A DNA stretch of 64,000 bases from Candidatus Babelota bacterium (GTDB taxonomy: Bacteria; Babelota; Babeliae; Babelales; GCA-2401785), in the NCBI GenBank assembly GCA_016871815.1, contig VHBT01000004.1, positions 5,454 through 69,453 of the forward strand, in the 5' to 3' direction. The position numbers and the translations under genes were made by a program. Shown one piece after another: positions 1-64,000 of the stretch (positions within the stretch are counted from its first letter, which is position 1; the number at the start of each line of letters is the position of its first letter). The notes under the pieces were generated by a model. The model ran no database searches, was not told the DNA's origin, and was given only the letters and a program-made list of their open reading frames with translations.

Positions 1-1499
1 TAAAATTTGGCTTACTTTCTGTGGCTTCATTTTCAATCATCGGAAGCTACTGGACACTTCGCTCAATCAAAGATGCATTCTTTGATACCTTAATTGGTTA
101 CTGCTGTGTACCGTATGCAAAATTAATCACCGTTCTTGCTATGATCCCTCTCATCTGGGGCTACACAAAACTCGTTGACTGCATGACACGTGAAAAATTG
201 TTTTGGATCGTTTGCGGCTTTTACGCATCTCTTTTTGTCATCTTCGGATTTGGTTACACCAATTTAGCTTCTCCATTTTTTGCACTTGGACACGGATACA
301 TTGGTAAAGTAATCACCGTAATTGCATGTACTTTGTTAGCTCTTGCACTCAAAAAAATTGTAGAAATTATTCTTTCTATCGAAACAACCTGGATTCAAGT
401 TGTTTCAGTTGCTGTAACACTTGGCGCTGCATGGTTTGCTTACTCAAAATATGGATTTGCTCAACTTCTTTCATCTGGCGATAGCTTCTTGGCAATGGGT
501 CGTTCAGTCACAGTTGACGGTGTTCAACTCTATGATCTTTCAAAACTTCTTGGCTGGCTCGCATTTGTAATGGTTGAAACCATGGGTGGCGTTATTGTTC
601 CTCTCTTCTGGTCATACGCTCACTCAACAACAACCACAGAAATGGGTAAAAGAGGATATCCTCTTATCGGTATCGCTATGCAATCAGGTAACCTTGCTGG
701 ACCTACCATGGCTCGCTATGCAGAATACTTTGGATTCTTTGGTCTTTTGAGCATCTCAGCAACAATTTTAATGATTGTTCCTATCGCTATCTACATCTAC
801 AAAAGCGTTGTTCCTCATGACTTGCGTCAAACAGACGGTGATGGCTCAGTAGCCAAGAAAAAAACAACCGGAGCGGGTGAAGGCCTTCGCTTGATGGCAA
901 AACACAAATACCTTATGGGTCTTGCATTTGTTGCTACCGTTTACGAAGTTGTTGGAACATTGATTGACTTTCAATTCAAAATGGCAGCATCGAGTGTTTT
1001 TGCAAAAGAAGCTCTTGCATCATACCTTGCGATGGCAGCTCAGTGGACTGCGATTGTTGGACTTGTTTTCTCGATTCTTGGAACCTCAATCGTTATCAGA
1101 AAACTTGGCGTTCGATTCTCCCTCTTGCTCTACCCAACACTTCTTGGCTTAGTTGTTCTAATGGTTAGATTCTCGCCAGTTCTTGGAATTCTTTTCTGGG
1201 CAATGGTATTTGTAAAAATGTTAAGCTATGCACTCAATAACCCAGTTAAAGAGTTCATGTACATTCCAACATCTAAAGACGTTAAATTCAAAGTTAAAGC
1301 TGTTATTGACGGATTTGGTGGTAAAGCGGCAAAAGGTATTGGTTCTGTAATCAATGCTGCATGTTCTGCAAACCCTGCCATGTTGGTAGCTTACGGATCA
1401 ATCGCATCCCTCGGAATCATCGGGGTTTGGATTATTATCGCGATGTTTGTTGGTCAGTCATACGACCAATTAATTGAAGAGAAAAAAATCCTCGATTAA
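1..1499 (+). CDS. tlc: ATP/ADP translocase (Tlc/NTT nucleotide transporter family), 5'-partial: frame is open to the window edge
   Basis: Multi-pass membrane protein with Tlc-type motifs: YWTLRSIKDAFF near the N-terminus, KRGYPLIGIAMQSGNLAGP, EFMYIPTSKDVKFKVKAVIDGFGGKAAKG. The frame stays open upstream of the GTG at 21 back to base 3, so the true start is probably outside the window. Confidence 0.85.
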   Translation, partial: KFGLLSVASFSIIGSYWTLRSIKDAFFDTLIGYCCVPYAKLITVLAMIPLIWGYTKLVDCMTREKLFWIVCGFYASLFVIFGFGYTNLASPFFALGHGYIGKVITVIACTLLALALKKIVEIILSIETTWIQVVSVAVTLGAAWFAYSKYGFAQLLSSGDSFLAMGRSVTVDGVQLYDLSKLLGWLAFVMVETMGGVIVPLFWSYAHSTTTTEMGKRGYPLIGIAMQSGNLAGPTMARYAEYFGFFGLLSISATILMIVPIAIYIYKSVVPHDLRQTDGDGSVAKKKTTGAGEGLRLMAKHKYLMGLAFVATVYEVVGTLIDFQFKMAASSVFAKEALASYLAMAAQWTAIVGLVFSILGTSIVIRKLGVRFSLLLYPTLLGLVVLMVRFSPVLGILFWAMVFVKMLSYALNNPVKEFMYIPTSKDVKFKVKAVIDGFGGKAAKGIGSVINAACSANPAMLVAYGSIASLGIIGVWIIIAMFVGQSYDQLIEEKKILD

Positions 1500-1519
1500 T
1501 CTAATTAACAAAGACGTAC

Positions 1520-1560
1520 AAAGCGGCCGGCCATTTTCGTCGGCCGCTTTTACATTTTTA
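1520..1560 (+). terminator. Rho-independent terminator after the first tlc
   Basis: 10-bp GC-rich stem AAAGCGGCCG (1520-1529) / CGGCCGCTTT (1541-1550), followed by a T-rich tract. Confidence 0.7.
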
Positions 1561-1576
1561 TTTTTGGTATTTTTTA

Positions 1577-2989
1577 ATGCTCATAACTATCTTTTTTATC
1601 GTTCTTGCCGGCTTAATATTTTTCTTATTAAGCTCAAAAACAACACTCAAACCTATTCTTTTTAATATCGAGCATTTTTTGTGGGGCAATATTCATCCCG
1701 CAGAGCTTTCAAAATTTTTATATCTTTCGCGGATTGCTATCATCATAATGACGTGCACCTGGGGATTAAAAACACTTAAAGACTCTCTTTTTATTGATTT
1801 TGTAGGCAGAGAATCTTTAACGCTCGCCAAAAATACCTCTATCGCGATCCTTATCCCGCTGGTGCTTCTTTATAACTATGCAATTACCAAAATTGCACTC
1901 GAAAAATTATTTTCTATTATTTGCATCACGTATGCATCTCTTTTTATTGGAACCACAACGCTTCACTACTACATAAATGCTGGATACATATTACCAATTC
2001 CATCATCTATAATTGGGTGGATTTACTATATCGGCATTGAAAGCTTTGCAAGCTTACTCGTCTCTCACTACTTCACCTACCTTGCAAGTATTAATACCAC
2101 AGAATCTGCAAAGCGCGGATACGGGTTGATTATCGTTGCCACGCAATTAGGAAATCTTGCCGGACCAACCTGTGTTATTTTAACCATACAACAATACGGA
2201 TTTAACGCTTTAATATGTTTCTTCGCTCTTTTAGCCTTAAGCGTCCCATTTTTTATTTACCAGTTCATCACTCGAATCCCAAAAAATCTTCGCCAGAGCG
2301 ATGAAAACAAAGCAGACACTCACCTTGAAGCAGCTACTGAAGTAGCAACTTCAAAAACGTCTTTTCTTGAAGGAATTCGATTACTCTATAAAAGCCCATA
2401 CCTTCTTGGACTTGCAACCATAACAACAATGCAAGAAATCATTAGCCAAATGCTTGATTTGCAATTCAAAATCCAAATCAGCTATCACTATCATGGTCCA
2501 GATTTTGCTGCATACATGGGTTCATATGCTCAGATGAATGCAATTCTTGGTATTTTATTTGGATTCTTTGGAACAAGCTTTTTACTCAGAAAATTAGAAA
2601 TTAAAAATTGTTTAATCTTATACCCAGCGCTCTTGGCTGCAGTTGTTACCTTTGTTTGGTATTTTCCAGCAACACAATTCTTTTTTGCAGGAATGATTAT
2701 CATTAAAACACTGGGATATACGCTCAATCGTCCAATCCAAGAAATCATGTTTATTCCAACTACAAAAATGGTTAAAACGCAAGTCAAAAGCATTGTTGAT
2801 AGCCTTGGGAAACGTGGTGGCAAGTCACTCGGAGCATCTATCCTCAGGGCTCTTTCATCTCTTGATTCTCAGCTCTTAACCTCAACCACCTTTGCTTCAC
2901 TTGGATTACTCACCATGTGGGTTGGCATCGCCATAAAAACAGGCTCCAAATATGAAAAGCTGATGAAAAACAAAGAAATTATTGGATAA
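1577..2989 (+). CDS. Second Tlc/NTT-family nucleotide transporter (tandem paralog)
   Basis: 470 aa multi-pass membrane protein. It shares family motifs with the upstream gene: LKTLKDSLF, KRGYGLIIVATQLGNLAGP, EIMFIPTTKMVKTQVKSIVDSLGKRGGKS. Confidence 0.8.
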   Translation: MLITIFFIVLAGLIFFLLSSKTTLKPILFNIEHFLWGNIHPAELSKFLYLSRIAIIIMTCTWGLKTLKDSLFIDFVGRESLTLAKNTSIAILIPLVLLYNYAITKIALEKLFSIICITYASLFIGTTTLHYYINAGYILPIPSSIIGWIYYIGIESFASLLVSHYFTYLASINTTESAKRGYGLIIVATQLGNLAGPTCVILTIQQYGFNALICFFALLALSVPFFIYQFITRIPKNLRQSDENKADTHLEAATEVATSKTSFLEGIRLLYKSPYLLGLATITTMQEIISQMLDLQFKIQISYHYHGPDFAAYMGSYAQMNAILGILFGFFGTSFLLRKLEIKNCLILYPALLAAVVTFVWYFPATQFFFAGMIIIKTLGYTLNRPIQEIMFIPTTKMVKTQVKSIVDSLGKRGGKSLGASILRALSSLDSQLLTSTTFASLGLLTMWVGIAIKTGSKYEKLMKNKEIIG

Positions 2990-3000
2990 AAGGCACTGGT

Positions 3001-4089
3001 ATGAAAAAAACACAGTACATTCTTGGGATCGAGTCATCATGCGATGAAACAGCTGCAGCGATTATTGATCACGAAAATAAAAAAGTTTTATCTAACAAGC
3101 TTCATTCTCAGACTGCAGAACACAAAAAATATGGTGGCGTTGTACCGGAAATCGCCTCTCGCTCACATCTTGAAAAAATTGATTCCATCGTTGATATTGC
3201 ACTTAAAACGGCTGGCATAACCCTTGATGAAGTTGATGCAATTGCAGTCACCAACAAACCAGGGCTTGCAGGATCTTTATTAACCGGACTTTGTTTTGCC
3301 AAAGGATTAGCATGGGCAAAAAACACTCTACTAATCCCAATTGACCACACCCATGGACACATCACCTCTGCATACCTCAACCAAGATGGCTCTTTTGATT
3401 CAAGCATTACCTTTCCGCTTATTTGCCTTTCTCTTTCGGGCGGACACTCATCAATTTATTTTGTAGAAAGCCCTACAAAATACATAACAATTGGGAGCAC
3501 AATTGATGATGCCGCAGGAGAAGCGTTTGATAAAATTTCAAAGATTCTTGAGCTTGGATATCCCGGCGGTCCGATCATAGAAAAATTAGCGCAAAGTGTT
3601 AACTTTGAAGACTTTTTTTCATATACGCGAACAAAAGACTACAAAAAAAAGCTTGATTTTACGTTCTCTGGACTCAAAACCGCTGTTTTTTATGACATGA
3701 TTGAACGTGGATATTTTGATCTTACAACCAAGCAACTTTCGCCCACTGTCACAGAAAAAGAAATGGCTACGATCGCAAGCTCCCTGCTGGTATGTATAGG
3801 AGATATTATTTGCGCAAAAATAGAACTTGCCCTTTCTCTCTATCCTCAAGCTCGATACATCACATTTGTTGGCGGGGTTGCATGCAACAAATACCTTTCA
3901 CAACGCTTGCAAAAAACTGCCGAATACTTGGGTGTTTTTTACAAAAATGTACCGAGAGAATATTCAACAGATAACGCTGCTATGATCGCTGCCGCTGGAT
4001 CATTTTTATTGAGTGACCCAGAGCTTTCAAAAAAATATTTTTCTGCAGAATGGCGTGAGTCAATGATGTTTATAGATATCAATTCGTAA
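3001..4089 (+). CDS. tsaD: tRNA N6-adenosine threonylcarbamoyltransferase TsaD (Kae1/Gcp family)
   Basis: N-terminal ILGIESSCDETAAAII, HxxGH-type metal motif (DHTHGHITSA), and GYPGGPIIEKLA. Confidence 0.9.
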   Translation: MKKTQYILGIESSCDETAAAIIDHENKKVLSNKLHSQTAEHKKYGGVVPEIASRSHLEKIDSIVDIALKTAGITLDEVDAIAVTNKPGLAGSLLTGLCFAKGLAWAKNTLLIPIDHTHGHITSAYLNQDGSFDSSITFPLICLSLSGGHSSIYFVESPTKYITIGSTIDDAAGEAFDKISKILELGYPGGPIIEKLAQSVNFEDFFSYTRTKDYKKKLDFTFSGLKTAVFYDMIERGYFDLTTKQLSPTVTEKEMATIASSLLVCIGDIICAKIELALSLYPQARYITFVGGVACNKYLSQRLQKTAEYLGVFYKNVPREYSTDNAAMIAAAGSFLLSDPELSKKYFSAEWRESMMFIDINS

Positions 4090-4947
4090 CTACAAACGAA
4101 CTTCTACTAATTGATTTCTTCCAATGCGCTTTGTCATGACAACCTGGTCGGCAGATTCAAAAAAAGGCTCAAATTCTAGCGCTTTAAAGTGTGATTTAAC
4201 TGATTGTCGATGCTGATTCCCACCAACAACAACTGAAACTTTTTCACCATCCTCTGCAGACAAGTCCTGATTCATAAATTTTCGCTTATTAGCTTTTGCT
4301 TGAGCAATTTTTTCTTCTGGCAACAGCCTAACTTTTGGAATTTGAATAAATTGATGATCAAGTTTAAACGGCCAATACTCAATACTTTCGACTCTTTTTG
4401 GATTCAAAAGCAAAATAATAGTACGCGAAGGCTCGTATAAAAAATTTCTTTTTTCAATAGATTTTGGCTTTATTAAAATATCATCATTCGAAAGATTTGC
4501 GGCATTTTGAGCCTTGCATGAAAAACAAAGATATGGTTCTCCTGGAATTTGCTTAAACCCAACAATATTATTGGCTCCCTCAAGAACCGGTTCGATATTT
4601 TTAGTAATTAACAAATGATACGTATCATCCTTCATTTTTGTTTTCAACAATGGACTCACGCTTTCAAGCGCAGCGCCTCCATTAATTGATTTCATCATTT
4701 TTTGACGAAACGGAACAACATCAAAAGCTTCCGCATCACTTTTTTTTATAAATGAAAAAAAGCCACTTGAATCGCTCACCGTACGCTCTCCACGAAAGAA
4801 AACGACCACTGGATCAACATCCGAAGAGTCTGACGAAGAAATCCCACCTCGCACAATCCGCTCCTCAGACGAAACAGATCTGTGTTCGGGATATCCGAAT
4901 GCGATCCCACACAACAATATTAAAAAAAGGATTAACGTTTTTTTCAT
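4090..4947 (-). CDS. Hypothetical secreted protein
   Basis: 285-aa ORF with a signal-peptide-like N-terminus (MKKTLILFLILLCGIAFG). No family recognised. Confidence 0.55.
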   Translation of the reverse strand: MKKTLILFLILLCGIAFGYPEHRSVSSEERIVRGGISSSDSSDVDPVVVFFRGERTVSDSSGFFSFIKKSDAEAFDVVPFRQKMMKSINGGAALESVSPLLKTKMKDDTYHLLITKNIEPVLEGANNIVGFKQIPGEPYLCFSCKAQNAANLSNDDILIKPKSIEKRNFLYEPSRTIILLLNPKRVESIEYWPFKLDHQFIQIPKVRLLPEEKIAQAKANKRKFMNQDLSAEDGEKVSVVVGGNQHRQSVKSHFKALEFEPFFESADQVVMTKRIGRNQLVEVRL

Positions 4948-5054
4948 TCAATCACCCTCAAAAAAGAAGTTCTCCCCTGATTATAGATGTTTATAGCATA
5001 ATTTGATATTCTAACGAAGATAACAAAAGCAATGTAACCGCCTAACAACATTTC

Positions 5055-5519
5055 ATGAAAATTCTAAGCACAAACAAAGAAGCCTATTTTTCATACAACA
5101 TCCTGGAAACCTTTCACGCTGGAATCGCCCTTACCGGCGATGAGGTTAAGTCCATTCGTCGTGGATTTGGCGGACTTAAAGATGCTTTTGTTACCATTCA
5201 TGAAGGCCAAGCTCAGGTAATCAACTGGTACATCACACCCTATTCACATGCATACGAAAAACAATCTGCGCTCAAATCAGACGGCCGCCGTTCACGCGTT
5301 CTTCTTCTTTCTCGAAAAGAAATAAATCAAATCTTTGGTGCAATTTCACGCAAGGGACTTACCGTTGTTGCCCTTAAACTTTATTTAAGTGACAAAAACT
5401 TAGTAAAAATGGAAATCGGCACTGCACGACATAAAACACTTGTTGATAAACGAGAAAAAGTTAAACAGCGTGAAGCAGATCGAGAGCTTAAAACTGCGTT
5501 AAAATACAAAAATACTTAA
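5055..5519 (+). CDS. smpB: SsrA-binding protein SmpB
   Basis: 154 aa, typical SmpB length. N-terminal NKEAYFSYNILETFHAGIALTGDEVKSIR and a basic C-terminal tail. Confidence 0.9.
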   Translation: MKILSTNKEAYFSYNILETFHAGIALTGDEVKSIRRGFGGLKDAFVTIHEGQAQVINWYITPYSHAYEKQSALKSDGRRSRVLLLSRKEINQIFGAISRKGLTVVALKLYLSDKNLVKMEIGTARHKTLVDKREKVKQREADRELKTALKYKNT

Positions 5520-5530
5520 ACTTAATTAAT

Positions 5531-5911
5531 ATGAATCTTTTATTTAAAATTACTTTTTTATATTTCAGCTTTTGCTTTTCATGTGCTTACACTCGACAAT
5601 CTCCAGAGATACGAGCAAGAATAATTGCCGCCTCCAGGTTTGAAAGCTTTGGGAATGGCAATTTGCTTACCCAAGACGAAGCTTTTACACTCTATGAGAA
5701 TCTTCGTGAATTAAATAACGCTGAAATGACATCTCTACTTTTCGCTCTTGCAACAATTTTACACAACAATCTTTTTGGCCAAAATACGATTAATGAAAGA
5801 AAAAGATTTTTTAGAGATCTTATTGCAGAAGAGCGCACACTGTGTCGCAACTTTAATAACCGGCTAATCGACGTTGCTCATAATTTTGGAAATATCGCTG
5901 CTGAAGAATAA
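5531..5911 (+). CDS. Hypothetical small protein with hydrophobic N-terminus
   Basis: 126-aa ORF with a hydrophobic leader (LLFKITFLYFSFCFSCAY). No family recognised. Confidence 0.45.
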   Translation: MNLLFKITFLYFSFCFSCAYTRQSPEIRARIIAASRFESFGNGNLLTQDEAFTLYENLRELNNAEMTSLLFALATILHNNLFGQNTINERKRFFRDLIAEERTLCRNFNNRLIDVAHNFGNIAAEE

Positions 5912-5912
5912 A

Positions 5913-7160
5913 TTACTGTCCCTCTGACAATGTTTGTATTTCCTCGTAACGCGCCTTAAGATTTTCTGCTTTCTTGAGCAGAGAATCAAGAATCTCTGGA
6001 GAGCAGTTTTTCATTTTTAAATATTGTCGCAAGAGCTCATCATCATCCATCTGTACCGATACCTGCGCTCGTTTTTCGCGCTGCTTGGGCTTATGAACCG
6101 GCGTGATAGAAGATACATACCACGCATCTTTGCACGCAGCTTGTATCGCTGGTAATTCAACAACGTCATTCATATCCTCTGGGATATGATACACAATTTT
6201 TACAATCGCATCTTTTAGATCATGCAAGCGCAAGGCCGCAATAATCTGCTGTGTTTGATTTTCGTCTTTATGTAGCTGAACATCACATTGAATCATCGGT
6301 CGCGTCGGTGTATGAATAAATGAATACGTTGTTTTTTTATGCTCATCAATTTTGACGTGACAAAATCCTTTCGTATCATTTCGTTCACCAAAATCAATCC
6401 GCTCAAGCGAACCTGAATACACAATTGGACAACGGCCCCCACGATTTAAATCCTGAAAGCGATGTAAGTGTCCAAGTGCAACATAGTCAAACGGCTCAAT
6501 CGCCAATTGTGACGGAAATAAAATAGGATCAGAACCCAAAATTGCAGTACGTTCAGATCCTGAAAAAATACCTTCACTCACTGTCAGGTGTCCTGCCAAA
6601 ACAGCCGGAACAAAAGGATCTAACTGTGCTGCTAAATCTTGAATAATCGATGCAACAGAAGAAGAAAGATATTCAACAATCTCTTGTGAATTTTTAAATC
6701 GAAGATCAGTTTTTGCGATCAAAGAATGCCGAGACGGCCACGGAATGCCAACTATTTGAACAAGCCCTCGCTTTGTCTGCAAACGCAAAATATCAGGCCG
6801 CGAAAAAGTATAAAATCCAGAAACAGGCAAATCGCCAAAAACATCCAACGCATGCGCTTTGCCAAAACTCATAGGATGATCATGATTTCCCACAACAATT
6901 ACCACAGGAATATTGTGCTGATACAATCGCAAAAACTGCTGTAAAAATAATTTTTGTTGCGTCGGCGAAGGATGTGCCGTCTTGTACGCGTCACCAGAAA
7001 ACATAAAAAAATCGACATCTTGCTCTATGGCATAATCAACACATGCTTGTAAGCTTTTTTTGAAATCAAGCAACCGTGAATGAATTCCTGTGGAAGGGTC
7101 TATGCGTCCATAATTTTCAACGCCAAAATGAATGTCTGCTGTGTGAACAAATGAAATCAT
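5913..7160 (-). CDS. sbcD: Exonuclease SbcD / Mre11-family metallophosphoesterase
   Basis: Calcineurin-like phosphoesterase motifs in order: HTADIHFG, SGDAYK, GNHDHP, GHLT, GHLH. The ~415 aa length is typical of SbcD. Confidence 0.8.
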   Translation of the reverse strand: MISFVHTADIHFGVENYGRIDPSTGIHSRLLDFKKSLQACVDYAIEQDVDFFMFSGDAYKTAHPSPTQQKLFLQQFLRLYQHNIPVVIVVGNHDHPMSFGKAHALDVFGDLPVSGFYTFSRPDILRLQTKRGLVQIVGIPWPSRHSLIAKTDLRFKNSQEIVEYLSSSVASIIQDLAAQLDPFVPAVLAGHLTVSEGIFSGSERTAILGSDPILFPSQLAIEPFDYVALGHLHRFQDLNRGGRCPIVYSGSLERIDFGERNDTKGFCHVKIDEHKKTTYSFIHTPTRPMIQCDVQLHKDENQTQQIIAALRLHDLKDAIVKIVYHIPEDMNDVVELPAIQAACKDAWYVSSITPVHKPKQREKRAQVSVQMDDDELLRQYLKMKNCSPEILDSLLKKAENLKARYEEIQTLSEGQ

Positions 7161-8380
7161 ACGCGCTGCTGTGAAATTTCGTCGCCAAAATAATCCGTAA
7201 TACCATCTAACGAGCCTGATGAAACTTGATTTGCAATTACTGCATGAGAATCAATCACAGAATTTTCTAAGCACGCTAATCGATGAACAACCACACAGTC
7301 TCCCAATGTACACGCAGAAAGCTCGACAAAGCTCTCGATCCGCGCACCATCTTTCACAACCGTATTGTTTTTAATTCGCACAAATGGCCCGACAACACAT
7401 CGATTGCCAATCACACTATCCTGAACAACGGTATGAGATTTTATAAGCGTGCCATTACCAACAATTGCATGACCCAAAATAGAAAATGGGGAAATTATGC
7501 AATCTGCTCCAATGATACTACCTCGCAACAGCAATGCTCCTGTACCAATTTTTGTATGCGCACCAATTTGAACATCAACGTCTAAATGGAGATTATTAGG
7601 ATTTTCAAAATAAACGCCCTGCTCTACCCAATATCTAACCAACTGCGAGCGCATGGTTTGCTCAACAATCCAAAACTCTTCAACCGTGTTAACTCCCTGA
7701 ACTTCATCAAACGGTGCATAGACCATCGATACCGTTTCTCCAAGAGAGGAAGCTTTTCCAACAAGATCTGTTAAATATAATTCGCTTGTCGCATTTTGCG
7801 CCGAAAGCAGGCCAACATGCTGCTCAAGAAAAGTTCTTTTAAAAATATAAATCCCTGCATTAACTTTAGAAATTTGTTTTTGCGTTGCATCGCACTCTTT
7901 TTCTTCAACTATTTTAACGCCAGACAAACCTTCAACAACGCGACCATACCCAAATGGATTTAAGACATTTGAAGTAACAAATGAAACCGTGGCTCCTTTT
8001 TCAAGATGCTGATCCATCAACTGTTTAATTAAATGATTTTGCACCAAAGGCATATCGCCATTGACCACCAAAATATGCTCGGCTTCTCCCCAGCTGGCAA
8101 ATGAACTAGCAACAGCATCACCAGTTCCTCGTGGATGCTCCTGAATCGAAAAAGAAATTTCACTGGGCAAATGCAACTCACGAATTGTCTGACGAATAAA
8201 ATCGGCATTAACCGCAGTCACAACATTCACAGGCATGTTTGACTGCGAAAGCGCTCGCAGCGGATAATAAATAAGGGGCCGGCCACACAATGTCGCCAGT
8301 AATTTGTTCGTGGCGCCCTTAAACCGAGATGATCGGCCAGCTGCGATAACAACTGCCATAAATAAGCGATTGATGGCCAT
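7157..8380 (-). CDS. GlmU-like bifunctional nucleotidyltransferase / left-handed beta-helix acyltransferase, C-terminally short
   Basis: N-terminal AAGRSSRF nucleotidyltransferase loop, NGDMPLV, YLTDLV, then hexapeptide-repeat region. Its stop overlaps the sbcD start by 4 nt. Confidence 0.7.
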   Translation of the reverse strand: MAINRLFMAVVIAAGRSSRFKGATNKLLATLCGRPLIYYPLRALSQSNMPVNVVTAVNADFIRQTIRELHLPSEISFSIQEHPRGTGDAVASSFASWGEAEHILVVNGDMPLVQNHLIKQLMDQHLEKGATVSFVTSNVLNPFGYGRVVEGLSGVKIVEEKECDATQKQISKVNAGIYIFKRTFLEQHVGLLSAQNATSELYLTDLVGKASSLGETVSMVYAPFDEVQGVNTVEEFWIVEQTMRSQLVRYWVEQGVYFENPNNLHLDVDVQIGAHTKIGTGALLLRGSIIGADCIISPFSILGHAIVGNGTLIKSHTVVQDSVIGNRCVVGPFVRIKNNTVVKDGARIESFVELSACTLGDCVVVHRLACLENSVIDSHAVIANQVSSGSLDGITDYFGDEISQQRV

Positions 8381-8678
8381 ACAAAAGAAACCCTTGGAAT
8401 ATAAATTTTTTTTATGAGCGAAATATAATAATGTATTTCGTTTCTAGCAACACCGGGTCTTACTTTACCCAAAAATACGCGCACCAAAAATACTCTTTTA
8501 TTATTCACAAAAAAAGAATGATTTCAAAATTTGTTTTAAAAAATTTTCTCAAATATCTTGCATCAAATTGCGCTTCATCAAAAATCATGGTAGCTTCATG
8601 AAGATGTAAAAAAGGTGTCCTGCGCCCTCTAAAGTCTACGCGACTACAAACAAGACTTTAAAAATACATCTTAAATAC

Positions 8679-8768
8679 GGAGAGGTGGCTGAGTGGCCGA
8701 AAGCGCCCGTCTCGAAAGCGGGTATCTCTTTACCGGGATCGTGAGTTCGAATCTCACCCTCTCCGCCA
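8679..8768 (+). tRNA. tRNA-Ser (anticodon CGA)
   Basis: Acceptor GGAGAGG/CCTCTCC, anticodon stem CCCGT/GCGGG with loop CTCGAAA, long variable arm, T-loop GTTCGAATC, encoded CCA. Confidence 0.9.
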
Positions 8769-8773
8769 GTTTT

Positions 8774-9058
8774 TTAAAAATCATCACAAGTTTTTATTCT
8801 TACAGTCTGATGTCCATTAAAAATCTCAACAATAAACGAAAGTTCTTCTGATCGAGCATACCCAGAGAACTTTCCATGAGTTTTTAAATAATCCATCAGC
8901 GATAACAAATCTTCACACAAAAGAGGATCTGCTTGCGTTCCTTGCTCAGAAAACTCTTCCACGATAGTTTCTAATGAACTTCCAGCGCGACGCCCACGCG
9001 GAGCCTGAAGCCCAAGACACAATCCAAACAAAATCAGCACTAATAACTGCCTTGCCAT
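8774..9058 (-). CDS. Hypothetical small secreted protein
   Basis: 94-aa ORF with a signal-like N-terminus (LLVLILFGLCLGLQA). Confidence 0.45.
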   Translation of the reverse strand: MARQLLVLILFGLCLGLQAPRGRRAGSSLETIVEEFSEQGTQADPLLCEDLLSLMDYLKTHGKFSGYARSEELSFIVEIFNGHQTVRIKTCDDF

Positions 9059-9250
9059 TGGTAATGCCTTTCACAATATGGTTAAATCCCCAAAAAGAGT
9101 ACTGTATGCAAACGCGTCTTCGTCAAGATTGACGTAAATCCATCAGAACCAAGGCCAATTCAAAAAATCTTTCAATGTGAAACATCTCGATGCCAAAAAA
9201 TATTAATTTTTAATGATTTTCCTAGATTAATAAGTCTTTTTTGCGTGTCA

Positions 9251-9295
9251 CCATAAATTCCAGTACCATAAATTCCAGTACCATAAATTCCAGTA
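9251..9295. repeat. 15-bp perfect tandem repeat x3 (CCATAAATTCCAGTA) immediately upstream of a start codon
   Basis: Three exact copies at 9251-9265, 9266-9280 and 9281-9295, then a degenerate fourth unit CCATCAAAAGTGATA ending 2 nt before the ATG at 9313. Confidence 0.9.
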
Positions 9296-9312
9296 CCATC
9301 AAAAGTGATAGT

Positions 9313-10677
9313 ATGTTTAAAAAACTTGTTTTCAACGTAGCAGCAGTTTTCTCGCTCGCGCCCGTGAGCTCTGCTCCGGCTGACTTTTTCTCAATCGAAG
9401 AAAATCCAACACAGCCAGGGCTTATAAAAATAGGGGCTATTTATTGGACCCAAATGCCCCAAAATAGACTATGGCGACGTCTTTTGTGGCAACAACTCCC
9501 ATCTGAGGCAGCAAAAACAGTCGCAATGTTTGCAAACCGAAAAACAGCAAAAGCGATCTATTCATTTCCTGCACAAGCCGTTTTGGCTGTTCTTGCAAGC
9601 ATTTCAAGGCGAGCAGCCGAAGATGGCATTTCTTCACAAGTTGCGTTCAAAAGCCTTCATGATGCTTTTTACTCTCTTCAATTCAAATTTGATGGCAACT
9701 CTGCATGGCTTAACTACTTCAATGTAGTTAAATACTTGGCACTCGCGTCTCAAATAAAACAACTCTTGTTTGACATCGAAAATGAATGCGCAGACCTTGA
9801 AATCAAAAGCAACATTACCCAAGGATATATTCCACAAAATAACAATTTTTTCGTTCTCCCAACTCAAACATATTTAATTGCGCACGCTGCAAGAAACCTG
9901 CAGACTATGGAATCTTCACCTACCGCAAGTATTCCACTCGTCGACAAAGCAACTTTTTGTGCAAAATGGTACACCGCGCTCAACCACCATATCATTCCAC
10001 ATAAAACAATCTTAAGGCTTTCTCCTGAGCTTCAAGAACGCTGCTATGACCTTTCACACCATATCGCCGCATTAAATATTGGGTTTGATATCTTACCAAT
10101 AAGCATTTCTAACGCTAGGGCTAAAACTATCAACAACCGCGGATGTTACATTAAGAGATTTCCCCAAGATTTTAAAACTTTTGGCGGAACAGAAGAGCTA
10201 AAAAAACAATTCAAAATTGCTGATTTCATGCATCAAACAGCTGGAACCGATAACGCCAAAAACCTAATTTTGATGCTTGTCCATACAAACTTACAAGAAT
10301 TTTTTGAACCAACAGCCATAGAGCTTGCAGAACAAGATTCTCAAGAAGCAGGGGGCCAAGGAGCTGATACAATTCAACGACGAAAAAATAATTTACAACA
10401 AATAAAAAGCTTAAAAGCTGAATTCTTCAAGATAGCCTCAGGCATGAATGGTTTTATTGAAGAATTAAAACCGAATCAAACACTTAGCACAGATGATGAA
10501 ATAGAAACTATGTTAAAAGAAAGAATAACTATTATTTCGAGGTGCATTTTAGCATGGAATCAAGATAGAACCACTGATCTGGATGAGATTAAAAGGAATA
10601 TTTTAACAGCTCCTGCTAGCGATGGTGATACTAGCGATGGTGATACTAGCGATGGTGATACTAGCGATGACGATTAA
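9313..10677 (+). CDS. Hypothetical secreted protein with C-terminal (SDGDT)n repeat
   Basis: Start chosen at the ATG giving the signal peptide MFKKLVFNVAAVFSLAPVSSAPA. The longer ORF from 9241 only translates the upstream tandem repeat. Paralogous to the 28505-29376 fragments. Confidence 0.65.
   Translation: MFKKLVFNVAAVFSLAPVSSAPADFFSIEENPTQPGLIKIGAIYWTQMPQNRLWRRLLWQQLPSEAAKTVAMFANRKTAKAIYSFPAQAVLAVLASISRRAAEDGISSQVAFKSLHDAFYSLQFKFDGNSAWLNYFNVVKYLALASQIKQLLFDIENECADLEIKSNITQGYIPQNNNFFVLPTQTYLIAHAARNLQTMESSPTASIPLVDKATFCAKWYTALNHHIIPHKTILRLSPELQERCYDLSHHIAALNIGFDILPISISNARAKTINNRGCYIKRFPQDFKTFGGTEELKKQFKIADFMHQTAGTDNAKNLILMLVHTNLQEFFEPTAIELAEQDSQEAGGQGADTIQRRKNNLQQIKSLKAEFFKIASGMNGFIEELKPNQTLSTDDEIETMLKERITIISRCILAWNQDRTTDLDEIKRNILTAPASDGDTSDGDTSDGDTSDDD
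10618..10674 (+). repeat. 15-bp in-frame tandem repeat (AGCGATGGTGATACT x3 plus a partial unit) encoding SDGDT repeats
   Basis: Three exact copies read directly at the 3' end of the CDS. Confidence 0.9.
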
Positions 10678-10702
10678 ATTTAATTAACACTCAATTTTTA
10701 AT

Positions 10703-10735
10703 AAAAAAGCGCCTGATTTTTTCAGGCGCTTTTTA
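10703..10735. terminator. Bidirectional rho-independent terminator between convergent genes
   Basis: Stem AGCGCCTGA (10708-10716) / TCAGGCGCT (10722-10730), flanked by an A-run and a T-run. Confidence 0.75.
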
Positions 10736-11173
10736 CTTTTTACCAGAAGCCTTTCCGGTAGAGATTGTTTTCTTTTTTACCGTTCCTTGCGGCTTTACCA
10801 CGGCAGGAGCTTTCTTGCCAGCGACTACCTTTTTCTGCTCAACTTTTTTTTGAACAGCCGTTAAAGCTGGCCCTTCTGTTTTTGCGACAACATCGCCAGA
10901 AGCCCCAGATTGCTTCTTCTCCTCTGTTTTTTTTGATGATCGCATATCAGAAACAACTTCTGCAGCTCCAAATGCAGTAACAACACCCATCCCAGCAATT
11001 GATGTTGCAAGAAGACCTTCTGTAAGGGGATCTTCTCCGTCTCGCGCTGAGTTGGCTACAGCAGAATTAACCAATAGTTGATTTTGGGAAATTAAAAGCG
11101 ATCTTCCCGATAAAACAGTTAATAAAAAAAATACTCTTATTTTTAAGCCAAAAAAGGCAAAATGTTTTTTCAC
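10733..11173 (-). CDS. Hypothetical protein with hydrophobic N-terminus and Lys/Ala-rich C-terminal tail
   Basis: 146-aa ORF. Tail sequence is QKKVEQKKVVAGKKAPAVVKPQGTVKKKTISTGKASGKK. Confidence 0.5.
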   Translation of the reverse strand: MKKHFAFFGLKIRVFFLLTVLSGRSLLISQNQLLVNSAVANSARDGEDPLTEGLLATSIAGMGVVTAFGAAEVVSDMRSSKKTEEKKQSGASGDVVAKTEGPALTAVQKKVEQKKVVAGKKAPAVVKPQGTVKKKTISTGKASGKK

Positions 11174-11197
11174 AAAAATTTTTTCCTAAAATTTTTT

Positions 11198-11719
11198 TTA
11201 TAAATCAGCGATCAACGGCAAAATTTGCTCAGCATGCTTTGCCACATCAATATCATCGATGATATGACGCAAAAAACCTCTAGAGTCAATAATAAATGTT
11301 TTTCGTAACGGCATTAAATTTGGCCACCAGCGACTCGCTTTAAACATTTTTGCAACACGAGCATCTGGATCACTGAGCAAATCAAACCTCAAGCCATATT
11401 GTTTTTTAAATTTTTGGTGCGACTTAATAGAATTGTAACTCACCCCAACAATTTTAAGACCACTTCGTCTAAATTGCTCATATCCATTTAAACTACAAGC
11501 CTGAGCGGTACAGCCTGGCGTTCCATCAGAAGGATAAAAATAAATAAGCAACGGCCTGCCAAGATTTTTACTCAACTGCCAATCTTCATTTGCATCATTT
11601 TTTAAAACAAAATCGGGGACTCTTTTTCCAATTTCAACAAACCCTGCAGGTTGCGCCTGAACATAAAACCCCAAACCAAAAAGCATCACAACGCATAACG
11701 CCAAAACACTGATATTCAT
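11198..11719 (-). CDS. bcp: Thiol peroxidase, Bcp/AhpC-TSA family peroxiredoxin, with N-terminal signal-like segment
   Basis: Motif FYPSDGTPGCTAQAC (peroxidatic Cys context). The ATG at 11719 is preceded by GGGAG. The ORF track's TTG at 11737 is an alternative start. Confidence 0.8.
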   Translation of the reverse strand: MNISVLALCVVMLFGLGFYVQAQPAGFVEIGKRVPDFVLKNDANEDWQLSKNLGRPLLIYFYPSDGTPGCTAQACSLNGYEQFRRSGLKIVGVSYNSIKSHQKFKKQYGLRFDLLSDPDARVAKMFKASRWWPNLMPLRKTFIIDSRGFLRHIIDDIDVAKHAEQILPLIADL

Positions 11720-11797
11720 ATCAAAAAACTCCCACAAGAATCATTCTACGGAAAACATAATCTTGAATAAAAAAGAACTCAAGAAATCAAAAGTATT

Positions 11798-11839
11798 AAA
11801 AAAGGGCACAACGCAACGTGCACATTGTACCCTTTTTTA
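11798..11839 (-). terminator. Probable terminator downstream of the MutS-like gene
   Basis: On the minus strand, GGGTACAA / TTGTGCCC stem (one G-U pair) followed by a T-run. An A-run lies on the other side. Confidence 0.5.
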
Positions 11840-11855
11840 TAAATTAAATAATAAT

Positions 11856-13538
11856 CTAAATCTCTTCTGCTGGAGCAATAATCGTACGCGAAGGCATCGC
11901 ATACCATTCAGAAAGCTTTGAAAGTTCTGGCATATGAGTTGCAGTAAATGTAAGCGTTCTAGGGTTGCAAGCTACGGCATGTACCGTATCAAGCGCAAAA
12001 CGAGTGCCTTTTTTTGCATTTGTTGCCTGCCCCAAAGAATCATCAAACAAAAAGAGTCCACTTTGATGTTGTTCAAGATTTGAAACATTTTGTACCAAGA
12101 ATTCTGCTCGAGCACGTTTTGCAATGTAGCTAGAAAAACCCTTACTCAAATCTTCAGCAACATTCATAAATGAATAAATTTGACTAAAAAGAGCCAGGCT
12201 AAAAATCTGCGCGGCGGCTATCCCAAAGACCTGGGCTAACAAAACATTTACGCCTATAGTTCGTAAAATCGTAGACTTTCCAGCGCCATTATCACCAAAC
12301 AACAACATACCTTTGTCTTCTTTTTGATTATCATACGAAAAGGTTCGAACTCTTTCTGGAGCTACGGTTTGTAATAAAACGGGCAACCAAGATTCTTGTG
12401 TAAGCAAAAGAGGTTTTTCAGCATCCACAAAATCAACAAAACAATAGCACAATCGGTCATTTGCTCGCTGACGCATGGTTTCTGCTACCGATAAATAAAC
12501 GTCAATCTGGCCTACTAGATCAAACAATTGTTGTAATTGCTCTTGAAGAACTAGCATTGATTTAAAATCAACCGCAACACTCGCCAACGGTGAAAAAATA
12601 TTCTTGTTTTTGTAAGACCCAATTTTTGTTTTTGATTGAACTTGTGTCAATAAATCTTCATATGAGTGAACCAAAACGGAGAAATCGGATGCACCATTCG
12701 CATGAACAACACGTAATTCATGCAACAAAGTATCCGCTCGAGAAATAAAATTATTAAACAAGCCCATCGCATCATTAACCTTCTTGGCTAACGACAATTT
12801 AAATGTCGCGGATGCATACGCATCTTTAAGTCCAATAATGTGCAGTAGTGTATGAATTCCCTTTCCATACAATACAACCCATCGAACAAACCCCTTAAAC
12901 ATTCGATGAGACAATGAACACCCACAAGAAGCATGCCCATGTCCGTGTCCATGTCCATGTCCATGTCCGTGTCCGTGTCCGTGTCCGTGTCCATGTCCGT
13001 GCCGATGGGTATGTTCATTCTTGGCAAGGTATAAATGCGCAATTTTAAGAATAACCAACTCAACAATCACAACTGCAAGAGGACTAAATGTCTCTGTATA
13101 ATACTTAAGATTTAAGGCCGCCTTGGAATCATTTAACCTACTTAAAAAAGAAGATTTAAATTCAAACATCCTGACAACTTGCTTAAGATTATCAAGCGAC
13201 GCCTGCTCAAAGGCTGTTGCGAGTTCATTTTGCACGCCAGCAAGACGTACAAGTGCCTCTTTAAGACTATTAAATGCTTTTCCATCAAGATTAAACAACG
13301 TTTTTACCATACCCTGACGAGTCTGCAAGATGCTGATATCATCAAGTGGATTATTCATAAAGTCTTTAAACTTTTGCTCGCCAGCAGCTGTTTGCTGAGC
13401 TACAAAGCTCTTTTGCAGGGAATAACCCGGCAAATCCCCAACACACAAATCATTCGCCGTAAATGAATCCAATTTCCCCCAAATAATTGTTGGGAAAAAA
13501 GCCAATACCAGCACTATTTTTTTTAACAAAAAAGACAT
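11856..13538 (-). CDS. MutS-family (domain V) ATPase-like protein with N-terminal hydrophobic leader and internal (HG)11 tract
   Basis: C-terminal half carries MutS ABC-ATPase motifs: Walker A GDNGAGKST, LFLFDDSLGQATN (Walker B position), FTATHMPEL. No mismatch-binding or Smr region seen. N-terminus is MSFLLKKIVLVLAFFPTIIWG. Confidence 0.7.
   Translation of the reverse strand: MSFLLKKIVLVLAFFPTIIWGKLDSFTANDLCVGDLPGYSLQKSFVAQQTAAGEQKFKDFMNNPLDDISILQTRQGMVKTLFNLDGKAFNSLKEALVRLAGVQNELATAFEQASLDNLKQVVRMFEFKSSFLSRLNDSKAALNLKYYTETFSPLAVVIVELVILKIAHLYLAKNEHTHRHGHGHGHGHGHGHGHGHGHGHGHASCGCSLSHRMFKGFVRWVVLYGKGIHTLLHIIGLKDAYASATFKLSLAKKVNDAMGLFNNFISRADTLLHELRVVHANGASDFSVLVHSYEDLLTQVQSKTKIGSYKNKNIFSPLASVAVDFKSMLVLQEQLQQLFDLVGQIDVYLSVAETMRQRANDRLCYCFVDFVDAEKPLLLTQESWLPVLLQTVAPERVRTFSYDNQKEDKGMLLFGDNGAGKSTILRTIGVNVLLAQVFGIAAAQIFSLALFSQIYSFMNVAEDLSKGFSSYIAKRARAEFLVQNVSNLEQHQSGLFLFDDSLGQATNAKKGTRFALDTVHAVACNPRTLTFTATHMPELSKLSEWYAMPSRTIIAPAEEI
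12933..12998. repeat. Imperfect hexanucleotide microsatellite (RTGTCC x11 on + strand) encoding (His-Gly)11
   Basis: Eleven consecutive ATGTCC/GTGTCC/ATGCCC units read directly. On the coding strand they are CAY GGA codons. Confidence 0.9.
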
Positions 13539-13790
13539 AAAAACCTCTCAGTAACAAATAATTTTTTTAAAACAATGAAACTAAGATTTTTTATGGAGCT
13601 TGAGGCGGAGATACTCTTTCCAGAACGGACTGAGAAAAAAAAATGGTTATTTTTTTAGAATCGCTGCAATGACATCTACACTCAGACGGATGGCTCTCCA
13701 CCGACTTGATAAGCTGGTGGCTTGCACGCGCAGAAAGATGACATGATATACACGACACAATAAAAACCCTAAAAAAGACTTAAAAAAGCA

Positions 13791-13816
13791 AAATGGAGGG
13801 GAAATCCCCTCCATTT
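13791..13816 (-). terminator. Rho-independent terminator downstream of 13862-14278
   Basis: Palindrome AAATGGAGGGGA / TCCCCTCCATTT, with GGAGGGG-AAAT-CCCCTCC at its core. Confidence 0.65.
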
Positions 13817-13861
13817 ACTTTAATTTATTTTACAAAAAATAAAAGCCTGCCCTGAATACAA

Positions 13862-14278
13862 TTAATCGGCAACAAGGTTAACCAAATCAACTGCCTGCTG
13901 CACTCGATGAAAAAGCTCAATCTGTTCATCAAATTCATCTGGAATTAATGCACTTTCCTTTAACAGCGCAATAATCATAAGGCCCTTTGCTTGAATATAC
14001 TGAAAGTCTTCTAGTAATTCATTTTTTTCTAAACGCTCCGCCAGAAATGCTTCTTCAAGATTCTCTCCCGCAAGACCCCGAGCTATCAAAACACCCCTGC
14101 GATCTGCTCTATTTTTACCAACAAACGCTACACGGTTCAACAACTCCTGACTTAATTCAAGAAGGGTTTCTGCATTGGAAGGCTTTGCCTCCCAAACATC
14201 ATACGCATCACCCATTGGCTGAGCTAAGATAATCCCGAAACAACACAATAAACTTAAAAAAACAAGCTTTTTTAGCAT
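13862..14278 (-). CDS. Hypothetical secreted protein
   Basis: 138-aa ORF with signal-like MLKKLVFLSLLCCFGIILA. Confidence 0.5.
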   Translation of the reverse strand: MLKKLVFLSLLCCFGIILAQPMGDAYDVWEAKPSNAETLLELSQELLNRVAFVGKNRADRRGVLIARGLAGENLEEAFLAERLEKNELLEDFQYIQAKGLMIIALLKESALIPDEFDEQIELFHRVQQAVDLVNLVAD

Positions 14279-14484
14279 TTTTAATCCTCAATAACGCATA
14301 CCAATTCATTAATTTAAACTTAAATCAAAAATTATTTGTCTTCAATTTACTATCCGATTGCTAGCTTTTTTTCAAAAAACAGCGCTTCTTCTGATCAAAA
14401 ACCAATCCCTTTGCCCAAAAGTTTTCAACGTGTAACAATTAAAAAGTATCGCAACGTAAGTCAAAATAAAAAATGGAGAAAATT

Positions 14485-14778
14485 ATGAACATTTTTTCAA
14501 AACTATTAATTATCTCGATGATTTCAGTATCAATCACCAGCGGACAAGCAGGAAACTGTCCAACAAGACCAAGCTCAGAAGAACACAGACGGCTTCAAGA
14601 AGCCCATAGAAACCTTGTAGAATTTGGCAGACGCCTAGAAGCACAAGCAGCAGCACTCGCACAAGCAACAGGAGATTTAGCTCAACTTACAGCAGCTGCA
14701 GCAGCCGCCCCACGCAGAGATAAAATCGCTGGCTCTGGTGAAACAGCCGATATCGAAGAAGGCAAAGAAGACGCATAA
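14485..14778 (+). CDS. Hypothetical small secreted Ala-rich protein
   Basis: The ATG at 14485 is preceded by GGAGA (the alternative ATG at 14473 lies inside that RBS). Signal-like MNIFSKLLIISMISVSITSG. Confidence 0.45.
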   Translation: MNIFSKLLIISMISVSITSGQAGNCPTRPSSEEHRRLQEAHRNLVEFGRRLEAQAAALAQATGDLAQLTAAAAAAPRRDKIAGSGETADIEEGKEDA

Positions 14779-14789
14779 TAAAAAGCTAA

Positions 14790-14849
14790 AAATAACTTAA
14801 AAATAAAAAAGGCGAGTAATTATTCTCGCCTTTTTTATTTTTAAGTTAT

Positions 14850-14851
<2 letters not shown>
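14790..14851. terminator. Bidirectional terminator formed by a perfect 27-bp inverted repeat
   Basis: AAATAACTTAAAAATAAAAAAGGCGAG (14790-14816), loop TAATTATT, then CTCGCCTTTTTTATTTTTAAGTTATTT (14825-14851). The GC core is GGCGAG/CTCGCC. It overlaps the gyrB stop codon. Confidence 0.8.
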
Positions 14852-17264
<2,413 letters not shown>

Positions 17265-17396
17265 TTACGTATAAAAATTATTTTTTTAAAAAACACACGA
17301 CGCAGGTCTCTGGTCGAATATTTAAATGGCTTACACTTATATTTTGCTATAGTGTAGATAATACCAAAACCATTCAGTAAAAACAAAAAATGCTTG

Positions 17397-17933
17397 ATGC
17401 AAAACCCCAACAACATTCCCCCCCAAAAAAATACTCATGAATACTTCATGCAGGAAGCTCTCTTGCTCGCACAAAAAGCCTTAGATGCAGGTGAAATTCC
17501 AGTTGGCGCAGTCGTTGTTGACGAAAACGGAGAGATTATCGGCAGAGGGTTTAATTTAGTAGAAACAAATCACTCCCAAACAGAACACGCCGAAATGATC
17601 GCCATCAAACAAGCAGCGCAATACAAAAAAGACTGGCGCCTAGAAAAATGCTGGCTTTACGTAACACTCGAGCCATGCCTGATGTGCCTTGGCGCAATTA
17701 GTCACAGTAGATTTGAGGGAGTTGCATTTGGGGCCCGCTCTCCTGAGTTTGGAGGACTCAAAATGCTCGATCCAGAGCAGAAATCTTATTTTTTAAAGAA
17801 CCTTATGCTTTTTAGAGACTTGAAAGAGGATGAATGTGCTGGTATGCTGAAGGTGTTTTTTAAAAAAGCCCGCGGGGAGGAATACTGTGAGTCAACGCTT
17901 AGCCTTTCTGGCAAAAATCAAAGAAAGTCTTGA
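17397..17933 (+). CDS. tadA: tRNA-specific adenosine deaminase TadA
   Basis: CDA zinc motifs HAEMIAI and TLEPCLMCLGAI. Confidence 0.85.
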   Translation: MQNPNNIPPQKNTHEYFMQEALLLAQKALDAGEIPVGAVVVDENGEIIGRGFNLVETNHSQTEHAEMIAIKQAAQYKKDWRLEKCWLYVTLEPCLMCLGAISHSRFEGVAFGARSPEFGGLKMLDPEQKSYFLKNLMLFRDLKEDECAGMLKVFFKKARGEEYCESTLSLSGKNQRKS

Positions 17934-18234
17934 GCTAAAACGTGACGATCTTATCGCCAAAGCCCGCGCAGGGATCGGACGTAGTAGTTTTGATGAGAAG
18001 CTGGTTAAAGACAGCGGCGACGAAGCACAAGCAATTGTGATGGAAAAAATCGAAAGCTCACTACAAATGAACGACGCCGATGAATTAAAACTCATCGAGC
18101 GTGCCCTTGACCTCCTTAAACGCGATGAATATGGCATCTGCGTAGATTGCGGTGAGCACATTTCGCAAAAGCGCCTTGAATATTATCCTTACGCCGCTCG
18201 CTGCATTACATGCCAAGAAGCGTTTGAAGGATAA
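17887..18234 (+). CDS. DksA/TraR-family C4 zinc-finger protein
   Basis: C-terminal CVDCGEHISQKRLEYYPYAARCITC (CxxC-x17-CxxC) preceded by a helical region. The GTG start overlaps the tadA 3' end, and the exact start is uncertain. Confidence 0.7.
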   Translation: MSQRLAFLAKIKESLELKRDDLIAKARAGIGRSSFDEKLVKDSGDEAQAIVMEKIESSLQMNDADELKLIERALDLLKRDEYGICVDCGEHISQKRLEYYPYAARCITCQEAFEG

Positions 18235-18253
18235 CTCAGTAAATAAAAGTTTT

Positions 18254-18328
<75 letters not shown>

Positions 18329-18395
18329 GTAGCTCGGTTGCAGGTAATTTTAGCGGTAAAAAGCACGTAAGTGCAGAAAAGGTTTTAATATAAAT

Positions 18396-18788
18396 ATGGT
18401 AACACCACAAGTTTACGGAACAGGTAGAAGAAAAAAAGCAGTTGCACGCGTTTTTCTCACCAAAGGTTCAGGAAAAATCACAATTAACGGCAAAGCTCAC
18501 ACAGAATATTTTGTTACCGATGTAACGCGCGCAGCAGTAACAGTTCCTCTTAAAGCTGTTGTTGATGGCGATTCATACGACTTTACAGTCAACGTTCAAG
18601 GTGGCGGACTTCCTGGCCAAGCTGGCGCTACAGCCCTTGGTATCTCTCGCGCACTTCTTATGAAAGACGAAGCGAACAGAGCAACCCTTAGAGCAAACAA
18701 ACTTCTTACCGTTGATGCTCGCGTAAAAGAGCGTAAAAAATACGGAAGAAAAGGCGCTCGAAGAGGCTTCCAATTCGTGAAACGTTAG
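18396..18788 (+). CDS. rpsI: 30S ribosomal protein S9
   Basis: 130 aa. GTGRRKKAVARVFL near the N-terminus and a basic C-terminus KKYGRKGARRGFQFVKR. Confidence 0.95.
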   Translation: MVTPQVYGTGRRKKAVARVFLTKGSGKITINGKAHTEYFVTDVTRAAVTVPLKAVVDGDSYDFTVNVQGGGLPGQAGATALGISRALLMKDEANRATLRANKLLTVDARVKERKKYGRKGARRGFQFVKR

Positions 18789-18824
18789 AATTTCACATAC
18801 AAATTGCCAATCTATGGCACTTTT

Positions 18825-18866
18825 CCAAGGCCGGCCCCTCACAGGATGTCCGGCCTGGTTTTTTTA
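18825..18866 (+). terminator. Rho-independent terminator after rpsI
   Basis: Stem AGGCCGG (18828-18834) / CCGGCCT (18850-18856), followed by a T7 run. Confidence 0.7.
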
Positions 18867-19015
18867 AAAAAACCTTTGTCGCATATCGCAAAATGACAAA
18901 AAACAGCTGATTTTTAGATCAATTTTTGAAAAAAAAGAATTTCTATATTCTAAATAATTCGATAGAAAAAACGCTTCATTTTATTATCTATAAAAATACG
19001 AAAGAACAATCCTTA

Positions 19016-20092
19016 ATGAACACCCTTAAAAAACTTTTTTGCTTTGTGCTTCTTTTTATCGCAGGCTCTGCCGCTCCTGCCGCCCTAGAACTTTCATTGT
19101 CTGCTGGTCCTCGGGCAACTCTGGCCGACATTTTTGGTTCAACACAGAACGACAAAACAATTTTTAATATCCCAAACACCCCGCACTTTAGATATTGGTA
19201 CGATTTTACAGCACCTCGTGAATACAATGCTTTTTACACAACAACCGCAGGCACAATCTCGCTTGGTGGCCTTGTCCGCTTTATTGATGAAGGCCTTGAA
19301 ATTTTTTCAACCGATGCGGCATACCAAGAGTGCAAACAAGCCCTCAATAAAATGATCGAGCTCCATAAAGACTATCAAGCTCGCCCATCAAAAAAGAAGC
19401 GCGCAGCCCTTGAACAAGCTCAAGTAGAGATTATTGAGTCACTTTCTAAAGTTGAACTTTCTGAACAAACAACAACCGATCTTTGCGCTCTTCTTTCTAG
19501 TCCAGAACAGTCAACATTAAAAAAAATTGTTTCATTATTCATTCTTCCGTATCGATCTCACTTGGTTGAAAAAGAAATTCCAACAAAAGCTGTTGTTAGC
19601 CGCGGAGAACTATGGAAAGAAGTTGTTAAATACTGGTGGGGCGGCATAACGCTTGGACTGTTTGTAGGAGTATCGCTATTTCCCGTGATTGGAGCCGTGA
19701 CCCCATTTGTTGCAACAACATTTTTTGATTGGATGTATCCATCTGGATCAACATTCGCACTCTCAAAAACAATTGTTTCAGGGTTTGATAAAACAAAGAA
19801 TGAATTTATCAAAGAAACAATTTCTCTCTCATCTGCTATGGATCGCTCAGAAACAAAAGAACTCTTTATAAAACACTGGGGCAACAATTTGATGGGACAA
19901 GTAATGCAAATTCCATTAACAATTGCACATGTTGCACTTCGTTGTACCAACTTTAAACTTGCACCAGAACCAGAAGATGGTGTTATTGTAACCCTTGACA
20001 GAAGCTTGAATAACTCAGCAACAGGAATTGACCCAACTCAAGACTTTATAAACAACTCTGCCAACGATTCTCACTCAGCGCTTGCTGCATAA
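19016..20092 (+). CDS. Hypothetical secreted/membrane protein, cassette protein A1 (paralog of 21123-22019)
   Basis: The ATG at 19016 gives signal peptide MNTLKKLFCFVLLFIAGSAAPAALE. Internal ~35-aa hydrophobic segment WWGGITLGLFVGVSLFPVIGAVTPFVATTFFDW. Shared motifs with A2 are listed in the findings. Confidence 0.6.
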   Translation: MNTLKKLFCFVLLFIAGSAAPAALELSLSAGPRATLADIFGSTQNDKTIFNIPNTPHFRYWYDFTAPREYNAFYTTTAGTISLGGLVRFIDEGLEIFSTDAAYQECKQALNKMIELHKDYQARPSKKKRAALEQAQVEIIESLSKVELSEQTTTDLCALLSSPEQSTLKKIVSLFILPYRSHLVEKEIPTKAVVSRGELWKEVVKYWWGGITLGLFVGVSLFPVIGAVTPFVATTFFDWMYPSGSTFALSKTIVSGFDKTKNEFIKETISLSSAMDRSETKELFIKHWGNNLMGQVMQIPLTIAHVALRCTNFKLAPEPEDGVIVTLDRSLNNSATGIDPTQDFINNSANDSHSALAA

Positions 20093-20111
20093 CAAAACTC
20101 ACTCACAATTC

Positions 20112-20144
20112 AAACGAGGCATAAAAAACATGCCTCGTTTTTTC
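20112..20144 (+). terminator. Rho-independent terminator between A1 and B1
   Basis: Stem AAACGAGGCAT (20112-20122) / ATGCCTCGTTT (20130-20140), followed by T residues. Confidence 0.7.
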
Positions 20145-20277
20145 ATAGAAACAAAAAAATATCGTTTTTCAGAAAATTTGATAGTTTTTCGAACAATCTC
20201 AAATTTAAAACACAATAGTAGATTTTCAACTATTTTTCTTACATCAAATTTTGATTTTTTTTAAAAATAGCTTGTTC

Positions 20278-29376: not shown

Positions 29377-32300
29377 TCCTCTACGTGAGCATCGGCAGTT
29401 GGGTCAAAATTAAATTTAAAAAACGCTTCGGCATCGTCGGGCTTGTTTTGATTTTGATACAAAATCATTTTAGGGAATGGGAACACAACTCCCTTTTCCC
29501 TGAATAATTTATACAATGCCACACGAATATCACTCGCAACATCCCATTGCTCACGAACCTTACGAATACTGACAAAGCCCCTGACAAAATAATCTGCTGC
29601 CGATGGCGCAAAATTATCCAAGCGAATAACCGCAGGCGGCACACGCAAAACCAGTGCATGTGCATTTAAAACTTTACGAATCAGAGTCATAACAAGGTCA
29701 GGATCGTTCTCGTACCCAACAGTCACGGTAAATTCAAAGCCAACAGAAATTTTGCCTCCACCCCAATTAAATAATGAATGCGAAATTAAATGACGATTGG
29801 GGATAACAACAAAATAATTTTGTGCTGTTCTAATAATCGTTGAGCGTGCAGAAATTTTATGTACCAGCCCTCGCGTATTTTCGATACTTATGTAATGCCC
29901 AATTTCAATTTGACGCTCCAACAAAATCAACAAGCCTGCAACAAAATCTGCAACAAAATCTCTTGATGCCAAAGCAGCACCAACACAAATCGAAATCAAA
30001 ACAGGAAGCACCATCGCCGCTAACTTGACGTATGAAAGGCCAAGCATGAAAGAAAGCAATAAAAAAATGATTCTAAATATCCGCGAAAACGTATTTTGTG
30101 CCCCTGGCTCTGCACCAAAAACCTCATAGACCTTACTCAGGATAAAACGATCTAAAAGAGTCATGACCAAATATCCACATACAACAAAAAGATATACAGT
30201 CAGAATCTCTATAATTCCAATTTTTATTCCATCGTGAGAAAAAACCCACTCATCACAAACTGCTGTCCATAGGCGCGCAAAATTGTACTGCAATCCCCAA
30301 ATCTGAGACAAAACCGCAACCATAAAAAAGCAGAGCGCAAAAAAACTAACCGTAACAAAAAAGCCGTAGTAGACTTTTGCATTTTCAAACCGAGAAACAA
30401 GCTCATCGTCTCGCTGCTCAATAAATACCCACACAACCCGCTCTCGCAAAACCCCATACAAAAATAAGGCGCAAAATACAACCCCTACAGAAACAGGAAC
30501 GAAAAACGCCAAATACCAAGCAAGCTGAGAGTATCCAACATACGGATTTGCAAGCAAACAGAGAAGTACGAAAAAGAAAAAGAGCGGATAAAAATAACGA
30601 TCAACAGACTCCCGCGCACGCAACCAAAAATCACTTCGCCCAAAAAATAATCCAGTAAAATCATCTTTTTCAAAAAATAATGCTAAGGCAACAATCACAA
30701 GCAATGAATAAATCGCGAATAAAACATTTGGAAGAAATTCATACTTTGAACTAAACATTAACAACGCACTGCGCAAGGGGAGAGTAATTGCCGTTGAGTA
30801 AAATAAAACATCAAGCAATAATGTTGTTCTCTTTTGATTGCGTTCTCCGAAAAAGAAGTAACTTAAGCGCGCATTAAGCAATCGTAATTCGGAAAGAAAA
30901 TCATTTGCTAAATAAACCCACACCGGCGCAGAGCATAAAAAGAACCCACTAAATCCAACAGGGCCTGCAAAGAAACTCAAAAGCCCCCAGTACGTAAGCT
31001 TAAATTTAAAATGGATATATAAAAAAAGAAGCATATACACAGCTTGAATTTGCCGCAGAGCTGCATCAAAGAAAAGAAGTAATACGTTTAAATACCAAAA
31101 AATAAACGTTCCATTTTGATATGAAACAAAAAGCTGAAGACGCCTGCGAAGAAATTGTAAAACATGTCCTGCGATAATAAAGCCCGACCAGTACACAATA
31201 AAGGAAAGAAATAAGCCCACAAGCAATGCCCATGAGATCAATCTCAAGAATGAAAAGAAATCAAAAAAGTCATAAATTTTCCAAAAAACCATTTTTGAAA
31301 AATGCTGCAACTCTTCAGTTGCCCGCAGCATCATCACCATTGAAATGCCACGAGAAGATCGACGCCAAATATTTACATTTACACGACGAGCCTCTAGGTC
31401 ATTGATAGTTCCAATACATTGACGCAAAACTCGTTGATAAATTTTTAATAACTCACTCGCCCGAGAACTAATTTTTAAGGCATTAGCACTTTGATGCCGA
31501 ACTGACTCTCTTGCATCATTCAGACTCGCGATAATTTCTTTGCCCTTATCGCCAAGATCTGTTTTTGAAACCTCTATTAAGCGTTTCTTTAAACGATCCT
31601 GCTCTTCTTGCATGTGATGCGAAGCGAGTGCATCATTTTTACGCGCTTCATATGTTTTTATATCATACTCAAGCTTCCTGCGAATGGTGTTAATTTCTTC
31701 AATCAAGCTTCGAGAGATTTCACCCTCTGTTAACAATAAATACCTGATATTAACCTTGGTATAACTAAATCCTTTTTCCATAGCAAGTGCATGAGCAAGA
31801 TCATCATCGGCGGACAATAAAGAAATCTGTCCCGTAAGCGCTTTAATAATGTTTTTATCAAGCGATTCTTTGGCCTGATAAAGCAATCCTTCTGGAGTAT
31901 TTTCTTTTCCGGCAGCCCTTAAGGTTGCTAAGTTTGTTTTAACCTGCTCATAGCGTTCTCGTATGCGCTCTTTTTCAAATGTTTTTTCATTTAAAATTGC
32001 TCGAATTCTATCACGCTCAACACCAAGAAAAGCTTCCTGTTCTTCTTTTTTTGCTTTTAATCGATTGAGGTCAAAACTCTCTATAATTAAATTGTTCTTG
32101 ATCTTTGCAACAAGCGCCAAAAGCTTTTGATTTCGAGCGCGCAAAAGAGCTATTCCATCATCTACAGCAGAAAGATCTAAATCTATTTTTTTTATTTTTA
32201 CTTCAGTCAGAGAAATCTTATCAGCTAAAAGGTCCCGCTCTTTTTGTAACACAGATCGCTTATTTGACTCTTCCTGCTCTTCATAAGAACTAATTTCACC

Positions 32301-33059
32301 GCGACGAATAGGCTGTTCCAATTCTCGCTTTTTTGTCGCAAACTCTTTTTTTAAAAAATCTAATTGATCAAAAAGCGACGTCCGCTCAGGAAGAACAATG
32401 TTTCTTGAGTCCATTTCTTTTTTTATTTGATCATCAACTTCTTCAATTTCCATTTCAACAAAAGTCCAATCTTCTATCGAATAAGGAATTTTTTTCGACA
32501 GATCCTCTCCTTTGCGCACAACCACATCTGATTGCGCTTGAAACGTTTCTATGTTTTCTTCCACAACACCTAGAATTGTTGCCCAAACACGCAAAATCCC
32601 ATTTATAACTTGTTCTTGCTCATCATTCAAAGCCAAAATTTTTTTTTGAGTGTCTTCTCCCAACCGAGCAATTTCTTCGCTCACTTCACCTCGTCGTAAT
32701 TTTGAAGCAAAACCAATAATTGAAAGCCGCCGTAAATCAAACATTTTTAATGCTTTTAATTTTTCTTCGCGCAATTTTTTCAATTTTTGCTCTAATGCTT
32801 CAATTTTTTGAACTCGCAAAACAGTTTCATCACGATTAAAAACTTGCTCAACCGCACGAGTACTTTCTGCTAAAGTCTTAAGACCAAAAAGATTTCCTGT
32901 CATTGACTCCAACCATGACCCGGAATGGTTTTTACTTAAATCATCTCGATCAAAACTTCCCTGCGAAAATAAGAGGTCTTGCGTAAAGATAATAAGCAAA
33001 AGCAAAATAAATTTGCCCGCCCTAAAACTATTAAGATTCCTCACTTCACCGATCCCCAT
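29373..33059 (-). CDS. Large mechanosensitive ion channel, MscK/KefA-like (MscS family)
   Basis: 1228 aa: N-terminal signal, a long coiled-coil periplasmic-type region, about 10 or more TM segments, and a C-terminal MscS-like domain (GLVHKISARSTIIRTAQNYFVVIPNRHLISHSLFNW). Confidence 0.75.
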   Translation of the reverse strand: MGIGEVRNLNSFRAGKFILLLLIIFTQDLLFSQGSFDRDDLSKNHSGSWLESMTGNLFGLKTLAESTRAVEQVFNRDETVLRVQKIEALEQKLKKLREEKLKALKMFDLRRLSIIGFASKLRRGEVSEEIARLGEDTQKKILALNDEQEQVINGILRVWATILGVVEENIETFQAQSDVVVRKGEDLSKKIPYSIEDWTFVEMEIEEVDDQIKKEMDSRNIVLPERTSLFDQLDFLKKEFATKKRELEQPIRRGEISSYEEQEESNKRSVLQKERDLLADKISLTEVKIKKIDLDLSAVDDGIALLRARNQKLLALVAKIKNNLIIESFDLNRLKAKKEEQEAFLGVERDRIRAILNEKTFEKERIRERYEQVKTNLATLRAAGKENTPEGLLYQAKESLDKNIIKALTGQISLLSADDDLAHALAMEKGFSYTKVNIRYLLLTEGEISRSLIEEINTIRRKLEYDIKTYEARKNDALASHHMQEEQDRLKKRLIEVSKTDLGDKGKEIIASLNDARESVRHQSANALKISSRASELLKIYQRVLRQCIGTINDLEARRVNVNIWRRSSRGISMVMMLRATEELQHFSKMVFWKIYDFFDFFSFLRLISWALLVGLFLSFIVYWSGFIIAGHVLQFLRRRLQLFVSYQNGTFIFWYLNVLLLFFDAALRQIQAVYMLLFLYIHFKFKLTYWGLLSFFAGPVGFSGFFLCSAPVWVYLANDFLSELRLLNARLSYFFFGERNQKRTTLLLDVLFYSTAITLPLRSALLMFSSKYEFLPNVLFAIYSLLVIVALALFFEKDDFTGLFFGRSDFWLRARESVDRYFYPLFFFFVLLCLLANPYVGYSQLAWYLAFFVPVSVGVVFCALFLYGVLRERVVWVFIEQRDDELVSRFENAKVYYGFFVTVSFFALCFFMVAVLSQIWGLQYNFARLWTAVCDEWVFSHDGIKIGIIEILTVYLFVVCGYLVMTLLDRFILSKVYEVFGAEPGAQNTFSRIFRIIFLLLSFMLGLSYVKLAAMVLPVLISICVGAALASRDFVADFVAGLLILLERQIEIGHYISIENTRGLVHKISARSTIIRTAQNYFVVIPNRHLISHSLFNWGGGKISVGFEFTVTVGYENDPDLVMTLIRKVLNAHALVLRVPPAVIRLDNFAPSAADYFVRGFVSIRKVREQWDVASDIRVALYKLFREKGVVFPFPKMILYQNQNKPDDAEAFFKFNFDPTADAHVED

Positions 33060-33688
33060 ATTTTTTCACTACGCATCATTACTAACAATTTTTCTATTTT
33101 CTTTGACTGCGGATGAACTTTTAACTCCTGCAAAATCCAAAGAAATATTTGCGTACTTGATGCATCATACTTTACCTCTAATTCATGACGCAAGGCAGCA
33201 TCTTCAAACGCACTGCGAAACAAGCCTTTTTTTAAATCCAGCTCAAAACTGCATGAGAAAGTATACAATGATTCAGGAAGAAAAAATCCCAGCAAGCGTA
33301 AAATTGTTAAAGAATAAAACGCACCAATAAAAGAATATTTTTCGCAAAGTAAAACCACGTCAGAACGAACCATCGTTAACATGCATTCAAATACTTCTTC
33401 GTCTGGTTGGCCTTGAGGCAAAAATAAATAAACCAAATCTAAAAAAAAACTCAAAAAATAATAGGATCTAATTCCCGTAATCGTGGGAGAGCTCACAATT
33501 TCAACTGAATTAAAAAAAGGATATTTTGACGAAACAGAATCAACAACTTCAACTAAAACTAGCGCTCCAGCAAAAAGATCTGCATGTGTTCTTGATATTT
33601 TATAGTGAGCAATAATCTTTCCTTGCTCTTGTGATAAAAAAACAGCCAAGGAACCTTTTTTAAGTATCTTAAGGACAATACAAATCAC
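33041..33688 (-). CDS. Possible RecO-like DNA repair protein (weak call)
   Basis: 215 aa. The N-terminal pattern (IVLKILKKGSLAVFLSQEQGKIIAHYKISR...FAGALVLVEV) and mid-region helical pattern resemble the RecO OB-fold plus helical domain. No zinc motif seen. Overlaps the downstream channel gene by 19 nt. Confidence 0.35.
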   Translation of the reverse strand: MICIVLKILKKGSLAVFLSQEQGKIIAHYKISRTHADLFAGALVLVEVVDSVSSKYPFFNSVEIVSSPTITGIRSYYFLSFFLDLVYLFLPQGQPDEEVFECMLTMVRSDVVLLCEKYSFIGAFYSLTILRLLGFFLPESLYTFSCSFELDLKKGLFRSAFEDAALRHELEVKYDASSTQIFLWILQELKVHPQSKKIEKLLVMMRSEKIWGSVK

Positions 33689-33836
33689 AAAAAAACAACC
33701 TCGATATTTTTTCTTAAACTCTGAACTTACTTTTAGACTTCATAAACAAAAAAAAACGGTTACACTTCTATTCAAAATTAGAGGAAGTCAAAAAAGATGC
33801 GTATCATTTTTTCAAAGAACAAAAGGAAAGAAAACA

Positions 33837-35714
33837 ATGAACATAAAAAAAACAATGTTATTCCCACTTGCTGCGATGTGTTTTCACATAGCCGCAAACG
33901 AAAATCTTAAGCCTAAAAAAGATTTTACCCATAAGCAATCAGGAATAATTAAACACGAATTTATTGCACAAGAAAATCCAGCATTTTTAAATGCATCACT
34001 ACCAGATAAATATAAATATACCAAAGTTACTATCGAACTTAAGCACCACATGACTTCTGGAAAAAAAGAATTTGGACACAATGCGCTTGAAGCGTTTATC
34101 AACCTTCGACACAAAAGCATCTGGGGCACGGCTGGCAGAACAGATATTTCAAGCTTCCCAGGTTTAAAAGTTGGAAGCGCATACCTTGGAAGCGACACAA
34201 CACTCAACTCCACAAAACCAATTAATTGGATCAAAGAATATTGGCTTAAAACAAGTCTTAATGCACTTTTTGGCATGCAAAATGACGCCCTGCATTTTGT
34301 AAAAATGGGTATGTTTGGACACTCTCTTGGTCGCGGAATCGCAATGGGCTCTGAATACGGATCATCAAAAGACTTTCTTGCTGTTTACTCAAAAGGAAAT
34401 GATTTTTCTGCGCCTGGTATTTTGCTCTCCGGAACAGTTCCATCAAGTAGCTTAACATATAAGGCATACGTCGGATGCTTAGAAAACAAAAGCACATCAC
34501 TTCGTGACAACTTAAATACCATTCGAACAAATCAAGTTGGGTATGAACAAGCTCCATGGTCGGGTGCCGATAACTACAATCATGTATATGCCCTTTCGTT
34601 TAATATCATTCCAATTGATAGCGAAAATATAAAAGTTGAATTTGAACCTTACATTGCCTACAACAGAGCGCTTGCACAAACTATTGACCTTCAACAAGAC
34701 AGCGAATCGCATCTTAAAACCAGTGGTTTAAACATTCAAGTTTCAAGCCATTCCGGTCAATGGGGAATCGACTGTGAGTTTGCTAAAAACTTTGGCAAGG
34801 AAAAACTATATAAAATCGATCGCAATATTGTTAAACCAGTTGGTTCAAAAGGAACTTATAAACATTCTCACATTCAAGAATCTGTTGGTGGCGAGTGGGT
34901 TGCCGCAGAAGCGTATGAAGAACTTGCAACAGAATTAAAAACAAATCGTCACCAAGATGGAACCAACTTTGCTGTTACTGTTAATGGCAACTCAAAAACC
35001 TTCCGATCTGCTGCAAACAGAATGCGTCCAGAATACACCAACACCTTTGATGGCTGGATGGGCGTTGTTGACTGGTACTACAAACATGAACCAATCGACC
35101 TTACCATGGCAAGCGCATTTGGATACTTCTCTGGAGGAGCAAACCCTCACGCCGTTGAATCCGATAAAACATATCGCGGTTTTGTTGCTCTAAACGAATG
35201 GTACGTCGGTAAATATGTAACCTCTGCCTTCATGTTTGACACAAGAACTATCAAGCGACCGCTTTCTGTTTCTCAAGGCGATACCGTTCTTAACGACACA
35301 TCTCTTACCGACATTGTCTTTAATGGATACGGAGCAACTTGGAAGCCAAAATCGTATGCAAACAAAAAACTCTCTGTAAGCTCAAACGCCTTGATGTTCT
35401 GGAAAGAACTTGCTGCGTATAAATATGACTCTGCAACACAAACAATTTCTTCAACTGAATTTGCACGTCGCTACAAGGGAACAGAGTTTAACTTGATGGC
35501 ATCGATGGAAATCATGAAAAACTTAACCGCTTCCTTAAAAACTGCTGTTTTCCTTCCTGGCTCGTATTACTACGACATTAAAGGCATGCCTATTGCTGGT
35601 GATTACTACTCTCAGTTAGATGCTGCAGACACCATGAACCTTCCAGCCGACAATGTTCGCGTCGGGACAAATACAGCATTTGCTGCAAACTTTAGCCTTG
35701 ACTATCGCTTCTAA
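33837..35714 (+). CDS. Putative outer-membrane beta-barrel protein / porin-like
   Basis: Signal peptide MNIKKTMLFPLAAMCFHIAA, aromatic/Gly-rich alternating pattern, and a C-terminal aromatic residue typical of OMPs (FSLDYRF). Confidence 0.55.
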   Translation: MNIKKTMLFPLAAMCFHIAANENLKPKKDFTHKQSGIIKHEFIAQENPAFLNASLPDKYKYTKVTIELKHHMTSGKKEFGHNALEAFINLRHKSIWGTAGRTDISSFPGLKVGSAYLGSDTTLNSTKPINWIKEYWLKTSLNALFGMQNDALHFVKMGMFGHSLGRGIAMGSEYGSSKDFLAVYSKGNDFSAPGILLSGTVPSSSLTYKAYVGCLENKSTSLRDNLNTIRTNQVGYEQAPWSGADNYNHVYALSFNIIPIDSENIKVEFEPYIAYNRALAQTIDLQQDSESHLKTSGLNIQVSSHSGQWGIDCEFAKNFGKEKLYKIDRNIVKPVGSKGTYKHSHIQESVGGEWVAAEAYEELATELKTNRHQDGTNFAVTVNGNSKTFRSAANRMRPEYTNTFDGWMGVVDWYYKHEPIDLTMASAFGYFSGGANPHAVESDKTYRGFVALNEWYVGKYVTSAFMFDTRTIKRPLSVSQGDTVLNDTSLTDIVFNGYGATWKPKSYANKKLSVSSNALMFWKELAAYKYDSATQTISSTEFARRYKGTEFNLMASMEIMKNLTASLKTAVFLPGSYYYDIKGMPIAGDYYSQLDAADTMNLPADNVRVGTNTAFAANFSLDYRF

Positions 35715-35740
35715 AAACTTCTCTTGGGTTAATACACAAT

Positions 35741-35772
35741 ACGGGGCTTGCATGAAACCATGCAAGCCCCGT
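35741..35772 (+). terminator. Rho-independent terminator after the OMP gene
   Basis: 14-bp stem ACGGGGCTTGCATG (35741-35754) / CATGCAAGCCCCGT (35759-35772). Confidence 0.8.
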
Positions 35773-35851
35773 ATTGCCTAAAAGACTATTTTGTTCTTTA
35801 CTTACAAAGATCTTCCTTTTTTCAGTTTTTTCCTTTTTAAAAGGTATTTTT

Positions 35852-37627
35852 ATGACATCGCTAGAAAAATTAGAACGCTCATCCCTTTGTGGAAAGCTTT
35901 CTTTAAAAGACGCTGGATCTCAGCAAACACTTTTGGGTTGGGCCGCAACCGTTAGAAATCACGGAGGCGTTATCTTTATTGACCTTCGTGACCATACAGG
36001 AATCATTCAACTCGTCCTTGATCCCTCAAGAAAAGACTTATTAGAGCTTGGCGATCAGCTCAGAGCCGAATTTGTACTTGGGGTCTGCGGGACAGTAAAT
36101 AAACGTGCCGAAAATGCAATCAACAAGAACATTCCAACCGGCGAAATTGAAATTTTGGTCGATACATTAGTAATTTTAAATCGCTGCGCACCATTGCCAT
36201 TTCAGATCGATGATCAAAACACCGCCGAAGAACTCAGACTTATCTACAGATACCTTGATCTACGTAAAGATTCGATGCAAAAAAACATTCGCCTACGTCA
36301 TGAACTTATTTTTGCAATTCGTTCCTACATGGACGAAAACGGCTTTTGTGAAATCGAAACCCCAACACTCTCAAAAAGCACCCCTGAAGGGGCTCGCGAT
36401 TTCATTGTTCCCGCAAGAACAAACCCAGGACAATTCTTTGCCCTTCCACAGTCCCCTCAAATTTATAAACAACTGCTTATCGCATCAGGAATGGATAAAT
36501 ACTTCCAGATTGCCCGCTGCTACCGAGATGAAGACCTTAGAGCAAACAGACAGCCCGAATTTACCCAGCTTGATATTGAACTTGCATACGCAACAGAAGA
36601 AAAAATCTTTTCACTTCTTGAAGGATTAATGGCTAAACTTTGGAAGAAATTTTTTGGGAAAACCCTTCCAACTCCACTTACTCGCTATTCATTTGATGAG
36701 GTTTTTGCAAAATATGGCTCAGATAAGCCAGACATGAGATTTGATACATTTGTATACAATATTTCCCCTCTTTTTGCCTCAACTGAACTCAGCTTTATTA
36801 AAACGGCTCTTGCCCAAGGTGGTCACGTTGGCGCTCTCTGCCTTAAAAACCAAGACCTTTCTCGCTCTGACCTTGAATACTGGGTCACAAAAACAACTAA
36901 AGAACTTGGCGGAAAGGGATTGCTCTACGTAAAATTTGACGAAAACAAGACCAGTCAATCGCCAGTTGCAAAATTTCTTGCTCCTGATTTTTTTGATCAA
37001 GCAGCAAAACTTATCCCAGGACTTACCACAAAAGACGTTCTTTTCATCGTTGCGGGTAATTATGAACCAAGCTGGAACACCCTTGGCAAATTACGCGTAG
37101 AATTGGGCAAACACTTTAAGCTTATCGATACAAAAAATGACGCCATCTTCTGGGTTACTGATTTTCCACTCCTTGAATGGGATGAAGACGAAAAACGCTG
37201 GAACGCACGACACCACCCATTCACTTCTCCGCAAAAAAACGCCGATTTTAATAATCCAGGATCAATTCTTGCGCGAGCATACGACTTAGTCTGCAACGGA
37301 GAAGAGCTTGGTGGCGGTTCAATTCGTATTCACACCCCAGAGATGCAGTCAAAAATGTTTAGTCTTCTTGGAATTTCAGAAGAAAGAGCTAAAAATAATT
37401 TTGGTTTCTTACTCAAAGCACAAGAACTTGGATTTCCTCCACACGGAGGGATTGCCCTTGGTGTTGATCGATTGACCATGATGTTTGCAGGAACAGATTC
37501 TATCAGAGACGTTATCGCATTCCCAAAAACACAAAGCATGCGATGCTTGATGATGGATTCTCCAACAACTCTAGAAGAAAAACAACTCAAAGAACTGTAC
37601 ATCAAAACACTTCCTGTCAAACAATAG
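35852..37627 (+). CDS. aspS: Aspartate--tRNA ligase (bacterial type)
   Basis: GWAATVRNHGGVIFIDLRDHTGIIQLV, class II motifs FQIARCYRDEDLRANRQPEFTQLD and GGGSIRIH, GIALGVDRL. The ATG at 35852 was chosen because the upstream extension is hydrophobic and non-homologous. Confidence 0.95.
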   Translation: MTSLEKLERSSLCGKLSLKDAGSQQTLLGWAATVRNHGGVIFIDLRDHTGIIQLVLDPSRKDLLELGDQLRAEFVLGVCGTVNKRAENAINKNIPTGEIEILVDTLVILNRCAPLPFQIDDQNTAEELRLIYRYLDLRKDSMQKNIRLRHELIFAIRSYMDENGFCEIETPTLSKSTPEGARDFIVPARTNPGQFFALPQSPQIYKQLLIASGMDKYFQIARCYRDEDLRANRQPEFTQLDIELAYATEEKIFSLLEGLMAKLWKKFFGKTLPTPLTRYSFDEVFAKYGSDKPDMRFDTFVYNISPLFASTELSFIKTALAQGGHVGALCLKNQDLSRSDLEYWVTKTTKELGGKGLLYVKFDENKTSQSPVAKFLAPDFFDQAAKLIPGLTTKDVLFIVAGNYEPSWNTLGKLRVELGKHFKLIDTKNDAIFWVTDFPLLEWDEDEKRWNARHHPFTSPQKNADFNNPGSILARAYDLVCNGEELGGGSIRIHTPEMQSKMFSLLGISEERAKNNFGFLLKAQELGFPPHGGIALGVDRLTMMFAGTDSIRDVIAFPKTQSMRCLMMDSPTTLEEKQLKELYIKTLPVKQ

Positions 37628-37661
37628 AAATATCTCTACAAACAATTGCAAGGAAAACGAA

Positions 37662-38141
37662 GTGAGCATTTTATACGCTCCATGGCGTGAAGCCTGGGTT
37701 ACTAGAAAAGATAGAACAGAAAGTAGTGATTGTATTTTTTGCACTATCCCAACACAAAATAAAGATGAAGAACAATTTGTGGTAAAACGCTACAAACACT
37801 GCATCTTAATGCTCAATCGTTTTCCTTACGCAGCTGGTCACTTACTCGTAATACCATTTAAACATGGCGCCCGATTAAGTGATTTTGAGCCAGAGGTTCT
37901 CGCCGAAATCATGACTGTCTCAACCCAAACAACAATCGCGTTAAGAAAAATGCTGAATCCGACAGGATTTAATATTGGACTTAACATCGGCGCTGGAGCA
38001 AGTATTCCAGATCACCTTCATCAACATATTATCCCTCGCTGGAAAACAGATATAAGTTTCTTAGAACTTATTGCAGAAACAACGGTGATAAACATCAACC
38101 TGCAAGAATTTTATATAAACCTGAAAAAAGCGCTTGAGTAA
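37662..38141 (+). CDS. HIT-family nucleotide hydrolase/transferase
   Basis: Histidine triad HLHQHIIPRW and an N-terminal CxxC (CIFC). Confidence 0.75.
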   Translation: MSILYAPWREAWVTRKDRTESSDCIFCTIPTQNKDEEQFVVKRYKHCILMLNRFPYAAGHLLVIPFKHGARLSDFEPEVLAEIMTVSTQTTIALRKMLNPTGFNIGLNIGAGASIPDHLHQHIIPRWKTDISFLELIAETTVININLQEFYINLKKALE

Positions 38142-38145
38142 AGTT

Positions 38146-38466
38146 ATGCACTCAGAATTCGTACAACATCTGATCGAAGACCTGCTTTCAGACATACAAG
38201 GGATTTCTGCTCGGGCAATGTTCGGGGGATATGGTATTTATTACCACAAAAAAATTTTTGGGATCATCGCTAAGGATGAAATATATTTCAAAGCAAAAGA
38301 CGAGCTTGCAAAAGAATATCTAAATGCTGGATCACAGCCCTTTACCTATCTAAAAAATAACAAACCATACACCATGTGCTACTTCAAAGTGCCAGAAGCT
38401 GTATTAACGAACAAAGAAATCCTGACCCTGTGGGCGACAAAATCAATCAAACAATCAACTTCTTAA
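38146..38466 (+). CDS. TfoX N-terminal-domain protein
   Basis: ARAMFGGYGIYYHKKIFGIIAKDEIYFKA matches the TfoX_N core pattern. Confidence 0.65.
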   Translation: MHSEFVQHLIEDLLSDIQGISARAMFGGYGIYYHKKIFGIIAKDEIYFKAKDELAKEYLNAGSQPFTYLKNNKPYTMCYFKVPEAVLTNKEILTLWATKSIKQSTS

Positions 38467-38467
38467 T

Positions 38468-38501
38468 AAAAAGAGCGCGGTTTTTACAACCGCGCTCTTT
38501 T
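38468..38501. terminator. Bidirectional terminator between convergent genes
   Basis: Stem AAAAGAGCGCGG / CCGCGCTCTTTT with loop TTTTTACAA. Confidence 0.8.
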
Positions 38502-38521
38502 TATTGTAAATATCTAAAAAA

Positions 38522-39682
38522 TTATTCTTGATCTTCTTCGCATGATCTTACCGCAACATCAGCAATATCTCGACTTACAGCTTCTTCTACTAATTCATTT
38601 GTCATTGCTGAAACAGTCGCTTCTGAATCTAAAACAGCCCTAACTTCTGCAACAGCTTCTTCATCAAGCGATCTTACAGGTTCATCAACAACAAGATCTA
38701 GTGGGCGAATGCTAAAGTATAAATTTTGATGACGCGCAACTCCGCCAAGCTCACTGAATTTTTCAAGATTTTTCAATGAAAACTCTGAAACATCAACACC
38801 TCTAACTCCCAACGAATTGAGCATGTTTGCTGTTGATTGAGAATCAATTAACGCTTCAGATTTTCCAGTAAACCAATCACGATATTGACCAAGGTAACAC
38901 TCAACAGTACTTCTTAATGCTTCTGATTGCGCACCTGCTGCTTCTAACAATTCCGCTTGAATTACATCCATGCGGTGCAAACATTTATGTGCTGTTTCAT
39001 CAAGAGCATTAAATGCCGATAAATCAACTGCTCCAGATCTGGTTACCGCAAGCTCCACAAACTGCCGTGTTGCCCCTTCAACAGAATCATACAACATCAG
39101 CTTCCAACCATTTGAAAGATATTCAACAAACAGGCCGTATTTTTCAATCAAAAAGTTCAAGAAAACTTCAACGTTAGTTGGGATTCCAGCAATCGCCGAA
39201 ACTACCGCTTCGCCTGTTTCTACAAGCATATCGCCGACCGCAACAACAGCCTCTCCGATTTCCCCAAGAGCCTCACTGCTTGCTTGAATAGCCTCACCAA
39301 CTTCTTCTTGTGCAACTGCGATGCTTTCCTGAGCCTGGGCAACTTCTTCTTTCCCCTGTTGATCTGTAAGATTTCCAAGTTCTTGTAACGTCTGATGAAG
39401 CGCTAAAACGGTTGTATGAGCAAGCGCCTGGATATTTTCTTCGCAGCAACCAGGACCAGGAAGAACCTCTACTCCCGGGCCATTTTCAATTTTAAGGTTT
39501 GGAATTTCATGTGTTACAAAATGTTCAGAATCAGGTTCAGGAAGCAAAACCTCTTCTTGTCCTTGAGAAACTTCATCAAGCTCTTCTGATTCTACTGCCA
39601 TCACTTGCGAGTCAGAAAAAACATTTTGTGGAAAATGTAATGCGCTCAACGCCATTAACAAGATTATCAATTTTTTTGACAT
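38522..39682 (-). CDS. Hypothetical secreted acidic protein
   Basis: 386-aa ORF with signal-like MSKKLIILLMALSALHF. Glu/Ala/Val-rich with GEA-type internal repeats. Confidence 0.5.
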   Translation of the reverse strand: MSKKLIILLMALSALHFPQNVFSDSQVMAVESEELDEVSQGQEEVLLPEPDSEHFVTHEIPNLKIENGPGVEVLPGPGCCEENIQALAHTTVLALHQTLQELGNLTDQQGKEEVAQAQESIAVAQEEVGEAIQASSEALGEIGEAVVAVGDMLVETGEAVVSAIAGIPTNVEVFLNFLIEKYGLFVEYLSNGWKLMLYDSVEGATRQFVELAVTRSGAVDLSAFNALDETAHKCLHRMDVIQAELLEAAGAQSEALRSTVECYLGQYRDWFTGKSEALIDSQSTANMLNSLGVRGVDVSEFSLKNLEKFSELGGVARHQNLYFSIRPLDLVVDEPVRSLDEEAVAEVRAVLDSEATVSAMTNELVEEAVSRDIADVAVRSCEEDQE

Positions 39683-39948
39683 AATTTCTTCTCCCCCCTG
39701 TAGAGATTCTTAATCTTACACTCTCGTTGTTCAAACAACAGAACAAAATAACAAGCTCCCCAGAATCATCTCACAAAACAAGGCTGAAGGTGAACTAAAC
39801 AAAAAAAATCTTTACAAGAAGTGCAAGCAAACCGTTGGTATCAAAACAAAAACTACCGAAGCTTAGTCTTTTTATTTTGATCATTTGCTGCCTTAAGATA
39901 AGCAACTATATACTAAACAATTTTCAATACCATTTTTGGTCTGTTGCT

Positions 39949-40920
39949 TTAATTTTCAGGCTCAACATATTCCGCCAAATCTGAAAGATAGTCTTGCAAA
40001 TCAATTAATTTATCATGGAAAAGCTCTAGATCTTTTTGAGAATATTGATTAAAAGATTTTAAATAAAAAATTTCAGAAAGTTCTCCTAACGTTTCCTTAA
40101 CTTGCGCAACCATTTTTTCTGGTAATTGTTTTTCGTATCTTTCGATAGCGATCTGCAATTCTTGTTCGATAAACTCAAAAACTCTTATTTCATGGCTTCC
40201 ATAATAAAATTTTTTAGATGCAGACCCTACACAAAAAGCGCTAAGATCTTGAAAATTATTTAACACACTGCATCCAAGAGCCGTTATTAAGCTAATTTTA
40301 AGATTAGAAATAAATTGAAATCCTACGTCGTGTATAAAAAAAGAAATTATTACACAGAGAGGTAGAATAGTCACCAGCGCAGGACAAGCCTCTTTTCCTA
40401 TCAAAATTAACAGTCTCAATCCCTTAAGGGCCTCTTTTGATTGTTTCCACGATAAAATCGTTCGTGGAGAAATCGAGTAAATCGTTTTTAATCGCTTTTG
40501 CATTTCAGCAACTGTTTTACACTTCCACAATTCCGAGCGCAGGTTTATTACTCCATTCGGCTCGAATCGCTTGCGAGCATAAAGAGGTTCAAGATAGTGC
40601 ATCTTCTGCATTAAAAACAACGCATACAAACGCGTTTTTTCTGCTTCAGTTGCTTTTGCTTGCGAAATCAATTGCAACATAAAATAATCACTTGAATGTG
40701 CTCCCAGCATATCTTTTATCTCTTGATTTTCTGGAGAAGCTCCAAACCTAACAAGCCCTCGAGCATACTCTCGCTCTTTTGAAAGCAAAATTAATCTAAG
40801 ATTTGTATAAGAAAATGCCTGACCTTCAAAACAAACTCCCTCATCTGCAAGAGATATTTCGCATGGGGCTTGAGAAGCAAAGCCAAACAAAGTAAAGAAA
40901 AATACAAGCATAAAAAACAT
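39949..40920 (-). CDS. Hypothetical secreted/membrane protein
   Basis: The ATG at 40920 follows GGAG. Hydrophobic N-terminus and an internal hydrophobic pair (ALVTILPLCVIISFFIH ... LITALGCSVL). Confidence 0.5.
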   Translation of the reverse strand: MFFMLVFFFTLFGFASQAPCEISLADEGVCFEGQAFSYTNLRLILLSKEREYARGLVRFGASPENQEIKDMLGAHSSDYFMLQLISQAKATEAEKTRLYALFLMQKMHYLEPLYARKRFEPNGVINLRSELWKCKTVAEMQKRLKTIYSISPRTILSWKQSKEALKGLRLLILIGKEACPALVTILPLCVIISFFIHDVGFQFISNLKISLITALGCSVLNNFQDLSAFCVGSASKKFYYGSHEIRVFEFIEQELQIAIERYEKQLPEKMVAQVKETLGELSEIFYLKSFNQYSQKDLELFHDKLIDLQDYLSDLAEYVEPEN

Positions 40921-41057
40921 GCTAATCTCCAAATACCAAAAAGAAGCTAAATCCAGATTAGCATTTTATGCAAAACAACCCATTCTTGAGTTTTTTAAGT
41001 TAAAAATATCTATAAAAAATACTTTTTGAGCACATCGGGTTTTCACCCTGTAATACT

Positions 41058-41882
41058 CTACTCAAAATAGGCCTTAAACCGCGTAATCGCCTTTATGTAT
41101 AACGTATTTACAACTACGATCGGCAGAAGTCCAGTCAAAATACTTACTCCCATTCGACAAGCCACAAGAAGTAAATACATGATTCCACTTACAAGCATTG
41201 TAAAAATGCCCATTTCCGAAAATAATGCTGTAAAAAGCTGAACAACAAAGGACGTAAGCCCCGCCAGGGAATAAAAAGAAATCTCAAAAAGCCCCTGAAC
41301 GATAATAATAATCGGCAAAAAACGTAAATATGAAAGTAAGCCCCTTTTGATAGACAAACGAAGATCAACCGCTGTTGGTTCTGCATCAAAAAAGAAGAGC
41401 ATCGCAAATGTCCAGGCGCCAATAAATGGTGAAAACAGATGAGTTGCCATAAAAAAAGAATAAATAGGGAAGAAAAGCACAACAAATAAAAAGTATTTCG
41501 AAAAAATTTGTATGAAATACAAAATACCTTTTTCTTCTTGTGTAGGACGCGCAAAAAGAACAATAACAATTGAAAAAAGATATGAACTTATAAAATTAAC
41601 GAGCAACAACAAAAAAATTCCGCTCATTGAAAGATTTACCGGCGCAAATCCTCGCAAAAAATCATAGATGCCACTAAAGCCCAACGATTGTAATGTGGGC
41701 ATAAAAACAAGTGGTAATACAATTCCAAGCGCCATTAAAAACGCTCCAAAAAGCCAAAAGTGATTGAATAGCGACCAAATAACTCTTTGAGCATTCAAGA
41801 AAGATATTAAAAAAATATTTTTTAATTCATGCCAAACAAGCAATTCGAGACATGGTGCAAAAAAAACCTTCACCCAATTCAT
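41058..41882 (-). CDS. Hypothetical multi-pass membrane protein
   Basis: 274 aa with about 6-7 hydrophobic segments. No family recognised. Confidence 0.5.
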   Translation of the reverse strand: MNWVKVFFAPCLELLVWHELKNIFLISFLNAQRVIWSLFNHFWLFGAFLMALGIVLPLVFMPTLQSLGFSGIYDFLRGFAPVNLSMSGIFLLLLVNFISSYLFSIVIVLFARPTQEEKGILYFIQIFSKYFLFVVLFFPIYSFFMATHLFSPFIGAWTFAMLFFFDAEPTAVDLRLSIKRGLLSYLRFLPIIIIVQGLFEISFYSLAGLTSFVVQLFTALFSEMGIFTMLVSGIMYLLLVACRMGVSILTGLLPIVVVNTLYIKAITRFKAYFE

Positions 41883-42080
41883 ACACCCATACTCCTAAAA
41901 ATTTTTTATCCAATTTCAAAAAACTCGTCACAATAGCCATTATCAGAAAAGTTTTGACACATTGTCATTTTATCATGTATGGTCAAAAAGAGAAATTCGA
42001 CTACCACTTCATATAGTCAAGACCCTCAAAACTCGATATCCTGCTTACAGTCTAAAACTATATTTAAATCGGAAAACACT

Positions 42081-44354
42081 ATGGCAGGCAACGGAAAAGA
42101 TTCGCAATCATCTGACTCAAACTCTCAAAAACTTATTATTGTAGAATCTCCTGGAAAAATAAAAACCATTTCTAAGTTTTTAGATAGCAACTTTAAAGTT
42201 GTTTCCACCGTTGGCCACATCAAAGACCTTCCTGAAAAAAAGCTTGGTGTTTCAATCGATGAAAAAACAGGTTTGATAGAACTTGAATACGTCGCCCTCA
42301 GCGGAAAACAAACAGTTATCACTGATATTTGCAAACAAGCTGTAAAATGCAGTGAAATCTTCCTCGCAGCCGATCCGGATCGCGAAGGAGAAATTATTGC
42401 GTGGCACATTGGCGAAGAAATCGCAAAAGTTTTAAAAAACAAAGCTAAAATCCATAGAATTTCATTTAACGAAATCACAAAACCTGCCGTCCTTGAAGCT
42501 GTGCAAAATAAACGCGATATCGATATGGCAAAAGTAGAAGCTCAGCAAGCTCGTCGCGTACTTGACCGCTGGGTTGGGTATGAGGTTTCGCCTCTTTTGT
42601 GGAAAAAAATCACCAAAGGCCTTTCTGCTGGACGCGTGCAATCTGCAGCTGTTTTACTGATTTGCAATCGCGAAGAAGAGATCCGAAACTTTAAACCAGA
42701 AGAATCATGGTCTGTTCATGTCTTGTTCTCGGTTGGCAAAGAAACACTGCTCGCTGAACTCTTTAAAATCAAACAAAAAGCAGCAAAAATTAAAACCGAA
42801 AAAGATGCGCTTGAAATTGTAAAAAGTATTCAAGAGACGCTTTTTTCTATCACAACGATCACGGAAAAAGATCGCCTACGAAATGCCCTGCCTCCATTTA
42901 TGACCAGCACACTCCAGCAAGATGCCTACAATAAGCTTGGTTTTTCTGTAGACAAAACAATGACGCTTGCTCAAAAACTGTACGAAGGGGTTGCTCTTTC
43001 AGACCCTAACAGCCCTGAAGCGCTGATTACCTACATGCGAACCGACTCGCTGCGTATTTCCGACACGGCACTTGATGAAGCAAAAAAATATATCGTCGGC
43101 CAATATGGCAAAGAATTTTATCCCTCAAAAACTAATATTTACTCAAAAAGCGGAGCTCAAGACGCCCACGAAGCAATTCGTCCAATTAGCGTAAATATTT
43201 CGCCCGAAAAGGTAAGTGCATTTGTCGAACCAGACCTTGCAAAACTCTACAAACTGATTTGGCAACGATTTGTCTCCTCCCAGATGGCGCCAGCTAAATA
43301 TTTTCAACGACAAATATTAATCGACGGCAAAGAGTACACTCTCAAAGCAACTGGCTCTACGCTCGTTTTTGAGGGCTGCTTAAAAGTCTACTCAGTCGAA
43401 GAAGAAGGCGACGAAGAACAAACAACAAAAATTCCAAAAGCAATAGCAGTTGGACAATCGCTTGAACAAAAAGAAGTTTCTAAGAAACAGCATTTTACAC
43501 AACCTCCAGCTCGCTACACAGAAGCAACCATGATTAAAGAGCTCGAAAAACGTGGAATTGGTCGCCCAAGTACCTTTATGGCAACCCTTTCAACGATTCA
43601 AAAGCGTGGATACGTCAATAAAAATGCTAAGCGATTTCAACCAACAGAACTTGGCGAAACAGTTAATGGATTTCTCACAAAAAACCTTCCCGATATTTTC
43701 AACATTACCTTTACCGCAACGATGGAAGAAGATCTGGATAAAATTGCAAACAATGAAGCAAAGCGCGATGCGGTGCTTAAGCTTTTTTACCAAAAACTTA
43801 AAGAAGATTTAGAAAAATTAGGCGAAGTCCCAAAAGGAAAAACAACAGTCATAACCGATATCGATTGCCCAAAATGTGGCAAAAAAATGGCGATTAGATT
43901 CGGAAAAGGACAACAGTTCCTGGGATGTACCGGCTTTCCAGAATGCAGTACGACTTCAAAATTTGAACGTGACGAACAAGGCAAAATTACATTAATCGAA
44001 CAAGAACCTCTGCCAACAGTTGATGAAAACTGTCCAAAATGTGGTACCGGAATGGTTACGCGGATTGGACGATATGGACCATTTATCGCCTGTCCAGGAT
44101 ATCCAAAATGCTCCTACATTAAACAAGAAGTATTTGAGCATCCATGCCCAAGCTGTGGCAACTCAATTGGCAAAAAAACCTGGAAAAATGGTGTCTTTTG
44201 GGGCTGTAATTCGCATCCAAAATGTACCGTTGCGTTCTCTGGAGAAATTAGAAACACCCCATGCCCGCAATGCAATACCCCGTTCTTGGTCTATGGACCA
44301 AGAACAGGATTAAAGTGCTGCAAATTGGGTTGCCCATTTGTTTCTCAAGAATAA
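42081..44354 (+). CDS. topA: DNA topoisomerase I
   Basis: Toprim LIIVESPGKIKTISKFL, active-site region ITYMRTDS, and multiple C-terminal CxxC...CxxC zinc ribbons. The ATG at 41979 is an alternative start. Confidence 0.95.
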   Translation: MAGNGKDSQSSDSNSQKLIIVESPGKIKTISKFLDSNFKVVSTVGHIKDLPEKKLGVSIDEKTGLIELEYVALSGKQTVITDICKQAVKCSEIFLAADPDREGEIIAWHIGEEIAKVLKNKAKIHRISFNEITKPAVLEAVQNKRDIDMAKVEAQQARRVLDRWVGYEVSPLLWKKITKGLSAGRVQSAAVLLICNREEEIRNFKPEESWSVHVLFSVGKETLLAELFKIKQKAAKIKTEKDALEIVKSIQETLFSITTITEKDRLRNALPPFMTSTLQQDAYNKLGFSVDKTMTLAQKLYEGVALSDPNSPEALITYMRTDSLRISDTALDEAKKYIVGQYGKEFYPSKTNIYSKSGAQDAHEAIRPISVNISPEKVSAFVEPDLAKLYKLIWQRFVSSQMAPAKYFQRQILIDGKEYTLKATGSTLVFEGCLKVYSVEEEGDEEQTTKIPKAIAVGQSLEQKEVSKKQHFTQPPARYTEATMIKELEKRGIGRPSTFMATLSTIQKRGYVNKNAKRFQPTELGETVNGFLTKNLPDIFNITFTATMEEDLDKIANNEAKRDAVLKLFYQKLKEDLEKLGEVPKGKTTVITDIDCPKCGKKMAIRFGKGQQFLGCTGFPECSTTSKFERDEQGKITLIEQEPLPTVDENCPKCGTGMVTRIGRYGPFIACPGYPKCSYIKQEVFEHPCPSCGNSIGKKTWKNGVFWGCNSHPKCTVAFSGEIRNTPCPQCNTPFLVYGPRTGLKCCKLGCPFVSQE

Positions 44355-44374
44355 AAATTGTTAGCGACACAAGC

Positions 44375-44410
44375 AAAATTGACCAGCTATTAATACCTGG
44401 TCAATTTTAT
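44375..44410. terminator. Terminator hairpin between convergent genes
   Basis: Stem ATTGACCAG (44378-44386) / CTGGTCAAT (44397-44405), followed by TTTTAT. Confidence 0.65.
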
Positions 44411-44447
44411 TATTAATTACAAAAGCCATAAGCGCATAATGAATTTA

Positions 44448-45494
44448 TCAAGATACTAAGTTATACTTCCATCGAATGTCATCGGCAGTCTTTTTACAAT
44501 GAACGACCAACTCATCAAATGTTTTTTTCATGAATAAAGAAGACGTGGAAATTAGGTTTTTATTTAATAAAAATTCTATGTTCGCATAAGGATCCAAGAA
44601 ACAAATAATTTCATCTTGAGGAAAATCCGCTTCTATTTGAAGCTGCACACAAACCCCTTGCCTGTTTACATAATTATTAACGGGAAATTCTCCCCAGGCC
44701 ACAATCATGTTACACGCCACAGCCAACTTTAAGGCGAAATGCTTGCGTGATCCAAAAAACCCCAAAAGATTTGGGTACTTATTATCAAAATACGCTTGAG
44801 CAAAAAGCTGCTCTGAAGATGAATTGTCTGCTGAATCAAGAGAAAAAGTTTTTCTCTCGTGCTCTGCTAATAATGAGACCCTATCCCTAATCAACAACGG
44901 CTTACTATCTTTCAGGGCATATTGAGCAACTGAATAGTCACCTCTCAAATAACGGCATGACAATAAATCAACTATATCTTCTTCTACTATTGGCTTTAGG
45001 TAATCATCTGCAATAACGATTAATGGAGCAAGCTCACAATTCCATCTTGCAAAGTCAAGAGCCCTTAAAGCCGCAACAAAGCGCTTATCTCTCAGCACGC
45101 CCTCTGAAATAATAAAAATAAACCTCGCTCCACATTCTCTGTATGGTAAATCACGAGAAAAGCGCGGATGATAGCCGCCATGATATCTCGTAACATCATC
45201 TAAGTTGTCTAGCGCACTTACATCACTCAACGCGCAAACATAATATGCAAATCTATTAACTCCACTTTCGTAATTCCATTTTTGCTGAGGATCGTTCGCC
45301 CCATTAAAATAAATTGATGCAATTTTTGCGGCCGGATGAGACTTGGTAAGCTCAGTTATTACTGCATCCATAAGTTTTTGAATATCAAGGGCTACCTGCA
45401 CAGAAGCCTGAGGAGAGCTCGACGGATACACATGAGCCACCCAAGTTACAACACCAACTATCACCAATAAAAAAGCTAGTACTGTTTTTTTCAC
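44448..45494 (-). CDS. Hypothetical secreted protein, family C (paralog of 47323-48975)
   Basis: Signal MKKTVLAFLLVIVGVVTWVAHV. Collinear similarity to the N-terminal ~350 aa of the 550-aa protein (motifs in findings). Confidence 0.6.
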   Translation of the reverse strand: MKKTVLAFLLVIVGVVTWVAHVYPSSSPQASVQVALDIQKLMDAVITELTKSHPAAKIASIYFNGANDPQQKWNYESGVNRFAYYVCALSDVSALDNLDDVTRYHGGYHPRFSRDLPYRECGARFIFIISEGVLRDKRFVAALRALDFARWNCELAPLIVIADDYLKPIVEEDIVDLLSCRYLRGDYSVAQYALKDSKPLLIRDRVSLLAEHERKTFSLDSADNSSSEQLFAQAYFDNKYPNLLGFFGSRKHFALKLAVACNMIVAWGEFPVNNYVNRQGVCVQLQIEADFPQDEIICFLDPYANIEFLLNKNLISTSSLFMKKTFDELVVHCKKTADDIRWKYNLVS

Positions 45495-45624
45495 TTTATT
45501 AATACCTTTTTTGCATCAAAATTACATTTAAAGTGTAGCATATTTGTTATTTAAGTATTTTTTATTTAAAAATCATGCAAAAAAACATTTTTAACGCTAT
45601 TTAACGACCAAAAAAATTTCAAGA

Positions 45625-46110
45625 TCAGTTATTCATCCAGATAAACCAATTCAGGTACATTGCAAAAAAGAGCCAAAAAGCGTATGGAGCGAATAAGAAA
45701 GAAATATTTTTTGTTCGCTCATCTGTATACAGCTCATAAATCAAAAAACAAACCGTAAAGACAAGCGCAATCAAACAAATGAGGGCCGCTCCAATTGATT
45801 TATACGCAAAAAACAATGGCGACCAGGACCAATTCAAAATTAACTGAAAAACATACAATTTTTTTACCAAGGTTAAATCAAAAATAATCCCAAGATCCCA
45901 AATCATCCAACCCCCAAGCGCAATCAAAATGTATAAAATCGGCCAGACAATACCAAACGTATAATTGGGAGGAGTCAACGGCGATCGATTGATATGCTCG
46001 TACCAATCTGGAATAGCACCCCTGGTTATTTTTCCAAGAACAAAACTCATTGCTAATAAAACAAAAATCCAGACAAAAAGCTGCGCTGCTTTTTTAAAAT
46101 TAATCATCAT
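45625..46110 (-). CDS. tspO: TspO/MBR-family tryptophan-rich sensory protein
   Basis: 161 aa with 5 TM segments. Trp-rich motifs PPNYTFGIVWPILYILIALGGWMIW and LNWSWSPLFF. Confidence 0.8.
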   Translation of the reverse strand: MMINFKKAAQLFVWIFVLLAMSFVLGKITRGAIPDWYEHINRSPLTPPNYTFGIVWPILYILIALGGWMIWDLGIIFDLTLVKKLYVFQLILNWSWSPLFFAYKSIGAALICLIALVFTVCFLIYELYTDERTKNISFLFAPYAFWLFFAMYLNWFIWMNN

Positions 46111-46205
46111 AAAAAGTCTCTTAACTTCTAATTAATACAAAATTAAGGTAAACCCGATGAATCTAAAAATTAAACATTCTTTATAAAAAGATTATTAAGT
46201 TACGG

Positions 46206-47090
46206 CTATTTTTTAAAATCAGCTAACGAGTAATTGTTAAACAAAGCTATTTCTGCGTTCTTTTTAGTAAGTACTGTAGAAAAATCTTTCCAAAGCAAAC
46301 GGCCAAATCTTTGTGTAACAAAAATACTTAAACCCAAAAAAGCAAACAGTCGCGCATAATTTCCCCATGCATTTCTTTCTTGAGTTGAATATCGTTTGTA
46401 TATCTCTTCGCTACCAGCAATTGTCATCATTATTCCCGCAAAGCAAATAAACAGATTTGTTATTCCAACAATACCTAAAGATGATTTTTGCCCGAGGTTA
46501 AAAAGAATACTAAGTAAAACAAACTTAATTTCTTCATTACACTCCGGATTTTCAGATTCCATCACCAAGCGAGCTGATAAGAATTTATTTTCGTGCTGCT
46601 CTATGACCAAAAACACTTTAATGAGTTGCAATTCTGTTTTAATAAAAAAAGTAGTAGATTTTTTTTCCTGCCAAGCCTGCAAAATCAATTTCTTTAATCT
46701 ATCCAAACCATCTGATTTTGCGGTAGCAATATTCACACTTATTTCAGTTGCTATGGATGGCTTTGAAAACCAATAAAAATAAGTATTAATAGCCTGTAAG
46801 TCCTGCTCGGATGACAAATCTACGGTCAAAACCGTATTTTCCTCACCAAAAGACTCCCTGTTTGGTATACCTGCTCCTTGCTCTACCCCAACAAGACAAA
46901 TTTCGCCAGACAGCTGATATGCTCCATAAAACTCAAGCCCATTAGCTAATGTCTTTCTGAGATAGGTTGATGGACCCTGTGCAGCATGAGTAGAAACCAC
47001 AGCTTCTTCGCTTACATCGTTCTCGTGAACAATATCGCTGCCAAAAACAGGTGAAAGGAAAACAAAAAAGATCAAAATATATTTATTCAT
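46206..47090 (-). CDS. Hypothetical secreted/membrane protein
   Basis: 294-aa ORF with signal MNKYILIFFVFLSPVFG and two hydrophobic segments near the C-terminus. Confidence 0.5.
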   Translation of the reverse strand: MNKYILIFFVFLSPVFGSDIVHENDVSEEAVVSTHAAQGPSTYLRKTLANGLEFYGAYQLSGEICLVGVEQGAGIPNRESFGEENTVLTVDLSSEQDLQAINTYFYWFSKPSIATEISVNIATAKSDGLDRLKKLILQAWQEKKSTTFFIKTELQLIKVFLVIEQHENKFLSARLVMESENPECNEEIKFVLLSILFNLGQKSSLGIVGITNLFICFAGIMMTIAGSEEIYKRYSTQERNAWGNYARLFAFLGLSIFVTQRFGRLLWKDFSTVLTKKNAEIALFNNYSLADFKK

Positions 47091-47322
47091 AGAGGTTACA
47101 AGTTACTTAAAAACAGATCTAATATACTAAAAATATAACAAATAAACGTTATTTAAAGCCTCAAAGCACAACCTAAAAAACAAACCCTTTATTGTGAAAA
47201 AACGCTCTACAATTTGATTCAGACTGAATCAAATTGATCAAAAACAATAAAATGTTGAATAAAAATTACATCACCCGGCATGAGACAAACAACATGCAGT
47301 GCAAAAATATTGGCGATAAGAG

Positions 47323-48975
47323 TTATTTAGAAAAATATTTAGCAGTATTTCGAGCTCTTTTGATAACCTCATCAAGAAACGCTTCTTTGGTTTTTGGGAC
47401 TCTTTTTATATCTTTCGTAAAAATGCGCTCACGAACATGATAGGTAGGAAATTCAGCATATTTTTCTGGGCGAGACCAAAAGTTGTATTCCAAATAATCT
47501 TCTCGATCAAGAACAATAATTTTTTGATTCGCATTTTTATACGTTCTGTCTTTGTAGTAAGGAATATCAAAATCTCTTAACGTATCTCTCGACCGATGTA
47601 TTTTCTGTCCTTCTTCCAATGTTTGCCATTCGCCACTTGTAAGCACCACAATAGTTAGCTTGCCTCCACGCGGTTTAATTCCAGCAATTTTTTCTTTATC
47701 GTCACACCGCACAACCGCAAACTCACGACCAACTTTTACTTTTAAATCTTTAAACAACTGCTGCATGGTGTAGGTAACTGCAAGATTTTCTTCTTCGTCT
47801 GTGAATTTTTTAACACCATCGATCATTTGCTTTTTTTCAATAGCTTCTTTGCATAATGCAACCAAGCCCTCAAAGGTCGAAGGCTCACTTGAAAAGTCAC
47901 CCGTTAATAGTGTGTCTCGATTAAACTTGAAGGTCATGGAATGTGAATCCAAAAAACAAACTATCTCATTTTCAGGGGCTGAAGCATAATAAGCATGGCG
48001 TTCTTCATACAAATTATACCGCGAAATATTGCCATTTTTGCTTACATAACAACAATAAGACGGCTGCCTTTGAGAACCTGAATCCGGTTGTTCATATTCC
48101 CCAACTTCATTCCAAGACACTGTCATGTTACACGTTTTTGCTAATTTAACTGCGATATATTGTTGAGATCCACCAGTTACCCTGCGAGCCAATGCTTTAT
48201 TGAAATACGCCTGAGCAAAGCGTTCTTCTGCTGACACTGCGCTCGTACAATCAAGGTTAAAAATCTTTCTCGTGTGTTGTGCTAATCCTTTAAATCCATC
48301 CCGAATTAACACGGGCAAACCATTTTGAAATGCATACTGATCAACAAAAAAAGAATTCCTATAAATATCGCAAAAATTATCACTGGCCAAATCAAGCAAC
48401 ACTTCTTCAGCAACAGGATTATGATAATTCTCTGGAACAATAATCAGTGATTGCAAACCCCGACAACTCATAACTACAGCAGAAAAAGCTGCCACAAAAC
48501 GCCTATCCTTAAGTATGCCTTCTGAAATAATAAGAAAAAAAGTTTTGTATCCTGCAGTGCCTTCTGGGAATGCGCTCAAAAAGCGCGGTACATATTTCGA
48601 ATCAATACTACTAACATCATCTAGAGCAGCTATATCACTCACCGCGCAAACAACCGCAGCCTTATCTACAAGATTACAAACTCTCGTCTGTTCATCATGC
48701 ACCCCATTAAAGTGGATTGTTGCAACAGTATAATAACGGGGAGAAAAGGTTTTATGGTACTCTCCAACAATCGCATGAATAAGTTTTTCCATATCAAGAC
48801 TTACCGCTTGAGCTGATTCAGGCTCACAAGACTTTTCAGCGCCGCCCCCCATACCTACCTCAGCGCATTCCTGCGTCAGACCTTCAGGATTTACATTTTT
48901 TTTGTACACCTGAACCACGCAAGCTGCAGCACAAGCCACCGCAAAAAAGAATACCATTCTTTTTATCTTCATCAC
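47323..48975 (-). CDS. Hypothetical secreted protein, family C with ~200-aa C-terminal extension
   Basis: Signal-like MVFFFAVACAAACVVQV. The N-terminal two thirds are paralogous to 44448-45494. Confidence 0.6.
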   Translation of the reverse strand: MMKIKRMVFFFAVACAAACVVQVYKKNVNPEGLTQECAEVGMGGGAEKSCEPESAQAVSLDMEKLIHAIVGEYHKTFSPRYYTVATIHFNGVHDEQTRVCNLVDKAAVVCAVSDIAALDDVSSIDSKYVPRFLSAFPEGTAGYKTFFLIISEGILKDRRFVAAFSAVVMSCRGLQSLIIVPENYHNPVAEEVLLDLASDNFCDIYRNSFFVDQYAFQNGLPVLIRDGFKGLAQHTRKIFNLDCTSAVSAEERFAQAYFNKALARRVTGGSQQYIAVKLAKTCNMTVSWNEVGEYEQPDSGSQRQPSYCCYVSKNGNISRYNLYEERHAYYASAPENEIVCFLDSHSMTFKFNRDTLLTGDFSSEPSTFEGLVALCKEAIEKKQMIDGVKKFTDEEENLAVTYTMQQLFKDLKVKVGREFAVVRCDDKEKIAGIKPRGGKLTIVVLTSGEWQTLEEGQKIHRSRDTLRDFDIPYYKDRTYKNANQKIIVLDREDYLEYNFWSRPEKYAEFPTYHVRERIFTKDIKRVPKTKEAFLDEVIKRARNTAKYFSK

Positions 48976-48992
48976 TTAATACCCAAATTATC

Positions 48993-50624
48993 TCAACAAA
49001 AACTATGTAAAATACTCAAAAAAATCCAAATAGCTTCGGCGGCAAAAACCCCTGATGCGATCGGCATATATTTTTTATCTTTACCAAGCACTTGGTTAAT
49101 TCCCGCTCCAAATAAAAATGCAAAAACAAGCTCTTTTGGCATCAACAATCCACCAAGAACCATCGATGGTGACATTTTACAAAACCGTAAAACAATTCCA
49201 ACCATGAGGCCAAAAACTAAGCTTAATAAATCAAAATCGAATGATTTTATGAGAAGAGCTCGAGCATATCCGCGAAACCCAAAGAACTCCGCCGAGCCAA
49301 GCTGCAAATGCGAACACAATATAAAAAATCCTGCAACCACAAAAATTGATGCCAAACAAATCGCAGCAACATGAATCCAGTACATTGTCGATCGCTTCAT
49401 TTTTAATTCATCTGCTAATCGATACTGAAAAAGCATGCTGCCAGCAACCGCTCCAGAAATAGAAACAGCCGCAGAAACCAAAACGGCATGAAACGCAGAA
49501 ACTCTAAAAAAAACCAACGCTGGCAACATCACAAATGTTGCAAATCGCCCAAACTGTACCAATCCAATTTGTCCAGCCATCAAAGTCATTTGATATACCG
49601 CAACAAGCACTGCTCCAAACAGAAAAAGTATTAGAAAAGGGTCTTTAATTCCATATGGCCACAAACCCGCTATTGCAAAAAGAGATGCTAGGAAAAAATA
49701 CTCGACCCGAACCGTGCAGCTGATCTTTTTGATAAACGATAAAAAATTTTCACTCTCCGCGGGCTCTCTTTCTGAACTCAAAAAACTGTTAATTTTTTTG
49801 ATCGCAGTTACAACAAATTGCCCACCACCAAAAAGCAAATCGGTCAAAACCAGTCCGCTACTCACAGCAACAAAATATTGCTCAAGAGAAATCGCGTGAA
49901 CTTGATGAGCAAAATAAAAATAATGCACCGGCTTAAACAAGCAATATTTAAGGCAAATCCCTACAAGCAAGCCAATCGCCATAGTCTTGCCTGCGATAAA
50001 CCCAACCGCCCAAATCGTTGGCGTAATAAGCCCTGAAAATAGAGTTGCGCCCCCCTGCACAATACTTGGTACAACTCGCGCACTTGCAAGAATGTTTGCA
50101 AGTTTTCTTATCAAACACAACGCTGCTCCAAGCACCCCCCCCCGCAGCAAGAAAGAAAATTCTTCTTTTTCATGAGATGCGCTAATCGTTGTTTTTACCA
50201 ACTCTGCAACGGGAACCTTAAGGGCTGAATCTTTCAAAAGTGATTGCGCAAAAAAATGCCCAATGAGTAACCCAACCATTCCCCACGTAAAAATAAATAT
50301 GACGACTGGCCCAATGCCAACAAAAGTTCTTGCCTGAAGAATAGTCGTAAAATGCGTTGAATCTATAAAAAAATATGCTGGAAACGTAAACGCAACCGCT
50401 GATGCAATCAAACCGGTCGAGGCCCCAAGCGCTTGAATCCCTGCCAAATTCTGCCCTACGTTTTCAGAAAATATCCCAAAAAGACGCATAAGGGCTGCAG
50501 TTGAAAGGACTATAACTGGCGAGATCCATGGACCGATTCCACTTGAGATCGAGATATAAAGCAAAACAATACTTGCAAGAACAGCAAAGAAGGTTGATAC
50601 TAAAAACATAAAAACTTTGTTCAT
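48993..50624 (-). CDS. Multi-pass membrane transporter, possibly OPT (oligopeptide transporter) family
   Basis: About 540 aa with about 14 or more hydrophobic segments. The general pattern resembles bacterial OPT-type proteins, but this was recalled by eye and not verified. The ATG at 50624 follows AAAGGA. Confidence 0.4.
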   Translation of the reverse strand: MNKVFMFLVSTFFAVLASIVLLYISISSGIGPWISPVIVLSTAALMRLFGIFSENVGQNLAGIQALGASTGLIASAVAFTFPAYFFIDSTHFTTILQARTFVGIGPVVIFIFTWGMVGLLIGHFFAQSLLKDSALKVPVAELVKTTISASHEKEEFSFLLRGGVLGAALCLIRKLANILASARVVPSIVQGGATLFSGLITPTIWAVGFIAGKTMAIGLLVGICLKYCLFKPVHYFYFAHQVHAISLEQYFVAVSSGLVLTDLLFGGGQFVVTAIKKINSFLSSEREPAESENFLSFIKKISCTVRVEYFFLASLFAIAGLWPYGIKDPFLILFLFGAVLVAVYQMTLMAGQIGLVQFGRFATFVMLPALVFFRVSAFHAVLVSAAVSISGAVAGSMLFQYRLADELKMKRSTMYWIHVAAICLASIFVVAGFFILCSHLQLGSAEFFGFRGYARALLIKSFDFDLLSLVFGLMVGIVLRFCKMSPSMVLGGLLMPKELVFAFLFGAGINQVLGKDKKYMPIASGVFAAEAIWIFLSILHSFC

Positions 50625-50750
50625 CAACGATCCTTTTACAGCTTGGTAAAACCAATACACACGAATTTATCGCAAGAATGTTACGTAAGCAAATGGATGG
50701 CGATCTTTCATGTTATGAAATAGCTACCCAAAAAAAGCGAGGAACACCGG

Positions 50751-51251
50751 ATGAAAGTACTGTATTTATTCATTCTAAGTATCTTTATTACTCCTAATTT
50801 AGAAGCATCAAATCAATCATCACATAAATCAAACGCAGATTCTCTTTGTTCAGAAAATTTTCACGAACAAACGTTTCTTTCGCTGCTTGAAGAATACCAA
50901 GACTACACAAAACACAAGCCCAAATCTCCCTCAGAAGACCCAGTAATCAGCGATTTTATGAAACGGCTGTCAGCTCAAACAAACCACATCGAAACAGAAA
51001 TAATAAACACAAAGCTCGGACTTGCTGATCGCAACCAAAAAAGCCTGGCTCGGCTCAAACATTACAATTCAGCCGCAAAAACAGCTCTCAAAGAACTTCA
51101 AAAAAGACAGGGTCAGGTTCAGTTTTTAAAAGAAAGCAATTCGATCTTGGAGCAAGAAATAAGCTTGGCTCAGAATCAAAAACCAGCTCTGACCGCATTC
51201 AGCAGCTTTCGAGAAAGCTTGCTACATTCGCCGCTACTTACGCTTTGCTAA
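50751..51251 (+). CDS. Hypothetical secreted protein
   Basis: 166-aa ORF with signal MKVLYLFILSIFITPNLEA. Confidence 0.45.
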   Translation: MKVLYLFILSIFITPNLEASNQSSHKSNADSLCSENFHEQTFLSLLEEYQDYTKHKPKSPSEDPVISDFMKRLSAQTNHIETEIINTKLGLADRNQKSLARLKHYNSAAKTALKELQKRQGQVQFLKESNSILEQEISLAQNQKPALTAFSSFRESLLHSPLLTLC

Positions 51252-51262
51252 AAGCACTGCAA

Positions 51263-51607
51263 TTATCTTAAAAATCCATTTTCATGGATATTTCTTCCTG
51301 AGATAAAGTGCCAATGTAAATGCATCACTGATTGGCCTGCAGCTACACCATTATTCGCAATAATATTAAATGCCTGGTCCCCTGGAAGTTGAGCCGCCAA
51401 ATATTGAACCGTCTTTACCATAATCGCTGCCATGCGAGCATCAAACCCAGGGTCCTTCATGTCCTTAACAACTGTTTTGGGAATAATCAAATAATGAATA
51501 GGAGCCACCGGATTAATATCCTTGATGACAATAACATCAGAATCTTCATGCACAATTTGAGCAGGAATTTCACGATCAATTATTTTTGAAAAAAGAGTTT
51601 TTTGCAT
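51263..51607 (-). CDS. Histidine triad nucleotide-binding protein (HinT-like)
   Basis: MQKTLFSKIIDREIPAQIVHEDSDVIVIKDINPVAPIHYLIIPK and the triad HLHWHFISG. The track's longer ORF to 51775 runs across a tRNA gene and was trimmed. Confidence 0.85.
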   Translation of the reverse strand: MQKTLFSKIIDREIPAQIVHEDSDVIVIKDINPVAPIHYLIIPKTVVKDMKDPGFDARMAAIMVKTVQYLAAQLPGDQAFNIIANNGVAAGQSVMHLHWHFISGRNIHENGFLR

Positions 51608-51647
51608 ATCAACCTCAGAAAAAAGAAAGAGGAGAATAAAAAAGAAT

Positions 51648-51734
51648 TGGTGCCGAAGATCGGAGTCGAACCGATACGATATCACTATCGCGGGATTTTG
51701 AGTCCCGTGCGTCTGCCTGTTCCGCCACTTCGGC
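51648..51734 (-). tRNA. tRNA-Leu (anticodon CAA)
   Basis: On the minus strand: acceptor GCCGAAG/CTTCGGC, anticodon arm CGGGA-CTCAAAA-TCCCG, long variable arm, T-loop GGTTCGACTCC, encoded CCA. Confidence 0.9.
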
Positions 51735-51907
51735 CAGCACATTTCAAAGAGTACCACACCAGAATCACGCGTCAAGGGAATAATGCGCTACTATAAACAT
51801 CTTTTCAGAAAAAACAGCTATTTATGCATAAAATAACACGCTTTTTTCAGCATCTTTGCTATGCTCTGCGGCAAGCACTTAAAATTCAAATAAAAAACGA
51901 GATTGCC

Positions 51908-52036
51908 ATGAACACAAAAAAATCTTTACTGTTTTTTTTTCTCTTTTTATCAATTTCAACGATTAATTCAATTGATTTACATAAAAACATCGCCTCAGGG
52001 CTTCGTTTTCATACCACAATTTGCTCTCGTACATGA
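51908..52036 (+). CDS. Small signal-peptide ORF (42 codons), possibly the detached 5' part of the next ORF
   Basis: MNTKKSLLFFFLFLSISTINS... Its stop overlaps the downstream ATG as ATGA. Confidence 0.3.
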   Translation: MNTKKSLLFFFLFLSISTINSIDLHKNIASGLRFHTTICSRT

Positions 52037-52551
52037 ATTACTATCTGCATGAAGACGAACAACTAGACCCCGAGCTCATCAGACCACTCAAAGACGACCT
52101 TGCCCTTGAGCATATATTTACACATCTTAATTTTTTTCTCGAAAAAGCATCCAGCGATCATGGCGAAAAAATTGCTCTGATTTTTTTAAAAGAAATCCTA
52201 ACAACACAAATTGCTTTTTCATCTGGATTAACACTGGCAAATGATATTGAAGTAGCAGAAGCGATCCGCCGAGAAATAAGCTCTATGAAAGAAGAACTTG
52301 ATATCATATCAGGATGTTTAGCCGCCGCACACGCCCCGCTACCATCGCATTCATTATTTATTTCCCCTCAAAGCACTTCACCGTCTTCCTGGGGCGATAG
52401 CTATAGTCCAGAAGAAGAATCTTTAATGAGTCTTGTGTATAGTGGGCATGAGGATTCTGATGACCAAGACGAAAGCCAGACAAGCTATTCAAGCCGATCT
52501 GATTCTTCATCCGGATCAGAAACAATCTCCCCTGAATCAACTCGTCGATGA
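52033..52551 (+). CDS. Hypothetical protein with Ser/Asp-rich acidic C-terminus
   Basis: ORF in a different frame from 51908-52036. No signal peptide of its own. Confidence 0.45.
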   Translation: MNYYLHEDEQLDPELIRPLKDDLALEHIFTHLNFFLEKASSDHGEKIALIFLKEILTTQIAFSSGLTLANDIEVAEAIRREISSMKEELDIISGCLAAAHAPLPSHSLFISPQSTSPSSWGDSYSPEEESLMSLVYSGHEDSDDQDESQTSYSSRSDSSSGSETISPESTRR

Positions 52552-52618
52552 AAAAACTTGCAAAAAAACTATTTTAGATTTCTTCTAAAAGATATTGTTT
52601 ACTCTAAACCTCAAAATT

Positions 52619-53074
52619 ATGATTTACGTTCAATCTCGACTCAAAAAATACACGATCGACAAAGAAAAATACCGCTCATTTGTACAAAAAATACTCAATG
52701 AGCTTGATTACCCAGATTTTGATATCAGCATCATTTTTACAACGAATAAAGCTATTCATAACTTAAATAAACAATTTCGCAATAAAGACAAGCCAACCGA
52801 CGTGCTCTCGTTTCCGCATCACCCAACCCTCAAGGCTGGAAAGCGAATTAAAGTTATCTATGACGACGACAAAGCACTCGGCGATATCATTTTATCGGTA
52901 GAGTATATCGATAACGCAGGCCCCGTATTTGGAAAAACACTTGAGGAAAATATCGAATATTTAATAGCACACGGAATTGCACATCTTTTGGGTCACGATC
53001 ACATCAAAGACAATGAATACAAGGTAATGCGCAGGCTCGAAGAACGAATTTTACGCACAGCAAGAAATAATTGA
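52619..53074 (+). CDS. ybeY: Endoribonuclease YbeY
   Basis: Zinc motif HGIAHLLGHDH, and PTDVLSFP. Confidence 0.9.
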   Translation: MIYVQSRLKKYTIDKEKYRSFVQKILNELDYPDFDISIIFTTNKAIHNLNKQFRNKDKPTDVLSFPHHPTLKAGKRIKVIYDDDKALGDIILSVEYIDNAGPVFGKTLEENIEYLIAHGIAHLLGHDHIKDNEYKVMRRLEERILRTARNN

Positions 53075-53144
53075 TGCAAAAGCCCGATTGACAGACAGCC
53101 CACTTACAGGTACGATTTGATTTGGTTACCCCTTTGGGGAAAAA

Positions 53145-53221
53145 GCGCCCATAGCTCAATTGGATAGAGTACCAGACTACGAATCTGGCGGTTAGAGGTT
53201 CGACCCCTCTTGGGCGCACCA
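53145..53221 (+). tRNA. tRNA-Arg (anticodon ACG)
   Basis: Acceptor GCGCCCA/TGGGCGC, anticodon arm CCAGA-CTACGAA-TCTGG, encoded CCA. Confidence 0.9.
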
Positions 53222-53280
53222 TGTTTGCTTAAATGCTCACAAAAAATGATCATTGATATAATTAAAATATAAAAAAGCCT

Positions 53281-53372
53281 GGAGAGATGGCTGAGAGGTC
53301 TAAAGCGCTTGCCTGCTAAGTAAGTATTTGGGGAAACCTGAATCGAGGGTTCGAATCCCTCTCTCTCCGCCA
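53281..53372 (+). tRNA. tRNA-Ser (anticodon GCT)
   Basis: Acceptor GGAGAGA/TCTCTCC, anticodon loop CTGCTAA, long variable arm, T-loop GGTTCGAATCC, encoded CCA. Confidence 0.9.
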
Positions 53373-53409
53373 CAATGCACCAATAACTTTTTTTATATTT
53401 TATCCCGCT

Positions 53410-53499
53410 GGAGAGATGGCTGAGCGGTTGAAAGCACCGGTCTTGAAAACCGGCATACCTTAACGGGTATCGTGAGTTCGAATCTCACTCTCTCCACCA
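53410..53499 (+). tRNA. tRNA-Ser (anticodon TGA)
   Basis: Acceptor GGAGAGA/TCTCTCC, anticodon arm CCGGT-CTTGAAA-ACCGG, long variable arm, encoded CCA. Confidence 0.9.
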
Positions 53500-53691
53500 T
53501 AAAATCATTTACCTAAAAACTATTAATTCCTATGGTTTTCTTCACCTTTATTTTCAATCCGAAACCACTAAAAAACTTATTTTTCAAAAAATGGCTCTTT
53601 TTTAGTCCGTAAAAAAGATAAGTCTCAAGCGCATCTCTTTTGTTAGAATTTAACAACAATGAACACTTTTTATATTAAAAAACGGAACACT

Positions 53692-55305
53692 ATGTCAAAA
53701 AAGACTTTTCTTGTTATTTTTTACCTATGTTTTGCAATTCAAGCAGCCAACAGCGCTGATGAAGTAACTTCTACCACAAAAACGATTGAACACCTCATTC
53801 CGTCAACCGAAGTAAAGCTTTTTTACGTCCCCTGCGCAACACAACTGCCGACAGGCAATTTCCATGAAATTGATCTAAAACTCGTTAACAAAACAACCTT
53901 GCAAGAATTAGGCTCTAAAAGTGAAATCCAGCAAGCAATAAAAGAGCGTAAAAATTTTATTTTTAGACTTAAACATCCTATTTCGGGTAAATCTGTTGTT
54001 TTGCAAGTAACATTCAATGCCCAAAACCCAACTCGCTCATTTGGAGTTCAACTCCCGCCATACACTGACGTTCGCATCTACGGAACCGAAAAGCACTGCT
54101 CGCGAGAAATTGAGCAGTTTGCTCTTTCTCTTTTTGTTGAACCAAAAACCTCTTCAAGGAACGCTCTTTTTTCCCTCTTGGGACTTGTGGCGACGGGCAT
54201 AATTGGACTTGCTGCAAAAGAACCTCTTCTTAATTGGTGGGATCTGCGCAAACCCGTTGCGCGCTCAAAATACAAGGAAAAAAAAGCCGCCCTTGCCGAA
54301 AAAATAAGCGCGCTTGAAGCGCAAGTCGCTAGACTTGAAGACGAAAAAGAAGCCCTTGAGTCCACAATGGACGAAAAAATTGAAAGCGTGGTTACAAAAA
54401 GAGCAGCAGAAATGACCGCTCAAAAAACAAGTAACCTTGAAGCGGATAAACAAAATGCTTATTCCGCTCGCCAACTAGCAGAGGAAAGACTTATCGCAGC
54501 ACAACGTGAACTTTTGGACCTACAAAGAGAATTAGAAGTTCTTGATCGCGATCACAAAAAACTTCAAGCAACTCATACCGCTCAGCAACAAGAAGTCTTA
54601 GCACTTCGTCGTAGACAACCAGTATCGAGCACCACAGAAACCATCACAGACGAATCACTTCCTATTCTCGGGGGCGAAGAAGAGTCAAAAACAACTGAAG
54701 ATATACCAGTCGAACCAGGCTCAACGCTTACAAGCGCGTATATCGCAACTCTTGCAAAAGAAAAGCTGCTCGCAGCTGGCTGCAAAAAAAAGCTTGTCAC
54801 GCTGTCCAACCTTGCCACGCAACCAATCGACCTTACTGCCGGACTTACAAAATGGCTAACGTCCGATGAGATTTTAATTCTTACTTACTCAGAGATACAA
54901 AAGGACAATAATGCGGTTTATATCTTCCTCCTAAAAAATAGCGAATCTCGATTCAAAAGATTTCTCTTACTCAACGACTGGATAATCCCAACAATAGATA
55001 TTGCATCACAAGAAATTGTTAAACGGCAAGCCTTTTTGGTACATGACTCATGGAACAAAATTGTGCCAATGCTAGAAGAGGATACAGAAAAAAAACCAAC
55101 AGTTGCAGCCTGGTCAATGACCCAGACAAGTGAAGACCAAGAGTTCAATCCTTTGCTCTGGCGAACAGGCTCCCGAGAAGGATTCATCGATGGCCGACAA
55201 GTATCAAAAATCCTAGTCGATCTTGAGCAACTTCCTCAGACAATTTCGCCCGAGCTGCAAACAATGAATAAGTTTTTCGAGCTCGGATTGGAAGCACAAT
55301 CATGA
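53692..55305 (+). CDS. Hypothetical secreted / single-TM coiled-coil protein, family D1
   Basis: Signal MSKKTFLVIFYLCFAIQAANS (the ATG at 53659 is an alternative). Mid-protein TM ALFSLLGLVATGIIGLAA, a ~110-aa coiled coil, and C-terminal ...MNKFFELG. Confidence 0.55.
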   Translation: MSKKTFLVIFYLCFAIQAANSADEVTSTTKTIEHLIPSTEVKLFYVPCATQLPTGNFHEIDLKLVNKTTLQELGSKSEIQQAIKERKNFIFRLKHPISGKSVVLQVTFNAQNPTRSFGVQLPPYTDVRIYGTEKHCSREIEQFALSLFVEPKTSSRNALFSLLGLVATGIIGLAAKEPLLNWWDLRKPVARSKYKEKKAALAEKISALEAQVARLEDEKEALESTMDEKIESVVTKRAAEMTAQKTSNLEADKQNAYSARQLAEERLIAAQRELLDLQRELEVLDRDHKKLQATHTAQQQEVLALRRRQPVSSTTETITDESLPILGGEEESKTTEDIPVEPGSTLTSAYIATLAKEKLLAAGCKKKLVTLSNLATQPIDLTAGLTKWLTSDEILILTYSEIQKDNNAVYIFLLKNSESRFKRFLLLNDWIIPTIDIASQEIVKRQAFLVHDSWNKIVPMLEEDTEKKPTVAAWSMTQTSEDQEFNPLLWRTGSREGFIDGRQVSKILVDLEQLPQTISPELQTMNKFFELGLEAQS

Positions 55306-56591
55306 AAATAAATAAATGGTGTATTCTTTTTGTGAGTCTTTGCTCTTTTGCAAATCCAAATGTGGTAGAACCTCTAAGCGATGAAACCGAACAAGAAATT
55401 TCAACTCTCAATAAATCGTTTCCCACGCAGCTAGAAGATCTAGAAGATGCGAAAGAAACTCCCATCCTAAGCAACCCATCAAAGCTTGAAATTATTATAA
55501 CGCACAAAAAGACGTCCGATTTCCCACGATCAGTTAGAACGATTTTATTCTCAAAGGCACCCAAAGATGGAAAAATCAGGGTTACTTCATCAAGCTCTGG
55601 ACTTGCAGATCGACTACATGATCAAATTAAAAATCGCAGATCCGGAACAATTTTTTTTAAAAATGTAAAAAATCAAACCGATAATTTTTGTGTAGAATTT
55701 ATTTTCTCAAAAACACACACATCGTGTCTTTCGATCATTATTTATTACAACAACCAACTACTTCCTACCCAAATTGTCGAGTTTGTAAAAACATTCACCA
55801 CGGCCCAACCACCGATAAGCAAAAAAACAATGTTTCTGGTTCCTGCCTTGCTTGCGTCTGGACTTTTTTTGTTCACCAATAACCAATACAAACGAATGGC
55901 TCGCGCCAAGACCTTTTTGCTCTACCGCAAGTGCAGAGCTCAATTCGCAAAAAGGTTTATCCCTATGCCTGGATCAACTCCAGCGCAAATAATAAAGCAA
56001 TTTTTTGAAGAAAAAGGATCAAAAAAACAACTTTTTACCACGCAAGATCTTTGGGGGACGACCGATCTTGCGGGCGTTGAAGATTTTTTTACCAGTGGAA
56101 AGCGATGGGTAGGCGAAAAAGAAGAACCTGCAGCACCAAGAAGAAATCGTTACAACTACAGATATCCCCAAGCCCCAACTCGAATGGCAACAGCAGATGA
56201 ACAAGGAATTTTAATCGTCACAATCACAGAACTGCTAACGCATCCTAAACTGCTACAATTTCTAACGGATAATTGCGAGATTAGCCACAATGAAACCAGA
56301 AGCCGTGAAAGCCTTGCTACCGGAACTGGATATGGAACAAATTATAGCAGAAACCCAACCCAATCTATCAAAACGGGAAACAGAATTTTAATCATCAACG
56401 ATAACACAACAGCCTGCGATCCAAGATTCAAAGACAAGAGTGGCATAAAGCTTGGGACCGCTGACTCGCTTTATGGAAAAATTGATTCACGACTCTGGGG
56501 TGAAATCGAAACGGATTTATGCTCTGACCTATATTCTGATAACCTAAAACAAATAAATAAATTTTTTGATCTTGGCGCAACGCTTATTTAA
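55302..56591 (+). CDS. Hypothetical secreted / single-TM protein, family D2
   Basis: Its start overlaps the upstream stop (ATGA). Signal MKINKWCILFVSLCSFA, TM MFLVPALLASGLFLF, C-terminal ...INKFFDLG. Confidence 0.55.
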   Translation: MKINKWCILFVSLCSFANPNVVEPLSDETEQEISTLNKSFPTQLEDLEDAKETPILSNPSKLEIIITHKKTSDFPRSVRTILFSKAPKDGKIRVTSSSSGLADRLHDQIKNRRSGTIFFKNVKNQTDNFCVEFIFSKTHTSCLSIIIYYNNQLLPTQIVEFVKTFTTAQPPISKKTMFLVPALLASGLFLFTNNQYKRMARAKTFLLYRKCRAQFAKRFIPMPGSTPAQIIKQFFEEKGSKKQLFTTQDLWGTTDLAGVEDFFTSGKRWVGEKEEPAAPRRNRYNYRYPQAPTRMATADEQGILIVTITELLTHPKLLQFLTDNCEISHNETRSRESLATGTGYGTNYSRNPTQSIKTGNRILIINDNTTACDPRFKDKSGIKLGTADSLYGKIDSRLWGEIETDLCSDLYSDNLKQINKFFDLGATLI

Positions 56592-56881
56592 AAGCTTTAA
56601 ATTTTGAGTTAAATTAACTTGCGAAATAAGTGATTTAACTCAAAAACAACCCTCCCTAAAATAATTCATCGCGCTTTACACCAAGCAGATATGCTTATAA
56701 TCGAAATACAGCAACCTTAAAAAGGCCCTCATTTATCCAAAGCTTTTTTACACGATGTTATTACTTTTTAAAAAATAATAACGCTCGGGCAAAATGATTT
56801 AACGATAGGAACTTGTTTGATTTTCAAGATCTGTTTAGACTATGCCTTAAATTTGCAGAGTAGAATTAATCAAGGTTTTCG

Positions 56882-57874
56882 ATGATTACATTTGCCTATC
56901 CGTGGGTATTGGCGATCGGCTTTTTATCATTAATTGCATGGTTATTTTTTGCACACCTTCGCAAATTTGCCATCGTATATCGCTACTCTCAGCCCTCAAC
57001 TCTGGCCCCTCACACTCAGCAACTTCCTGCAGCAACAAAATTGCTTATTGTTCGCTCGTTATTTTTTGCAACACTTGTACTACTTGCAGCTCGTCCACAA
57101 AAAATAGATGAAAAATCTCGAGTAAAAGTAGATGGTATCGACATCATTCTTGCGTTAGACGTTTCCCGATCGATGATCGCTATCGATGACCCTCGCGACC
57201 CGCGCTCACGAATTGAAATAGCAAAAAAAGAAGCCTGCTCTTTTATCAATCGTCGAGAAAACGACGCCATTGGCTTAGTCATCTTTGCTGCTGACGCATT
57301 GTCTCTCTGCCCACTCACCCTAGACAAAAAGTTACTTACCGAACTTACCAGTGAACTTCTTATTGGCCGAGTAATTGATGACACAAACACTTTTATTGGA
57401 TCGGGCCTTGCAACAGCGATCAACAGACTCAGAAATTCAAAAGCTAAAAGTAAAGTTATCGTCCTTATCACCGATGGAGCATCTGCTCCTACCGACCCAT
57501 TTGATCTTAACCAAGCGATTGAAATTGCAAATATTTTTAAAATAAAAGTACATACAATCGGTATTGGAAGCTCATCTGAGGCATATACTAAATTGCCAGA
57601 TGGCAGAATTGTTCGCGCTGCCGGAGACTTTCAGCCCGACATGAGAACCCTCAAAAAAATTGCCGATAAGACTGGTGGTTCATGCTTTGAAGCAAAAAAA
57701 ACCAGCGAACTTGAAACCATTTATAAAAAAATTGATGAACTTGAAAAAACTAATTACGAAACAACCCTGTACGCACGCAAAGATGAATTGTTTTTGTGGT
57801 TTGCCATTCCCGCTCTCTTGCTTTTTGTTATTGAATTTGTTCTCAAAATTTTATTGTGGAGGATGCCAATTTGA
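56882..57874 (+). CDS. batA: VWA-domain membrane protein, BatA-like
   Basis: N-terminal TM pair, VWA MIDAS DIILALDVSRSM, VIVLITDGAS, and a C-terminal TM. Confidence 0.8.
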   Translation: MITFAYPWVLAIGFLSLIAWLFFAHLRKFAIVYRYSQPSTLAPHTQQLPAATKLLIVRSLFFATLVLLAARPQKIDEKSRVKVDGIDIILALDVSRSMIAIDDPRDPRSRIEIAKKEACSFINRRENDAIGLVIFAADALSLCPLTLDKKLLTELTSELLIGRVIDDTNTFIGSGLATAINRLRNSKAKSKVIVLITDGASAPTDPFDLNQAIEIANIFKIKVHTIGIGSSSEAYTKLPDGRIVRAAGDFQPDMRTLKKIADKTGGSCFEAKKTSELETIYKKIDELEKTNYETTLYARKDELFLWFAIPALLLFVIEFVLKILLWRMPI

Positions 57875-58881
57875 TGTTCAGCGCTAACACGATTACTTTT
57901 GGAGCACCAACCTATTTACCGTTTATTTTGATTACTGGATTTTGCATACTTCTTTTTTATTTTTTACAGTTCAAGCGATGTAGTAAATGGATCGAATCGG
58001 TCTCAAAAAAAGACACCCGAAATTTTCTTTTTACCGGACTTTCATCTTTTCATCGCACCGCACGGTTTGCAACAATTACCTGCTTTCTTCTTTTGTTTTT
58101 AATCAGCTTTATTCGCCCTCAGTGGGGAAAATCCGAAAATATTGTTCAGAGAGAGGGAAGAGACGTTGTTGTAGCCCTTGATATTTCTCGCAGCATGCAA
58201 GGAAGCGATGTTCTGCCAACCAGACTAGAAGCCGCCAAATTAAAACTGAAAGTCCTACTCTCTCGATTGCACTGCGAACGAATGGGGCTTGTACTCTTCT
58301 CGGGATCTGCATTCACCCAGTCGCCTCTGACAATCGATTATGATGCATTTATGTCATACCTTGATCAAGTAGATTCGGAAATGATCGCATCTGGAACAAC
58401 CGCGATCGACAAAGCGCTCTTAAAAAGCGCAAAGCTCTTTGAATCAGACGAAAACAGTGGAACTAAAATTATTTTACTTATCACCGATGGCGAAGATTTT
58501 TCATCACACCTTTCTGAGGCGAGTGAAATAATAAAATCAAAAAACATTCAAATCATAGCTCTTGGAGTTGGGACCGAAGAAGGAGCGCCAATTCCTAAAA
58601 AAGATCGTACTGGAGCAATTATCGGATACGAAAAAACAGCCACAGGAGATCTTGCGCTTTCAAAGCTCAACATAAAACGGTTACAGGAAATAACGCAAAA
58701 AATATCTGGACACTGTGTTGCCTCAACTCTTGATGATCAAGACATTGACTCGGTTGTAGAATATATTCAAAAGCTCGAGAAAAAACGGTTTGATGATAAA
58801 AAAGTATCACTACACGAAGAACGATATCCGTTTTTTATCTCAGCTGCTGCGTTTTTTTACGCACTCCACTCATTAATTTAA
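57874..58881 (+). CDS. batB: VWA-domain membrane protein, BatB-like
   Basis: The ATG overlaps the batA stop (TGATG) and follows GGAGGA. MIDAS DVVVALDISRSM, IILLITDGEDF. Confidence 0.8.
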   Translation: MFSANTITFGAPTYLPFILITGFCILLFYFLQFKRCSKWIESVSKKDTRNFLFTGLSSFHRTARFATITCFLLLFLISFIRPQWGKSENIVQREGRDVVVALDISRSMQGSDVLPTRLEAAKLKLKVLLSRLHCERMGLVLFSGSAFTQSPLTIDYDAFMSYLDQVDSEMIASGTTAIDKALLKSAKLFESDENSGTKIILLITDGEDFSSHLSEASEIIKSKNIQIIALGVGTEEGAPIPKKDRTGAIIGYEKTATGDLALSKLNIKRLQEITQKISGHCVASTLDDQDIDSVVEYIQKLEKKRFDDKKVSLHEERYPFFISAAAFFYALHSLI

Positions 58882-58891
58882 CAGGGATGAT

Positions 58892-60421
58892 ATGAAATAC
58901 CTTTTTTTTATACTCACCTATATTTTTTGCGCCCTCCCATGCTCCGCATTTTCTTGGTGGCCTTTTGGCAAATCAAAAGCAGCTCAACCAGATACATACC
59001 AACAACTCATCCAACAACAACTAGAAAATCCATTCGATCCTCTCATCAATTACAATCTTGGGGTTCTTGCTCACAAAAAAGGTAATAATTCCCTTGCGCA
59101 AGCATCATTCGACCGAGTGATTGAAGCAAAAATTGAAGCTGGAAAAGATCTATTTTCTCGATCAGCTACAAATTCAGGATCTATTTTTGCCAAAAATGCT
59201 TCCACAACACTTGAAAGCCTACAATGGCAAGAAAAAGTAATTCCAGATGATATCCTGGAAACACAACTTGCAGGACTTGATAAAGCTGTTGCTCGATACG
59301 AACTTGTCGACCCAGAGTTTGATCCAGCAACCCAACTTTCAACCCTCAAGCAGGAACTTATCGATTTTAAAAATCTTGTTATCGAACGACAAGAACAACT
59401 TAAAAAAGAAAAAAAACAAAACAACGATCAAAAACAAAACAACAAAAACGATAAGCAGCCACAAGATCAAAATCAAAAAAACAACGAAAGCAATCAAGAT
59501 CAACAAAAAGATCCAAACAACAAATCTGATTCAAGCGATCAGAAAGAAAATGACCAAACATCTGATCAAGAAGAAAAATCCGACGATACGCCAAACAACC
59601 AGTCCTGCAACAATCAATCAAAAAAACCAAACAATTCATCCCCACAAAAAGACTCCAATAATCAAAATGATACTCGTGAAAAAGAAAAAGAATCTGGCGA
59701 AAACAACCCTGCAGACAAACAAAACTCTGCAGATAAACAAGAAGAAGAAAACCATTCTGATGAGCCACAGCAGCCAGAACCAAAAGAAAAAAAACCGCAT
59801 CAAGATAATCCCGGCAAAGATTCTGGCGATGATGAACAACAAACAGACAGCTCTTTGAATGAACAAAAAGAAGAGCAATCAAACGAGCAAGCCGATGCTA
59901 ACCAAAAAGACTCCGAAAGCCATGCAGATGATGTTAAAAAAAATCTTGGACAAGAAGAAGCTATGGATTCAGATGAATCTTTAAATCAAAATCAAAACGA
60001 AACAACGCAAGAAAAAGCTACCTCAGAAAACACCCAATCGGCCGAAGATGAATCTGCAGATAATTTGAAAGAAGAACAGACAGAGTCCCAAACTGAAAAA
60101 ACCAAACCCTCAACATCTGCATCCGGTCAAAAAAGCAAATCTCTCGATCAATCAAATAATTCTAACCCCGCCTTCGAACAACAAGCAGCTCAAGAAGAAG
60201 CAGGTGCAATAAACGAAAACGAATCTTCTGCTCAAGAAGAAAGCGAAGAACAATATGGTTATTGGCATGAACAAAAAGCTGATGAAACTTCGTCAGAAAA
60301 AGCTGCCCGCATGCTTTTACAAAAATTTTCAAAACACGAAGACGAACTTCAGAAAGAACGCTTTGCTAAACGAACAGCCCTCAGCGGCGCGCAACAAGAT
60401 AGATCAAAAAATAATTGGTAA
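58892..60421 (+). CDS. TPR-containing BatC-like protein with a long low-complexity acidic/polar region
   Basis: Signal peptide and a TPR-like segment (PLINYNLGVLAHKKGNNSLAQASFDRVIEA). The region from about 59390 to 60260 encodes K/Q/N/D/E/S-rich low-complexity sequence. Confidence 0.6.
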   Translation: MKYLFFILTYIFCALPCSAFSWWPFGKSKAAQPDTYQQLIQQQLENPFDPLINYNLGVLAHKKGNNSLAQASFDRVIEAKIEAGKDLFSRSATNSGSIFAKNASTTLESLQWQEKVIPDDILETQLAGLDKAVARYELVDPEFDPATQLSTLKQELIDFKNLVIERQEQLKKEKKQNNDQKQNNKNDKQPQDQNQKNNESNQDQQKDPNNKSDSSDQKENDQTSDQEEKSDDTPNNQSCNNQSKKPNNSSPQKDSNNQNDTREKEKESGENNPADKQNSADKQEEENHSDEPQQPEPKEKKPHQDNPGKDSGDDEQQTDSSLNEQKEEQSNEQADANQKDSESHADDVKKNLGQEEAMDSDESLNQNQNETTQEKATSENTQSAEDESADNLKEEQTESQTEKTKPSTSASGQKSKSLDQSNNSNPAFEQQAAQEEAGAINENESSAQEESEEQYGYWHEQKADETSSEKAARMLLQKFSKHEDELQKERFAKRTALSGAQQDRSKNNW

Positions 60422-60432
60422 AGGATACTCAA

Positions 60433-62229
60433 ATGATCAAAAAACAATTTTTCAATTCATTTCTTTTTTTTCTACTCTGTGGACTTATTCCAAACATCAT
60501 TCAATCTCAGCAGGGTCAAAATAGCCTTACAATTTCAATTACAGGCTCGCGCTCAAGCTACAAAGACAACTCTGGCAAATTTATTTACGAGATCGATCCC
60601 GGCCAGATTTTTAACATTTTGGTTATCTCTTCTGGAAAAAACCCCATAAACGAGATCCCCGAAATCCCTGGACTGGATCAATTTAGAAATGTATTTGTAA
60701 GAAAGTCTGGTCGCTCTATGAACATCAATGGCAAAACTTCTTTAACCAATTCTTTTGAGTTTCAGGCGATAGGTGGAGATGAGGGGGAATTTGAAATTGG
60801 ACCAATCTCAACAAGTACAGGAAAATCTGAGTCTTGTGTTATCAAGGTTCGTCAGCGAACACTCGAAGAAGCGGATGCTGCTTTTCAAAAAGAGTACAAG
60901 GCAGGCGTTGCCTGCCAAGCTCGATTAGTGCTTGAAAAAGACACTTTTTTTGTTGGTGAAATAATTCCAGTAACACTCCAAGTTTACGTATGGAACGACA
61001 ACGTAGAAATAAATCATATCACTCCACAATTTGATTCATTTACTGTCAAAGAATCTGACACTGAATCATCAACCATCCAAATCGAAAATCGCCCCGTAAA
61101 AGTTTTTCAGAAAAAATTTTTCCTCTCAACACCATGGGCAGGAACAAAAAAAATTAAACCCGTGACTGTTGCGTATTCCCAAATAGAAGATGACTTTCCT
61201 TTCAACAACATCAACTTTAACTTTTTTGGCCCAACCAAAAGCATCATGCATGCCAACACTCACTCAAACGGACTTTCAGTAACAATCAAAGACACACCCC
61301 AAGGAAAAAGAAGCCACGATGCGATTGGATCATTTTCCCAATTAACACTTTCTGTCGATAAAAACATGGTCGATTTACGCACACCAATTAACCTATGCCT
61401 TAAAGTGCGGGGAAATGGGAACTTTGATGCAATTGAAATTCCACGACTCAAGCTCCCAAGACACGTACGATCATTTCCCGGAACATCAGAAAGTAAAGTT
61501 TCACTCAGCGCAAACGGAGAGTTTGAAAAAAAGTTTACCTATGTGATACAACCAATCAAACCAGGGGTGATTAAAATTCCATCTCAAGAATTTTATTTTT
61601 TTGATCCAAAAACAGAATCTTTTTCTAGCATCTCTTCCAATCAACTGACCATTAGTGTTGATGGTGATGAAGAAGAAACTGCTCAAGAAAAATTGACACC
61701 TGATACAAAAACCGAAAACTCATCTTCTGAAGATAAAGAATCTTTAATGAATGAATCAGACGAAGAGTGGCTTTCTTCTGAGCAAAATCGAAAATATGAA
61801 AAAAAATCAGATATTTTTTCTGGATTAACTCTTTTTGTTCTCGGACTTCTCAGTTTTTTATTTGGCATAGGATATTTTGCTATTTATCGTTGGATCTTAT
61901 GGCACAAGAGAAACCCCTCAAAAGCCCTTGCTATAGCACTTAAAGAGATACATGCATCTGCAACAAAAAACGCTGCGGATCTCTTTCGTATTGCGTTTAG
62001 TTTTTGCAAGCTCAAGCTGTTTAACGATCAACTAGAAAACCCAACATTCGAAGAAATCGAAGCGGCATTAAACAACAAGAAATGTAGCAAACAAATTATC
62101 GCCATTTTCATGGCTACGCTTGAAAAGCTTGCAGGTGGGGCGTTCGGCTCTCAGACTCCAATAACAAATATCTCAACCCTTCGCCAAGAACTCGAGAAAG
62201 TATTGCACCAAATCAATAATGAATTATAA
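60433..62229 (+). CDS. BatD-like (oxygen-tolerance family) protein
   Basis: Position after batA-C, N-terminal signal, repeated beta-rich modules with VGE motifs (DTFFVGEIIPVTLQVYVW), and a late TM GLTLFVLGLLSFLFGIGYFAIY. Confidence 0.65.
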   Translation: MIKKQFFNSFLFFLLCGLIPNIIQSQQGQNSLTISITGSRSSYKDNSGKFIYEIDPGQIFNILVISSGKNPINEIPEIPGLDQFRNVFVRKSGRSMNINGKTSLTNSFEFQAIGGDEGEFEIGPISTSTGKSESCVIKVRQRTLEEADAAFQKEYKAGVACQARLVLEKDTFFVGEIIPVTLQVYVWNDNVEINHITPQFDSFTVKESDTESSTIQIENRPVKVFQKKFFLSTPWAGTKKIKPVTVAYSQIEDDFPFNNINFNFFGPTKSIMHANTHSNGLSVTIKDTPQGKRSHDAIGSFSQLTLSVDKNMVDLRTPINLCLKVRGNGNFDAIEIPRLKLPRHVRSFPGTSESKVSLSANGEFEKKFTYVIQPIKPGVIKIPSQEFYFFDPKTESFSSISSNQLTISVDGDEEETAQEKLTPDTKTENSSSEDKESLMNESDEEWLSSEQNRKYEKKSDIFSGLTLFVLGLLSFLFGIGYFAIYRWILWHKRNPSKALAIALKEIHASATKNAADLFRIAFSFCKLKLFNDQLENPTFEEIEAALNNKKCSKQIIAIFMATLEKLAGGAFGSQTPITNISTLRQELEKVLHQINNEL

Positions 62230-62238
62230 AAAATAATT

Positions 62239-63417
62239 TTATTGGGATGCAATTCGACTAAAATTACCTAAAAACTTTGCAACCTGGCCCTGCGCTCCAG
62301 CATGTCGAGTCAATTCTCGACGAAGCTCCGGGAAAGAAAGCGCTGTCTTTTTAAACACAAACAACAATGCATGCTCCATCATTCGTTGCTGCCAATCAAA
62401 CGAGCCAGCTGCCACAAATAATCGCAATGCTACCGAAAGCCGCGAACTCTCCCTGTGGGAATAAAGCTGATTAAACTGCTTCAAATACGCATGAATTATT
62501 TCAAGCGAAACGCCCTGATCTTTTTGTCCCCATTTTTCGCAATATGAAAGAAGATGACGCTCAAGCTTGTTGATGCTCTCGCGAGCTTTGTGGTCGTCAT
62601 GCTTTTTAATACTATGCATAATTCCTTTAGCCGCTGTCATAACATCATTTTTTGTTAAACGATAGAAACTCCAAATATCTTGTTGCGGATGAGAAGATAC
62701 ATAGGACTTAATCGCAGAAATCAAATGCGGAGCAACTGTCGTCACCACATGCTCTGAGATTGAAAATAAATATTGATACCCAAGCATCAAAATAACAAAC
62801 TCACTAAAACGTTGCGCAGAAAGAAGTACGCGCGCCTGATTTGTCATAAGTGTCATCGCGCTCTGCAAATCGCGAGAAAATTGCACGTCTTTCTTGCCAG
62901 CAACAAAGCCTTCTGCTTGCTCTCTTACTGTTTCCAAACAACGATCACGATCAGCCTCTGCTTCGTATCCGCCATTTTTTCTATAATACAAACCCTTAAA
63001 GCGATCAAAGTTATCAAAGAGATTATACATTTGGCGGTCTGCCGAAGAAAGTCTCACGTTTTTAAACTTTCTATGAAGCAGAGATAAAACATGCCTCAAG
63101 CAGGTTTGTCCGGCTGTTGATGTTGGTTGGTTTTCTGCGATCACTTTAAAGTCAAAAGGTCGCGACTGCGAACTAAAATGAGAATGCGTTAACTTGAATG
63201 CTACTGCATGAGCAATAGCTCGTTGAGCAGCCAAAGGAATCTCGTCCCAGCCCAAACTAAATCTTCGCGTAATTAATTGATGAAACGACGAACTTACCTC
63301 AAGTTGTCGATTTAAAATTTGTTCTCGAGATGGAATTTTTGTTAAAACCGCAAAATTGCAAACTACTAAAAAATAAAGTAAAAAAAGATTGGCCTTACTC
63401 ATGTACCCAGTTTCCAT
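62239..63417 (-). CDS. Hypothetical secreted protein
   Basis: 392-aa ORF with hydrophobic N-terminus KANLFLLYFLVVCNFAVL. The ATG at 63402 is an alternative start. Confidence 0.5.
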   Translation of the reverse strand: METGYMSKANLFLLYFLVVCNFAVLTKIPSREQILNRQLEVSSSFHQLITRRFSLGWDEIPLAAQRAIAHAVAFKLTHSHFSSQSRPFDFKVIAENQPTSTAGQTCLRHVLSLLHRKFKNVRLSSADRQMYNLFDNFDRFKGLYYRKNGGYEAEADRDRCLETVREQAEGFVAGKKDVQFSRDLQSAMTLMTNQARVLLSAQRFSEFVILMLGYQYLFSISEHVVTTVAPHLISAIKSYVSSHPQQDIWSFYRLTKNDVMTAAKGIMHSIKKHDDHKARESINKLERHLLSYCEKWGQKDQGVSLEIIHAYLKQFNQLYSHRESSRLSVALRLFVAAGSFDWQQRMMEHALLFVFKKTALSFPELRRELTRHAGAQGQVAKFLGNFSRIASQ

Positions 63418-63534
63418 GTATTTTTATTTACTGATGCCAAACGGTACCACTATCATGCGATAAACATCAATTTTTTTAATTAGTACCACAAAATGCCTGG
63501 CTAAATAATAACCATCAAAAAAGAGGTTTAACGT

Positions 63535-64000
63535 ATGCAAAAAAAACAACTCTTATTTTTAGCAATACTCTTTTTCTACTCACAAAAGACTCTTTTCAGT
63601 GATTTGAATAATAAAGATTTTTCTTTTTGGGAAAAGAGAGCACAAAAAGCTCTCTTGAAAAAAAATATACCCGCAGCACTCTTTTCGCTTGCTCATGCAG
63701 AAAAAAAAAGCTCCGCATTTCAACGTTTTTCAATAGTTAAGCAACGCGTTGCCCTAGAGTCTCCAGCAGATGAAAACCCATCCGCGCACACAACTCTTTT
63801 TTTTGCAGTTGTTTTAAGTTTTTTAAATGACATTCCGCTCTTTTTAGCACAACTCATCTTATTAATAATTCTTTTTTATTCAGGGTATTTAGTCGCAAGA
63901 AAACAAAACTTTAAAGTTAAAATCAAAAAGAGGCTTCTCTTTTTGATTTTATTTGTTTTTGGAATATCAGCCGTTAGAATTTTTCTAAAAAACCCAATCA
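63535..64000 (+). CDS. Hypothetical membrane protein, 3'-partial (frame open to the window end)
   Basis: ATG preceded by AAGAGG. I translated MQKKQLLFLAILFFYSQKTLFS... with no stop up to base 64000. It is absent from the ORF track because it has no stop in the window. Confidence 0.5.
   Translation, partial: MQKKQLLFLAILFFYSQKTLFSDLNNKDFSFWEKRAQKALLKKNIPAALFSLAHAEKKSSAFQRFSIVKQRVALESPADENPSAHTTLFFAVVLSFLNDIPLFLAQLILLIILFYSGYLVARKQNFKVKIKKRLLFLILFVFGISAVRIFLKNPI

What the first reader, a model, noticed from the sequence alone, without database searches (positions are those of the whole stretch)
9241..9315. Conserved 15-bp tandem repeats abutting the start codon of a two-member gene family
Upstream of 9313-10677, the unit CCATAAATTCCAGTA occurs three times exactly (9251-9295). 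A degenerate unit follows, then the ATG two bases later. Upstream of the paralog at 28505, a related unit (CCATCAATTTTAGTA) occurs twice (28458-28488). It is followed by the same degenerate unit and the same ATGTTTAAAAAA start context.

Repeats occupy the normal position of the ribosome-binding site and 5' UTR, with a different copy number in the two loci. That suggests either an iterated regulator or RNA-binding-protein site, or a copy-number-variable (phase-variation-like) expression switch. The same gene also ends in a 15-bp coding repeat (SDGDT x3, 10618-10674).
Basis: seen in the sequence. Interest (0 to 1): 0.55.

Follow-up and report, generated by a model that had tools for sequence, protein, structure and literature searches.

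The report
Short tandem repeat before a secreted-protein gene
A real 15-base tandem repeat lies in the non-coding stretch just upstream of the ribosome-binding site of an orphan signal-peptide gene, and of its broken paralog, in an uncultured Dependentiae (TM6) bacterium; it looks like an ordinary slippage-generated minisatellite, with no sign so far that it acts as a switch.

Summary
Three exact CCATAAATTCCAGTA units lie at 9251-9295, followed by a degenerate unit and the ATG at 9313. A homologous two-unit array lies upstream of the paralog's ATG at 28505.

The units are non-coding. The ATG opens a signal peptide and is the annotated start. A GGTGAT-type Shine-Dalgarno sits inside the degenerate unit. 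The P0002 gene and the P0004 gene (the closest relatives of A and B, from other organisms) have in-frame stops just upstream of their ATGs. At the paralog the array frame is out of phase with the ATG.

The block from the repeats to codon 8 is 81% identical between the paralogs, while the coding bodies are 49% identical with saturated third positions. The gene duplication appears to predate the split from the lineage(s) carrying P0002 and P0004, and those genes lack the array. Lineage-specific homogenisation of the 5' ends, with separate unit expansion at each locus, explains this best.

Four other assemblies from three samples are 100% identical and carry the same copy numbers, so no variation was seen, but this is one clone. 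No RNA structure, Rfam family or further copies were found. Whether a unit junction (TACCAT, 17 bp after a conserved TTG) is the -10 box remains untested.

Verdict: a leader or promoter minisatellite, a new member of a known kind, of modest interest.

The parts
9251..9295 (+). Three exact 15-bp units CCATAAATTCCAGTA (locus A array)
9296..9310 (+). Degenerate fourth unit CCATCAAAAGTGATA. It carries the Shine-Dalgarno-like AGTGAT (9304-9309), 3 nt before the ATG.
   Evidence: GGTGAT-type SD 2-3 nt before ATG at other genes (NUDIX 27832; gene 4090-4947 minus strand).
9241..9246 (+). TTGCGT. The TTG is conserved 10 nt before the first unit at both loci. It is a candidate -35 (inferred). It is also the mechanical TTG start of the 478-aa ORF, which I reject as the real start.
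9264..9269 (+). TACCAT at the junction of units 1 and 2, 17 bp downstream of TTGCGT. Candidate -10 box (inferred, untested). It recurs at 9279-9284 and 9294-9299.
   Evidence: Sequence. tRNA promoters in the window use TAGGAT, TACGAT and TACTCT as -10 boxes.
9313..10677 (+). Gene A: a 454-aa orphan protein with an N-terminal signal-peptide-like sequence (MFKKLVFNVAAVFSLAPVSSAPA). Annotated as FJ366_01450 in a Candidatus Dependentiae bacterium.
   Evidence: No Pfam or NCBIfam match. Helical AF2 model with no PDB fold match.
10616..10669 (+). In-frame 15-bp coding repeat (SDGDT, 3.6 copies, 100% matches) at the C-terminus of gene A
9170..9183 (.). Inverted repeat TTTCA-ATG-TGAAAC inside a second upstream block shared with locus B
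28459..28488 (+). Locus B array: CTATCAATTTTAGTA and CCATCAATTTTAGTA
28489..28503 (+). Locus B degenerate unit CCATTAAAGGTAATA with SD-like AGGTAAT (28496-28502)
28449..28454 (+). TTGTTA, 10 nt before the first B unit and 17 bp before TACCAT (28472-28477). It was the only hit in my relaxed sigma-70 scan of the B upstream region (8 of 12).
28505..28636 (+). Paralog B, fragment 1 (43 aa, signal peptide). The frame is lost at the A6 run 28589-28594.
28681..29376 (+). Paralog B, fragment 2 (231 aa, other frame). 33% (BLASTP) to 38% (my alignment) identical to A and 41% identical to the intact 299-aa relative P0004.
28379..28393 (.). Perfect inverted repeat GTTTCA-CTC-TGAAAC, the counterpart of 9170-9183

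Best explanation
The array is a non-coding 15-bp minisatellite in the promoter-proximal leader of a fast-evolving gene for a protein with a signal peptide, in a Dependentiae (TM6) genome.

**Shown.**
- The real start is the ATG at 9313.
- The last, degenerate unit supplies a GGTGAT-type Shine-Dalgarno.
- The exact units lie at -18 to -62.
- The homologous array at the paralog has one unit fewer.
- The units are alike within each locus (all identical in A, one mismatch in B). Between loci every A unit differs from the exact B unit at the same three positions.
- The block from the repeats to codon 8 is far more similar between the paralogs than the rest of the genes.
- The closest relatives elsewhere lack the array.

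**Inferred.**
- An ancestral 'unit + degenerate unit' was already an imperfect tandem duplication flanked by AGTACCAT 8-mers.
- Replication slippage or unequal exchange between these 8-mers then added units independently at each locus.
- The 5' ends of the two paralogs (leader plus signal-peptide codons) have been homogenised in this lineage by gene conversion. This is why the arrays are recognisably the same.
- The most likely functional placement is that the unit junction TACCAT, 17 bp after the conserved TTG, acts as the -10 box. Extra units would then lengthen the leader by 15 nt each (about 36 nt in A, about 20 nt in B) without changing the -35/-10 spacing.
- On this view copy number is at most a quantitative tuner of expression, and may be neutral. 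It is not an on/off switch.
For: **Existence.**

**Non-coding.**
- The annotated product starts at the ATG.
- The signal peptide starts at MFKK.
- Other genes in the window have an SD of the same type and spacing.
- In-frame TAA stops lie 5 codons upstream of the P0002 ATG and 2 codons upstream of the P0004 ATG.
- At B the array frame is out of phase with the ATG.

**Conservation.**
- Units plus degenerate unit: 35 of 45 identical. First 24 nt of the CDS: 21 of 24 identical, with all 8 third positions identical.
- CDS body: 49% nucleotide identity, third positions 36%.
- 30 nt upstream of the arrays: 14 of 30.

**Homogenisation.**
- A is 40% identical to P0002 and B is 41% identical to P0004. 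A and B are 33-38% identical, and P0002 and P0004 are 33% identical.
- Yet the first 54 nt of the CDS are 65% identical for A-B and 81% for P0002-P0004, against 52% for A-P0002 and 57% for B-P0004.

**Lineage specificity.** No array lies upstream of P0002, P0009 or P0006.

**Promoter idea.**
- TTG-17-TACCAT is present at both loci.
- tRNA promoters in the window are TTGACA-17-TAGGAT, TTGACA-17-TACGAT and TTGACG-16-TACTCT.

**No switching seen.** Copy numbers are identical in L024, L025, L026 and L027.
Against: - There is no transcript data, so the promoter placement is conjecture. TTGCGT/TACCAT scores only 7 of 12 and TTGTTA/TACCAT 8 of 12, both below the tool's threshold. Such matches are expected by chance in AT-rich DNA.
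- The high similarity of the block could instead reflect purifying selection on a regulatory site.
- The motif CCATAAA also lies 3-9 nt before the ATG of P0004 from another organism. This hints at a conserved leader element. It also does not fit a -10 role there.
- P0002 and P0004 come from different samples, so 'within-lineage homogenisation' in that lineage is not proven.
- All comparison assemblies are the same clone, so stability across strains is untested.
Confidence: 0.55

Rival explanations
1. The units are iterated recognition sites for a DNA-binding regulator or an RNA-binding translational regulator or sRNA. This factor would control the gene family, with the number of sites set per paralog.
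For: - The repeat-to-codon-8 block is 81% identical between paralogs, while synonymous sites elsewhere are saturated.
- All 8 third codon positions of the first 8 codons are identical, which points to nucleotide-level conservation.
- CCATAAA recurs 3-9 nt before the ATG of P0004 from another organism.
- Two of the three substitutions in the degenerate unit keep a 4-bp AUCA/UGAU versus AUUA/UAAU pairing over the SD (my reading).
Against: - The unit occurs nowhere else in 64 kb beyond chance.
- It is absent upstream of P0002, P0006 and P0009.
- A 15-bp period is 1.4 helical turns, so the sites would not lie on one face of the DNA.
- No RNA structure exceeds that of shuffles (z = -0.1 to -0.7), and there is no Rfam match.
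- B keeps the block although it is a pseudogene.
- Homogenisation between the paralogs explains the conservation.
Confidence: 0.15
2. The array is a contingency (phase- or level-variable) locus. Slipped-strand gain and loss of 15-bp units would switch or grade expression of a host-interaction protein within populations, as at H. influenzae hmw1A/hmw2A.
For: - Copy number differs between the paralogs, and units are perfectly identical within A, which implies recent expansion.
- The same gene carries a perfect 15-bp coding repeat.
- The paralog is inactivated at an A6 run.
- The known precedent also has two paralogous loci with promoter repeats in different numbers (PMC2424069).
Against: - The array has only 2-3 copies of a long unit, whereas hmw has 9-28 copies of 7 bp.
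- Consensus copy number is identical in assemblies from three samples.
- Steps of 15 bp change neither the reading frame nor, under the proposed promoter, the -35/-10 spacing.
Confidence: 0.1
3. The repeats are coding. Translation would start at TTG 9241 and give an N-terminal (TINSS)x3 extension ahead of the signal peptide.
For: - The frame is open from TTG 9241 through the array into the ATG frame.
- A TTG lies at the same distance from the array at B.
- The variable base after CCAT (A, C or T) is the wobble position of an Ile codon in that frame.
Against: - No SD precedes the TTG, while a good one precedes the ATG.
- At B the array frame is out of phase with the ATG frame.
- The P0002 and P0004 genes have in-frame stops 5 and 2 codons before their ATGs.
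- The annotated protein starts at the ATG.
- A 24-residue polar extension before a signal peptide is atypical.
- An open frame of 24 codons, only about 14 of them independent, is expected by chance about one time in three.
Confidence: 0.05
4. The conserved block serves the minus strand. A promoter-like site inside the first codons would drive a small antisense RNA or a roughly 25-aa peptide across the repeats. The peptides would be (MVLEF)x3MVTRKKDLLI at A and (MVLKL)x2IGFNKKYFYVDKRP at B.
For: - Minus-strand promoter-like hits lie at equivalent places at both loci: TTGAAA-16-TACTAT (9335 to 9308) and CTGAAA-16-TATATT (28527 to 28500).
- Both minus-strand frames are open.
Against: - Matches at 9 of 12 occur about twice per 900 nt in shuffles.
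- The two hits are shared simply because the sequence is shared.
- The peptides are short and differ at 2 of 5 residues per unit and in their tails.
- At B such a transcript would run into the 3' end of the NUDIX gene.
Confidence: 0.03

Closest known systems
7-bp tandem repeats in the hmw1A/hmw2A promoters of nontypeable Haemophilus influenzae (PMC2424069)
   Same: Two paralogous loci for exported proteins each carry a tandem repeat between the promoter region and the start codon, with a different copy number at each locus. In that system, more repeats generally give less transcript.
   Different: The hmw units are 7 bp and number 9-28, and they vary among isolates and during infection. Here the units are 15 bp and number 2-3, and no variation has been seen. 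The effect on expression is unknown.
Variable lipoprotein (vlp) family of Mycoplasma hyorhinis (from my own knowledge, not checked here)
   Same: A gene family with a highly similar 5' non-coding region and signal peptide, a divergent body, in-frame C-terminal tandem repeats and a hypermutable tract in the promoter region.
   Different: The vlp switch is a poly(A) tract between -35 and -10 that changes promoter spacing, and the proteins are lipoproteins in a cluster. Here the unit is 15 bp, the two genes are 19 kb apart, no lipobox was examined and no switching was observed.
TTTTGAT heptad repeats upstream of ctxAB in Vibrio cholerae (from my own knowledge, not checked here)
   Same: Tandem direct repeats upstream of a secreted-protein operon whose number differs between lineages and which are bound by regulators.
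   Different: Those repeats lie upstream of the -35 and have known binding proteins. Here the units reach down to the SD and no binding protein is known.
Intergenic VNTR/minisatellite loci (for example mycobacterial MIRU-VNTR; from my own knowledge)
   Same: Short arrays of tens-of-bp units in intergenic DNA, generated by slippage or unequal exchange and usually stable over short time scales.
   Different: MIRUs are dispersed families of 40-100-bp units. This unit is confined to two paralogous leaders.

Membership tests
Simple-sequence contingency locus (phase variation by repeat slippage) | Tandem repeat located in the promoter, leader or 5' coding region of the affected gene | tested here: met
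   The arrays at 9251-9310 and 28459-28503 abut the start codons.
Simple-sequence contingency locus (phase variation by repeat slippage) | Repeat number polymorphic within populations or among closely related strains | tested here: inconclusive
   There are 3 units at A in L027 and 2 units at B in L024, L025 and L026, all as in the window. All are 100% identical clones, and raw reads were not available.
Simple-sequence contingency locus (phase variation by repeat slippage) | Tract long enough to be hypermutable (many copies of a 1-8-bp unit) | tested here: not met
   2-3 copies of a 15-bp unit, against 9-28 copies of 7 bp at hmw.
Simple-sequence contingency locus (phase variation by repeat slippage) | A change in repeat number changes expression | not testable with these tools
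   Needs reporter fusions or transcript quantification.
Iterated operator or direct-repeat transcription-factor site | The same motif is present at several promoters of a regulon | tested here: not met
   Only the two paralogous leaders carry it in 64 kb, and other matches are at chance level. It is absent upstream of P0002, P0006 and P0009. A genome-contig scan gave only unrelated sequences, mostly one recurring stretch in Bacteroidetes that I read as FKBP-type isomerase coding sequence.
Iterated operator or direct-repeat transcription-factor site | Repeat period close to an integral number of helical turns | tested here: not met
   The period is 15 bp, about 1.4 turns.
Shine-Dalgarno ribosome-binding site (degenerate unit only) | A purine-rich match to the anti-SD complement at the spacing used by other genes of the genome | tested here: met
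   AGTGAT lies 3 nt and AGGTAAT 2 nt before the ATGs. Other genes show ttGGTGATat-ATG (NUDIX) and gagGGTGATtga-ATG (4090-4947, minus strand). The genome's 16S rRNA was not available.
Sigma-70-type promoter (TTGNNN-17-TACCAT) | -35 and -10 hexamers with a 16-18-bp spacer and a transcription start about 7 nt downstream | tested here: inconclusive
   Scores are 7 of 12 (A) and 8 of 12 (B), below the scan threshold. The geometry is conserved at both loci and the -10 resembles the tRNA promoters' TACGAT and TAGGAT. There are no transcription-start data.
Structured cis-regulatory RNA (riboswitch, leader or thermometer) | Stable or conserved secondary structure, or a match to a curated family | tested here: not met
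   Fold z-scores range from +0.1 to -0.7. Only tRNAs reached Rfam gathering scores in the window.

The most novel reading that the evidence does not exclude
The 15-nt units are iterated binding sites for a lineage-specific regulator, either a protein or a small RNA acting on the leader or start region. This regulator would govern a fast-evolving family of signal-peptide proteins in an obligate intracellular Dependentiae. Unit number and 5'-end homogenisation would be selected to keep the paralogs co-regulated, making this a previously undescribed regulatory module in a phylum with no genetics.
Probability: 0.1. Interest if true: 0.5.

Novelty: new member of a known kind. Interest (0 to 1): 0.27.

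Why it matters
If the array tunes expression, it would be one of the first cis-regulatory features described for Dependentiae (TM6). This is an uncultured phylum of intracellular bacteria for which promoters, leaders and regulation are essentially unknown. It would also mark this orphan signal-peptide family as a candidate host-interaction locus. Two features are typical of variable surface or effector families and are cheap to test with existing metagenomic reads. One is the 5' ends of paralogs staying alike while the bodies diverge to saturation. The other is the set of three slippage-prone tracts in one small family: the leader repeat, the C-terminal repeat and the A-run frameshift. If, as I think more likely, the array is a near-neutral minisatellite, it is an ordinary feature and mainly useful as a strain-typing marker.

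Tried and rejected
1. **Coding extension from TTG 9241.** Rejected, with a residual probability of about 0.05. The reasons are the SD position, the in-frame stops upstream of the ATGs of P0002 and P0004, the out-of-phase frame at B and the annotated start.
2. **Structured leader RNA.** Four folds gave z-scores near 0, and Rfam found only tRNAs.
3. **Dispersed motif or regulon.** Window searches with 3 mismatches were at chance level. The palindrome TTTCA-N3-TGAAAC was likewise at chance outside the two loci.
4. **Pattern scan of 185,579 species genomes.** It returned 17 hits, all unrelated. Most are one recurring stretch, mainly in Bacteroidetes, that I read as FKBP-type isomerase coding sequence. 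Three are repeat-rich stretches from Muribaculaceae and Cryptobacteroides. The window's own genome is not in that collection. The viral scan returned nothing.
5. **Finding relatives with upstream DNA.**
   - The word-indexed protein search was unproductive three times.
   - The full HMMER search gave 8 relatives.
   - The metagenome scan recovered only the P0002 locus.
   - The first attempt with nine sequences failed for lack of a conserved stretch.
6. **Copy number in other assemblies.** Five contigs were retrieved, four of them spanning a 5' array, and all are clonal. The Logan contig ends inside the C-terminal repeat. A de Bruijn assembly would be expected to break at a perfect 54-bp array, so this is not evidence of heterogeneity. 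Look-ups of P0001 and the GlmU-like protein found nothing.
7. **Function of the protein.** No Pfam or NCBIfam match. The AF2 model has pLDDT 66.8 and is mostly helical. The best Foldseek PDB E-value is 0.31.
8. **Integrase att or tRNA-linked island idea.** Both loci lie 0.5-0.7 kb downstream of tRNA genes. No match of the unit to the tRNAs and no integrase were seen. I did not pursue this further.
9. **Sigma-54, sigma-32, IHF, PmrA-type and CsrA motifs.** I compared these by eye from memory and none fits.
Full report
**1. The observation**

Locus A has three exact copies of CCATAAATTCCAGTA at 9251-9295. A degenerate copy CCATCAAAAGTGATA follows at 9296-9310, then GT, then the ATG at 9313. Tandem Repeats Finder reports 9250-9299, period 15, 3.3 copies, 100% matches.

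Locus B has CTATCAATTTTAGTA (28459-28473) and CCATCAATTTTAGTA (28474-28488). A degenerate copy CCATTAAAGGTAATA follows at 28489-28503, then T, then the ATG at 28505. Both genes begin ATGTTTAAAAAA.

- The start coordinate of the B array is one base off.
- The first B unit has one mismatch.
- The degenerate units match at 12 of 15 positions rather than being identical.

Single units with up to three mismatches occur elsewhere in the window only at chance frequency. The exact arrays are therefore the non-random feature.

**2. Organism and genes**

- The product of 9313-10677 is identical to hypothetical protein FJ366_01450 of a Candidatus Dependentiae (TM6) metagenome-assembled genome. It is annotated from the ATG as 454 aa.
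- It has no Pfam or NCBIfam match.
- Its AlphaFold2 model is mostly helical, with mean pLDDT 66.8.
- The model has no PDB fold match. The best Foldseek E-value is 0.31.
- It begins with a signal-peptide-like MFKKLVFNVAAVFSLAPVSSAPA.
- A full HMMER scan of 1.84 billion representatives found only eight relatives. They share the motifs DIENEC and KLSPELQxRCYD.

The paralog at 28505 is real. It is 33% identical at the amino-acid level by BLASTP, with E = 2e-27, and 38% in my own alignment. It is broken into a 43-aa signal-peptide ORF and a 231-aa ORF in another frame. The frame change maps to the A6 run at 28589-28594, and an A7 run would restore one ORF. That restored ORF would be comparable to the intact 299-aa relative P0004, which is 41% identical to B. 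The broken form is present in three other assemblies.

**3. Coding or not**

Mechanically, an ORF opens at TTG 9241 and reads (TINSS)x3 into the ATG frame. I reject this as the real start for four reasons:
- The degenerate unit carries AGTGAT (A) or AGGTAAT (B), 2-3 nt before the ATG. This matches the GGTGAT-type Shine-Dalgarno and spacing seen at other genes here, such as ttGGTGATat-ATG and gagGGTGATtga-ATG. Nothing SD-like precedes the TTG.
- At B the array frame is out of phase with the ATG.
- The P0002 and P0004 genes have in-frame TAA stops 5 and 2 codons before their ATGs.
- The family N-terminus M[FL]KK plus a hydrophobic stretch is a signal peptide.

The exact units are therefore non-coding and lie at -18 to -62. 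Only the degenerate unit occupies the ribosome-binding position.

**4. Conservation pattern**

| Region compared between A and B | Identity |
|---|---|
| Units plus degenerate unit | 35 of 45 |
| First 24 nt of the CDS | 21 of 24, all eight third positions identical |
| 30 nt upstream of the arrays, anchored on the shared TTG | 14 of 30 |
| First 34 codons | 58% |
| Gene body | 49%, third positions 36% (about saturation) |

A block of about 70 nt straddling the start codon is thus far better conserved than neutral sites.

Further upstream there is a second shared block around the inverted repeat TTTCA-N3-TGAAAC, at 9170-9183 and 28379-28393.

**5. Why the block is conserved**

Protein identities pair A with P0002 (40%) and B with P0004 (41%). 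A-B is 33-38% and P0002-P0004 is 33%. On these margins the duplication appears to be older than the split from the lineage(s) that carry P0002 and P0004.

The first 54 nt of the CDS tell a different story:

| Pair | Identity over the first 54 nt |
|---|---|
| A - B (paralogs, this genome) | 65% (88% over the first 24 nt) |
| P0002 - P0004 (paralogs, other lineage) | 81% |
| A - P0002 (closest relatives across lineages) | 52% |
| B - P0004 (closest relatives across lineages) | 57% |

This is the signature of concerted evolution of the 5' ends within each lineage. The caveat is that P0002 and P0004 come from different samples.

None of the relatives with upstream DNA has a tandem repeat before the start codon. 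I checked P0002 (three contigs), P0009 and P0006. The P0004 contig keeps only 18 nt upstream. Notably, these contain CCATAAA 3-9 nt before the ATG.

**6. History of the arrays**

The units are alike within each locus. They are all identical in A and differ by one mismatch in B. Between loci, every A unit differs from the exact B unit at the same three positions.

A unit and its degenerate neighbour match at 10 of 15 positions, and both begin with CCAT after AGTA. An ancestral 'unit + degenerate unit' therefore already offered AGTACCAT 8-mers 15 bp apart. Slippage or unequal exchange between these would add or remove whole units. Independent expansion at each locus, or within-array homogenisation, accounts for the pattern. 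The perfect identity of units in A implies that its expansion is recent.

**7. Variation**

I retrieved contigs from other assemblies by looking up neighbouring proteins.
- L027 (JGI 3300020179) spans locus A and has three units.
- L024 (JGI 3300021376), L025 (Logan SRR7990546) and L026 (JGI 3300020179) span locus B and have two units.
- All are 100% identical to the window over up to 8.5 kb, apart from one A5-to-A4 indel near 30937.

They represent one clone. The result therefore shows that the consensus is stable across samples, not that the array is invariant across strains.

A Logan contig ends inside the C-terminal repeat. A k-mer assembly would be expected to break at a perfect 54-bp array, so I draw no conclusion from it.

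**8. How it might work**

There is no RNA structure above shuffled controls (z = +0.1 to -0.7). Rfam found only tRNAs.

At the DNA level, a TTG lies exactly 10 nt before the first unit at both loci. The first unit junction reads TACCAT exactly 17 bp after the TTGNNN hexamer:
- A: 9241-9246 and 9264-9269.
- B: 28449-28454 and 28472-28477.

The three clear promoters in the window are all upstream of tRNA genes. They are TTGACA-17-TAGGAT, TTGACA-17-TACGAT and TTGACG-16-TACTCT. A TAC-N-AT box is therefore plausible in this organism.

If this is the promoter, extra units lengthen the leader by 15 nt each, to about 36 nt at A and about 20 nt at B, and leave the promoter spacing unchanged. That would make the array a tuner at most. 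The match is weak (7-8 of 12, below the scan threshold) and there are no transcript data. I hold this sub-claim at roughly 0.3.

**9. Rivals**

- **Iterated regulator site (0.15).** The block conservation and the CCATAAA near the P0004 start support it. Two substitutions that preserve a 4-bp pairing over the SD also support it. Against it are the restriction to two paralogous leaders, absence upstream of the other relatives checked, a period that is not a whole number of helical turns, and retention at a pseudogene.
- **Contingency switch (0.10).** It resembles the hmw1A/hmw2A promoters of H. influenzae. There, two paralogs carry 9-28 copies of a 7-bp repeat, and more repeats generally give less transcript (PMC2424069). 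Here there are only 2-3 long units and no observed variation.
- **Coding extension (0.05).** Discussed in section 3.
- **Minus-strand product (0.03).** Promoter-like hits lie at equivalent places at both loci, and there are open 24-25-codon frames. These are at chance level and follow simply from the shared sequence.

**10. Verdict**

The feature is real and non-coding. It is best read as a lineage-specific leader or promoter minisatellite shared by two paralogs whose 5' ends are being homogenised.

It is a new member of a known kind. Interest is modest, at 0.27. The main value is as a cheap, testable entry point into regulation and gene-family dynamics in Dependentiae. The decisive data are read pile-ups and transcript starts from existing samples, neither of which was accessible with these tools.

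Noticed in passing
window 28589-28594 (within 28505-29376): Paralog B is split by a frameshift at an A6 run. An A7 run would fuse the 43-aa and 231-aa ORFs into one protein comparable to the intact 299-aa relative P0004. The broken form is identical in three other assemblies. It could be a recent pseudogene or a homopolymer 'off' state.
   Followed up: partly
window 10616-10669: A perfect in-frame 15-bp repeat (3.6 copies) encodes SDGDT repeats at the C-terminus of gene A. It has the same period as the leader repeat. A Logan contig (L028) ends inside it.
   Followed up: partly
window 9313-9366 and 28505-28558; L018 3049-3102; L021 19-72: The 5' ends (signal-peptide codons) are more alike between paralogs within a lineage than between the closest relatives across lineages. 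Over the first 54 nt, A-B is 65% and P0002-P0004 is 81%, against 52% and 57% across lineages. This suggests concerted evolution of the family's 5' ends.
   Followed up: partly
window 9170-9183 and 28379-28393: An inverted repeat TTTCA-N3-TGAAAC (perfect GTTTCA-CTC-TGAAAC at B) sits in a second conserved upstream block about 120-140 nt before both ATGs. A half-site-like ATGAAAC also lies upstream of P0002 (L018, about 2919-2925). It may be an operator.
   Followed up: partly
window 27529-27557, 53088-53116, 51775-51748 (minus strand): The three near-consensus promoters in the window all lie upstream of tRNA genes and use -10 boxes with G or C in the middle (TAGGAT, TACGAT, TACTCT). A TTGGTT-16-TAGGAT site also lies upstream of the distant family member P0009 (L029, about 1436-1463). 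This may be a Dependentiae -10 preference.
   Followed up: no
window about 30937 (gene 29373-33059, minus strand): Assembly L024 (JGI 3300021376) differs from the window by one base, A5 to A4. This splits the 1228-aa MscS-like channel gene into 516-aa and 716-aa ORFs there. It is either population-level homopolymer variation or an assembly error.
   Followed up: partly
window 12932-13001 (gene 11856-13538, minus strand): A 6-bp coding repeat encodes a run of about eleven His-Gly dipeptides, (HG)n, inside a MutS-domain protein. This is an unusual insertion.
   Followed up: no
window 22984-23096: A 36-bp tandem repeat (3.1 copies, 79% matches) lies inside the ORF at 22656-23249 on the minus strand. 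It is another repeat-bearing gene.
   Followed up: no
window 9335-9308 and 28527-28500 (minus strand): Sigma-70-like matches (9 of 12) lie at equivalent positions inside the first codons of both paralogs and point back across the repeats. Open 24-25-codon minus-strand frames lie over the arrays. Probably chance.
   Followed up: partly
window 8679-8768 and 27588-27795: Both paralogs lie 0.5-0.7 kb downstream of tRNA genes (tRNA-Ser-CGA; tRNA-Lys and tRNA-Glu). No integrase or att-like match was seen.
   Followed up: no

What the first reader, a model, noticed from the sequence alone, without database searches (positions are those of the whole stretch)
11856..13538. MutS-domain-V ATPase with hydrophobic N-terminal leader and an (HG)11 microsatellite-encoded tract
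The C-terminal ~200 aa carry MutS-type ABC ATPase motifs (GDNGAGKST, DDSLGQATN, ATHMPEL). I see no mismatch-recognition domain and no Smr domain.

The protein starts with a signal/TM-like helix (MSFLLKKIVLVLAFFPTIIWG). It has another hydrophobic stretch (FSPLAVVIVELVILKIAHLYL) directly before the His-rich run HTHRH(GH)11ASCGC. That run looks like a metal-binding loop of the kind seen in metal transporters and metallochaperones.

At DNA level the tract is 11 imperfect hexamers (12933-12998), which could vary in length between strains. A membrane-associated, possibly metal-binding MutS-like ATPase is unlikely to act in classical mismatch repair.
Basis: partly seen in the sequence, partly recalled or inferred. 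Interest (0 to 1): 0.6.

Follow-up and report, generated by a model that had tools for sequence, protein, structure and literature searches.

The report
Exported MutS8-like ATPase with histidine loop
An intracellular (Dependentiae) bacterium encodes a cut-down relative of the DNA-repair protein MutS with an export signal, a likely metal-binding histidine-glycine loop where the DNA clamp normally sits, and a damaged catalytic site, so it is very unlikely to repair DNA; similar proteins are known from giant viruses and other symbionts.

Summary
The 560-aa ORF (11856-13538, minus strand) has a MutS domain V, a weak domain III, no domains I, II or IV and no Smr. It has a signal-like N-terminus and an (HG)11H tract encoded by 12933-13001.

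The window comes from a Candidatus Dependentiae MAG. The protein is a very diverged member of a large clade of domain III+V MutS paralogs. More than 2,000 cluster representatives match at E<=1e-30. Giant-virus contigs carry full-length III+V homologs, so this is most probably the MutS8 subfamily.

Signal-peptide-like N-termini occur in 114/136 bacterial members, 0/46 viral homologs and 1/38 classical MutS. Secreted MutS8 proteins were already noted in Cardinium.

Three things are new here:
- The His/Cys-rich loop sits at the tip of the domain III helical hairpin, where the clamp would be. Five other family members have such a loop at the same place, flanked by conserved E160, H229 and H233.
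- The catalytic Glu is lost, uniquely among 198 aligned homologs.
- The C-terminus is truncated.

The second hydrophobic stretch is part of a lever helix, not a membrane span. Most likely this is an exported, ATP-binding but poorly hydrolysing protein with a metal-binding tip. Variation in tract length could not be tested.

The parts
11856..13538 (-). Complete CDS, 560 aa: a MutS8-like protein with domains III and V only
   Evidence: ORF list. Pfam MutS_V and MutS_III. A family profile built without this protein matches it with hhalign probability 100%, E 2.6e-39, over 497 columns.
13544..13549 (-). Shine-Dalgarno-like GAGAGG, 5 nt upstream of the ATG
   Evidence: Upstream sequence read. Only three codons lie between the upstream in-frame stop and the ATG.
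13476..13538 (-). Residues 1-21, a Sec-type signal-peptide-like N-terminus (KK, 14-residue hydrophobic run, IWG|K)
   Evidence: Heuristic scan. AF2 models helix 2-14 followed by a disordered segment at 14-37. The trait is present in 114/136 bacterial family members, 0/46 viral homologs and 1/38 classical MutS.
12468..13439 (-). Residues 34-357, MutS core (domain III) interrupted by the hairpin tip
   Evidence: Pfam MutS_III covers aa 49-352 at 23.4 bits, below cut-off. 22/25 relatives match MutS_III, best E 1.8e-17. Foldseek's best hits are MutS structures.
13002..13124 (-). Residues 139-179, outgoing lever helix containing the 'second hydrophobic stretch' (aa 151-172) and E160
   Evidence: AF2 helix 139-179, pLDDT about 62-81. 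Kyte-Doolittle 2.25, but E160, K165 and H168 lie within a 140-degree arc, and the rough Hessa sum is +2.7.
12915..13019 (-). Residues 174-208, His/Gly/Cys loop NEHTHRH(GH)11ASCGCS at the hairpin tip
   Evidence: AF2 models 180-208 as disordered. His-rich loops occur in the same alignment columns in P0003, P0129, P0147, P0178 and P0180.
12933..13001 (-). Imperfect hexanucleotide repeat (CAY GGR)11 CAT encoding (HG)11H
   Evidence: TRF. Codon table shows only synonymous differences between units. The tract is identical in three assemblies.
12699..12914 (-). Residues 209-280, returning lever helix with the conserved H229-x3-H233
   Evidence: AF2 helix 209-280. H233 is invariant and H229 is present in 5/6 members of the His-loop set.
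11904..12305 (-). Residues 412-545, MutS domain V (ABC-type ATPase), ending before the last ~45 residues of the domain
   Evidence: Pfam matches profile positions 2-129 of 188. The alignment shows that the NYKV...RPFKLE.GIS...IA.DIL segment is missing.
12270..12296 (-). Walker A, GDNGAGKST (aa 415-423)
   Evidence: Read from the sequence. K421 is conserved in 152/152 family members.
12036..12053 (-). Degenerate Walker B/catalytic motif FLFDDS (aa 496-501)
   Evidence: The position after the Walker B Asp is Glu in 151/152 bacterial and 46/46 viral homologs. Here it is Ser (MAFFT, HMMER) or Asp plus a one-residue insertion (hhalign).
11797..11839 (-). Terminator-like hairpin plus T-run 17 nt after the stop codon
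   Evidence: Consensus scan. A second hairpin at 13791-13816 closes the upstream gene, so the gene looks monocistronic.

Best explanation
The gene encodes a fast-evolving, shortened member of a large clade of MutS paralogs that contain only the core (III) and ATPase (V) domains.

The clade:
- It is shared by Dependentiae and giant viruses and is most probably the MutS8 subfamily.
- The bacterial members have gained a Sec-type signal peptide, so the protein is exported from the cytoplasm, to the periplasm or onward to the host.
- These bacteria import host ATP, so nucleotide should be available outside the cytoplasm.

The fold:
- It is MutS-like. A long helical hairpin of domain III projects from the core.
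- Where MutS carries its DNA clamp (domain IV), ordinary family members have two extra helices.
- This protein and a few relatives instead have a disordered His/Cys-rich loop, flanked by conserved E160 on the outgoing helix and H229-x3-H233 on the returning helix.
- I infer that this tip binds a divalent metal (of the Zn/Ni/Cu kind), or titrates with pH, and that this controls what the two arms of a dimer hold.

The ATPase site:
- The nucleotide-binding residues are intact: Walker A K421, Walker B Asp, S469, T506 and H535.
- The catalytic Glu is lost, and the C-terminal part of domain V that includes the dimerisation helices is missing.
- The protein probably binds ATP but hydrolyses it poorly, acting as a switch or pseudo-enzyme rather than a repair motor.

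Shown: architecture, fold, family membership, conservation pattern, motif loss.
Inferred: export, metal binding, weak hydrolysis, site of action.
For: Identity and fold:
- Pfam MutS_V and MutS_III.
- The AF2 model has pLDDT 76.6 and pTM 0.73. Its best structural matches are E. coli MutS, Taq MutS and MutSbeta.
- A family profile without the window protein matches it at E 2.6e-39.

Size of the clade: 2,049 representatives at E<=1e-30, with the top 150 above 358 bits.

Organism: neighbouring proteins are named Candidatus Dependentiae bacterium. Relatives lie in TM6/Babeliales MAGs.

Giant-virus homologs:
- They score 315-517 bits and have III+V only.
- They have NCLDV-type neighbours, Erv1 and TBP.
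- Bacterial and viral members form one clade in 21/25 NJ bootstraps.

Export signal:
- 114/136 bacterial members against 0/46 viral and 1/38 classical MutS.
- The median hydrophobic run is 13 aa.
- Cardinium MutS8 proteins also carry predicted signal peptides (PMC5698495).
- Dependentiae import host ATP, and 44% of C. destructans CDS carry signal peptides (PMC6561590).

Tip loop:
- It is disordered and lies between helices 139-179 and 209-280.
- His/Cys/Asp-rich loops occur at the same columns in five other members, with invariant E160, H178, H180 and H233.
- All variation inside the tract is synonymous.

Catalytic site: S501 and K474 are unique among 198 homologs, while the binding residues are kept.
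Against: - No signal-peptide or topology predictor was available. The export call rests on a home-made heuristic, and about half of all ORFs in this window pass a lenient version of it.
- Metal binding is inferred from composition and conservation only. Matches to metal-protein models are weak and compositional (ZrgA, DmeF, RcnA and SlyD, E 0.002-0.16).
- In the window protein two of the helix-1 His positions seen in relatives are Leu and Lys.
- The hhalign alignment places Asp, not Ser, at the catalytic position, so some hydrolysis may remain.
- The protein sits on the longest branch of the family tree and lacks the end of domain V, which also fits functional decay.
- No conserved gene neighbour points to a pathway.
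- Membership of MutS8 proper could not be checked against a named reference sequence.
Confidence: 0.5

Rival explanations
1. Decaying paralog. The gene is a relic of the family under relaxed selection. The HG microsatellite expanded because nothing selects against it, and the protein has little or no function.
For: - It has the longest branch in the NJ tree, 1.04.
- It has uniquely lost the catalytic Glu and E474.
- It has lost the C-terminal ~45 residues of domain V.
- It is only 22-26% identical to any relative.
- Other coding tandem repeats occur in the same genome.
Against: - The 560-codon ORF is intact in a 61% A+T genome, with an SD-like site and its own terminator.
- All nucleotide-binding residues and 12 family-invariant positions are retained.
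- Tract variation is purely synonymous.
- His-rich loops at the same site in five relatives, with conserved flanking ligand-type residues, argue for a selected feature.
- Three relatives with intact catalytic Glu share the same C-terminal truncation.
Confidence: 0.2
2. pH sensor rather than metal site. The exported protein meets the acidified food vacuole of the protist host. Protonation of about 18 His makes the tip cationic and switches binding to membranes or nucleic acid.
For: - The window loop is almost pure His/Gly, without the Asp/Glu seen in relatives' loops.
- Dependentiae enter hosts by phagocytosis into food vacuoles (PMC6561590).
- The loop is modelled as disordered.
Against: - Relatives' loops are rich in Asp, Glu and Cys together with His (HDHHHDHHHDHED, CDHDHEHHEHG), which is typical of metal ligands.
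- The conserved E160, H229 and H233 on the helices suggest a fixed coordination site.
- The two readings are not mutually exclusive.
Confidence: 0.15
3. Membrane ATPase. The N-terminal helix and the two hairpin helices span the inner membrane, with the His loop on the far side. The protein would be a MutS-derived, ABC-like metal transporter or sensor.
For: - Kyte-Doolittle 2.25 for aa 154-172.
- Weak hits of the 154-203 stretch to the CDF DmeF and RcnA models.
- The relative P0147 lies next to MgtE.
Against: - The N-terminal hydrophobic run is 14 aa (family median 13), too short for a span.
- The partner helix has K215, R219, K226, H229 and H233, Kyte-Doolittle 1.15 and a rough insertion energy of +7.7.
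- Only 7/152 family members have both helices above 1.6.
- AF2 continues both helices into the soluble domain III core.
- A signal peptide followed by a two-span hairpin would put the ATPase outside the cytoplasm anyway.
Confidence: 0.07
4. Ordinary cytoplasmic MutS function, either mismatch repair or MutS2-type recombination control or ribosome rescue.
For: MutS_V and a MutS fold. JGI names one relative 'DNA mismatch repair protein MutS'.
Against: - No domain I, II or IV, no Smr and no KOW.
- TIGR01070 scores 68 bits against a cut-off of 642, and TIGR01069 scores 33.5 against 400.
- It has an export signal and has lost the catalytic Glu.
- C. destructans, another member of the phylum, has a separate mutS/mutL (PMC6561590).
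Confidence: 0.04

Closest known systems
MutS8 subfamily (Ogata et al. 2011), in giant viruses of the Mimiviridae/'Megaviridae' and in Amoebophilus and Cardinium. Cardinium CAHE_0017 and CAHE_0267 have predicted signal peptides (PMC5698495, PMC3749498).
   Same: - Only the MutS core and the C-terminal ATPase domain are present.
- It occurs in giant viruses and in obligate intracellular bacteria of eukaryotes.
- Bacterial copies carry signal peptides and viral ones do not.
- Copies are often paired. Tandem pairs are seen in L010 and L015, and Cardinium and Amoebophilus each have two copies.
   Different: - The host phylum is Dependentiae, and the family is very large there.
- The window protein has a His/Gly/Cys loop at the hairpin tip, no catalytic Glu and a truncated domain V.
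- Identity with named MutS8 sequences was not tested directly.
MutS1 / MSH2-3-6 mismatch-repair proteins (E. coli, Taq MutS, human MutSbeta)
   Same: - Best sequence and structure matches: 134-170 bits for the family profile and Foldseek E about 1e-13 with TMq about 0.5.
- Same order of core helices, lever hairpin and ABC-type ATPase.
   Different: - No mismatch-binding domain I, connector II or clamp IV.
- Has an export signal.
- The catalytic Glu (E694 in E. coli MutS, from my own knowledge) is not conserved.
- No C-terminal helix-turn-helix.
MutS2 (Smr-containing; recombination suppressor and ribosome-collision rescue factor)
   Same: Lacks domains I and II. It is an example of a MutS ATPase used for something other than mismatch repair.
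   Different: - No Smr, KOW or coiled-coil tail.
- The family profile scores only 60-87 bits on MutS2 chains against about 150 on MutS1.
- MutS2 is cytoplasmic.
His-rich metal-binding loops of ZnT/CDF and ZIP transporters, RcnA, ZrgA, and the SlyD/HypB tails
   Same: Runs of His with Gly, Asp or Cys in a flexible loop. The HG run alone pulled a fish ZnT4 out of the protein database (P0006) and gave weak hits to DmeF, RcnA, SlyD and ZrgA models.
   Different: These are compositional matches only, all far below the family cut-offs. No transporter or chaperone fold is present.
KamC, lysine 5,6-aminomutase reactivase ATPase (NF052383)
   Same: A MutS-type ATPase core used outside DNA repair. It is the third-best NCBIfam hit.
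   Different: It scores 48.6 bits against a cut-off of 300, and there is no aminomutase gene context.

Membership tests
MutS superfamily (Pfam MutS_V, PF00488) | Domain V score above the gathering threshold | tested here: met
   50.8 bits against 30.2, over aa 412-545.
MutS superfamily (Pfam MutS_V, PF00488) | Nucleotide-binding residues: Walker A Lys, Walker B Asp, signature Ser, Thr of DExxxGT, switch His | tested here: met
   K421, D500 (or D499), S469, T506 and H535 are all present.
MutS superfamily (Pfam MutS_V, PF00488) | Catalytic Glu directly after the Walker B Asp | tested here: not met
   Glu in 151/152 bacterial and 46/46 viral homologs. The window has Ser (MAFFT, HMMER) or Asp plus an insertion (hhalign).
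MutS superfamily (Pfam MutS_V, PF00488) | MutS fold: helical core with lever hairpin plus an ABC-type ATPase | tested here: met
   AF2 pTM 0.73. The top 50 Foldseek PDB hits are all MutS or MSH chains.
MutS1 (mismatch repair MutS, TIGR01070 / PRK05399) | Domain I with the mismatch-binding motif, domain II, clamp domain IV, and a whole-protein score above cut-off | tested here: not met
   No PF01624, PF05188 or PF05190. 68.2 bits against 641.7, and 63.4 against 480.
MutS2 (TIGR01069) | C-terminal Smr domain and a whole-protein score above cut-off | tested here: not met
   No Smr. 33.5 bits against 400. MutS2 PDB chains score 60-87 bits against about 150 for MutS1.
MutS8 subfamily | Architecture of MutS core (III) plus C-terminal ATPase (V) only | tested here: met
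   The InterPro domains listed for Cardinium MutS8 are core, P-loop and C-terminal (PMC5698495).
MutS8 subfamily | Forms one clade with giant-virus III+V MutS proteins, apart from other MutS subfamilies | tested here: met
   46 viral homologs score 315-517 bits on the family HMM. Bacterial and viral members are monophyletic in 21/25 NJ bootstraps. Non-family MutS score 99 bits or less.
MutS8 subfamily | Clusters with the named reference MutS8 sequences (PoV, PpV, Amoebophilus, Cardinium CAHE_0017/0267) | not testable with these tools
   No named reference sequence could be fetched.
   hhalign probability 100%, E 2.6e-39, 497 columns.
   The heuristic is positive: two Lys plus a 14-aa hydrophobic run. 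No trained predictor and no experiment were available.
CDF / RcnA / ZIP metal transporters | Multi-span membrane domain and a family-model score above cut-off | tested here: not met
   DmeF scores 17.4 bits against 250, and PRK10019 scores 12.1 against 195. The hairpin helices are not TM-like.
Anti-phage defence ATPases (PADLOC) | Match to a defence-system model beyond the P-loop | tested here: not met
   Only P-loop-length matches of 16.4 bits or less.

The most novel reading that the evidence does not exclude
Dependentiae export a large, diversified set of MutS8-type ATP-driven clamps, originally shared with giant viruses, into the periplasm or the host cell, where they run on host ATP. One lineage has replaced the clamp tip with a metal-binding His/Cys loop. 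The window protein would be a catalytically dead, metal-gated version that binds a host or viral nucleic acid or another polyanion. That would make it a secreted MutS-derived effector rather than a repair protein.
Probability: 0.25. Interest if true: 0.75.

Novelty: new variant of a known kind. Interest (0 to 1): 0.5.

Why it matters
MutS proteins are textbook cytoplasmic or nuclear DNA-repair ATPases. MutS2's role in ribosome rescue has already shown that the core can be reused. Here an obligate intracellular phylum has hundreds of signal-peptide-bearing MutS8-type paralogs whose nearest relatives are in giant viruses that infect the same kinds of host.

This points to gene exchange between symbionts and viruses, and to a MutS-derived effector class of unknown function.

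The window protein gives an experimental handle on that class. It has a short, natural metal- or pH-responsive tip at the clamp position, and a natural catalytic-site mutant.

If the export and metal-binding inferences fail, this is simply a diverged, possibly decaying MutS8 paralog of modest interest.

Tried and rejected
- Word-index protein searches. The first found only five relatives and a fish zinc transporter. A repeat with a 25-sequence alignment and another with a six-sequence alignment from which the His loops had been deleted gave nothing new. The family only became visible with the exhaustive HMMER search.
- Metagenome scans. An exact 24-mer from the tract flank and the His-loop alignment both found nothing, so no strains with other tract lengths were recovered.
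- The afdb50 fold library was not installed.
- Ogata et al. 2011 is not held.
- TM-hairpin reading. Rejected on the hydropathy of the partner helix, family-wide values and the AF2 model.
- MutS2 reading. Rejected on domain content and scores.
- Defence-system ATPase. Rejected.
- Operon-based inference. Neighbourhoods differ between relatives. The only recurrence is S6-S18...BipA-TruA synteny between P0178 and P0004.
- Monophyly of the six His-loop proteins. Not supported: 0/40, and 3/25 for a clade of 15 or fewer. One NJ run that grouped them changed with the distance cap, so I do not claim it.
Full report
**1. The observation**

- Pfam finds MutS domain V above threshold (50.8 bits against 30.2, aa 412-545).
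- It also finds a split, sub-threshold match to the MutS core, domain III (23.4 bits against 34.1, aa 49-352).
- Domains I, II and IV and Smr are absent.
- NCBIfam models for MutS1, MutS2 and KamC all match only the ATPase part, far below their cut-offs.

The His-Gly run is residues 180-202, window 12933-13001.
- Its 23 codons are CAC x6, CAT x6, GGA x10 and GGG x1, so every difference between repeat units is synonymous.
- The rest of the gene uses CAT 10 times and CAC twice.
- TRF reports it as a period-6 array of 10.3 copies.

The gene looks like an independent unit.
- A GAGAGG lies 5 nt upstream of the ATG, and only three codons separate the upstream stop from the start.
- Terminator-like hairpins close the upstream gene and follow this one.

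The exact protein and DNA recur in a JGI assembly and a Logan assembly. Both are 100% identical to the window over 7.7-10.8 kb. They rule out an artefact of one assembler but say nothing about strain variation.

**2. Organism**

Neighbouring proteins (GyrB, RNR alpha, TopA, an MscS-like protein) are exact matches to NCBI entries named Candidatus Dependentiae bacterium, on a 72.6-kb contig. G+C is about 0.39.

Dependentiae are obligate intracellular parasites of protists. In the cultured C. destructans they import host ATP, and 44% of CDS are predicted to carry a signal peptide (PMC6561590). A lenient heuristic flags 27 of 51 ORFs in this window.

**3. The family**

The word-index search found only a handful of relatives at 22-32% identity. 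An exhaustive HMMER search with a five-sequence profile found 2,049 cluster representatives at E<=1e-30. The best 150 all score above 358 bits, and most are 650-750 aa.
- All 25 sampled members match MutS_V and 22 match MutS_III. None matches domain I, II or IV.
- A profile built from 48 members without the window protein matches it with hhalign probability 100%, E 2.6e-39, over 497 columns.
- Named genomes carrying the family are TM6/Babeliales MAGs. All strong loci have 33-44% G+C.
- Some genomes carry tandem pairs.
- Gene neighbourhoods differ between relatives.

**4. Link to giant viruses and MutS8**

A scan of IMG/VR found about 46 distinct full-length homologs on giant-virus contigs.
- They are 580-720 aa, score 315-517 bits on the family HMM, and sit on contigs with G+C 17-33%.
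- They again have domains III and V only, with no HNH.
- One locus has Erv1 and TBP-like neighbours, as expected for a giant virus.
- In neighbour-joining trees the Dependentiae and viral proteins form one clade apart from all other MutS types sampled (21/25 bootstraps).
- The family profile scores 134-170 bits on MutS1, Msh2 and Msh3 structures and 60-87 on MutS2.

The literature describes exactly this pattern as subfamily MutS8. It is found in 'Megaviridae' (PMC3749498) and in Amoebophilus and Cardinium. Mann et al. noted, 'somewhat surprisingly', that both Cardinium MutS8 proteins have predicted signal peptides, and proposed that they act on host DNA (PMC5698495).

I could not compare with a named MutS8 sequence, so membership is probable, not proven.

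**5. The N-terminus**

A simple test was applied: at least one Lys or Arg, then an uncharged run of at least 8 residues that is at least 60% strongly hydrophobic.
- It is positive in 114 of 136 full-length bacterial members.
- It is positive in 1 of 38 classical MutS and in 0 of 46 viral homologs.
- The hydrophobic run has a median of 13 residues (14 in the window protein). That is signal-peptide length, not membrane-span length.
- AF2 models residues 2-14 as a detached helix followed by a disordered linker.

Export is therefore a well-supported inference, but it was not tested with a trained predictor.

**6. The second hydrophobic stretch and the His loop**

The AF2 model (25-sequence alignment, pLDDT 76.6, pTM 0.73) has a helix at 139-179, a disordered segment at 180-208 and a 72-residue helix at 209-280. 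Together these form a long hairpin projecting from the domain III core. Its best structural matches are MutS structures.

In MutS the clamp (domain IV) is inserted at the tip of such a hairpin. That statement is from my own knowledge, but it is consistent with the unaligned middle of the profile. A typical family member, P0045 (pLDDT 89.5), has two extra helices there. The window protein has the His/Gly/Cys loop.

The hydrophobic stretch is the distal half of the outgoing helix.
- Its three polar residues, E160, K165 and H168, lie on one face.
- The partner helix carries K215, R219, K226, H229 and H233.
- Rough insertion energies are positive for both helices.
- Only 7 of 152 members have both helices above the usual hydropathy threshold.

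I therefore reject a membrane hairpin.

Five other members (P0003, P0129, P0147, P0178, P0180) have His/Cys/Asp-rich loops in the same columns, with no sequence similarity between the loops.
- E160, H178, H180 and H233 are invariant in this set, and H229 is present in five of six.
- One of them, P0178, is found with identical sequence in several samples.
- Position-conserved, sequence-variable ligand-rich loops with conserved ligand-type residues on both flanking helices are what a metal site looks like. This is the basis for the metal-binding inference.
- The six proteins do not form a supported clade, so the loop may be ancestral or may have arisen more than once.

**7. The ATPase site**

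Across 152 bacterial and 46 viral homologs the following are essentially invariant, and all are kept in the window protein: Walker A Lys, Walker B Asp, the signature Ser, the Thr of DExxxGT and the switch His.
- The Glu after the Walker B Asp is present in 197 of 198. The window protein alone has Ser there by MAFFT and by HMMER against Taq MutS. By hhalign it has Asp followed by a one-residue insertion.
- E474, conserved in 138/152 bacterial and 46/46 viral homologs, is uniquely Lys here.
- The last ~45 residues of domain V are missing. The same truncation occurs in P0003, P0147 and P0180, which keep the Glu.

From established ABC and MutS enzymology (my own knowledge), loss of this Glu preserves ATP binding but cripples hydrolysis.

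**8. Interpretation and limits**

The best reading is an exported MutS8-type protein that binds ATP, has a metal-responsive (or pH-responsive) tip in place of a clamp, and does not repair the bacterium's own DNA.

Its ligand and site of action are unknown. A decaying paralog is the main rival. Nothing here tests whether the tract length varies.

The membrane association does not hold. The protein belongs to a kind that has been named and partly discussed before.

Noticed in passing
window 9241-14778: Five of six consecutive genes on both strands begin with signal-peptide-like N-termini by the heuristic. They are the 478-aa ORF (from Met25), the 146-aa ORF, the MutS-like gene and the 138-aa ORF, plus by eye the 101-aa ORF. 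The AhpC/TSA protein also looks signal-like by eye. None of the small ones has a Pfam match.
   Followed up: partly
window 9250-9299 and 10616-10669: Two perfect 15-bp tandem repeats lie at the two ends of one ORF (9241-10677). They encode INSST x3 near the N-terminus and DGDTS x3 at the C-terminus. Coding short tandem repeats recur in this genome.
   Followed up: no
window 22984-23096: A 36-bp tandem repeat (3.1 copies, 79% matches) lies inside the 197-aa ORF 22656-23249.
   Followed up: no
window 11198-11737: An AhpC/TSA peroxiredoxin with a hydrophobic N-terminus lies directly downstream of the MutS-like gene. The relative P0178 lies near a thioredoxin-fold gene. This may be coincidence. 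The loop also contains a CGC motif.
   Followed up: no
L010 4927-6870 and 7141-9153; L015 1991-4408 and 4399-6894: Family members occur as adjacent tandem pairs in a Lake Zurich MAG and in a Babeliales MAG. This recalls the MutS4A/B pairs and the two copies in Cardinium and Amoebophilus, and could mean heterodimers.
   Followed up: no
L006 (CP064965.1) and L023: P0004 and P0178 sit in a similar context (ribosomal S6, S18 ... BipA ... TruA), suggesting positional orthology even though only P0178 has a strongly His-rich loop. P0004 also has Gly in place of the Walker B Asp (FCGEPY).
   Followed up: partly
L080 (IMGVR_UViG_3300021376_005448): A giant-virus contig carrying a III+V MutS homolog comes from the same JGI metagenome (3300021376) as the Dependentiae contig L001. 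Virus and symbiont carrying related genes therefore co-occur in one sample.
   Followed up: no
L008 (P0003): The ORF of P0003 runs to the first base of its 1.7-kb contig. Its lack of a signal peptide is a truncation artefact, not a feature.
   Followed up: yes
window 29373-33059: A 1,228-aa protein has MscS channel domains only at its C-terminal end, leaving a very long N-terminal region of unknown function.
   Followed up: no
window 1-64000: GC skew is negative in every 2-kb bin across the whole window (cumulative -4.6). The window therefore lies within one replichore, with no skew switch.
   Followed up: no

What the first reader, a model, noticed from the sequence alone, without database searches (positions are those of the whole stretch)
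44448..50624. Five-gene minus-strand block: two paralogous secreted proteins flank TspO and an orphan, next to a large transporter
44448-45494 (348 aa) and 47323-48975 (550 aa) are clear paralogs. Shared motifs are:

- SIYFNGANDPQQ / TIHFNGVHDEQT
- CALSDVSALDNLDDV / CAVSDIAALDDVSSI
- FIFIISEGVLRDKRFVAALRAL / FFLIISEGILKDRRFVAAFSAV
- FAQAYF in both
- LKLAVACNMIVAW / VKLAKTCNMTVSW
- EIICFLDPY / EIVCFLDSH

The longer copy has a ~200-aa C-terminal extension. Between them lie a TspO/MBR gene and a signal-peptide orphan with C-terminal TM segments. A ~540-aa multi-pass transporter follows on the same strand. TspO proteins bind tetrapyrroles and sterols, so a TspO embedded among secreted orphans in a likely host-dependent bacterium may be a lineage-specific envelope or host-metabolite module.
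Basis: partly seen in the sequence, partly recalled or inferred. Interest (0 to 1): 0.55.

Follow-up and report, generated by a model that had tools for sequence, protein, structure and literature searches.

The report
Species-specific gene insertion carrying borrowed TspO
In one uncultured Dependentiae (TM6) bacterium, four genes have been inserted between two conserved genes: a TspO membrane protein of a type shared among intracellular bacteria, and three exported proteins found nowhere else. This is an ordinary lineage-specific accessory insertion, not a conserved functional module.

Summary
The 348-aa and 550-aa proteins are true paralogues (BLASTP E=3e-53, 35% identity). A full-length TspO (PF03073, E=2e-33) and a signal-peptide orphan lie between them. 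The upstream 543-aa multi-pass protein is a divergent OPT-family transporter.

The "five-gene block" splits in two. The OPT gene is a conserved core gene. In four relatives (OPT 48-70% identical) it abuts topA directly, 1-24 bp away. So famC-long, the orphan, TspO and famC-short form a 4.6-kb insertion seen only in this species.

The paralogue family has no other member among 1.84 billion representative proteins. It also has no Pfam, NCBIfam, PHROG, PADLOC, PDB-sequence or plasmid match. AlphaFold models were too poor (pLDDT 43 and 55) to assign a fold.

The TspO belongs to a clade found mostly in intracellular bacteria (Rickettsiales, Holosporales, Legionellales, Francisellaceae, Chlamydiae) and on Piscirickettsia and Rickettsia plasmids, so horizontal acquisition is likely.

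One oddity remains. The only other Dependentiae TspO I found also sits beside the topA-OPT locus, but it is not a close relative.

Functional coupling among the genes is unproven. Interest is modest.

The parts
41979..44354 (+). topA (DNA topoisomerase I). This is the conserved flank. In relatives its stop codon abuts the OPT stop codon.
   Evidence: Pfam Topoisom_bac, Toprim and Zn_ribbon_Top1. Synteny in L004, L005, L006 and the P0003 contig.
44375..44408 (.). Perfect-stem hairpin between the convergent topA and famC-short genes. It is a likely bidirectional intrinsic terminator that closes the inserted block.
   Evidence: Inverted repeat I4, 17-nt arms, 94% complementary. RNA folding gives -18.6 kcal/mol on one strand and -13.8 on the other, z = -5.7 and -5.3, with 0 of 200 shuffles as stable.
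44448..45494 (-). famC-short (348 aa, MBM3894272, FJ366_01610). An exported ORFan protein and paralogue of famC-long.
   Evidence: BLASTP E=3e-53 against famC-long. N-terminal hydrophobic segment at residues 4-22 after MKK. Six Cys are invariant between the paralogues. No family hits.
45625..46110 (-). TspO/MBR tryptophan-rich membrane protein (161 aa, MBM3894273).
   Evidence: PF03073 E=2.1e-33 over the full-length profile. It keeps all 34 columns that are invariant across the clade alignment. Five hydrophobic segments.
46206..47090 (-). Orphan protein (294 aa, MBM3894274). It has a signal peptide, a domain of about 180 aa, and C-terminal hydrophobic segments. No database search found a homologue.
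   Evidence: Hydropathy. No Pfam, NCBIfam, PHROG or PADLOC hit. No plasmid, viral-contig or metagenome-contig relatives. Unrelated to famC.
47197..47236 (-). A 12-bp AU-rich hairpin followed by a U-run, in the 232-bp gap after famC-long. It may be an internal terminator or attenuator that splits the block into two transcription units.
   Evidence: Sequence. Folding gives -14.2 kcal/mol, z = -2.7, with 5 of 200 shuffles as stable. Weak evidence.
47323..48975 (-). famC-long (544-550 aa depending on the start codon; MBM3894275). The shared famC domain plus a C-terminal extension of about 170 aa that has no detectable relatives.
   Evidence: Its start lies 17 nt after the OPT stop codon.
48993..50624 (-). 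Divergent OPT-family transporter (543 aa from the annotated start; MBM3894276). A conserved core gene, not part of the insertion.
   Evidence: Homologues at E=1e-56 and weaker carry PF03169. Of 29 aligned homologues, 11 hit PF03169, best E=1.4e-20. Conserved synteny with HIT upstream and topA downstream.

Best explanation
The region combines two things.

**1. A conserved core gene.** This is a divergent OPT-family transporter. In this Dependentiae lineage it normally ends head-on against topA.

**2. A 4.6-kb accessory insertion (44355-48992) wedged into that convergent junction.** It has been seen only in this one species. It carries:
- a TspO gene of a clade that circulates by horizontal transfer among intracellular bacteria, and is plasmid-borne in Piscirickettsia and Rickettsia;
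- an old duplicate pair of a species-restricted exported protein (famC): N-terminal signal or anchor, six conserved cysteines, alternating beta/alpha secondary structure;
- one orphan membrane-anchored exported protein.

**Shown:** the insertion, the paralogy, TspO membership, OPT homology, and the absence of any famC relative.

**Inferred:**
- The four genes are expressed from the OPT promoter, an internal promoter, or both, and end at the hairpin shared with topA.
- TspO acts, as in studied bacteria, as a membrane tetrapyrrole-binding and stress protein that handles host-derived porphyrin or oxidative stress.
- famC and the orphan are fast-evolving, disulfide-stabilised envelope or surface proteins that face the host.

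Co-function of the four genes is possible but not demonstrated.
For: **Insertion**
- OPT abuts topA, 1-24 bp apart, in relatives whose OPT is 48-70% identical, and flanking synteny is otherwise conserved (L007 is compatible).
- tblastn finds no famC, orphan or TspO in those loci.
- The junctions are reproduced in independent assemblies.

**famC**
- A profile HMM search of 1.84e9 representative proteins returned only the two window proteins. The word-index search found only the query itself.
- No related loci in metagenome or viral contigs and none in plasmids.
- Identity by codon position follows pos2 > pos1 > pos3.
- Signal-like N-termini and invariant Cys.

**TspO origin**
- Closest relatives are 41-52% identical.
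- Of 78 genome loci carrying the clade motifs, 44 are labelled Rickettsiales, Holosporales, Legionellales, Francisellaceae, Chlamydiae or Babeliales.
- Cluster members include Rickettsia spp. and Holospora.
- The clade occurs on Piscirickettsia salmonis and Rickettsia asiatica plasmids.
- In other hosts it travels with GyrI-like, APH kinase and beta-lactamase-like cargo genes.

**Expression layout**
- All four genes lie on the same strand, with a 17-nt gap from OPT to famC-long.
- A strong terminal hairpin closes the block.
Against: - Codon usage and GC3 of the four genes cannot be told apart from the rest of the window. There is also no integrase, transposase, tRNA or flanking repeat at the borders. 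So recent horizontal arrival of the whole block is not shown. famC and the orphan could have arisen in place or diverged beyond recognition.
- The window TspO is a long basal branch in a neighbour-joining tree of a 160-aa protein, so its donor lineage is unresolved.
- No expression, localisation or ligand data exist.
- The structure models were unusable.
- The TspO-OPT adjacency in L069 hints at linkage with OPT, which this explanation treats as coincidental or as a hot-spot effect.
Confidence: 0.7

Rival explanations
1. A true functional operon for host-metabolite uptake and handling. OPT imports a host-derived substrate (peptide, or a metal- or tetrapyrrole-type chelate). TspO binds or detoxifies tetrapyrrole in the membrane. 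The famC proteins and the orphan are periplasmic accessory binding or processing factors.
For: - All five genes lie on one strand. Only 17 nt separate OPT from famC-long, and one strong terminator closes the block.
- In the distant Babeliales MAG L069, TspO is again the immediate neighbour of the OPT gene at the topA locus.
- The two TspO sequences are not close relatives in the tree. That could mean repeated selection for the linkage.
Against: - OPT is conserved without the other four genes in all closer relatives. It therefore works without them.
- In L069, TspO is transcribed divergently from OPT, and famC and the orphan are absent.
- In about 73 other TspO loci the neighbours are unrelated cargo genes, and none is an OPT detectable by tblastn.
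- A possible internal terminator follows famC-long.
- The linkage rests on only two loci.
Confidence: 0.15
2. The genes are unrelated passengers in a plastic spot of the genome. The topA-OPT-HIT neighbourhood would be a recombination or insertion hot spot where lineage-specific genes pile up. On this view the four genes share location only.
For: The content around OPT varies among Dependentiae:
- two small signal-peptide ORFs sit between topA and OPT in L069;
- three extra genes sit between HIT and OPT in L091;
- RF-1 replaces topA downstream in L090 and L091.

Other ORFan paralogue pairs are scattered through the window.
Against: The two famC paralogues bracket TspO and the orphan in one orientation with no intervening foreign genes. 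This is more orderly than random accretion. It fits one acquisition event, or a local duplication around the central pair, just as well.
Confidence: 0.12
3. famC proteins are secreted enzymes with a degenerate alpha/beta-hydrolase-like fold, for example an esterase or lipase acting on host membranes. The proposed elements are 'IISEG' as a strand-Ser-helix nucleophile elbow, 'FNG' after the first strand as the oxyanion loop, and 'LIRD' as the acid residue.
For: - Predicted alternating beta/alpha elements place these invariant motifs at strand ends.
- The top Foldseek hit for the short-copy model, though not significant, is a putative cell-surface alpha/beta hydrolase (3lp5, E=0.64).
- Reading the motifs this way is my own recollection of the fold. 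It is a lead, not a test.
Against: - No sequence or profile match to any hydrolase family or PDB chain.
- Foldseek probabilities are 0.12 or lower and TM-scores 0.22 or lower, on models with pLDDT 43-55.
- The residue at Ser-2 is Ile rather than the usual small residue.
- The only invariant His lies 8 residues after the candidate Asp, which is atypical.
Confidence: 0.08

Closest known systems
Bacterial TspO/MBR proteins (PF03073), e.g. Rhodobacter sphaeroides TspO and Bacillus cereus TspO
   Same: Full-length match to the family profile, about 160 aa, five hydrophobic helices, Trp-rich conserved motifs. From published work on those proteins (my own knowledge), the expected activity is tetrapyrrole binding and turnover, with a link to stress response.
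   Different: - It belongs to a subclade marked by the NRSPLTPPN and QLILNWSW motifs. That subclade is found mainly in intracellular bacteria and on their plasmids.
- The window copy is the most divergent member of the subclade.
- It scores far below the NCBIfam alphaproteobacterial TspO equivalog cut-off (66 bits against 180).
- No ligand data exist.
OPT oligopeptide transporter family (PF03169, OPT/YSL)
   Same: A multi-pass membrane protein of about 540 aa. It is homologous at E=1e-56 to 1e-31 to Dependentiae proteins that hit PF03169, one of which NCBI names an OPT/YSL family transporter.
   Different: The window protein and its 13 closest homologues do not themselves reach any Pfam or NCBIfam threshold. 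This is a divergent, Dependentiae-specific subfamily whose substrate is unknown.
Gene exchange among bacteria sharing protist hosts (the amoeba 'melting pot' idea, e.g. PMC5751055)
   Same: A gene clade (TspO) shared across unrelated intracellular lineages: alpha- and gammaproteobacteria, Chlamydiae and Dependentiae. It is plasmid-borne in some and often sits with other cargo genes.
   Different: At the window locus there are no mobility genes, repeats or compositional anomaly. TspO has not been described in this context in the literature I searched.

Membership tests
TspO/MBR (PF03073) | Profile HMM match above the curated threshold over the full domain | tested here: met
   115.6 bits against a cut-off of 24, E=2.1e-33, profile positions 2-145 of 145.
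TspO/MBR (PF03073) | A five-helix membrane protein of about 150-170 aa with conserved Trp-rich motifs | tested here: met
   Five hydrophobic segments and 10 Trp in 161 aa. It retains all 34 invariant columns in a 28-sequence alignment.
TspO/MBR (PF03073) | Binds tetrapyrrole (porphyrin) ligands | not testable with these tools
   Needs a binding or degradation assay with purified protein.
OPT transporter (PF03169) | Direct profile HMM match above threshold | tested here: not met
   No Pfam or NCBIfam family at E<=0.1 for the window protein.
OPT transporter (PF03169) | Full-length homology to proteins that do match PF03169 | tested here: met
   E=1.1e-56 to P0015 and E=3.7e-40 to P0026 (named OPT/YSL), with 92-97% coverage. 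Of 29 aligned homologues, 11 hit PF03169, best E=1.4e-20.
OPT transporter (PF03169) | Polytopic membrane topology (12 or more TM segments) | tested here: met
   At least 12 distinct hydrophobic segments by Kyte-Doolittle scan.
Mobile genomic island / integrative element | Integrase, transposase or relaxase, a tRNA or repeat-flanked border, atypical composition | tested here: not met
   - No mobility genes among the four ORFs.
- No flanking direct or inverted repeats beyond the paralogue similarity.
- No tRNA at the borders.
- GC3 and synonymous codon use match the rest of the window.
UEV / E2-variant domain (PF05743) | Profile match above threshold, shared by both paralogues | tested here: not met
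   17.7 bits against a cut-off of 27, in the short copy only.
Alpha/beta hydrolase fold | Sequence or structural match, and a Ser-Asp-His triad with a G-x-S-x-G elbow | tested here: inconclusive
   - No sequence match.
- Best Foldseek hit is 3lp5 at E=0.64 and TM 0.17-0.22, on a model with pLDDT 55.
- The motif is I-I-S-E-G rather than G-x-S-x-G.
Conserved gene neighbourhood (functional module) | The same gene set is adjacent in several related genomes | tested here: not met
   The four genes are absent from the orthologous site in L004, L005, L006 and the P0003 contig. famC has no homologue anywhere. Only OPT-TspO proximity recurs, and only once (L069).

The most novel reading that the evidence does not exclude
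TspO was captured independently next to the same core OPT transporter in two Dependentiae lineages because the two proteins work together. For example, OPT would import a host-derived tetrapyrrole, metal-chelate or peptide, and TspO would bind or detoxify it. famC would then be a new exported, disulfide-bonded enzyme or binding-protein family, recruited in this species to serve that pathway at the host interface.
Probability: 0.12. Interest if true: 0.6.

Novelty: new member of a known kind. Interest (0 to 1): 0.3.

Why it matters
- **Annotation.** The analysis separates a conserved OPT gene from a species-specific insertion. It also corrects the picture of a "five-gene module".
- **A candidate for structural study.** famC is documented as a true ORFan family: two paralogues under protein-level selection and no relative in 1.84 billion representatives. 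If the organism can be sampled again, it is a candidate fast-evolving, host-facing envelope protein.
- **A side result with wider relevance.** A distinct TspO subclade is spread across unrelated intracellular bacteria and their plasmids, often next to drug- or xenobiotic-type cargo genes. This suggests that TspO is part of the shared accessory toolkit of bacteria living inside eukaryotic cells. The open-access literature I searched does not describe this.

None of these points changes current understanding unless the OPT-TspO linkage proves functional.

Tried and rejected
- **famC homology.** Pfam, NCBIfam, PHROGs and PADLOC gave no hits. PDB searches with the single sequence and with the profile gave none. 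The word-index search found only the query. The exhaustive profile search found only the two window paralogues. Plasmids, viral contigs and metagenome contigs gave nothing.
- **famC structure.** AlphaFold2 on the two-sequence alignment gave pLDDT 43 for the long copy and 55.5 for the short copy. Foldseek against the PDB gave no hit with E<0.2. No fold is assigned.
- **UEV lead.** The weak Pfam hit was rejected by hhalign.
- **Orphan.** It is unrelated to famC. It has no relatives in plasmids, viral contigs or metagenome contigs.
- **Mobile-element signatures.** Repeats, tRNA and codon usage at the insertion gave nothing.
- **Promoter scan.** It found fewer sites than in shuffled sequence and was uninformative.
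- **Closest TspO relatives.** Their contexts (L008, L009, L092, L093) contain no famC-, orphan- or OPT-like neighbours.
- **Failed scripts.** The first bootstrap script timed out and a second call was lost. I re-ran a lighter neighbour-joining analysis.
Full report
**What is there**

ORF listing confirms five consecutive minus-strand genes:

| Gene | Coordinates | Length |
|---|---|---|
| famC-short | 44448-45494 | 348 aa |
| TspO | 45625-46110 | 161 aa |
| orphan | 46206-47090 | 294 aa |
| famC-long | 47323-48975 | 550 aa |
| multi-pass membrane protein | 48993-50660 | 543 aa from the annotated start at 50624 |

NCBI holds these as MBM3894272-76 (FJ366_01610-01630) of a Candidatus Dependentiae MAG, on a 72.6-kb contig. 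Contigs assembled from three other sequencing runs are 100% identical in DNA across the block and both junctions. The arrangement is therefore real.

**The paralogues**

- famC-short and famC-long align over about 340 residues at 35% identity, E=3e-53.
- Nucleotide identity by codon position is 54%, 67% and 47.5%, against 27-30% expected from composition. Both copies are therefore maintained as proteins.
- Both begin with a basic stretch followed by a hydrophobic segment. They share six invariant cysteines. This fits export and disulfide bonding, which is an inference.
- The C-terminal extension of the long copy is about 170 aa.

**TspO**

The match to PF03073 is full-length and strong (E=2e-33). 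The protein has five hydrophobic segments and 10 Trp. It keeps every column that is invariant in a 28-sequence alignment of its nearest relatives. It looks functional.

**The transporter**

It hits no Pfam or NCBIfam model directly. It is nevertheless homologous over its full length to Dependentiae proteins that carry PF03169 (OPT), at E=1e-56 and weaker. Of 29 aligned homologues, 11 hit PF03169.

**The key structural result**

I used the OPT homologues to fetch the orthologous locus from relatives.

- In four genomes or contigs whose OPT is 48-70% identical, OPT ends 1-24 bp from the end of a convergent topA. The flanks are syntenic with the window: YbeY, HIT and a protein of about 170 aa on one side, and a membrane protein of about 295 aa and a VWA pair on the other.
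- tblastn finds no famC, orphan or TspO in those loci.
- In more distant Dependentiae the HIT-OPT linkage persists while the downstream neighbour changes.

OPT is therefore a core gene. The other four genes are a 4.6-kb insertion (44355-48992) into the OPT/topA convergent junction, seen only in this species. The insertion has no integrase, transposase, flanking repeats or tRNA. Its GC3 and synonymous codon use match the rest of the window. It is either old and ameliorated or partly native in origin.

**famC is an ORFan family**

- A profile of the two paralogues, searched with HMMER against 1.84 billion representative proteins, returned only those two proteins.
- Nothing was found in Pfam, NCBIfam, PHROGs or PADLOC.
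- Nothing was found among PDB sequences, plasmids, viral contigs or JGI metagenome contigs.
- AlphaFold2 models built on the two-sequence alignment reached only pLDDT 43 (long) and 55.5 (short). Foldseek gave no hit better than E=0.26 (long-copy model) or E=0.64 (short-copy model).
- The predicted secondary structure alternates strands and helices in the N-terminal half, which suggests a three-layer alpha/beta domain. No fold can be assigned.
- A weak Pfam UEV hit was tested and rejected.
- The invariant motifs FNG, IISEG and LIRD sit at strand ends. They could be read as a degenerate alpha/beta-hydrolase active site. That is an untested recollection, not a result.
- The orphan is unrelated to famC. 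The searches still available found no relatives.

**Where the TspO came from**

- The nearest relatives are only 41-52% identical. Named ones include Holospora elegans, spotted-fever-group Rickettsia and the ciliate Blepharisma stoltei.
- I scanned GTDB species-representative genomes with the clade's two signature peptides and found 78 loci. Of these, 44 are labelled Rickettsiales (25), Holosporales (8), Legionellales (7), Francisellaceae (2), Chlamydiae (1) or Babeliales (1). Most of the rest carry only generic alpha- or gammaproteobacterial labels.
- The same clade lies on Piscirickettsia salmonis plasmids and on a Rickettsia asiatica plasmid.
- In other hosts TspO is often followed by a GyrI-like protein (17 loci). 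It also sits among APH-type kinases, a beta-lactamase-like protein, a methyltransferase and GNATs. The GyrI-like domain is nearly identical in the two loci I compared directly, one labelled Holospora and one gammaproteobacterial.

This subclade therefore behaves as mobile cargo among intracellular bacteria. Horizontal acquisition by the Dependentiae lineage is the most economical reading. In a neighbour-joining tree the window copy is a long, basal branch, so the donor is unresolved.

**An unexplained coincidence**

The single other Dependentiae (Babeliales) locus in that scan is L069. Its order is topA, two small signal-peptide ORFs, an OPT homologue (24% identity, E=1e-38), TspO (divergent from OPT), then an MFS gene. 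So both Dependentiae TspO genes found here lie within a few genes of the topA-OPT locus. Yet the two TspO sequences are not close: their distance ranks 76th of 84, and they grouped in a clade of 10 or fewer sequences in only 1 of 100 bootstrap replicates. Three readings remain open:
- a hot spot for insertion;
- old vertical inheritance blurred by a long branch;
- functional coupling between OPT and TspO.

With only two loci this cannot be resolved.

**Expression layout (inferred)**

- famC-long starts 17 nt after the OPT stop codon.
- A 232-bp gap with a modest hairpin and U-run follows famC-long.
- The other gaps are 95 and 130 bp.
- A very stable hairpin sits between famC-short and topA (z = -5.7 and -5.3).

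Two plausible units are OPT plus famC-long, and orphan, TspO plus famC-short. Read-through across the whole block is also possible.

**Verdict**

The best explanation (confidence about 0.7) is a species-specific accessory insertion. It combines a horizontally circulating TspO with three fast-evolving exported ORFan proteins.

TspO most likely handles tetrapyrrole or oxidative stress inside the host, as inferred from published work on the family. The famC proteins and the orphan most likely act at the cell envelope or the host interface. Both functions are inferences.

Novelty: new members of known kinds (TspO, OPT, accessory insertion), plus an uncharacterised ORFan family. Interest is modest (0.3).

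The window also carries tandem TLC ATP/ADP transporters, consistent with the host-dependent lifestyle known for Dependentiae.

Noticed in passing
window 21-1499 and 1577-2989 (+): Two tandem paralogous TLC ATP/ADP (nucleotide) transporters: PF03219, 37% identical to each other. These are a hallmark of energy parasitism and support a host-dependent lifestyle.
   Followed up: partly
window 18926-20092 / 21102-22019 and 9241-10677 / 28681-29376 (+): Two further paralogue pairs with no Pfam match (E=5e-14 and 1e-25). Lineage-specific duplicated ORFan families seem common in this genome.
   Followed up: partly
L011-L088 (TspO loci of other intracellular bacteria): The TspO subclade is repeatedly followed by a GyrI-like small-molecule-binding protein (17 loci). 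It is also surrounded by APH kinases (16 and 12 loci), a beta-lactamase-like protein, a methyltransferase and GNATs. The GyrI-like domain is nearly identical in L012 (labelled Holospora) and L026 (gammaproteobacterial MAG), which points to a mobile cargo cluster or to binning cross-contamination.
   Followed up: partly
plasmids NZ_CP039236.1 and others (Piscirickettsia salmonis); NZ_AP019564.1 (Rickettsia asiatica): The same TspO subclade (45% identity to the window copy) is plasmid-borne in two unrelated intracellular pathogens. It is unannotated on the Rickettsia plasmid.
   Followed up: no
L069 2500-2970 and 3271-3750 (-): In a distant Babeliales MAG, the same topA/OPT slot holds two small ORFs with signal peptides and a shared PP-x-TP motif just after them. 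They are only marginally similar to each other (E=0.011). This parallels the exported ORFans at the window's slot.
   Followed up: partly
P0040 (Blepharisma stoltei): A ciliate genome record carries a TspO of the intracellular-bacteria subclade (47% identity to the window copy). It could reflect host-symbiont gene transfer or symbiont contamination of the assembly.
   Followed up: no
window 51651-51734 (-) and 53145-53496 (+): One tRNA gene overlaps the 5' part of the mechanically listed ORF 51263-51775, so the real HIT gene must start downstream of it. A cluster of three tRNAs lies at 53145-53496.
   Followed up: no
window 29373-33059 (-): An unusually large (1228 aa) protein. Only its C-terminal 160 residues or so match MscS mechanosensitive-channel domains, and the long N-terminal part has no family.
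   Followed up: no

Follow-up and report, generated by a model that had tools for sequence, protein, structure and literature searches.

An overlapping gene pair near the bat cluster of a Dependentiae bacterium encodes distant paralogues of a clade-restricted, fast-evolving family

Two adjacent, overlapping ORFs on the + strand of a Candidatus Dependentiae (TM6) metagenome-assembled genome, at 53659-55305 and 55302-56591 of the 64,000-nucleotide stretch of DNA that we analysed (the window), are real genes, and profile alignment identifies their products as distant paralogues. On sequence evidence they make up an undescribed, clade-restricted and fast-evolving family, and no functional tie to the adjoining bat genes emerged. 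We tentatively favour the reading that their products are translated together and pair as a heterodimer of bitopic envelope proteins that is independent of Bat, confined to one clade and quick to evolve.

Intact full-length orthologues of both ORFs are present in three genomes at 30-39% protein identity: ORF1 is matched by P0002 (34% identity) and by L004:488-1996 (31%), and ORF2 by P0004 (36-39%) and P0005 (34-38%). The ATGA shared by the two ORFs, and the translational coupling that a preliminary description of the locus had read from it, were both borne out, since each of the three genomes retains a stop/start overlap (ATGA again in L004, the third genome; an 8-nt overlap, ATGCATAA, in L001, the closest relative). 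The ORF1 start given in that description proved less secure: the longer frame exists, but its ATG probably lies 33 nt upstream of the true start, because the NCBI annotation begins at 53692 and the ORF1 orthologues likewise start with M-x-KK. Taken together, coupling and paralogy suggest, rather than prove, an ORF1/ORF2 complex.

Table 1 Features of the gene pair and its surroundings (window coordinates).
Feature	Position	Strand	Extent or sequence	Basis or remark
tRNA-Arg(acg)	53145-53221	+		ARAGORN, Rfam
tRNA-Ser(gct)	53281-53372	+		ARAGORN, Rfam
tRNA-Ser(tga)	53410-53499	+		ARAGORN, Rfam
ORF1, alternative upstream ATG	53659	+	would give 548 aa	
ORF1	53692-55305	+	537 aa	NCBI hypothetical protein FJ366_01675
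ORF1 signal-peptide-like N-terminus	53692-53757	+	MSKKTFLVIFYLCFAIQAANSA	read from sequence
ORF1 N-domain, mixed beta/alpha	53758-54159	+	residues 23-156	homologous to ORF2 N-domain by hhalign
ORF1 predicted transmembrane helix	54160-54225	+	residues 157-178	hydropathy scan
ORF1-specific helical/coiled-coil insert	54259-54621	+	residues ~190-310, ~120 aa	AF2 helices
ORF1 C-terminal domain	54739-55302	+	residues 350-537	hhalign vs ORF2 C-domain, six-sequence alignment
ORF1 C-terminal motif NKFFELG	55267-55287	+		5 residues remain to C-terminus
ATGA stop/start overlap	55302-55305	+		common to ORF1 and ORF2; translational coupling
ORF2	55302-56591	+	429 aa	NCBI hypothetical protein FJ366_01680
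ORF2 N-domain	55479-55823	+	residues ~60-174	hhalign
ORF2 predicted transmembrane segment	55824-55880	+	KTMFLVPALLASGLFLFTN	sequence reading, hydropathy, AF2 helix 174-190
ORF2 C-terminal domain	55977-56588	+	residues 226-429	
ORF2 C-terminal motif NKFFDLG	56556-56576	+		4 residues remain to C-terminus
AT-rich hairpin just 3' of ORF2 stop	56602-56645	+		-16 kcal/mol, z = -6.1; no U-tract
batA, batB, BatC-like and batD genes	56882-62229	+		Pfam VWA (batA, batB), PF13584 (batD)

The proposed paralogy, faint by direct comparison, was supported once orthologue profiles were used. BLASTP of the two window proteins aligned their last 36 aa only (E = 0.006), while hhalign related the N-domains plus transmembrane segments with 95.5% probability (E 1.6e-8) and the C-domains with 97.3% (E 2.6e-11, 157 columns). 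BLASTP between the two L004 proteins covered 199 aa (E 1e-7), and in a HMMER decoy test with cross-type HMMs all real paralogues ranked above 3000 shuffled decoys.

Signal peptides and topology were called by inspection and simple rules (hydropathy, charge), and by these means the single architecture first ascribed to both proteins (signal peptide, N-domain, one transmembrane segment, C-domain ending in NKFF[ED]LG) was recovered. By eye, the ORF1 N-terminus has a basic n-region, a hydrophobic core and small residues preceding a likely cleavage site, with a helix predicted by AF2 at residues 3-20; residues 1-18 of ORF2 are likewise signal-peptide-like and are followed by a variable acidic linker and then the N-domain. 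Conservation within ORF1 peaks in the N-domain (55% and 39% identity to two orthologues), where the cysteines Cys48 and Cys136 do not vary, as would suit a disulfide in a domain outside the cytoplasm. A basic stretch follows the membrane segment in both proteins, with a net charge of +4 in ORF1 and a strongly basic +8 in ORF2; the ORF2 hydrophobic segment itself (~176-192) is short and scores under the 1.6 hydropathy cut-off. As first described, a helical/coiled-coil region is present in ORF1 and missing from ORF2: AF2 predicts helices at 191-238 and 243-308 (pLDDT 60-78) in an insert that ORF2-type proteins lack and that is poorly conserved (22-30% identity). Conserved blocks of the family include VLQVTFNAQxPTRSFGxQLPPYTDxRIYGTEK, and the ORF2-type C-domain has blocks of its own, ETRSxESLxTGTGYG and QSIKTGNRILLIND; a 25-aa insert at ORF2 residues ~278-302 belongs to the window copy alone.

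When the window and L001 were translated in all six frames, NKFF[ED]LG was confined to these two ORFs. The motif is kept in five of the six family members and lies no more than 8 residues from the C-terminus in all six; the pattern as originally written was nevertheless too narrow, as the third genome carries the variants NKFFDLE and NDFFALQ, and the true consensus is therefore [IM]N[KD]FF[DEA]L. It is embedded in a conserved block of ~35 aa (GxIDxR...NKFFxL) that resembles part of a folded domain.

When 1.84 billion representatives were scanned exhaustively with HMMER, the family turned up in three genomes only, and its sequence clusters are essentially singletons. Homology searches by word index, queried with ORF1, ORF2 and a profile of four sequences without the coil, returned, besides self, P0002 alone, and the word index must be considered lossy for this family because the profile search overlooked even known relatives. 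Four back-translated pattern scans of the genome_contigs and metagenome_contigs collections gave no confirmed relative; these collections apparently do not hold the genomes concerned, since the source genome was not recovered either. Consistently with the initial impression that no family was recognisable, Pfam, NCBIfam, PADLOC and PHROGs searches of full proteins, orthologues and isolated domains yielded nothing except coiled-coil noise, PDB sequence and profile searches gave no real match, and Foldseek comparison of the AF2 models with PDB and BFVD gave no match at E < 0.001. These models are poor (ORF1 pLDDT 46.5 from a 2-sequence MSA; ORF2 pLDDT 52 from a 3-sequence MSA).

Several individual candidates were considered and dismissed. 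Foldseek matches to SH2, YTH and SMC folds were weak (TM-scores below 0.3), and resemblance to SMC, HlyD or crescentin was confined to the insert, at 10-24 bits vs cut-offs of 100-1000 and with Foldseek TM-scores <0.25. A ubiquitin-like N-domain was rejected: the polyubiquitin match (E = 0.002) adds up eight matches of ~1 bit, each across a repeat junction, and is an artefact of repeat summation with no significant single-domain match. Among anti-phage and phage families (PADLOC, PHROGs), JetC, PbeC and tape measure matches were coiled-coil noise, and phrog_4108 was an isolated weak match (E 0.007) that the orthologues did not share. The early C-domain order alpha-beta-alpha-alpha-beta recalls a winged helix, but no sequence or fold match supports it. 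For the C-terminus, sorting signals (LPXTG, PEP-CTERM, GlyGly-CTERM, T9SS CTD) were discarded, as the motif is followed by just 2-5 residues, the C-terminus lacks a hydrophobic segment, and NCBIfam and Pfam gave no sorting-domain match for the pair; a clamp-binding reading of the motif was also considered by eye and rejected.

The pair does lie between the three-tRNA cluster and batA, as first reported (ARAGORN, Pfam). Its sole neighbour kept in all three genomes is tRNA-Ser(UGA), with the pair downstream each time, and base composition is native; for these two reasons the pair is not a recent insertion, so that of the 'unrelated insertion' once suggested, the apparent lack of relation to bat stood and a recent arrival did not. 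The 290-bp gap before batA (56592-56881) and its hairpin were confirmed in the sequence, and transcription apart from batA, argued for at the outset on these grounds, is probable. The hairpin is a possible transcript end; it was not called by a consensus terminator scan, the relatives have no equivalent after ORF2, and the L001 spacer shows no significant structure. No remnants of the SDR or glyoxalase genes of L001 were found in the gap, and alignment of the three upstream regions gave AT-rich similarity only.

Synteny gave a mixed picture of linkage to bat. Bat genes follow the pair in two of the three genomes (the window, and L001 with an SDR gene between), a count that covers three genomes only, two of them collinear close relatives; in L004 a convergent photolyase-like gene follows, and the 3.7-kb contig has no bat gene. 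The window and L001 are collinear for ~20 kb on both sides, and thus the adjacency in L001 is inherited synteny and not evidence of a functional link. Across this collinear region the flanking genes are 68-93% identical and the pair 34-36%, with 74%, 71%, 47% and 52% for batA, batB, BatC-like and batD, respectively.

These data bear on the possibility that the two proteins serve the Bat/VWA membrane complex as accessory subunits peculiar to this lineage, replacing the MoxR ATPase and DUF58, which we consider quite improbable. Genes for MoxR (AAA+), DUF58 and small transmembrane proteins commonly precede batA-batE, the Bacteroides aerotolerance operon, as in the Leptospira and Borrelia clusters (PMC3557215, PMC5700661), and moxR of Leptospira lies in one contiguous cluster with the bat genes (PMC3557215). 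Like them, the pair is membrane-associated and sits on the same strand upstream of batA-batB-batC-like-batD, directly so in the window and with one gene between in L001; BatA, BatB and BatD are membrane proteins too, and no Walker-A MoxR-like ORF was seen within the 64-kb window, but moxR and DUF58 could sit elsewhere in the genome. Unlike those genes, however, the pair encodes neither an ATPase nor a VWA-like domain: AAA matches (Pfam, NCBIfam) and the G-x4-GK[ST] Walker A pattern were absent from ORF1 and ORF2, and Pfam scans of full proteins and separate domains from six members found no VWA or DUF58, whereas BatA and BatB of the window scored clearly. The substitute role for MoxR/DUF58 put forward earlier thus finds no support in content, nor in context, the pair being split from batA by the hairpin gap or by the SDR gene and, in one genome of three, followed by the photolyase-like gene and unlinked to bat on the 3.7-kb contig. 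Its rate of change also differs greatly from that of BatA and BatB, 71-74% conserved vs 34-36%, a gap unexpected for tightly co-evolving subunits. Adjacency to bat in closely related collinear genomes is accordingly an unsafe guide to function.

Another reading, which we judge unlikely although less so than a Bat role, makes the two proteins exported, host-targeted effectors, leaving through Sec and outer-membrane vesicles or another route, with the transmembrane segment in a host membrane and the FF-acidic C-terminal linear motif recruiting a host factor. The lifestyle suits this, Dependentiae being obligate protist parasites or symbionts with very many signal-peptide ORFans and with outer-membrane vesicles observed during infection (PMC6561590), as do the pair's far quicker evolution than that of its neighbours, the eukaryote-like layout of a signal peptide followed by a single transmembrane segment, and the constant position of the motif near the C-terminus. 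Orphan exported proteins of this kind are common in the phylum; in the isolate Chromulinavorax destructans signal peptides mark 44% of CDS, and this set is enriched in ORFans (PMC6561590). The pair shares with these the phylum, the N-terminal signal sequence, the lack of a family and lineage restriction, but differs in comprising two paralogues with a conserved overlap, a membrane anchor and a large domain after it, and the exhaustive search, with its three hits only, linked it by sequence to no Chromulinavorax protein. Against the effector reading, no link to a secretion system is visible, the strict co-translation of paralogues is commoner in complex subunits, and the motif looks like part of a folded domain instead of an isolated linear motif; a terminal signal of the KKFF type does not apply either, since the motif's closing G/E/Q is followed by 2-5 residues.

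The FFAT consensus has the core EFFDAxE after an acidic tract. Judged by eye, the cores KFFDLGA, KFFELGL and DFFALQI fit it poorly and an FFAT motif was rejected: position 1 is basic or variable, with K or D in place of E, and a bulky L replaces the small residue at position 5. Like FFAT effectors such as chlamydial IncV, the pair is membrane-anchored, belongs to a presumed intracellular bacterium and has a conserved FF-acidic peptide near the C-terminus; unlike IncV, it has a Sec-type signal peptide and not a bilobed Inc hydrophobic domain. That the two frames are pseudogenes or chance ORFs, spurious or in decay, with a merely coincidental resemblance to each other, is hardly credible: the weak direct BLASTP and the absence of a known-family match speak for it, but conservation effectively refutes it, given the intact orthologues, the conserved overlap, strongly conserved blocks such as TGTGYG and the one beginning VLQVTFNAQ, and profile and decoy tests that favour paralogy.

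For the envelope heterodimer that we tentatively favour, we infer the topology, the pairing, the role of the C-terminal motif and the envelope or host-interface role. An old tandem duplication would have given rise to two bitopic membrane proteins of type I (N-out, C-in), translated from one bicistronic mRNA through the stop/start overlap and most likely assembling as a ~1:1 pseudo-symmetric heterodimer in the cytoplasmic membrane, with the related alpha/beta N-domains in the periplasm and the related C-terminal domains in the cytoplasm. Among bacterial inner-membrane proteins, a type-I topology that combines a cleaved signal peptide with a large cytoplasmic domain is uncommon. Of the elements that the two proteins share, conservation is highest in the C-terminal segment G-x-[IV]-D-[GS]-R ... 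[IM]N[KD]FF[DEA]L, which would be the docking surface where the two subunits meet or where a common partner binds. ORF1 would have gained its two-helix insert of ~120 aa between the membrane segment and the C-domain, and this could fold back as a hairpin, keeping the ORF1 C-domain near the membrane beside that of ORF2. The narrow clade and fast evolution are what would be expected of a protein at the envelope or host interface in a host-dependent bacterium, and the phylum context, with its many signal-peptide ORFans in Chromulinavorax destructans, speaks for this reading too. A bolder version, which we hold to be doubtful, would see a new two-domain membrane family, with folds outside PDB and Pfam, as a heterodimeric trans-membrane device in which a fast-diversifying periplasmic or surface sensor would be linked to a conserved output domain in the cytoplasm, and this domain would recruit a common partner through its C-terminal [IM]NKFF[DE]L helix.

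If the favoured reading is true, one small clade-restricted family is added to the large Dependentiae pool of uncharacterised exported and membrane proteins; it would not surprise a specialist, no long-standing question is opened and the practical value is modest. The gains for annotation are a likely corrected start codon and a family profile (alignments A5 to A8) usable on new Dependentiae genomes, and the contrast in identity between the pair and its neighbours makes the locus a candidate host-interface or envelope component.

FtsB and FtsL of the divisome are small, N-in/C-out proteins with a periplasmic coiled coil and no signal peptide. The pair resembles them as two related single-pass membrane proteins with a coiled-coil element and a presumed 1:1 assembly. 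It shows no sequence similarity to them, however, its predicted orientation is opposite, it carries globular C-domains of ~200 aa, and its helical insert comes after the membrane segment, on what would be the cytoplasmic side, in one paralogue only.

Compared directly by BLASTP, the proteins encoded by the overlapping ORF1 and ORF2 could be aligned only over their C-terminal 36 residues (E = 0.006, with 42% identity), a similarity which alone would not pass a strict test. We compared ORF1-type and ORF2-type profiles including the orthologues from L001 (the locus of the closest relative) and L004 (a 3.7-kb contig of a third genome). Hhalign matched the N-domain and TM (95.5%, E = 1.6e-8, 84 columns) and, once each profile comprised three sequences, the C-domain over its whole length (97.3%, E = 2.6e-11, 157 columns); the two L004 paralogues aligned by BLASTP over 199 residues (E = 1e-7), and an HMM of either type placed all three members of the opposite type ahead of 3000 shuffled decoys (E from 7e-10 to 3e-3 for paralogues; best decoy 0.12 or 0.79). 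Orthologue profiles, L004 alignment and decoy test thus settle the paralogy proposed in the preliminary description: the two genes are true products of an old tandem duplication.

The gene arrangement was also as described, with four bases (ATGA) common to both ORFs and the pair lying between a three-tRNA cluster and batA. NCBI lists identical sequences as the hypothetical proteins FJ366_01675 and FJ366_01680, from a MAG of Candidatus Dependentiae (TM6). The start originally assigned to ORF1, 53659, was replaced by 53692, since this is the NCBI start and the orthologues' N-termini read M-x-KK. An ORF1-type gene is followed by an overlapping ORF2-type gene in all three genomes, through ATGA in the window and L004 and through ATGCATAA in L001. 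The gap before batA contains the expected hairpin, which is stable (-16 kcal/mol, z = -6.1; none of 200 shuffles folded equally well), lacks a U-tract and was not called by a consensus terminator scan.

Features of the window and, where stated, of the L001 locus
Feature	Position	Strand	Remark
ORFs with signal-peptide-like N-termini (examples)	4090-4947, 9313-10677, 19016-22580, 26309-27448, 38522-39682
Very large ORF	29373-33059	-	1228 aa, signal-peptide-like N-terminus
Four ORFs	44448-48972	-	between topA and 543-aa membrane-protein gene
HIT-family mechanical ORF	51263-51775	-	170 aa
tRNA-Leu(caa)	51648-51734	-
Orphan ORF	52021-52551		172-176 aa
tRNA-Arg(acg), tRNA-Ser(gct), tRNA-Ser(tga)	53145-53499		upstream of pair
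ORF1	53659/53692-55305	+	long ORF
ATGA overlap	55302-55305
ORF2	55302-56591	+	long ORF
ORF2 C-domain	55977-56588
ORF2-batA spacer	56592-56881		290 bp, 31% G+C
Hairpin	56602-56645
batA, batB (VWA-domain), BatC-like, BatD-domain genes			downstream of spacer (Pfam)
BatC-like ORF	58892-60421		509 aa
L001, single gene	1958-4768		936 aa
L001, glyoxalase-family gene	9453-9824		between tRNA-Ser(tga) and ORF1
L001, SDR gene	12951-13769		between ORF2 and batA

The shared layout, with a coil in the first copy only, was likewise borne out. Both proteins begin with basic, then hydrophobic, then small residues (direct reading), an order typical of Sec signal peptides, and a single additional hydrophobic segment is present in each (ORF1 residues 157-178, ORF2 ~176-192). 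The 25 residues after this segment carry net charges of +4 and +8, so that the positive-inside rule predicts an N-out/C-in topology. AF2 models were of low confidence (pLDDT 46.5 for ORF1, 52 for ORF2); two independent runs gave the same order of secondary structure in both domains of the two proteins, and the ~120-residue insert found in ORF1 alone was modelled as a pair of long helices, 191-238 and 243-308, with the highest confidence within ORF1, whose database matches were coiled-coil only and all sub-threshold. The window ORF2 has a 25-residue insert in its C-domain, APRRNRYNYRYPQAPTRMATADEQG (residues ~278-302), basic and rich in proline and tyrosine, which both orthologues lack.

As anticipated, no family was recognised in Pfam, NCBIfam, PADLOC or PHROG; nothing was found in PDB at the sequence or profile level, and Foldseek of both models against PDB and BFVD gave no match with E < 0.001. 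A polyubiquitin match proved artefactual, its score being the sum of eight matches to repeats at ~1 bit each. Exhaustive phmmer with ORF2 over 1.84 billion representative proteins yielded three matches, ORF2 itself and its orthologues P0004 (399 aa) and P0005 (401 aa); the 90%-identity clusters are essentially singletons, no further relatives came from four scans for sequence patterns in collections of genomes and metagenomes, and domain HMMs found no further copy among the sequences compared. The family is undescribed. The reported C-terminal NKFF[ED]LG ends both window proteins (ORF1 MNKFFELG, ORF2 INKFFDLG) and is related in all six, consensus [IM]N[KD]FF[DEA]L, but its exact form varies (INKFFDLG in both L001 proteins; INDFFALQ, ORF1-type, and INKFFDLE, ORF2-type, in L004). 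It closes a conserved block of ~35 residues opening with G-x-[IV]-D-[GS]-R; the last 40 residues of ORF2 are 60%/54% identical to the L001/L004 orthologues. Six-frame translation of the window and of L001 shows the motif in the pair alone. Judged by eye, it does not fit the FFAT, terminal KKFF or sortase-type consensuses.

Identity to L001 orthologues was 34% for ORF1 and 36% for ORF2, with 93% for TopA, 83% for YbeY, 75% for HIT, 74% for BatA, 71% for BatB and 68% for a 543-aa membrane protein. By domain, identities to L001/L004 were 55%/39% (N-domain), 22%/30% (helical insert) and 37%/37% (C-domain) for ORF1, and 33%/35% (N-domain) and 49%/46% (C-domain) for ORF2. Given these values, the invariant Cys48 and Cys136 of the ORF1 N-domain and the pair's native base composition, the locus is ancestral but diverging fast, with strongly constrained islands. 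A second fast-evolving orphan lies nearby, between the well-conserved HIT and YbeY genes: it has an S/D/E-rich C-terminus and ~28% identity over 115 aa to its positional L001 counterpart (244 aa).

The suggested bat link was the part of the preliminary description left unsupported, the pair and its architecture being confirmed. In L001 the SDR gene comes next after the pair, then batA-batB-BatC-like-batD, whereas on the short L004 contig a convergent photolyase-like gene lies directly 3' of the pair; only the upstream tRNA-Ser(UGA) neighbours the pair in all three genomes. Since window and L001 are close relatives, collinear for ~20 kb on each side, bat adjacency in L001 is inherited synteny rather than independent evidence. 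Among all long ORFs of the 64-kb window, a crude Walker-A screen detected none that was MoxR-like, and Pfam identified no separate DUF58 protein among the four bat-cluster products and five nearby ORFs, so the usual upstream partners of the bat cluster are missing locally; moxR/DUF58 genes may lie elsewhere in the genome. That the pair takes their place as Bat accessory subunits is nonetheless quite improbable, with no AAA+, VWA or DUF58 signature in ORF1 or ORF2 (Pfam, NCBIfam) and the SDR gene intervening in L001. Our conclusion is that the two genes make up an autonomous bicistronic unit, lying next to bat by coincidence. The glyoxalase-family and SDR genes of L001 are extra relative to the window, where no remnants of either were detectable. 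The BatC-like ORF (47% identity to its L001 orthologue; BatA/BatB 71-74%) has a weak N-terminal TPR match only and a low-complexity tail of ~330 aa rich in Q, N, K, D, E and S.

We tentatively favour, at somewhat short of an even chance for the model as a whole, that ORF1 and ORF2 are co-translated and, as type-I bitopic membrane proteins, would pair in a pseudo-symmetric heterodimer, with their related N-domains in the periplasm and their related C-domains in the cytoplasm. The conserved C-terminal block would be a docking element common to both subunits, and the two-helix insert of ORF1 probably folds back, keeping both C-domains close to the membrane. Fast evolution, together with the phylum, points to a role in the envelope or at the host interface. 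Exported host-membrane effectors, in which the C-terminal peptide would serve as linear motif, seem unlikely, and spurious ORFs, given their recurrence in three genomes, are practically inconceivable. Signal peptides occur on 44% of the CDS of Chromulinavorax, an isolate of the Dependentiae, and ORFans are over-represented in that set (PMC6561590). For this phylum, a pair of orphan membrane proteins that bear signal peptides and are confined to one clade is nothing out of the ordinary. A good part of the long ORFs in the window have signal-peptide-like N-termini, matching the unusually high signal-peptide content of that isolate.

From topA to the gene for the 543-aa membrane protein, the two loci differ in gene content; for the single L001 gene, no counterpart could be detected in the window. 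The mechanical HIT ORF overruns tRNA-Leu(caa); since the L001 orthologue aligns from 51607, the true start is probably downstream of this tRNA.
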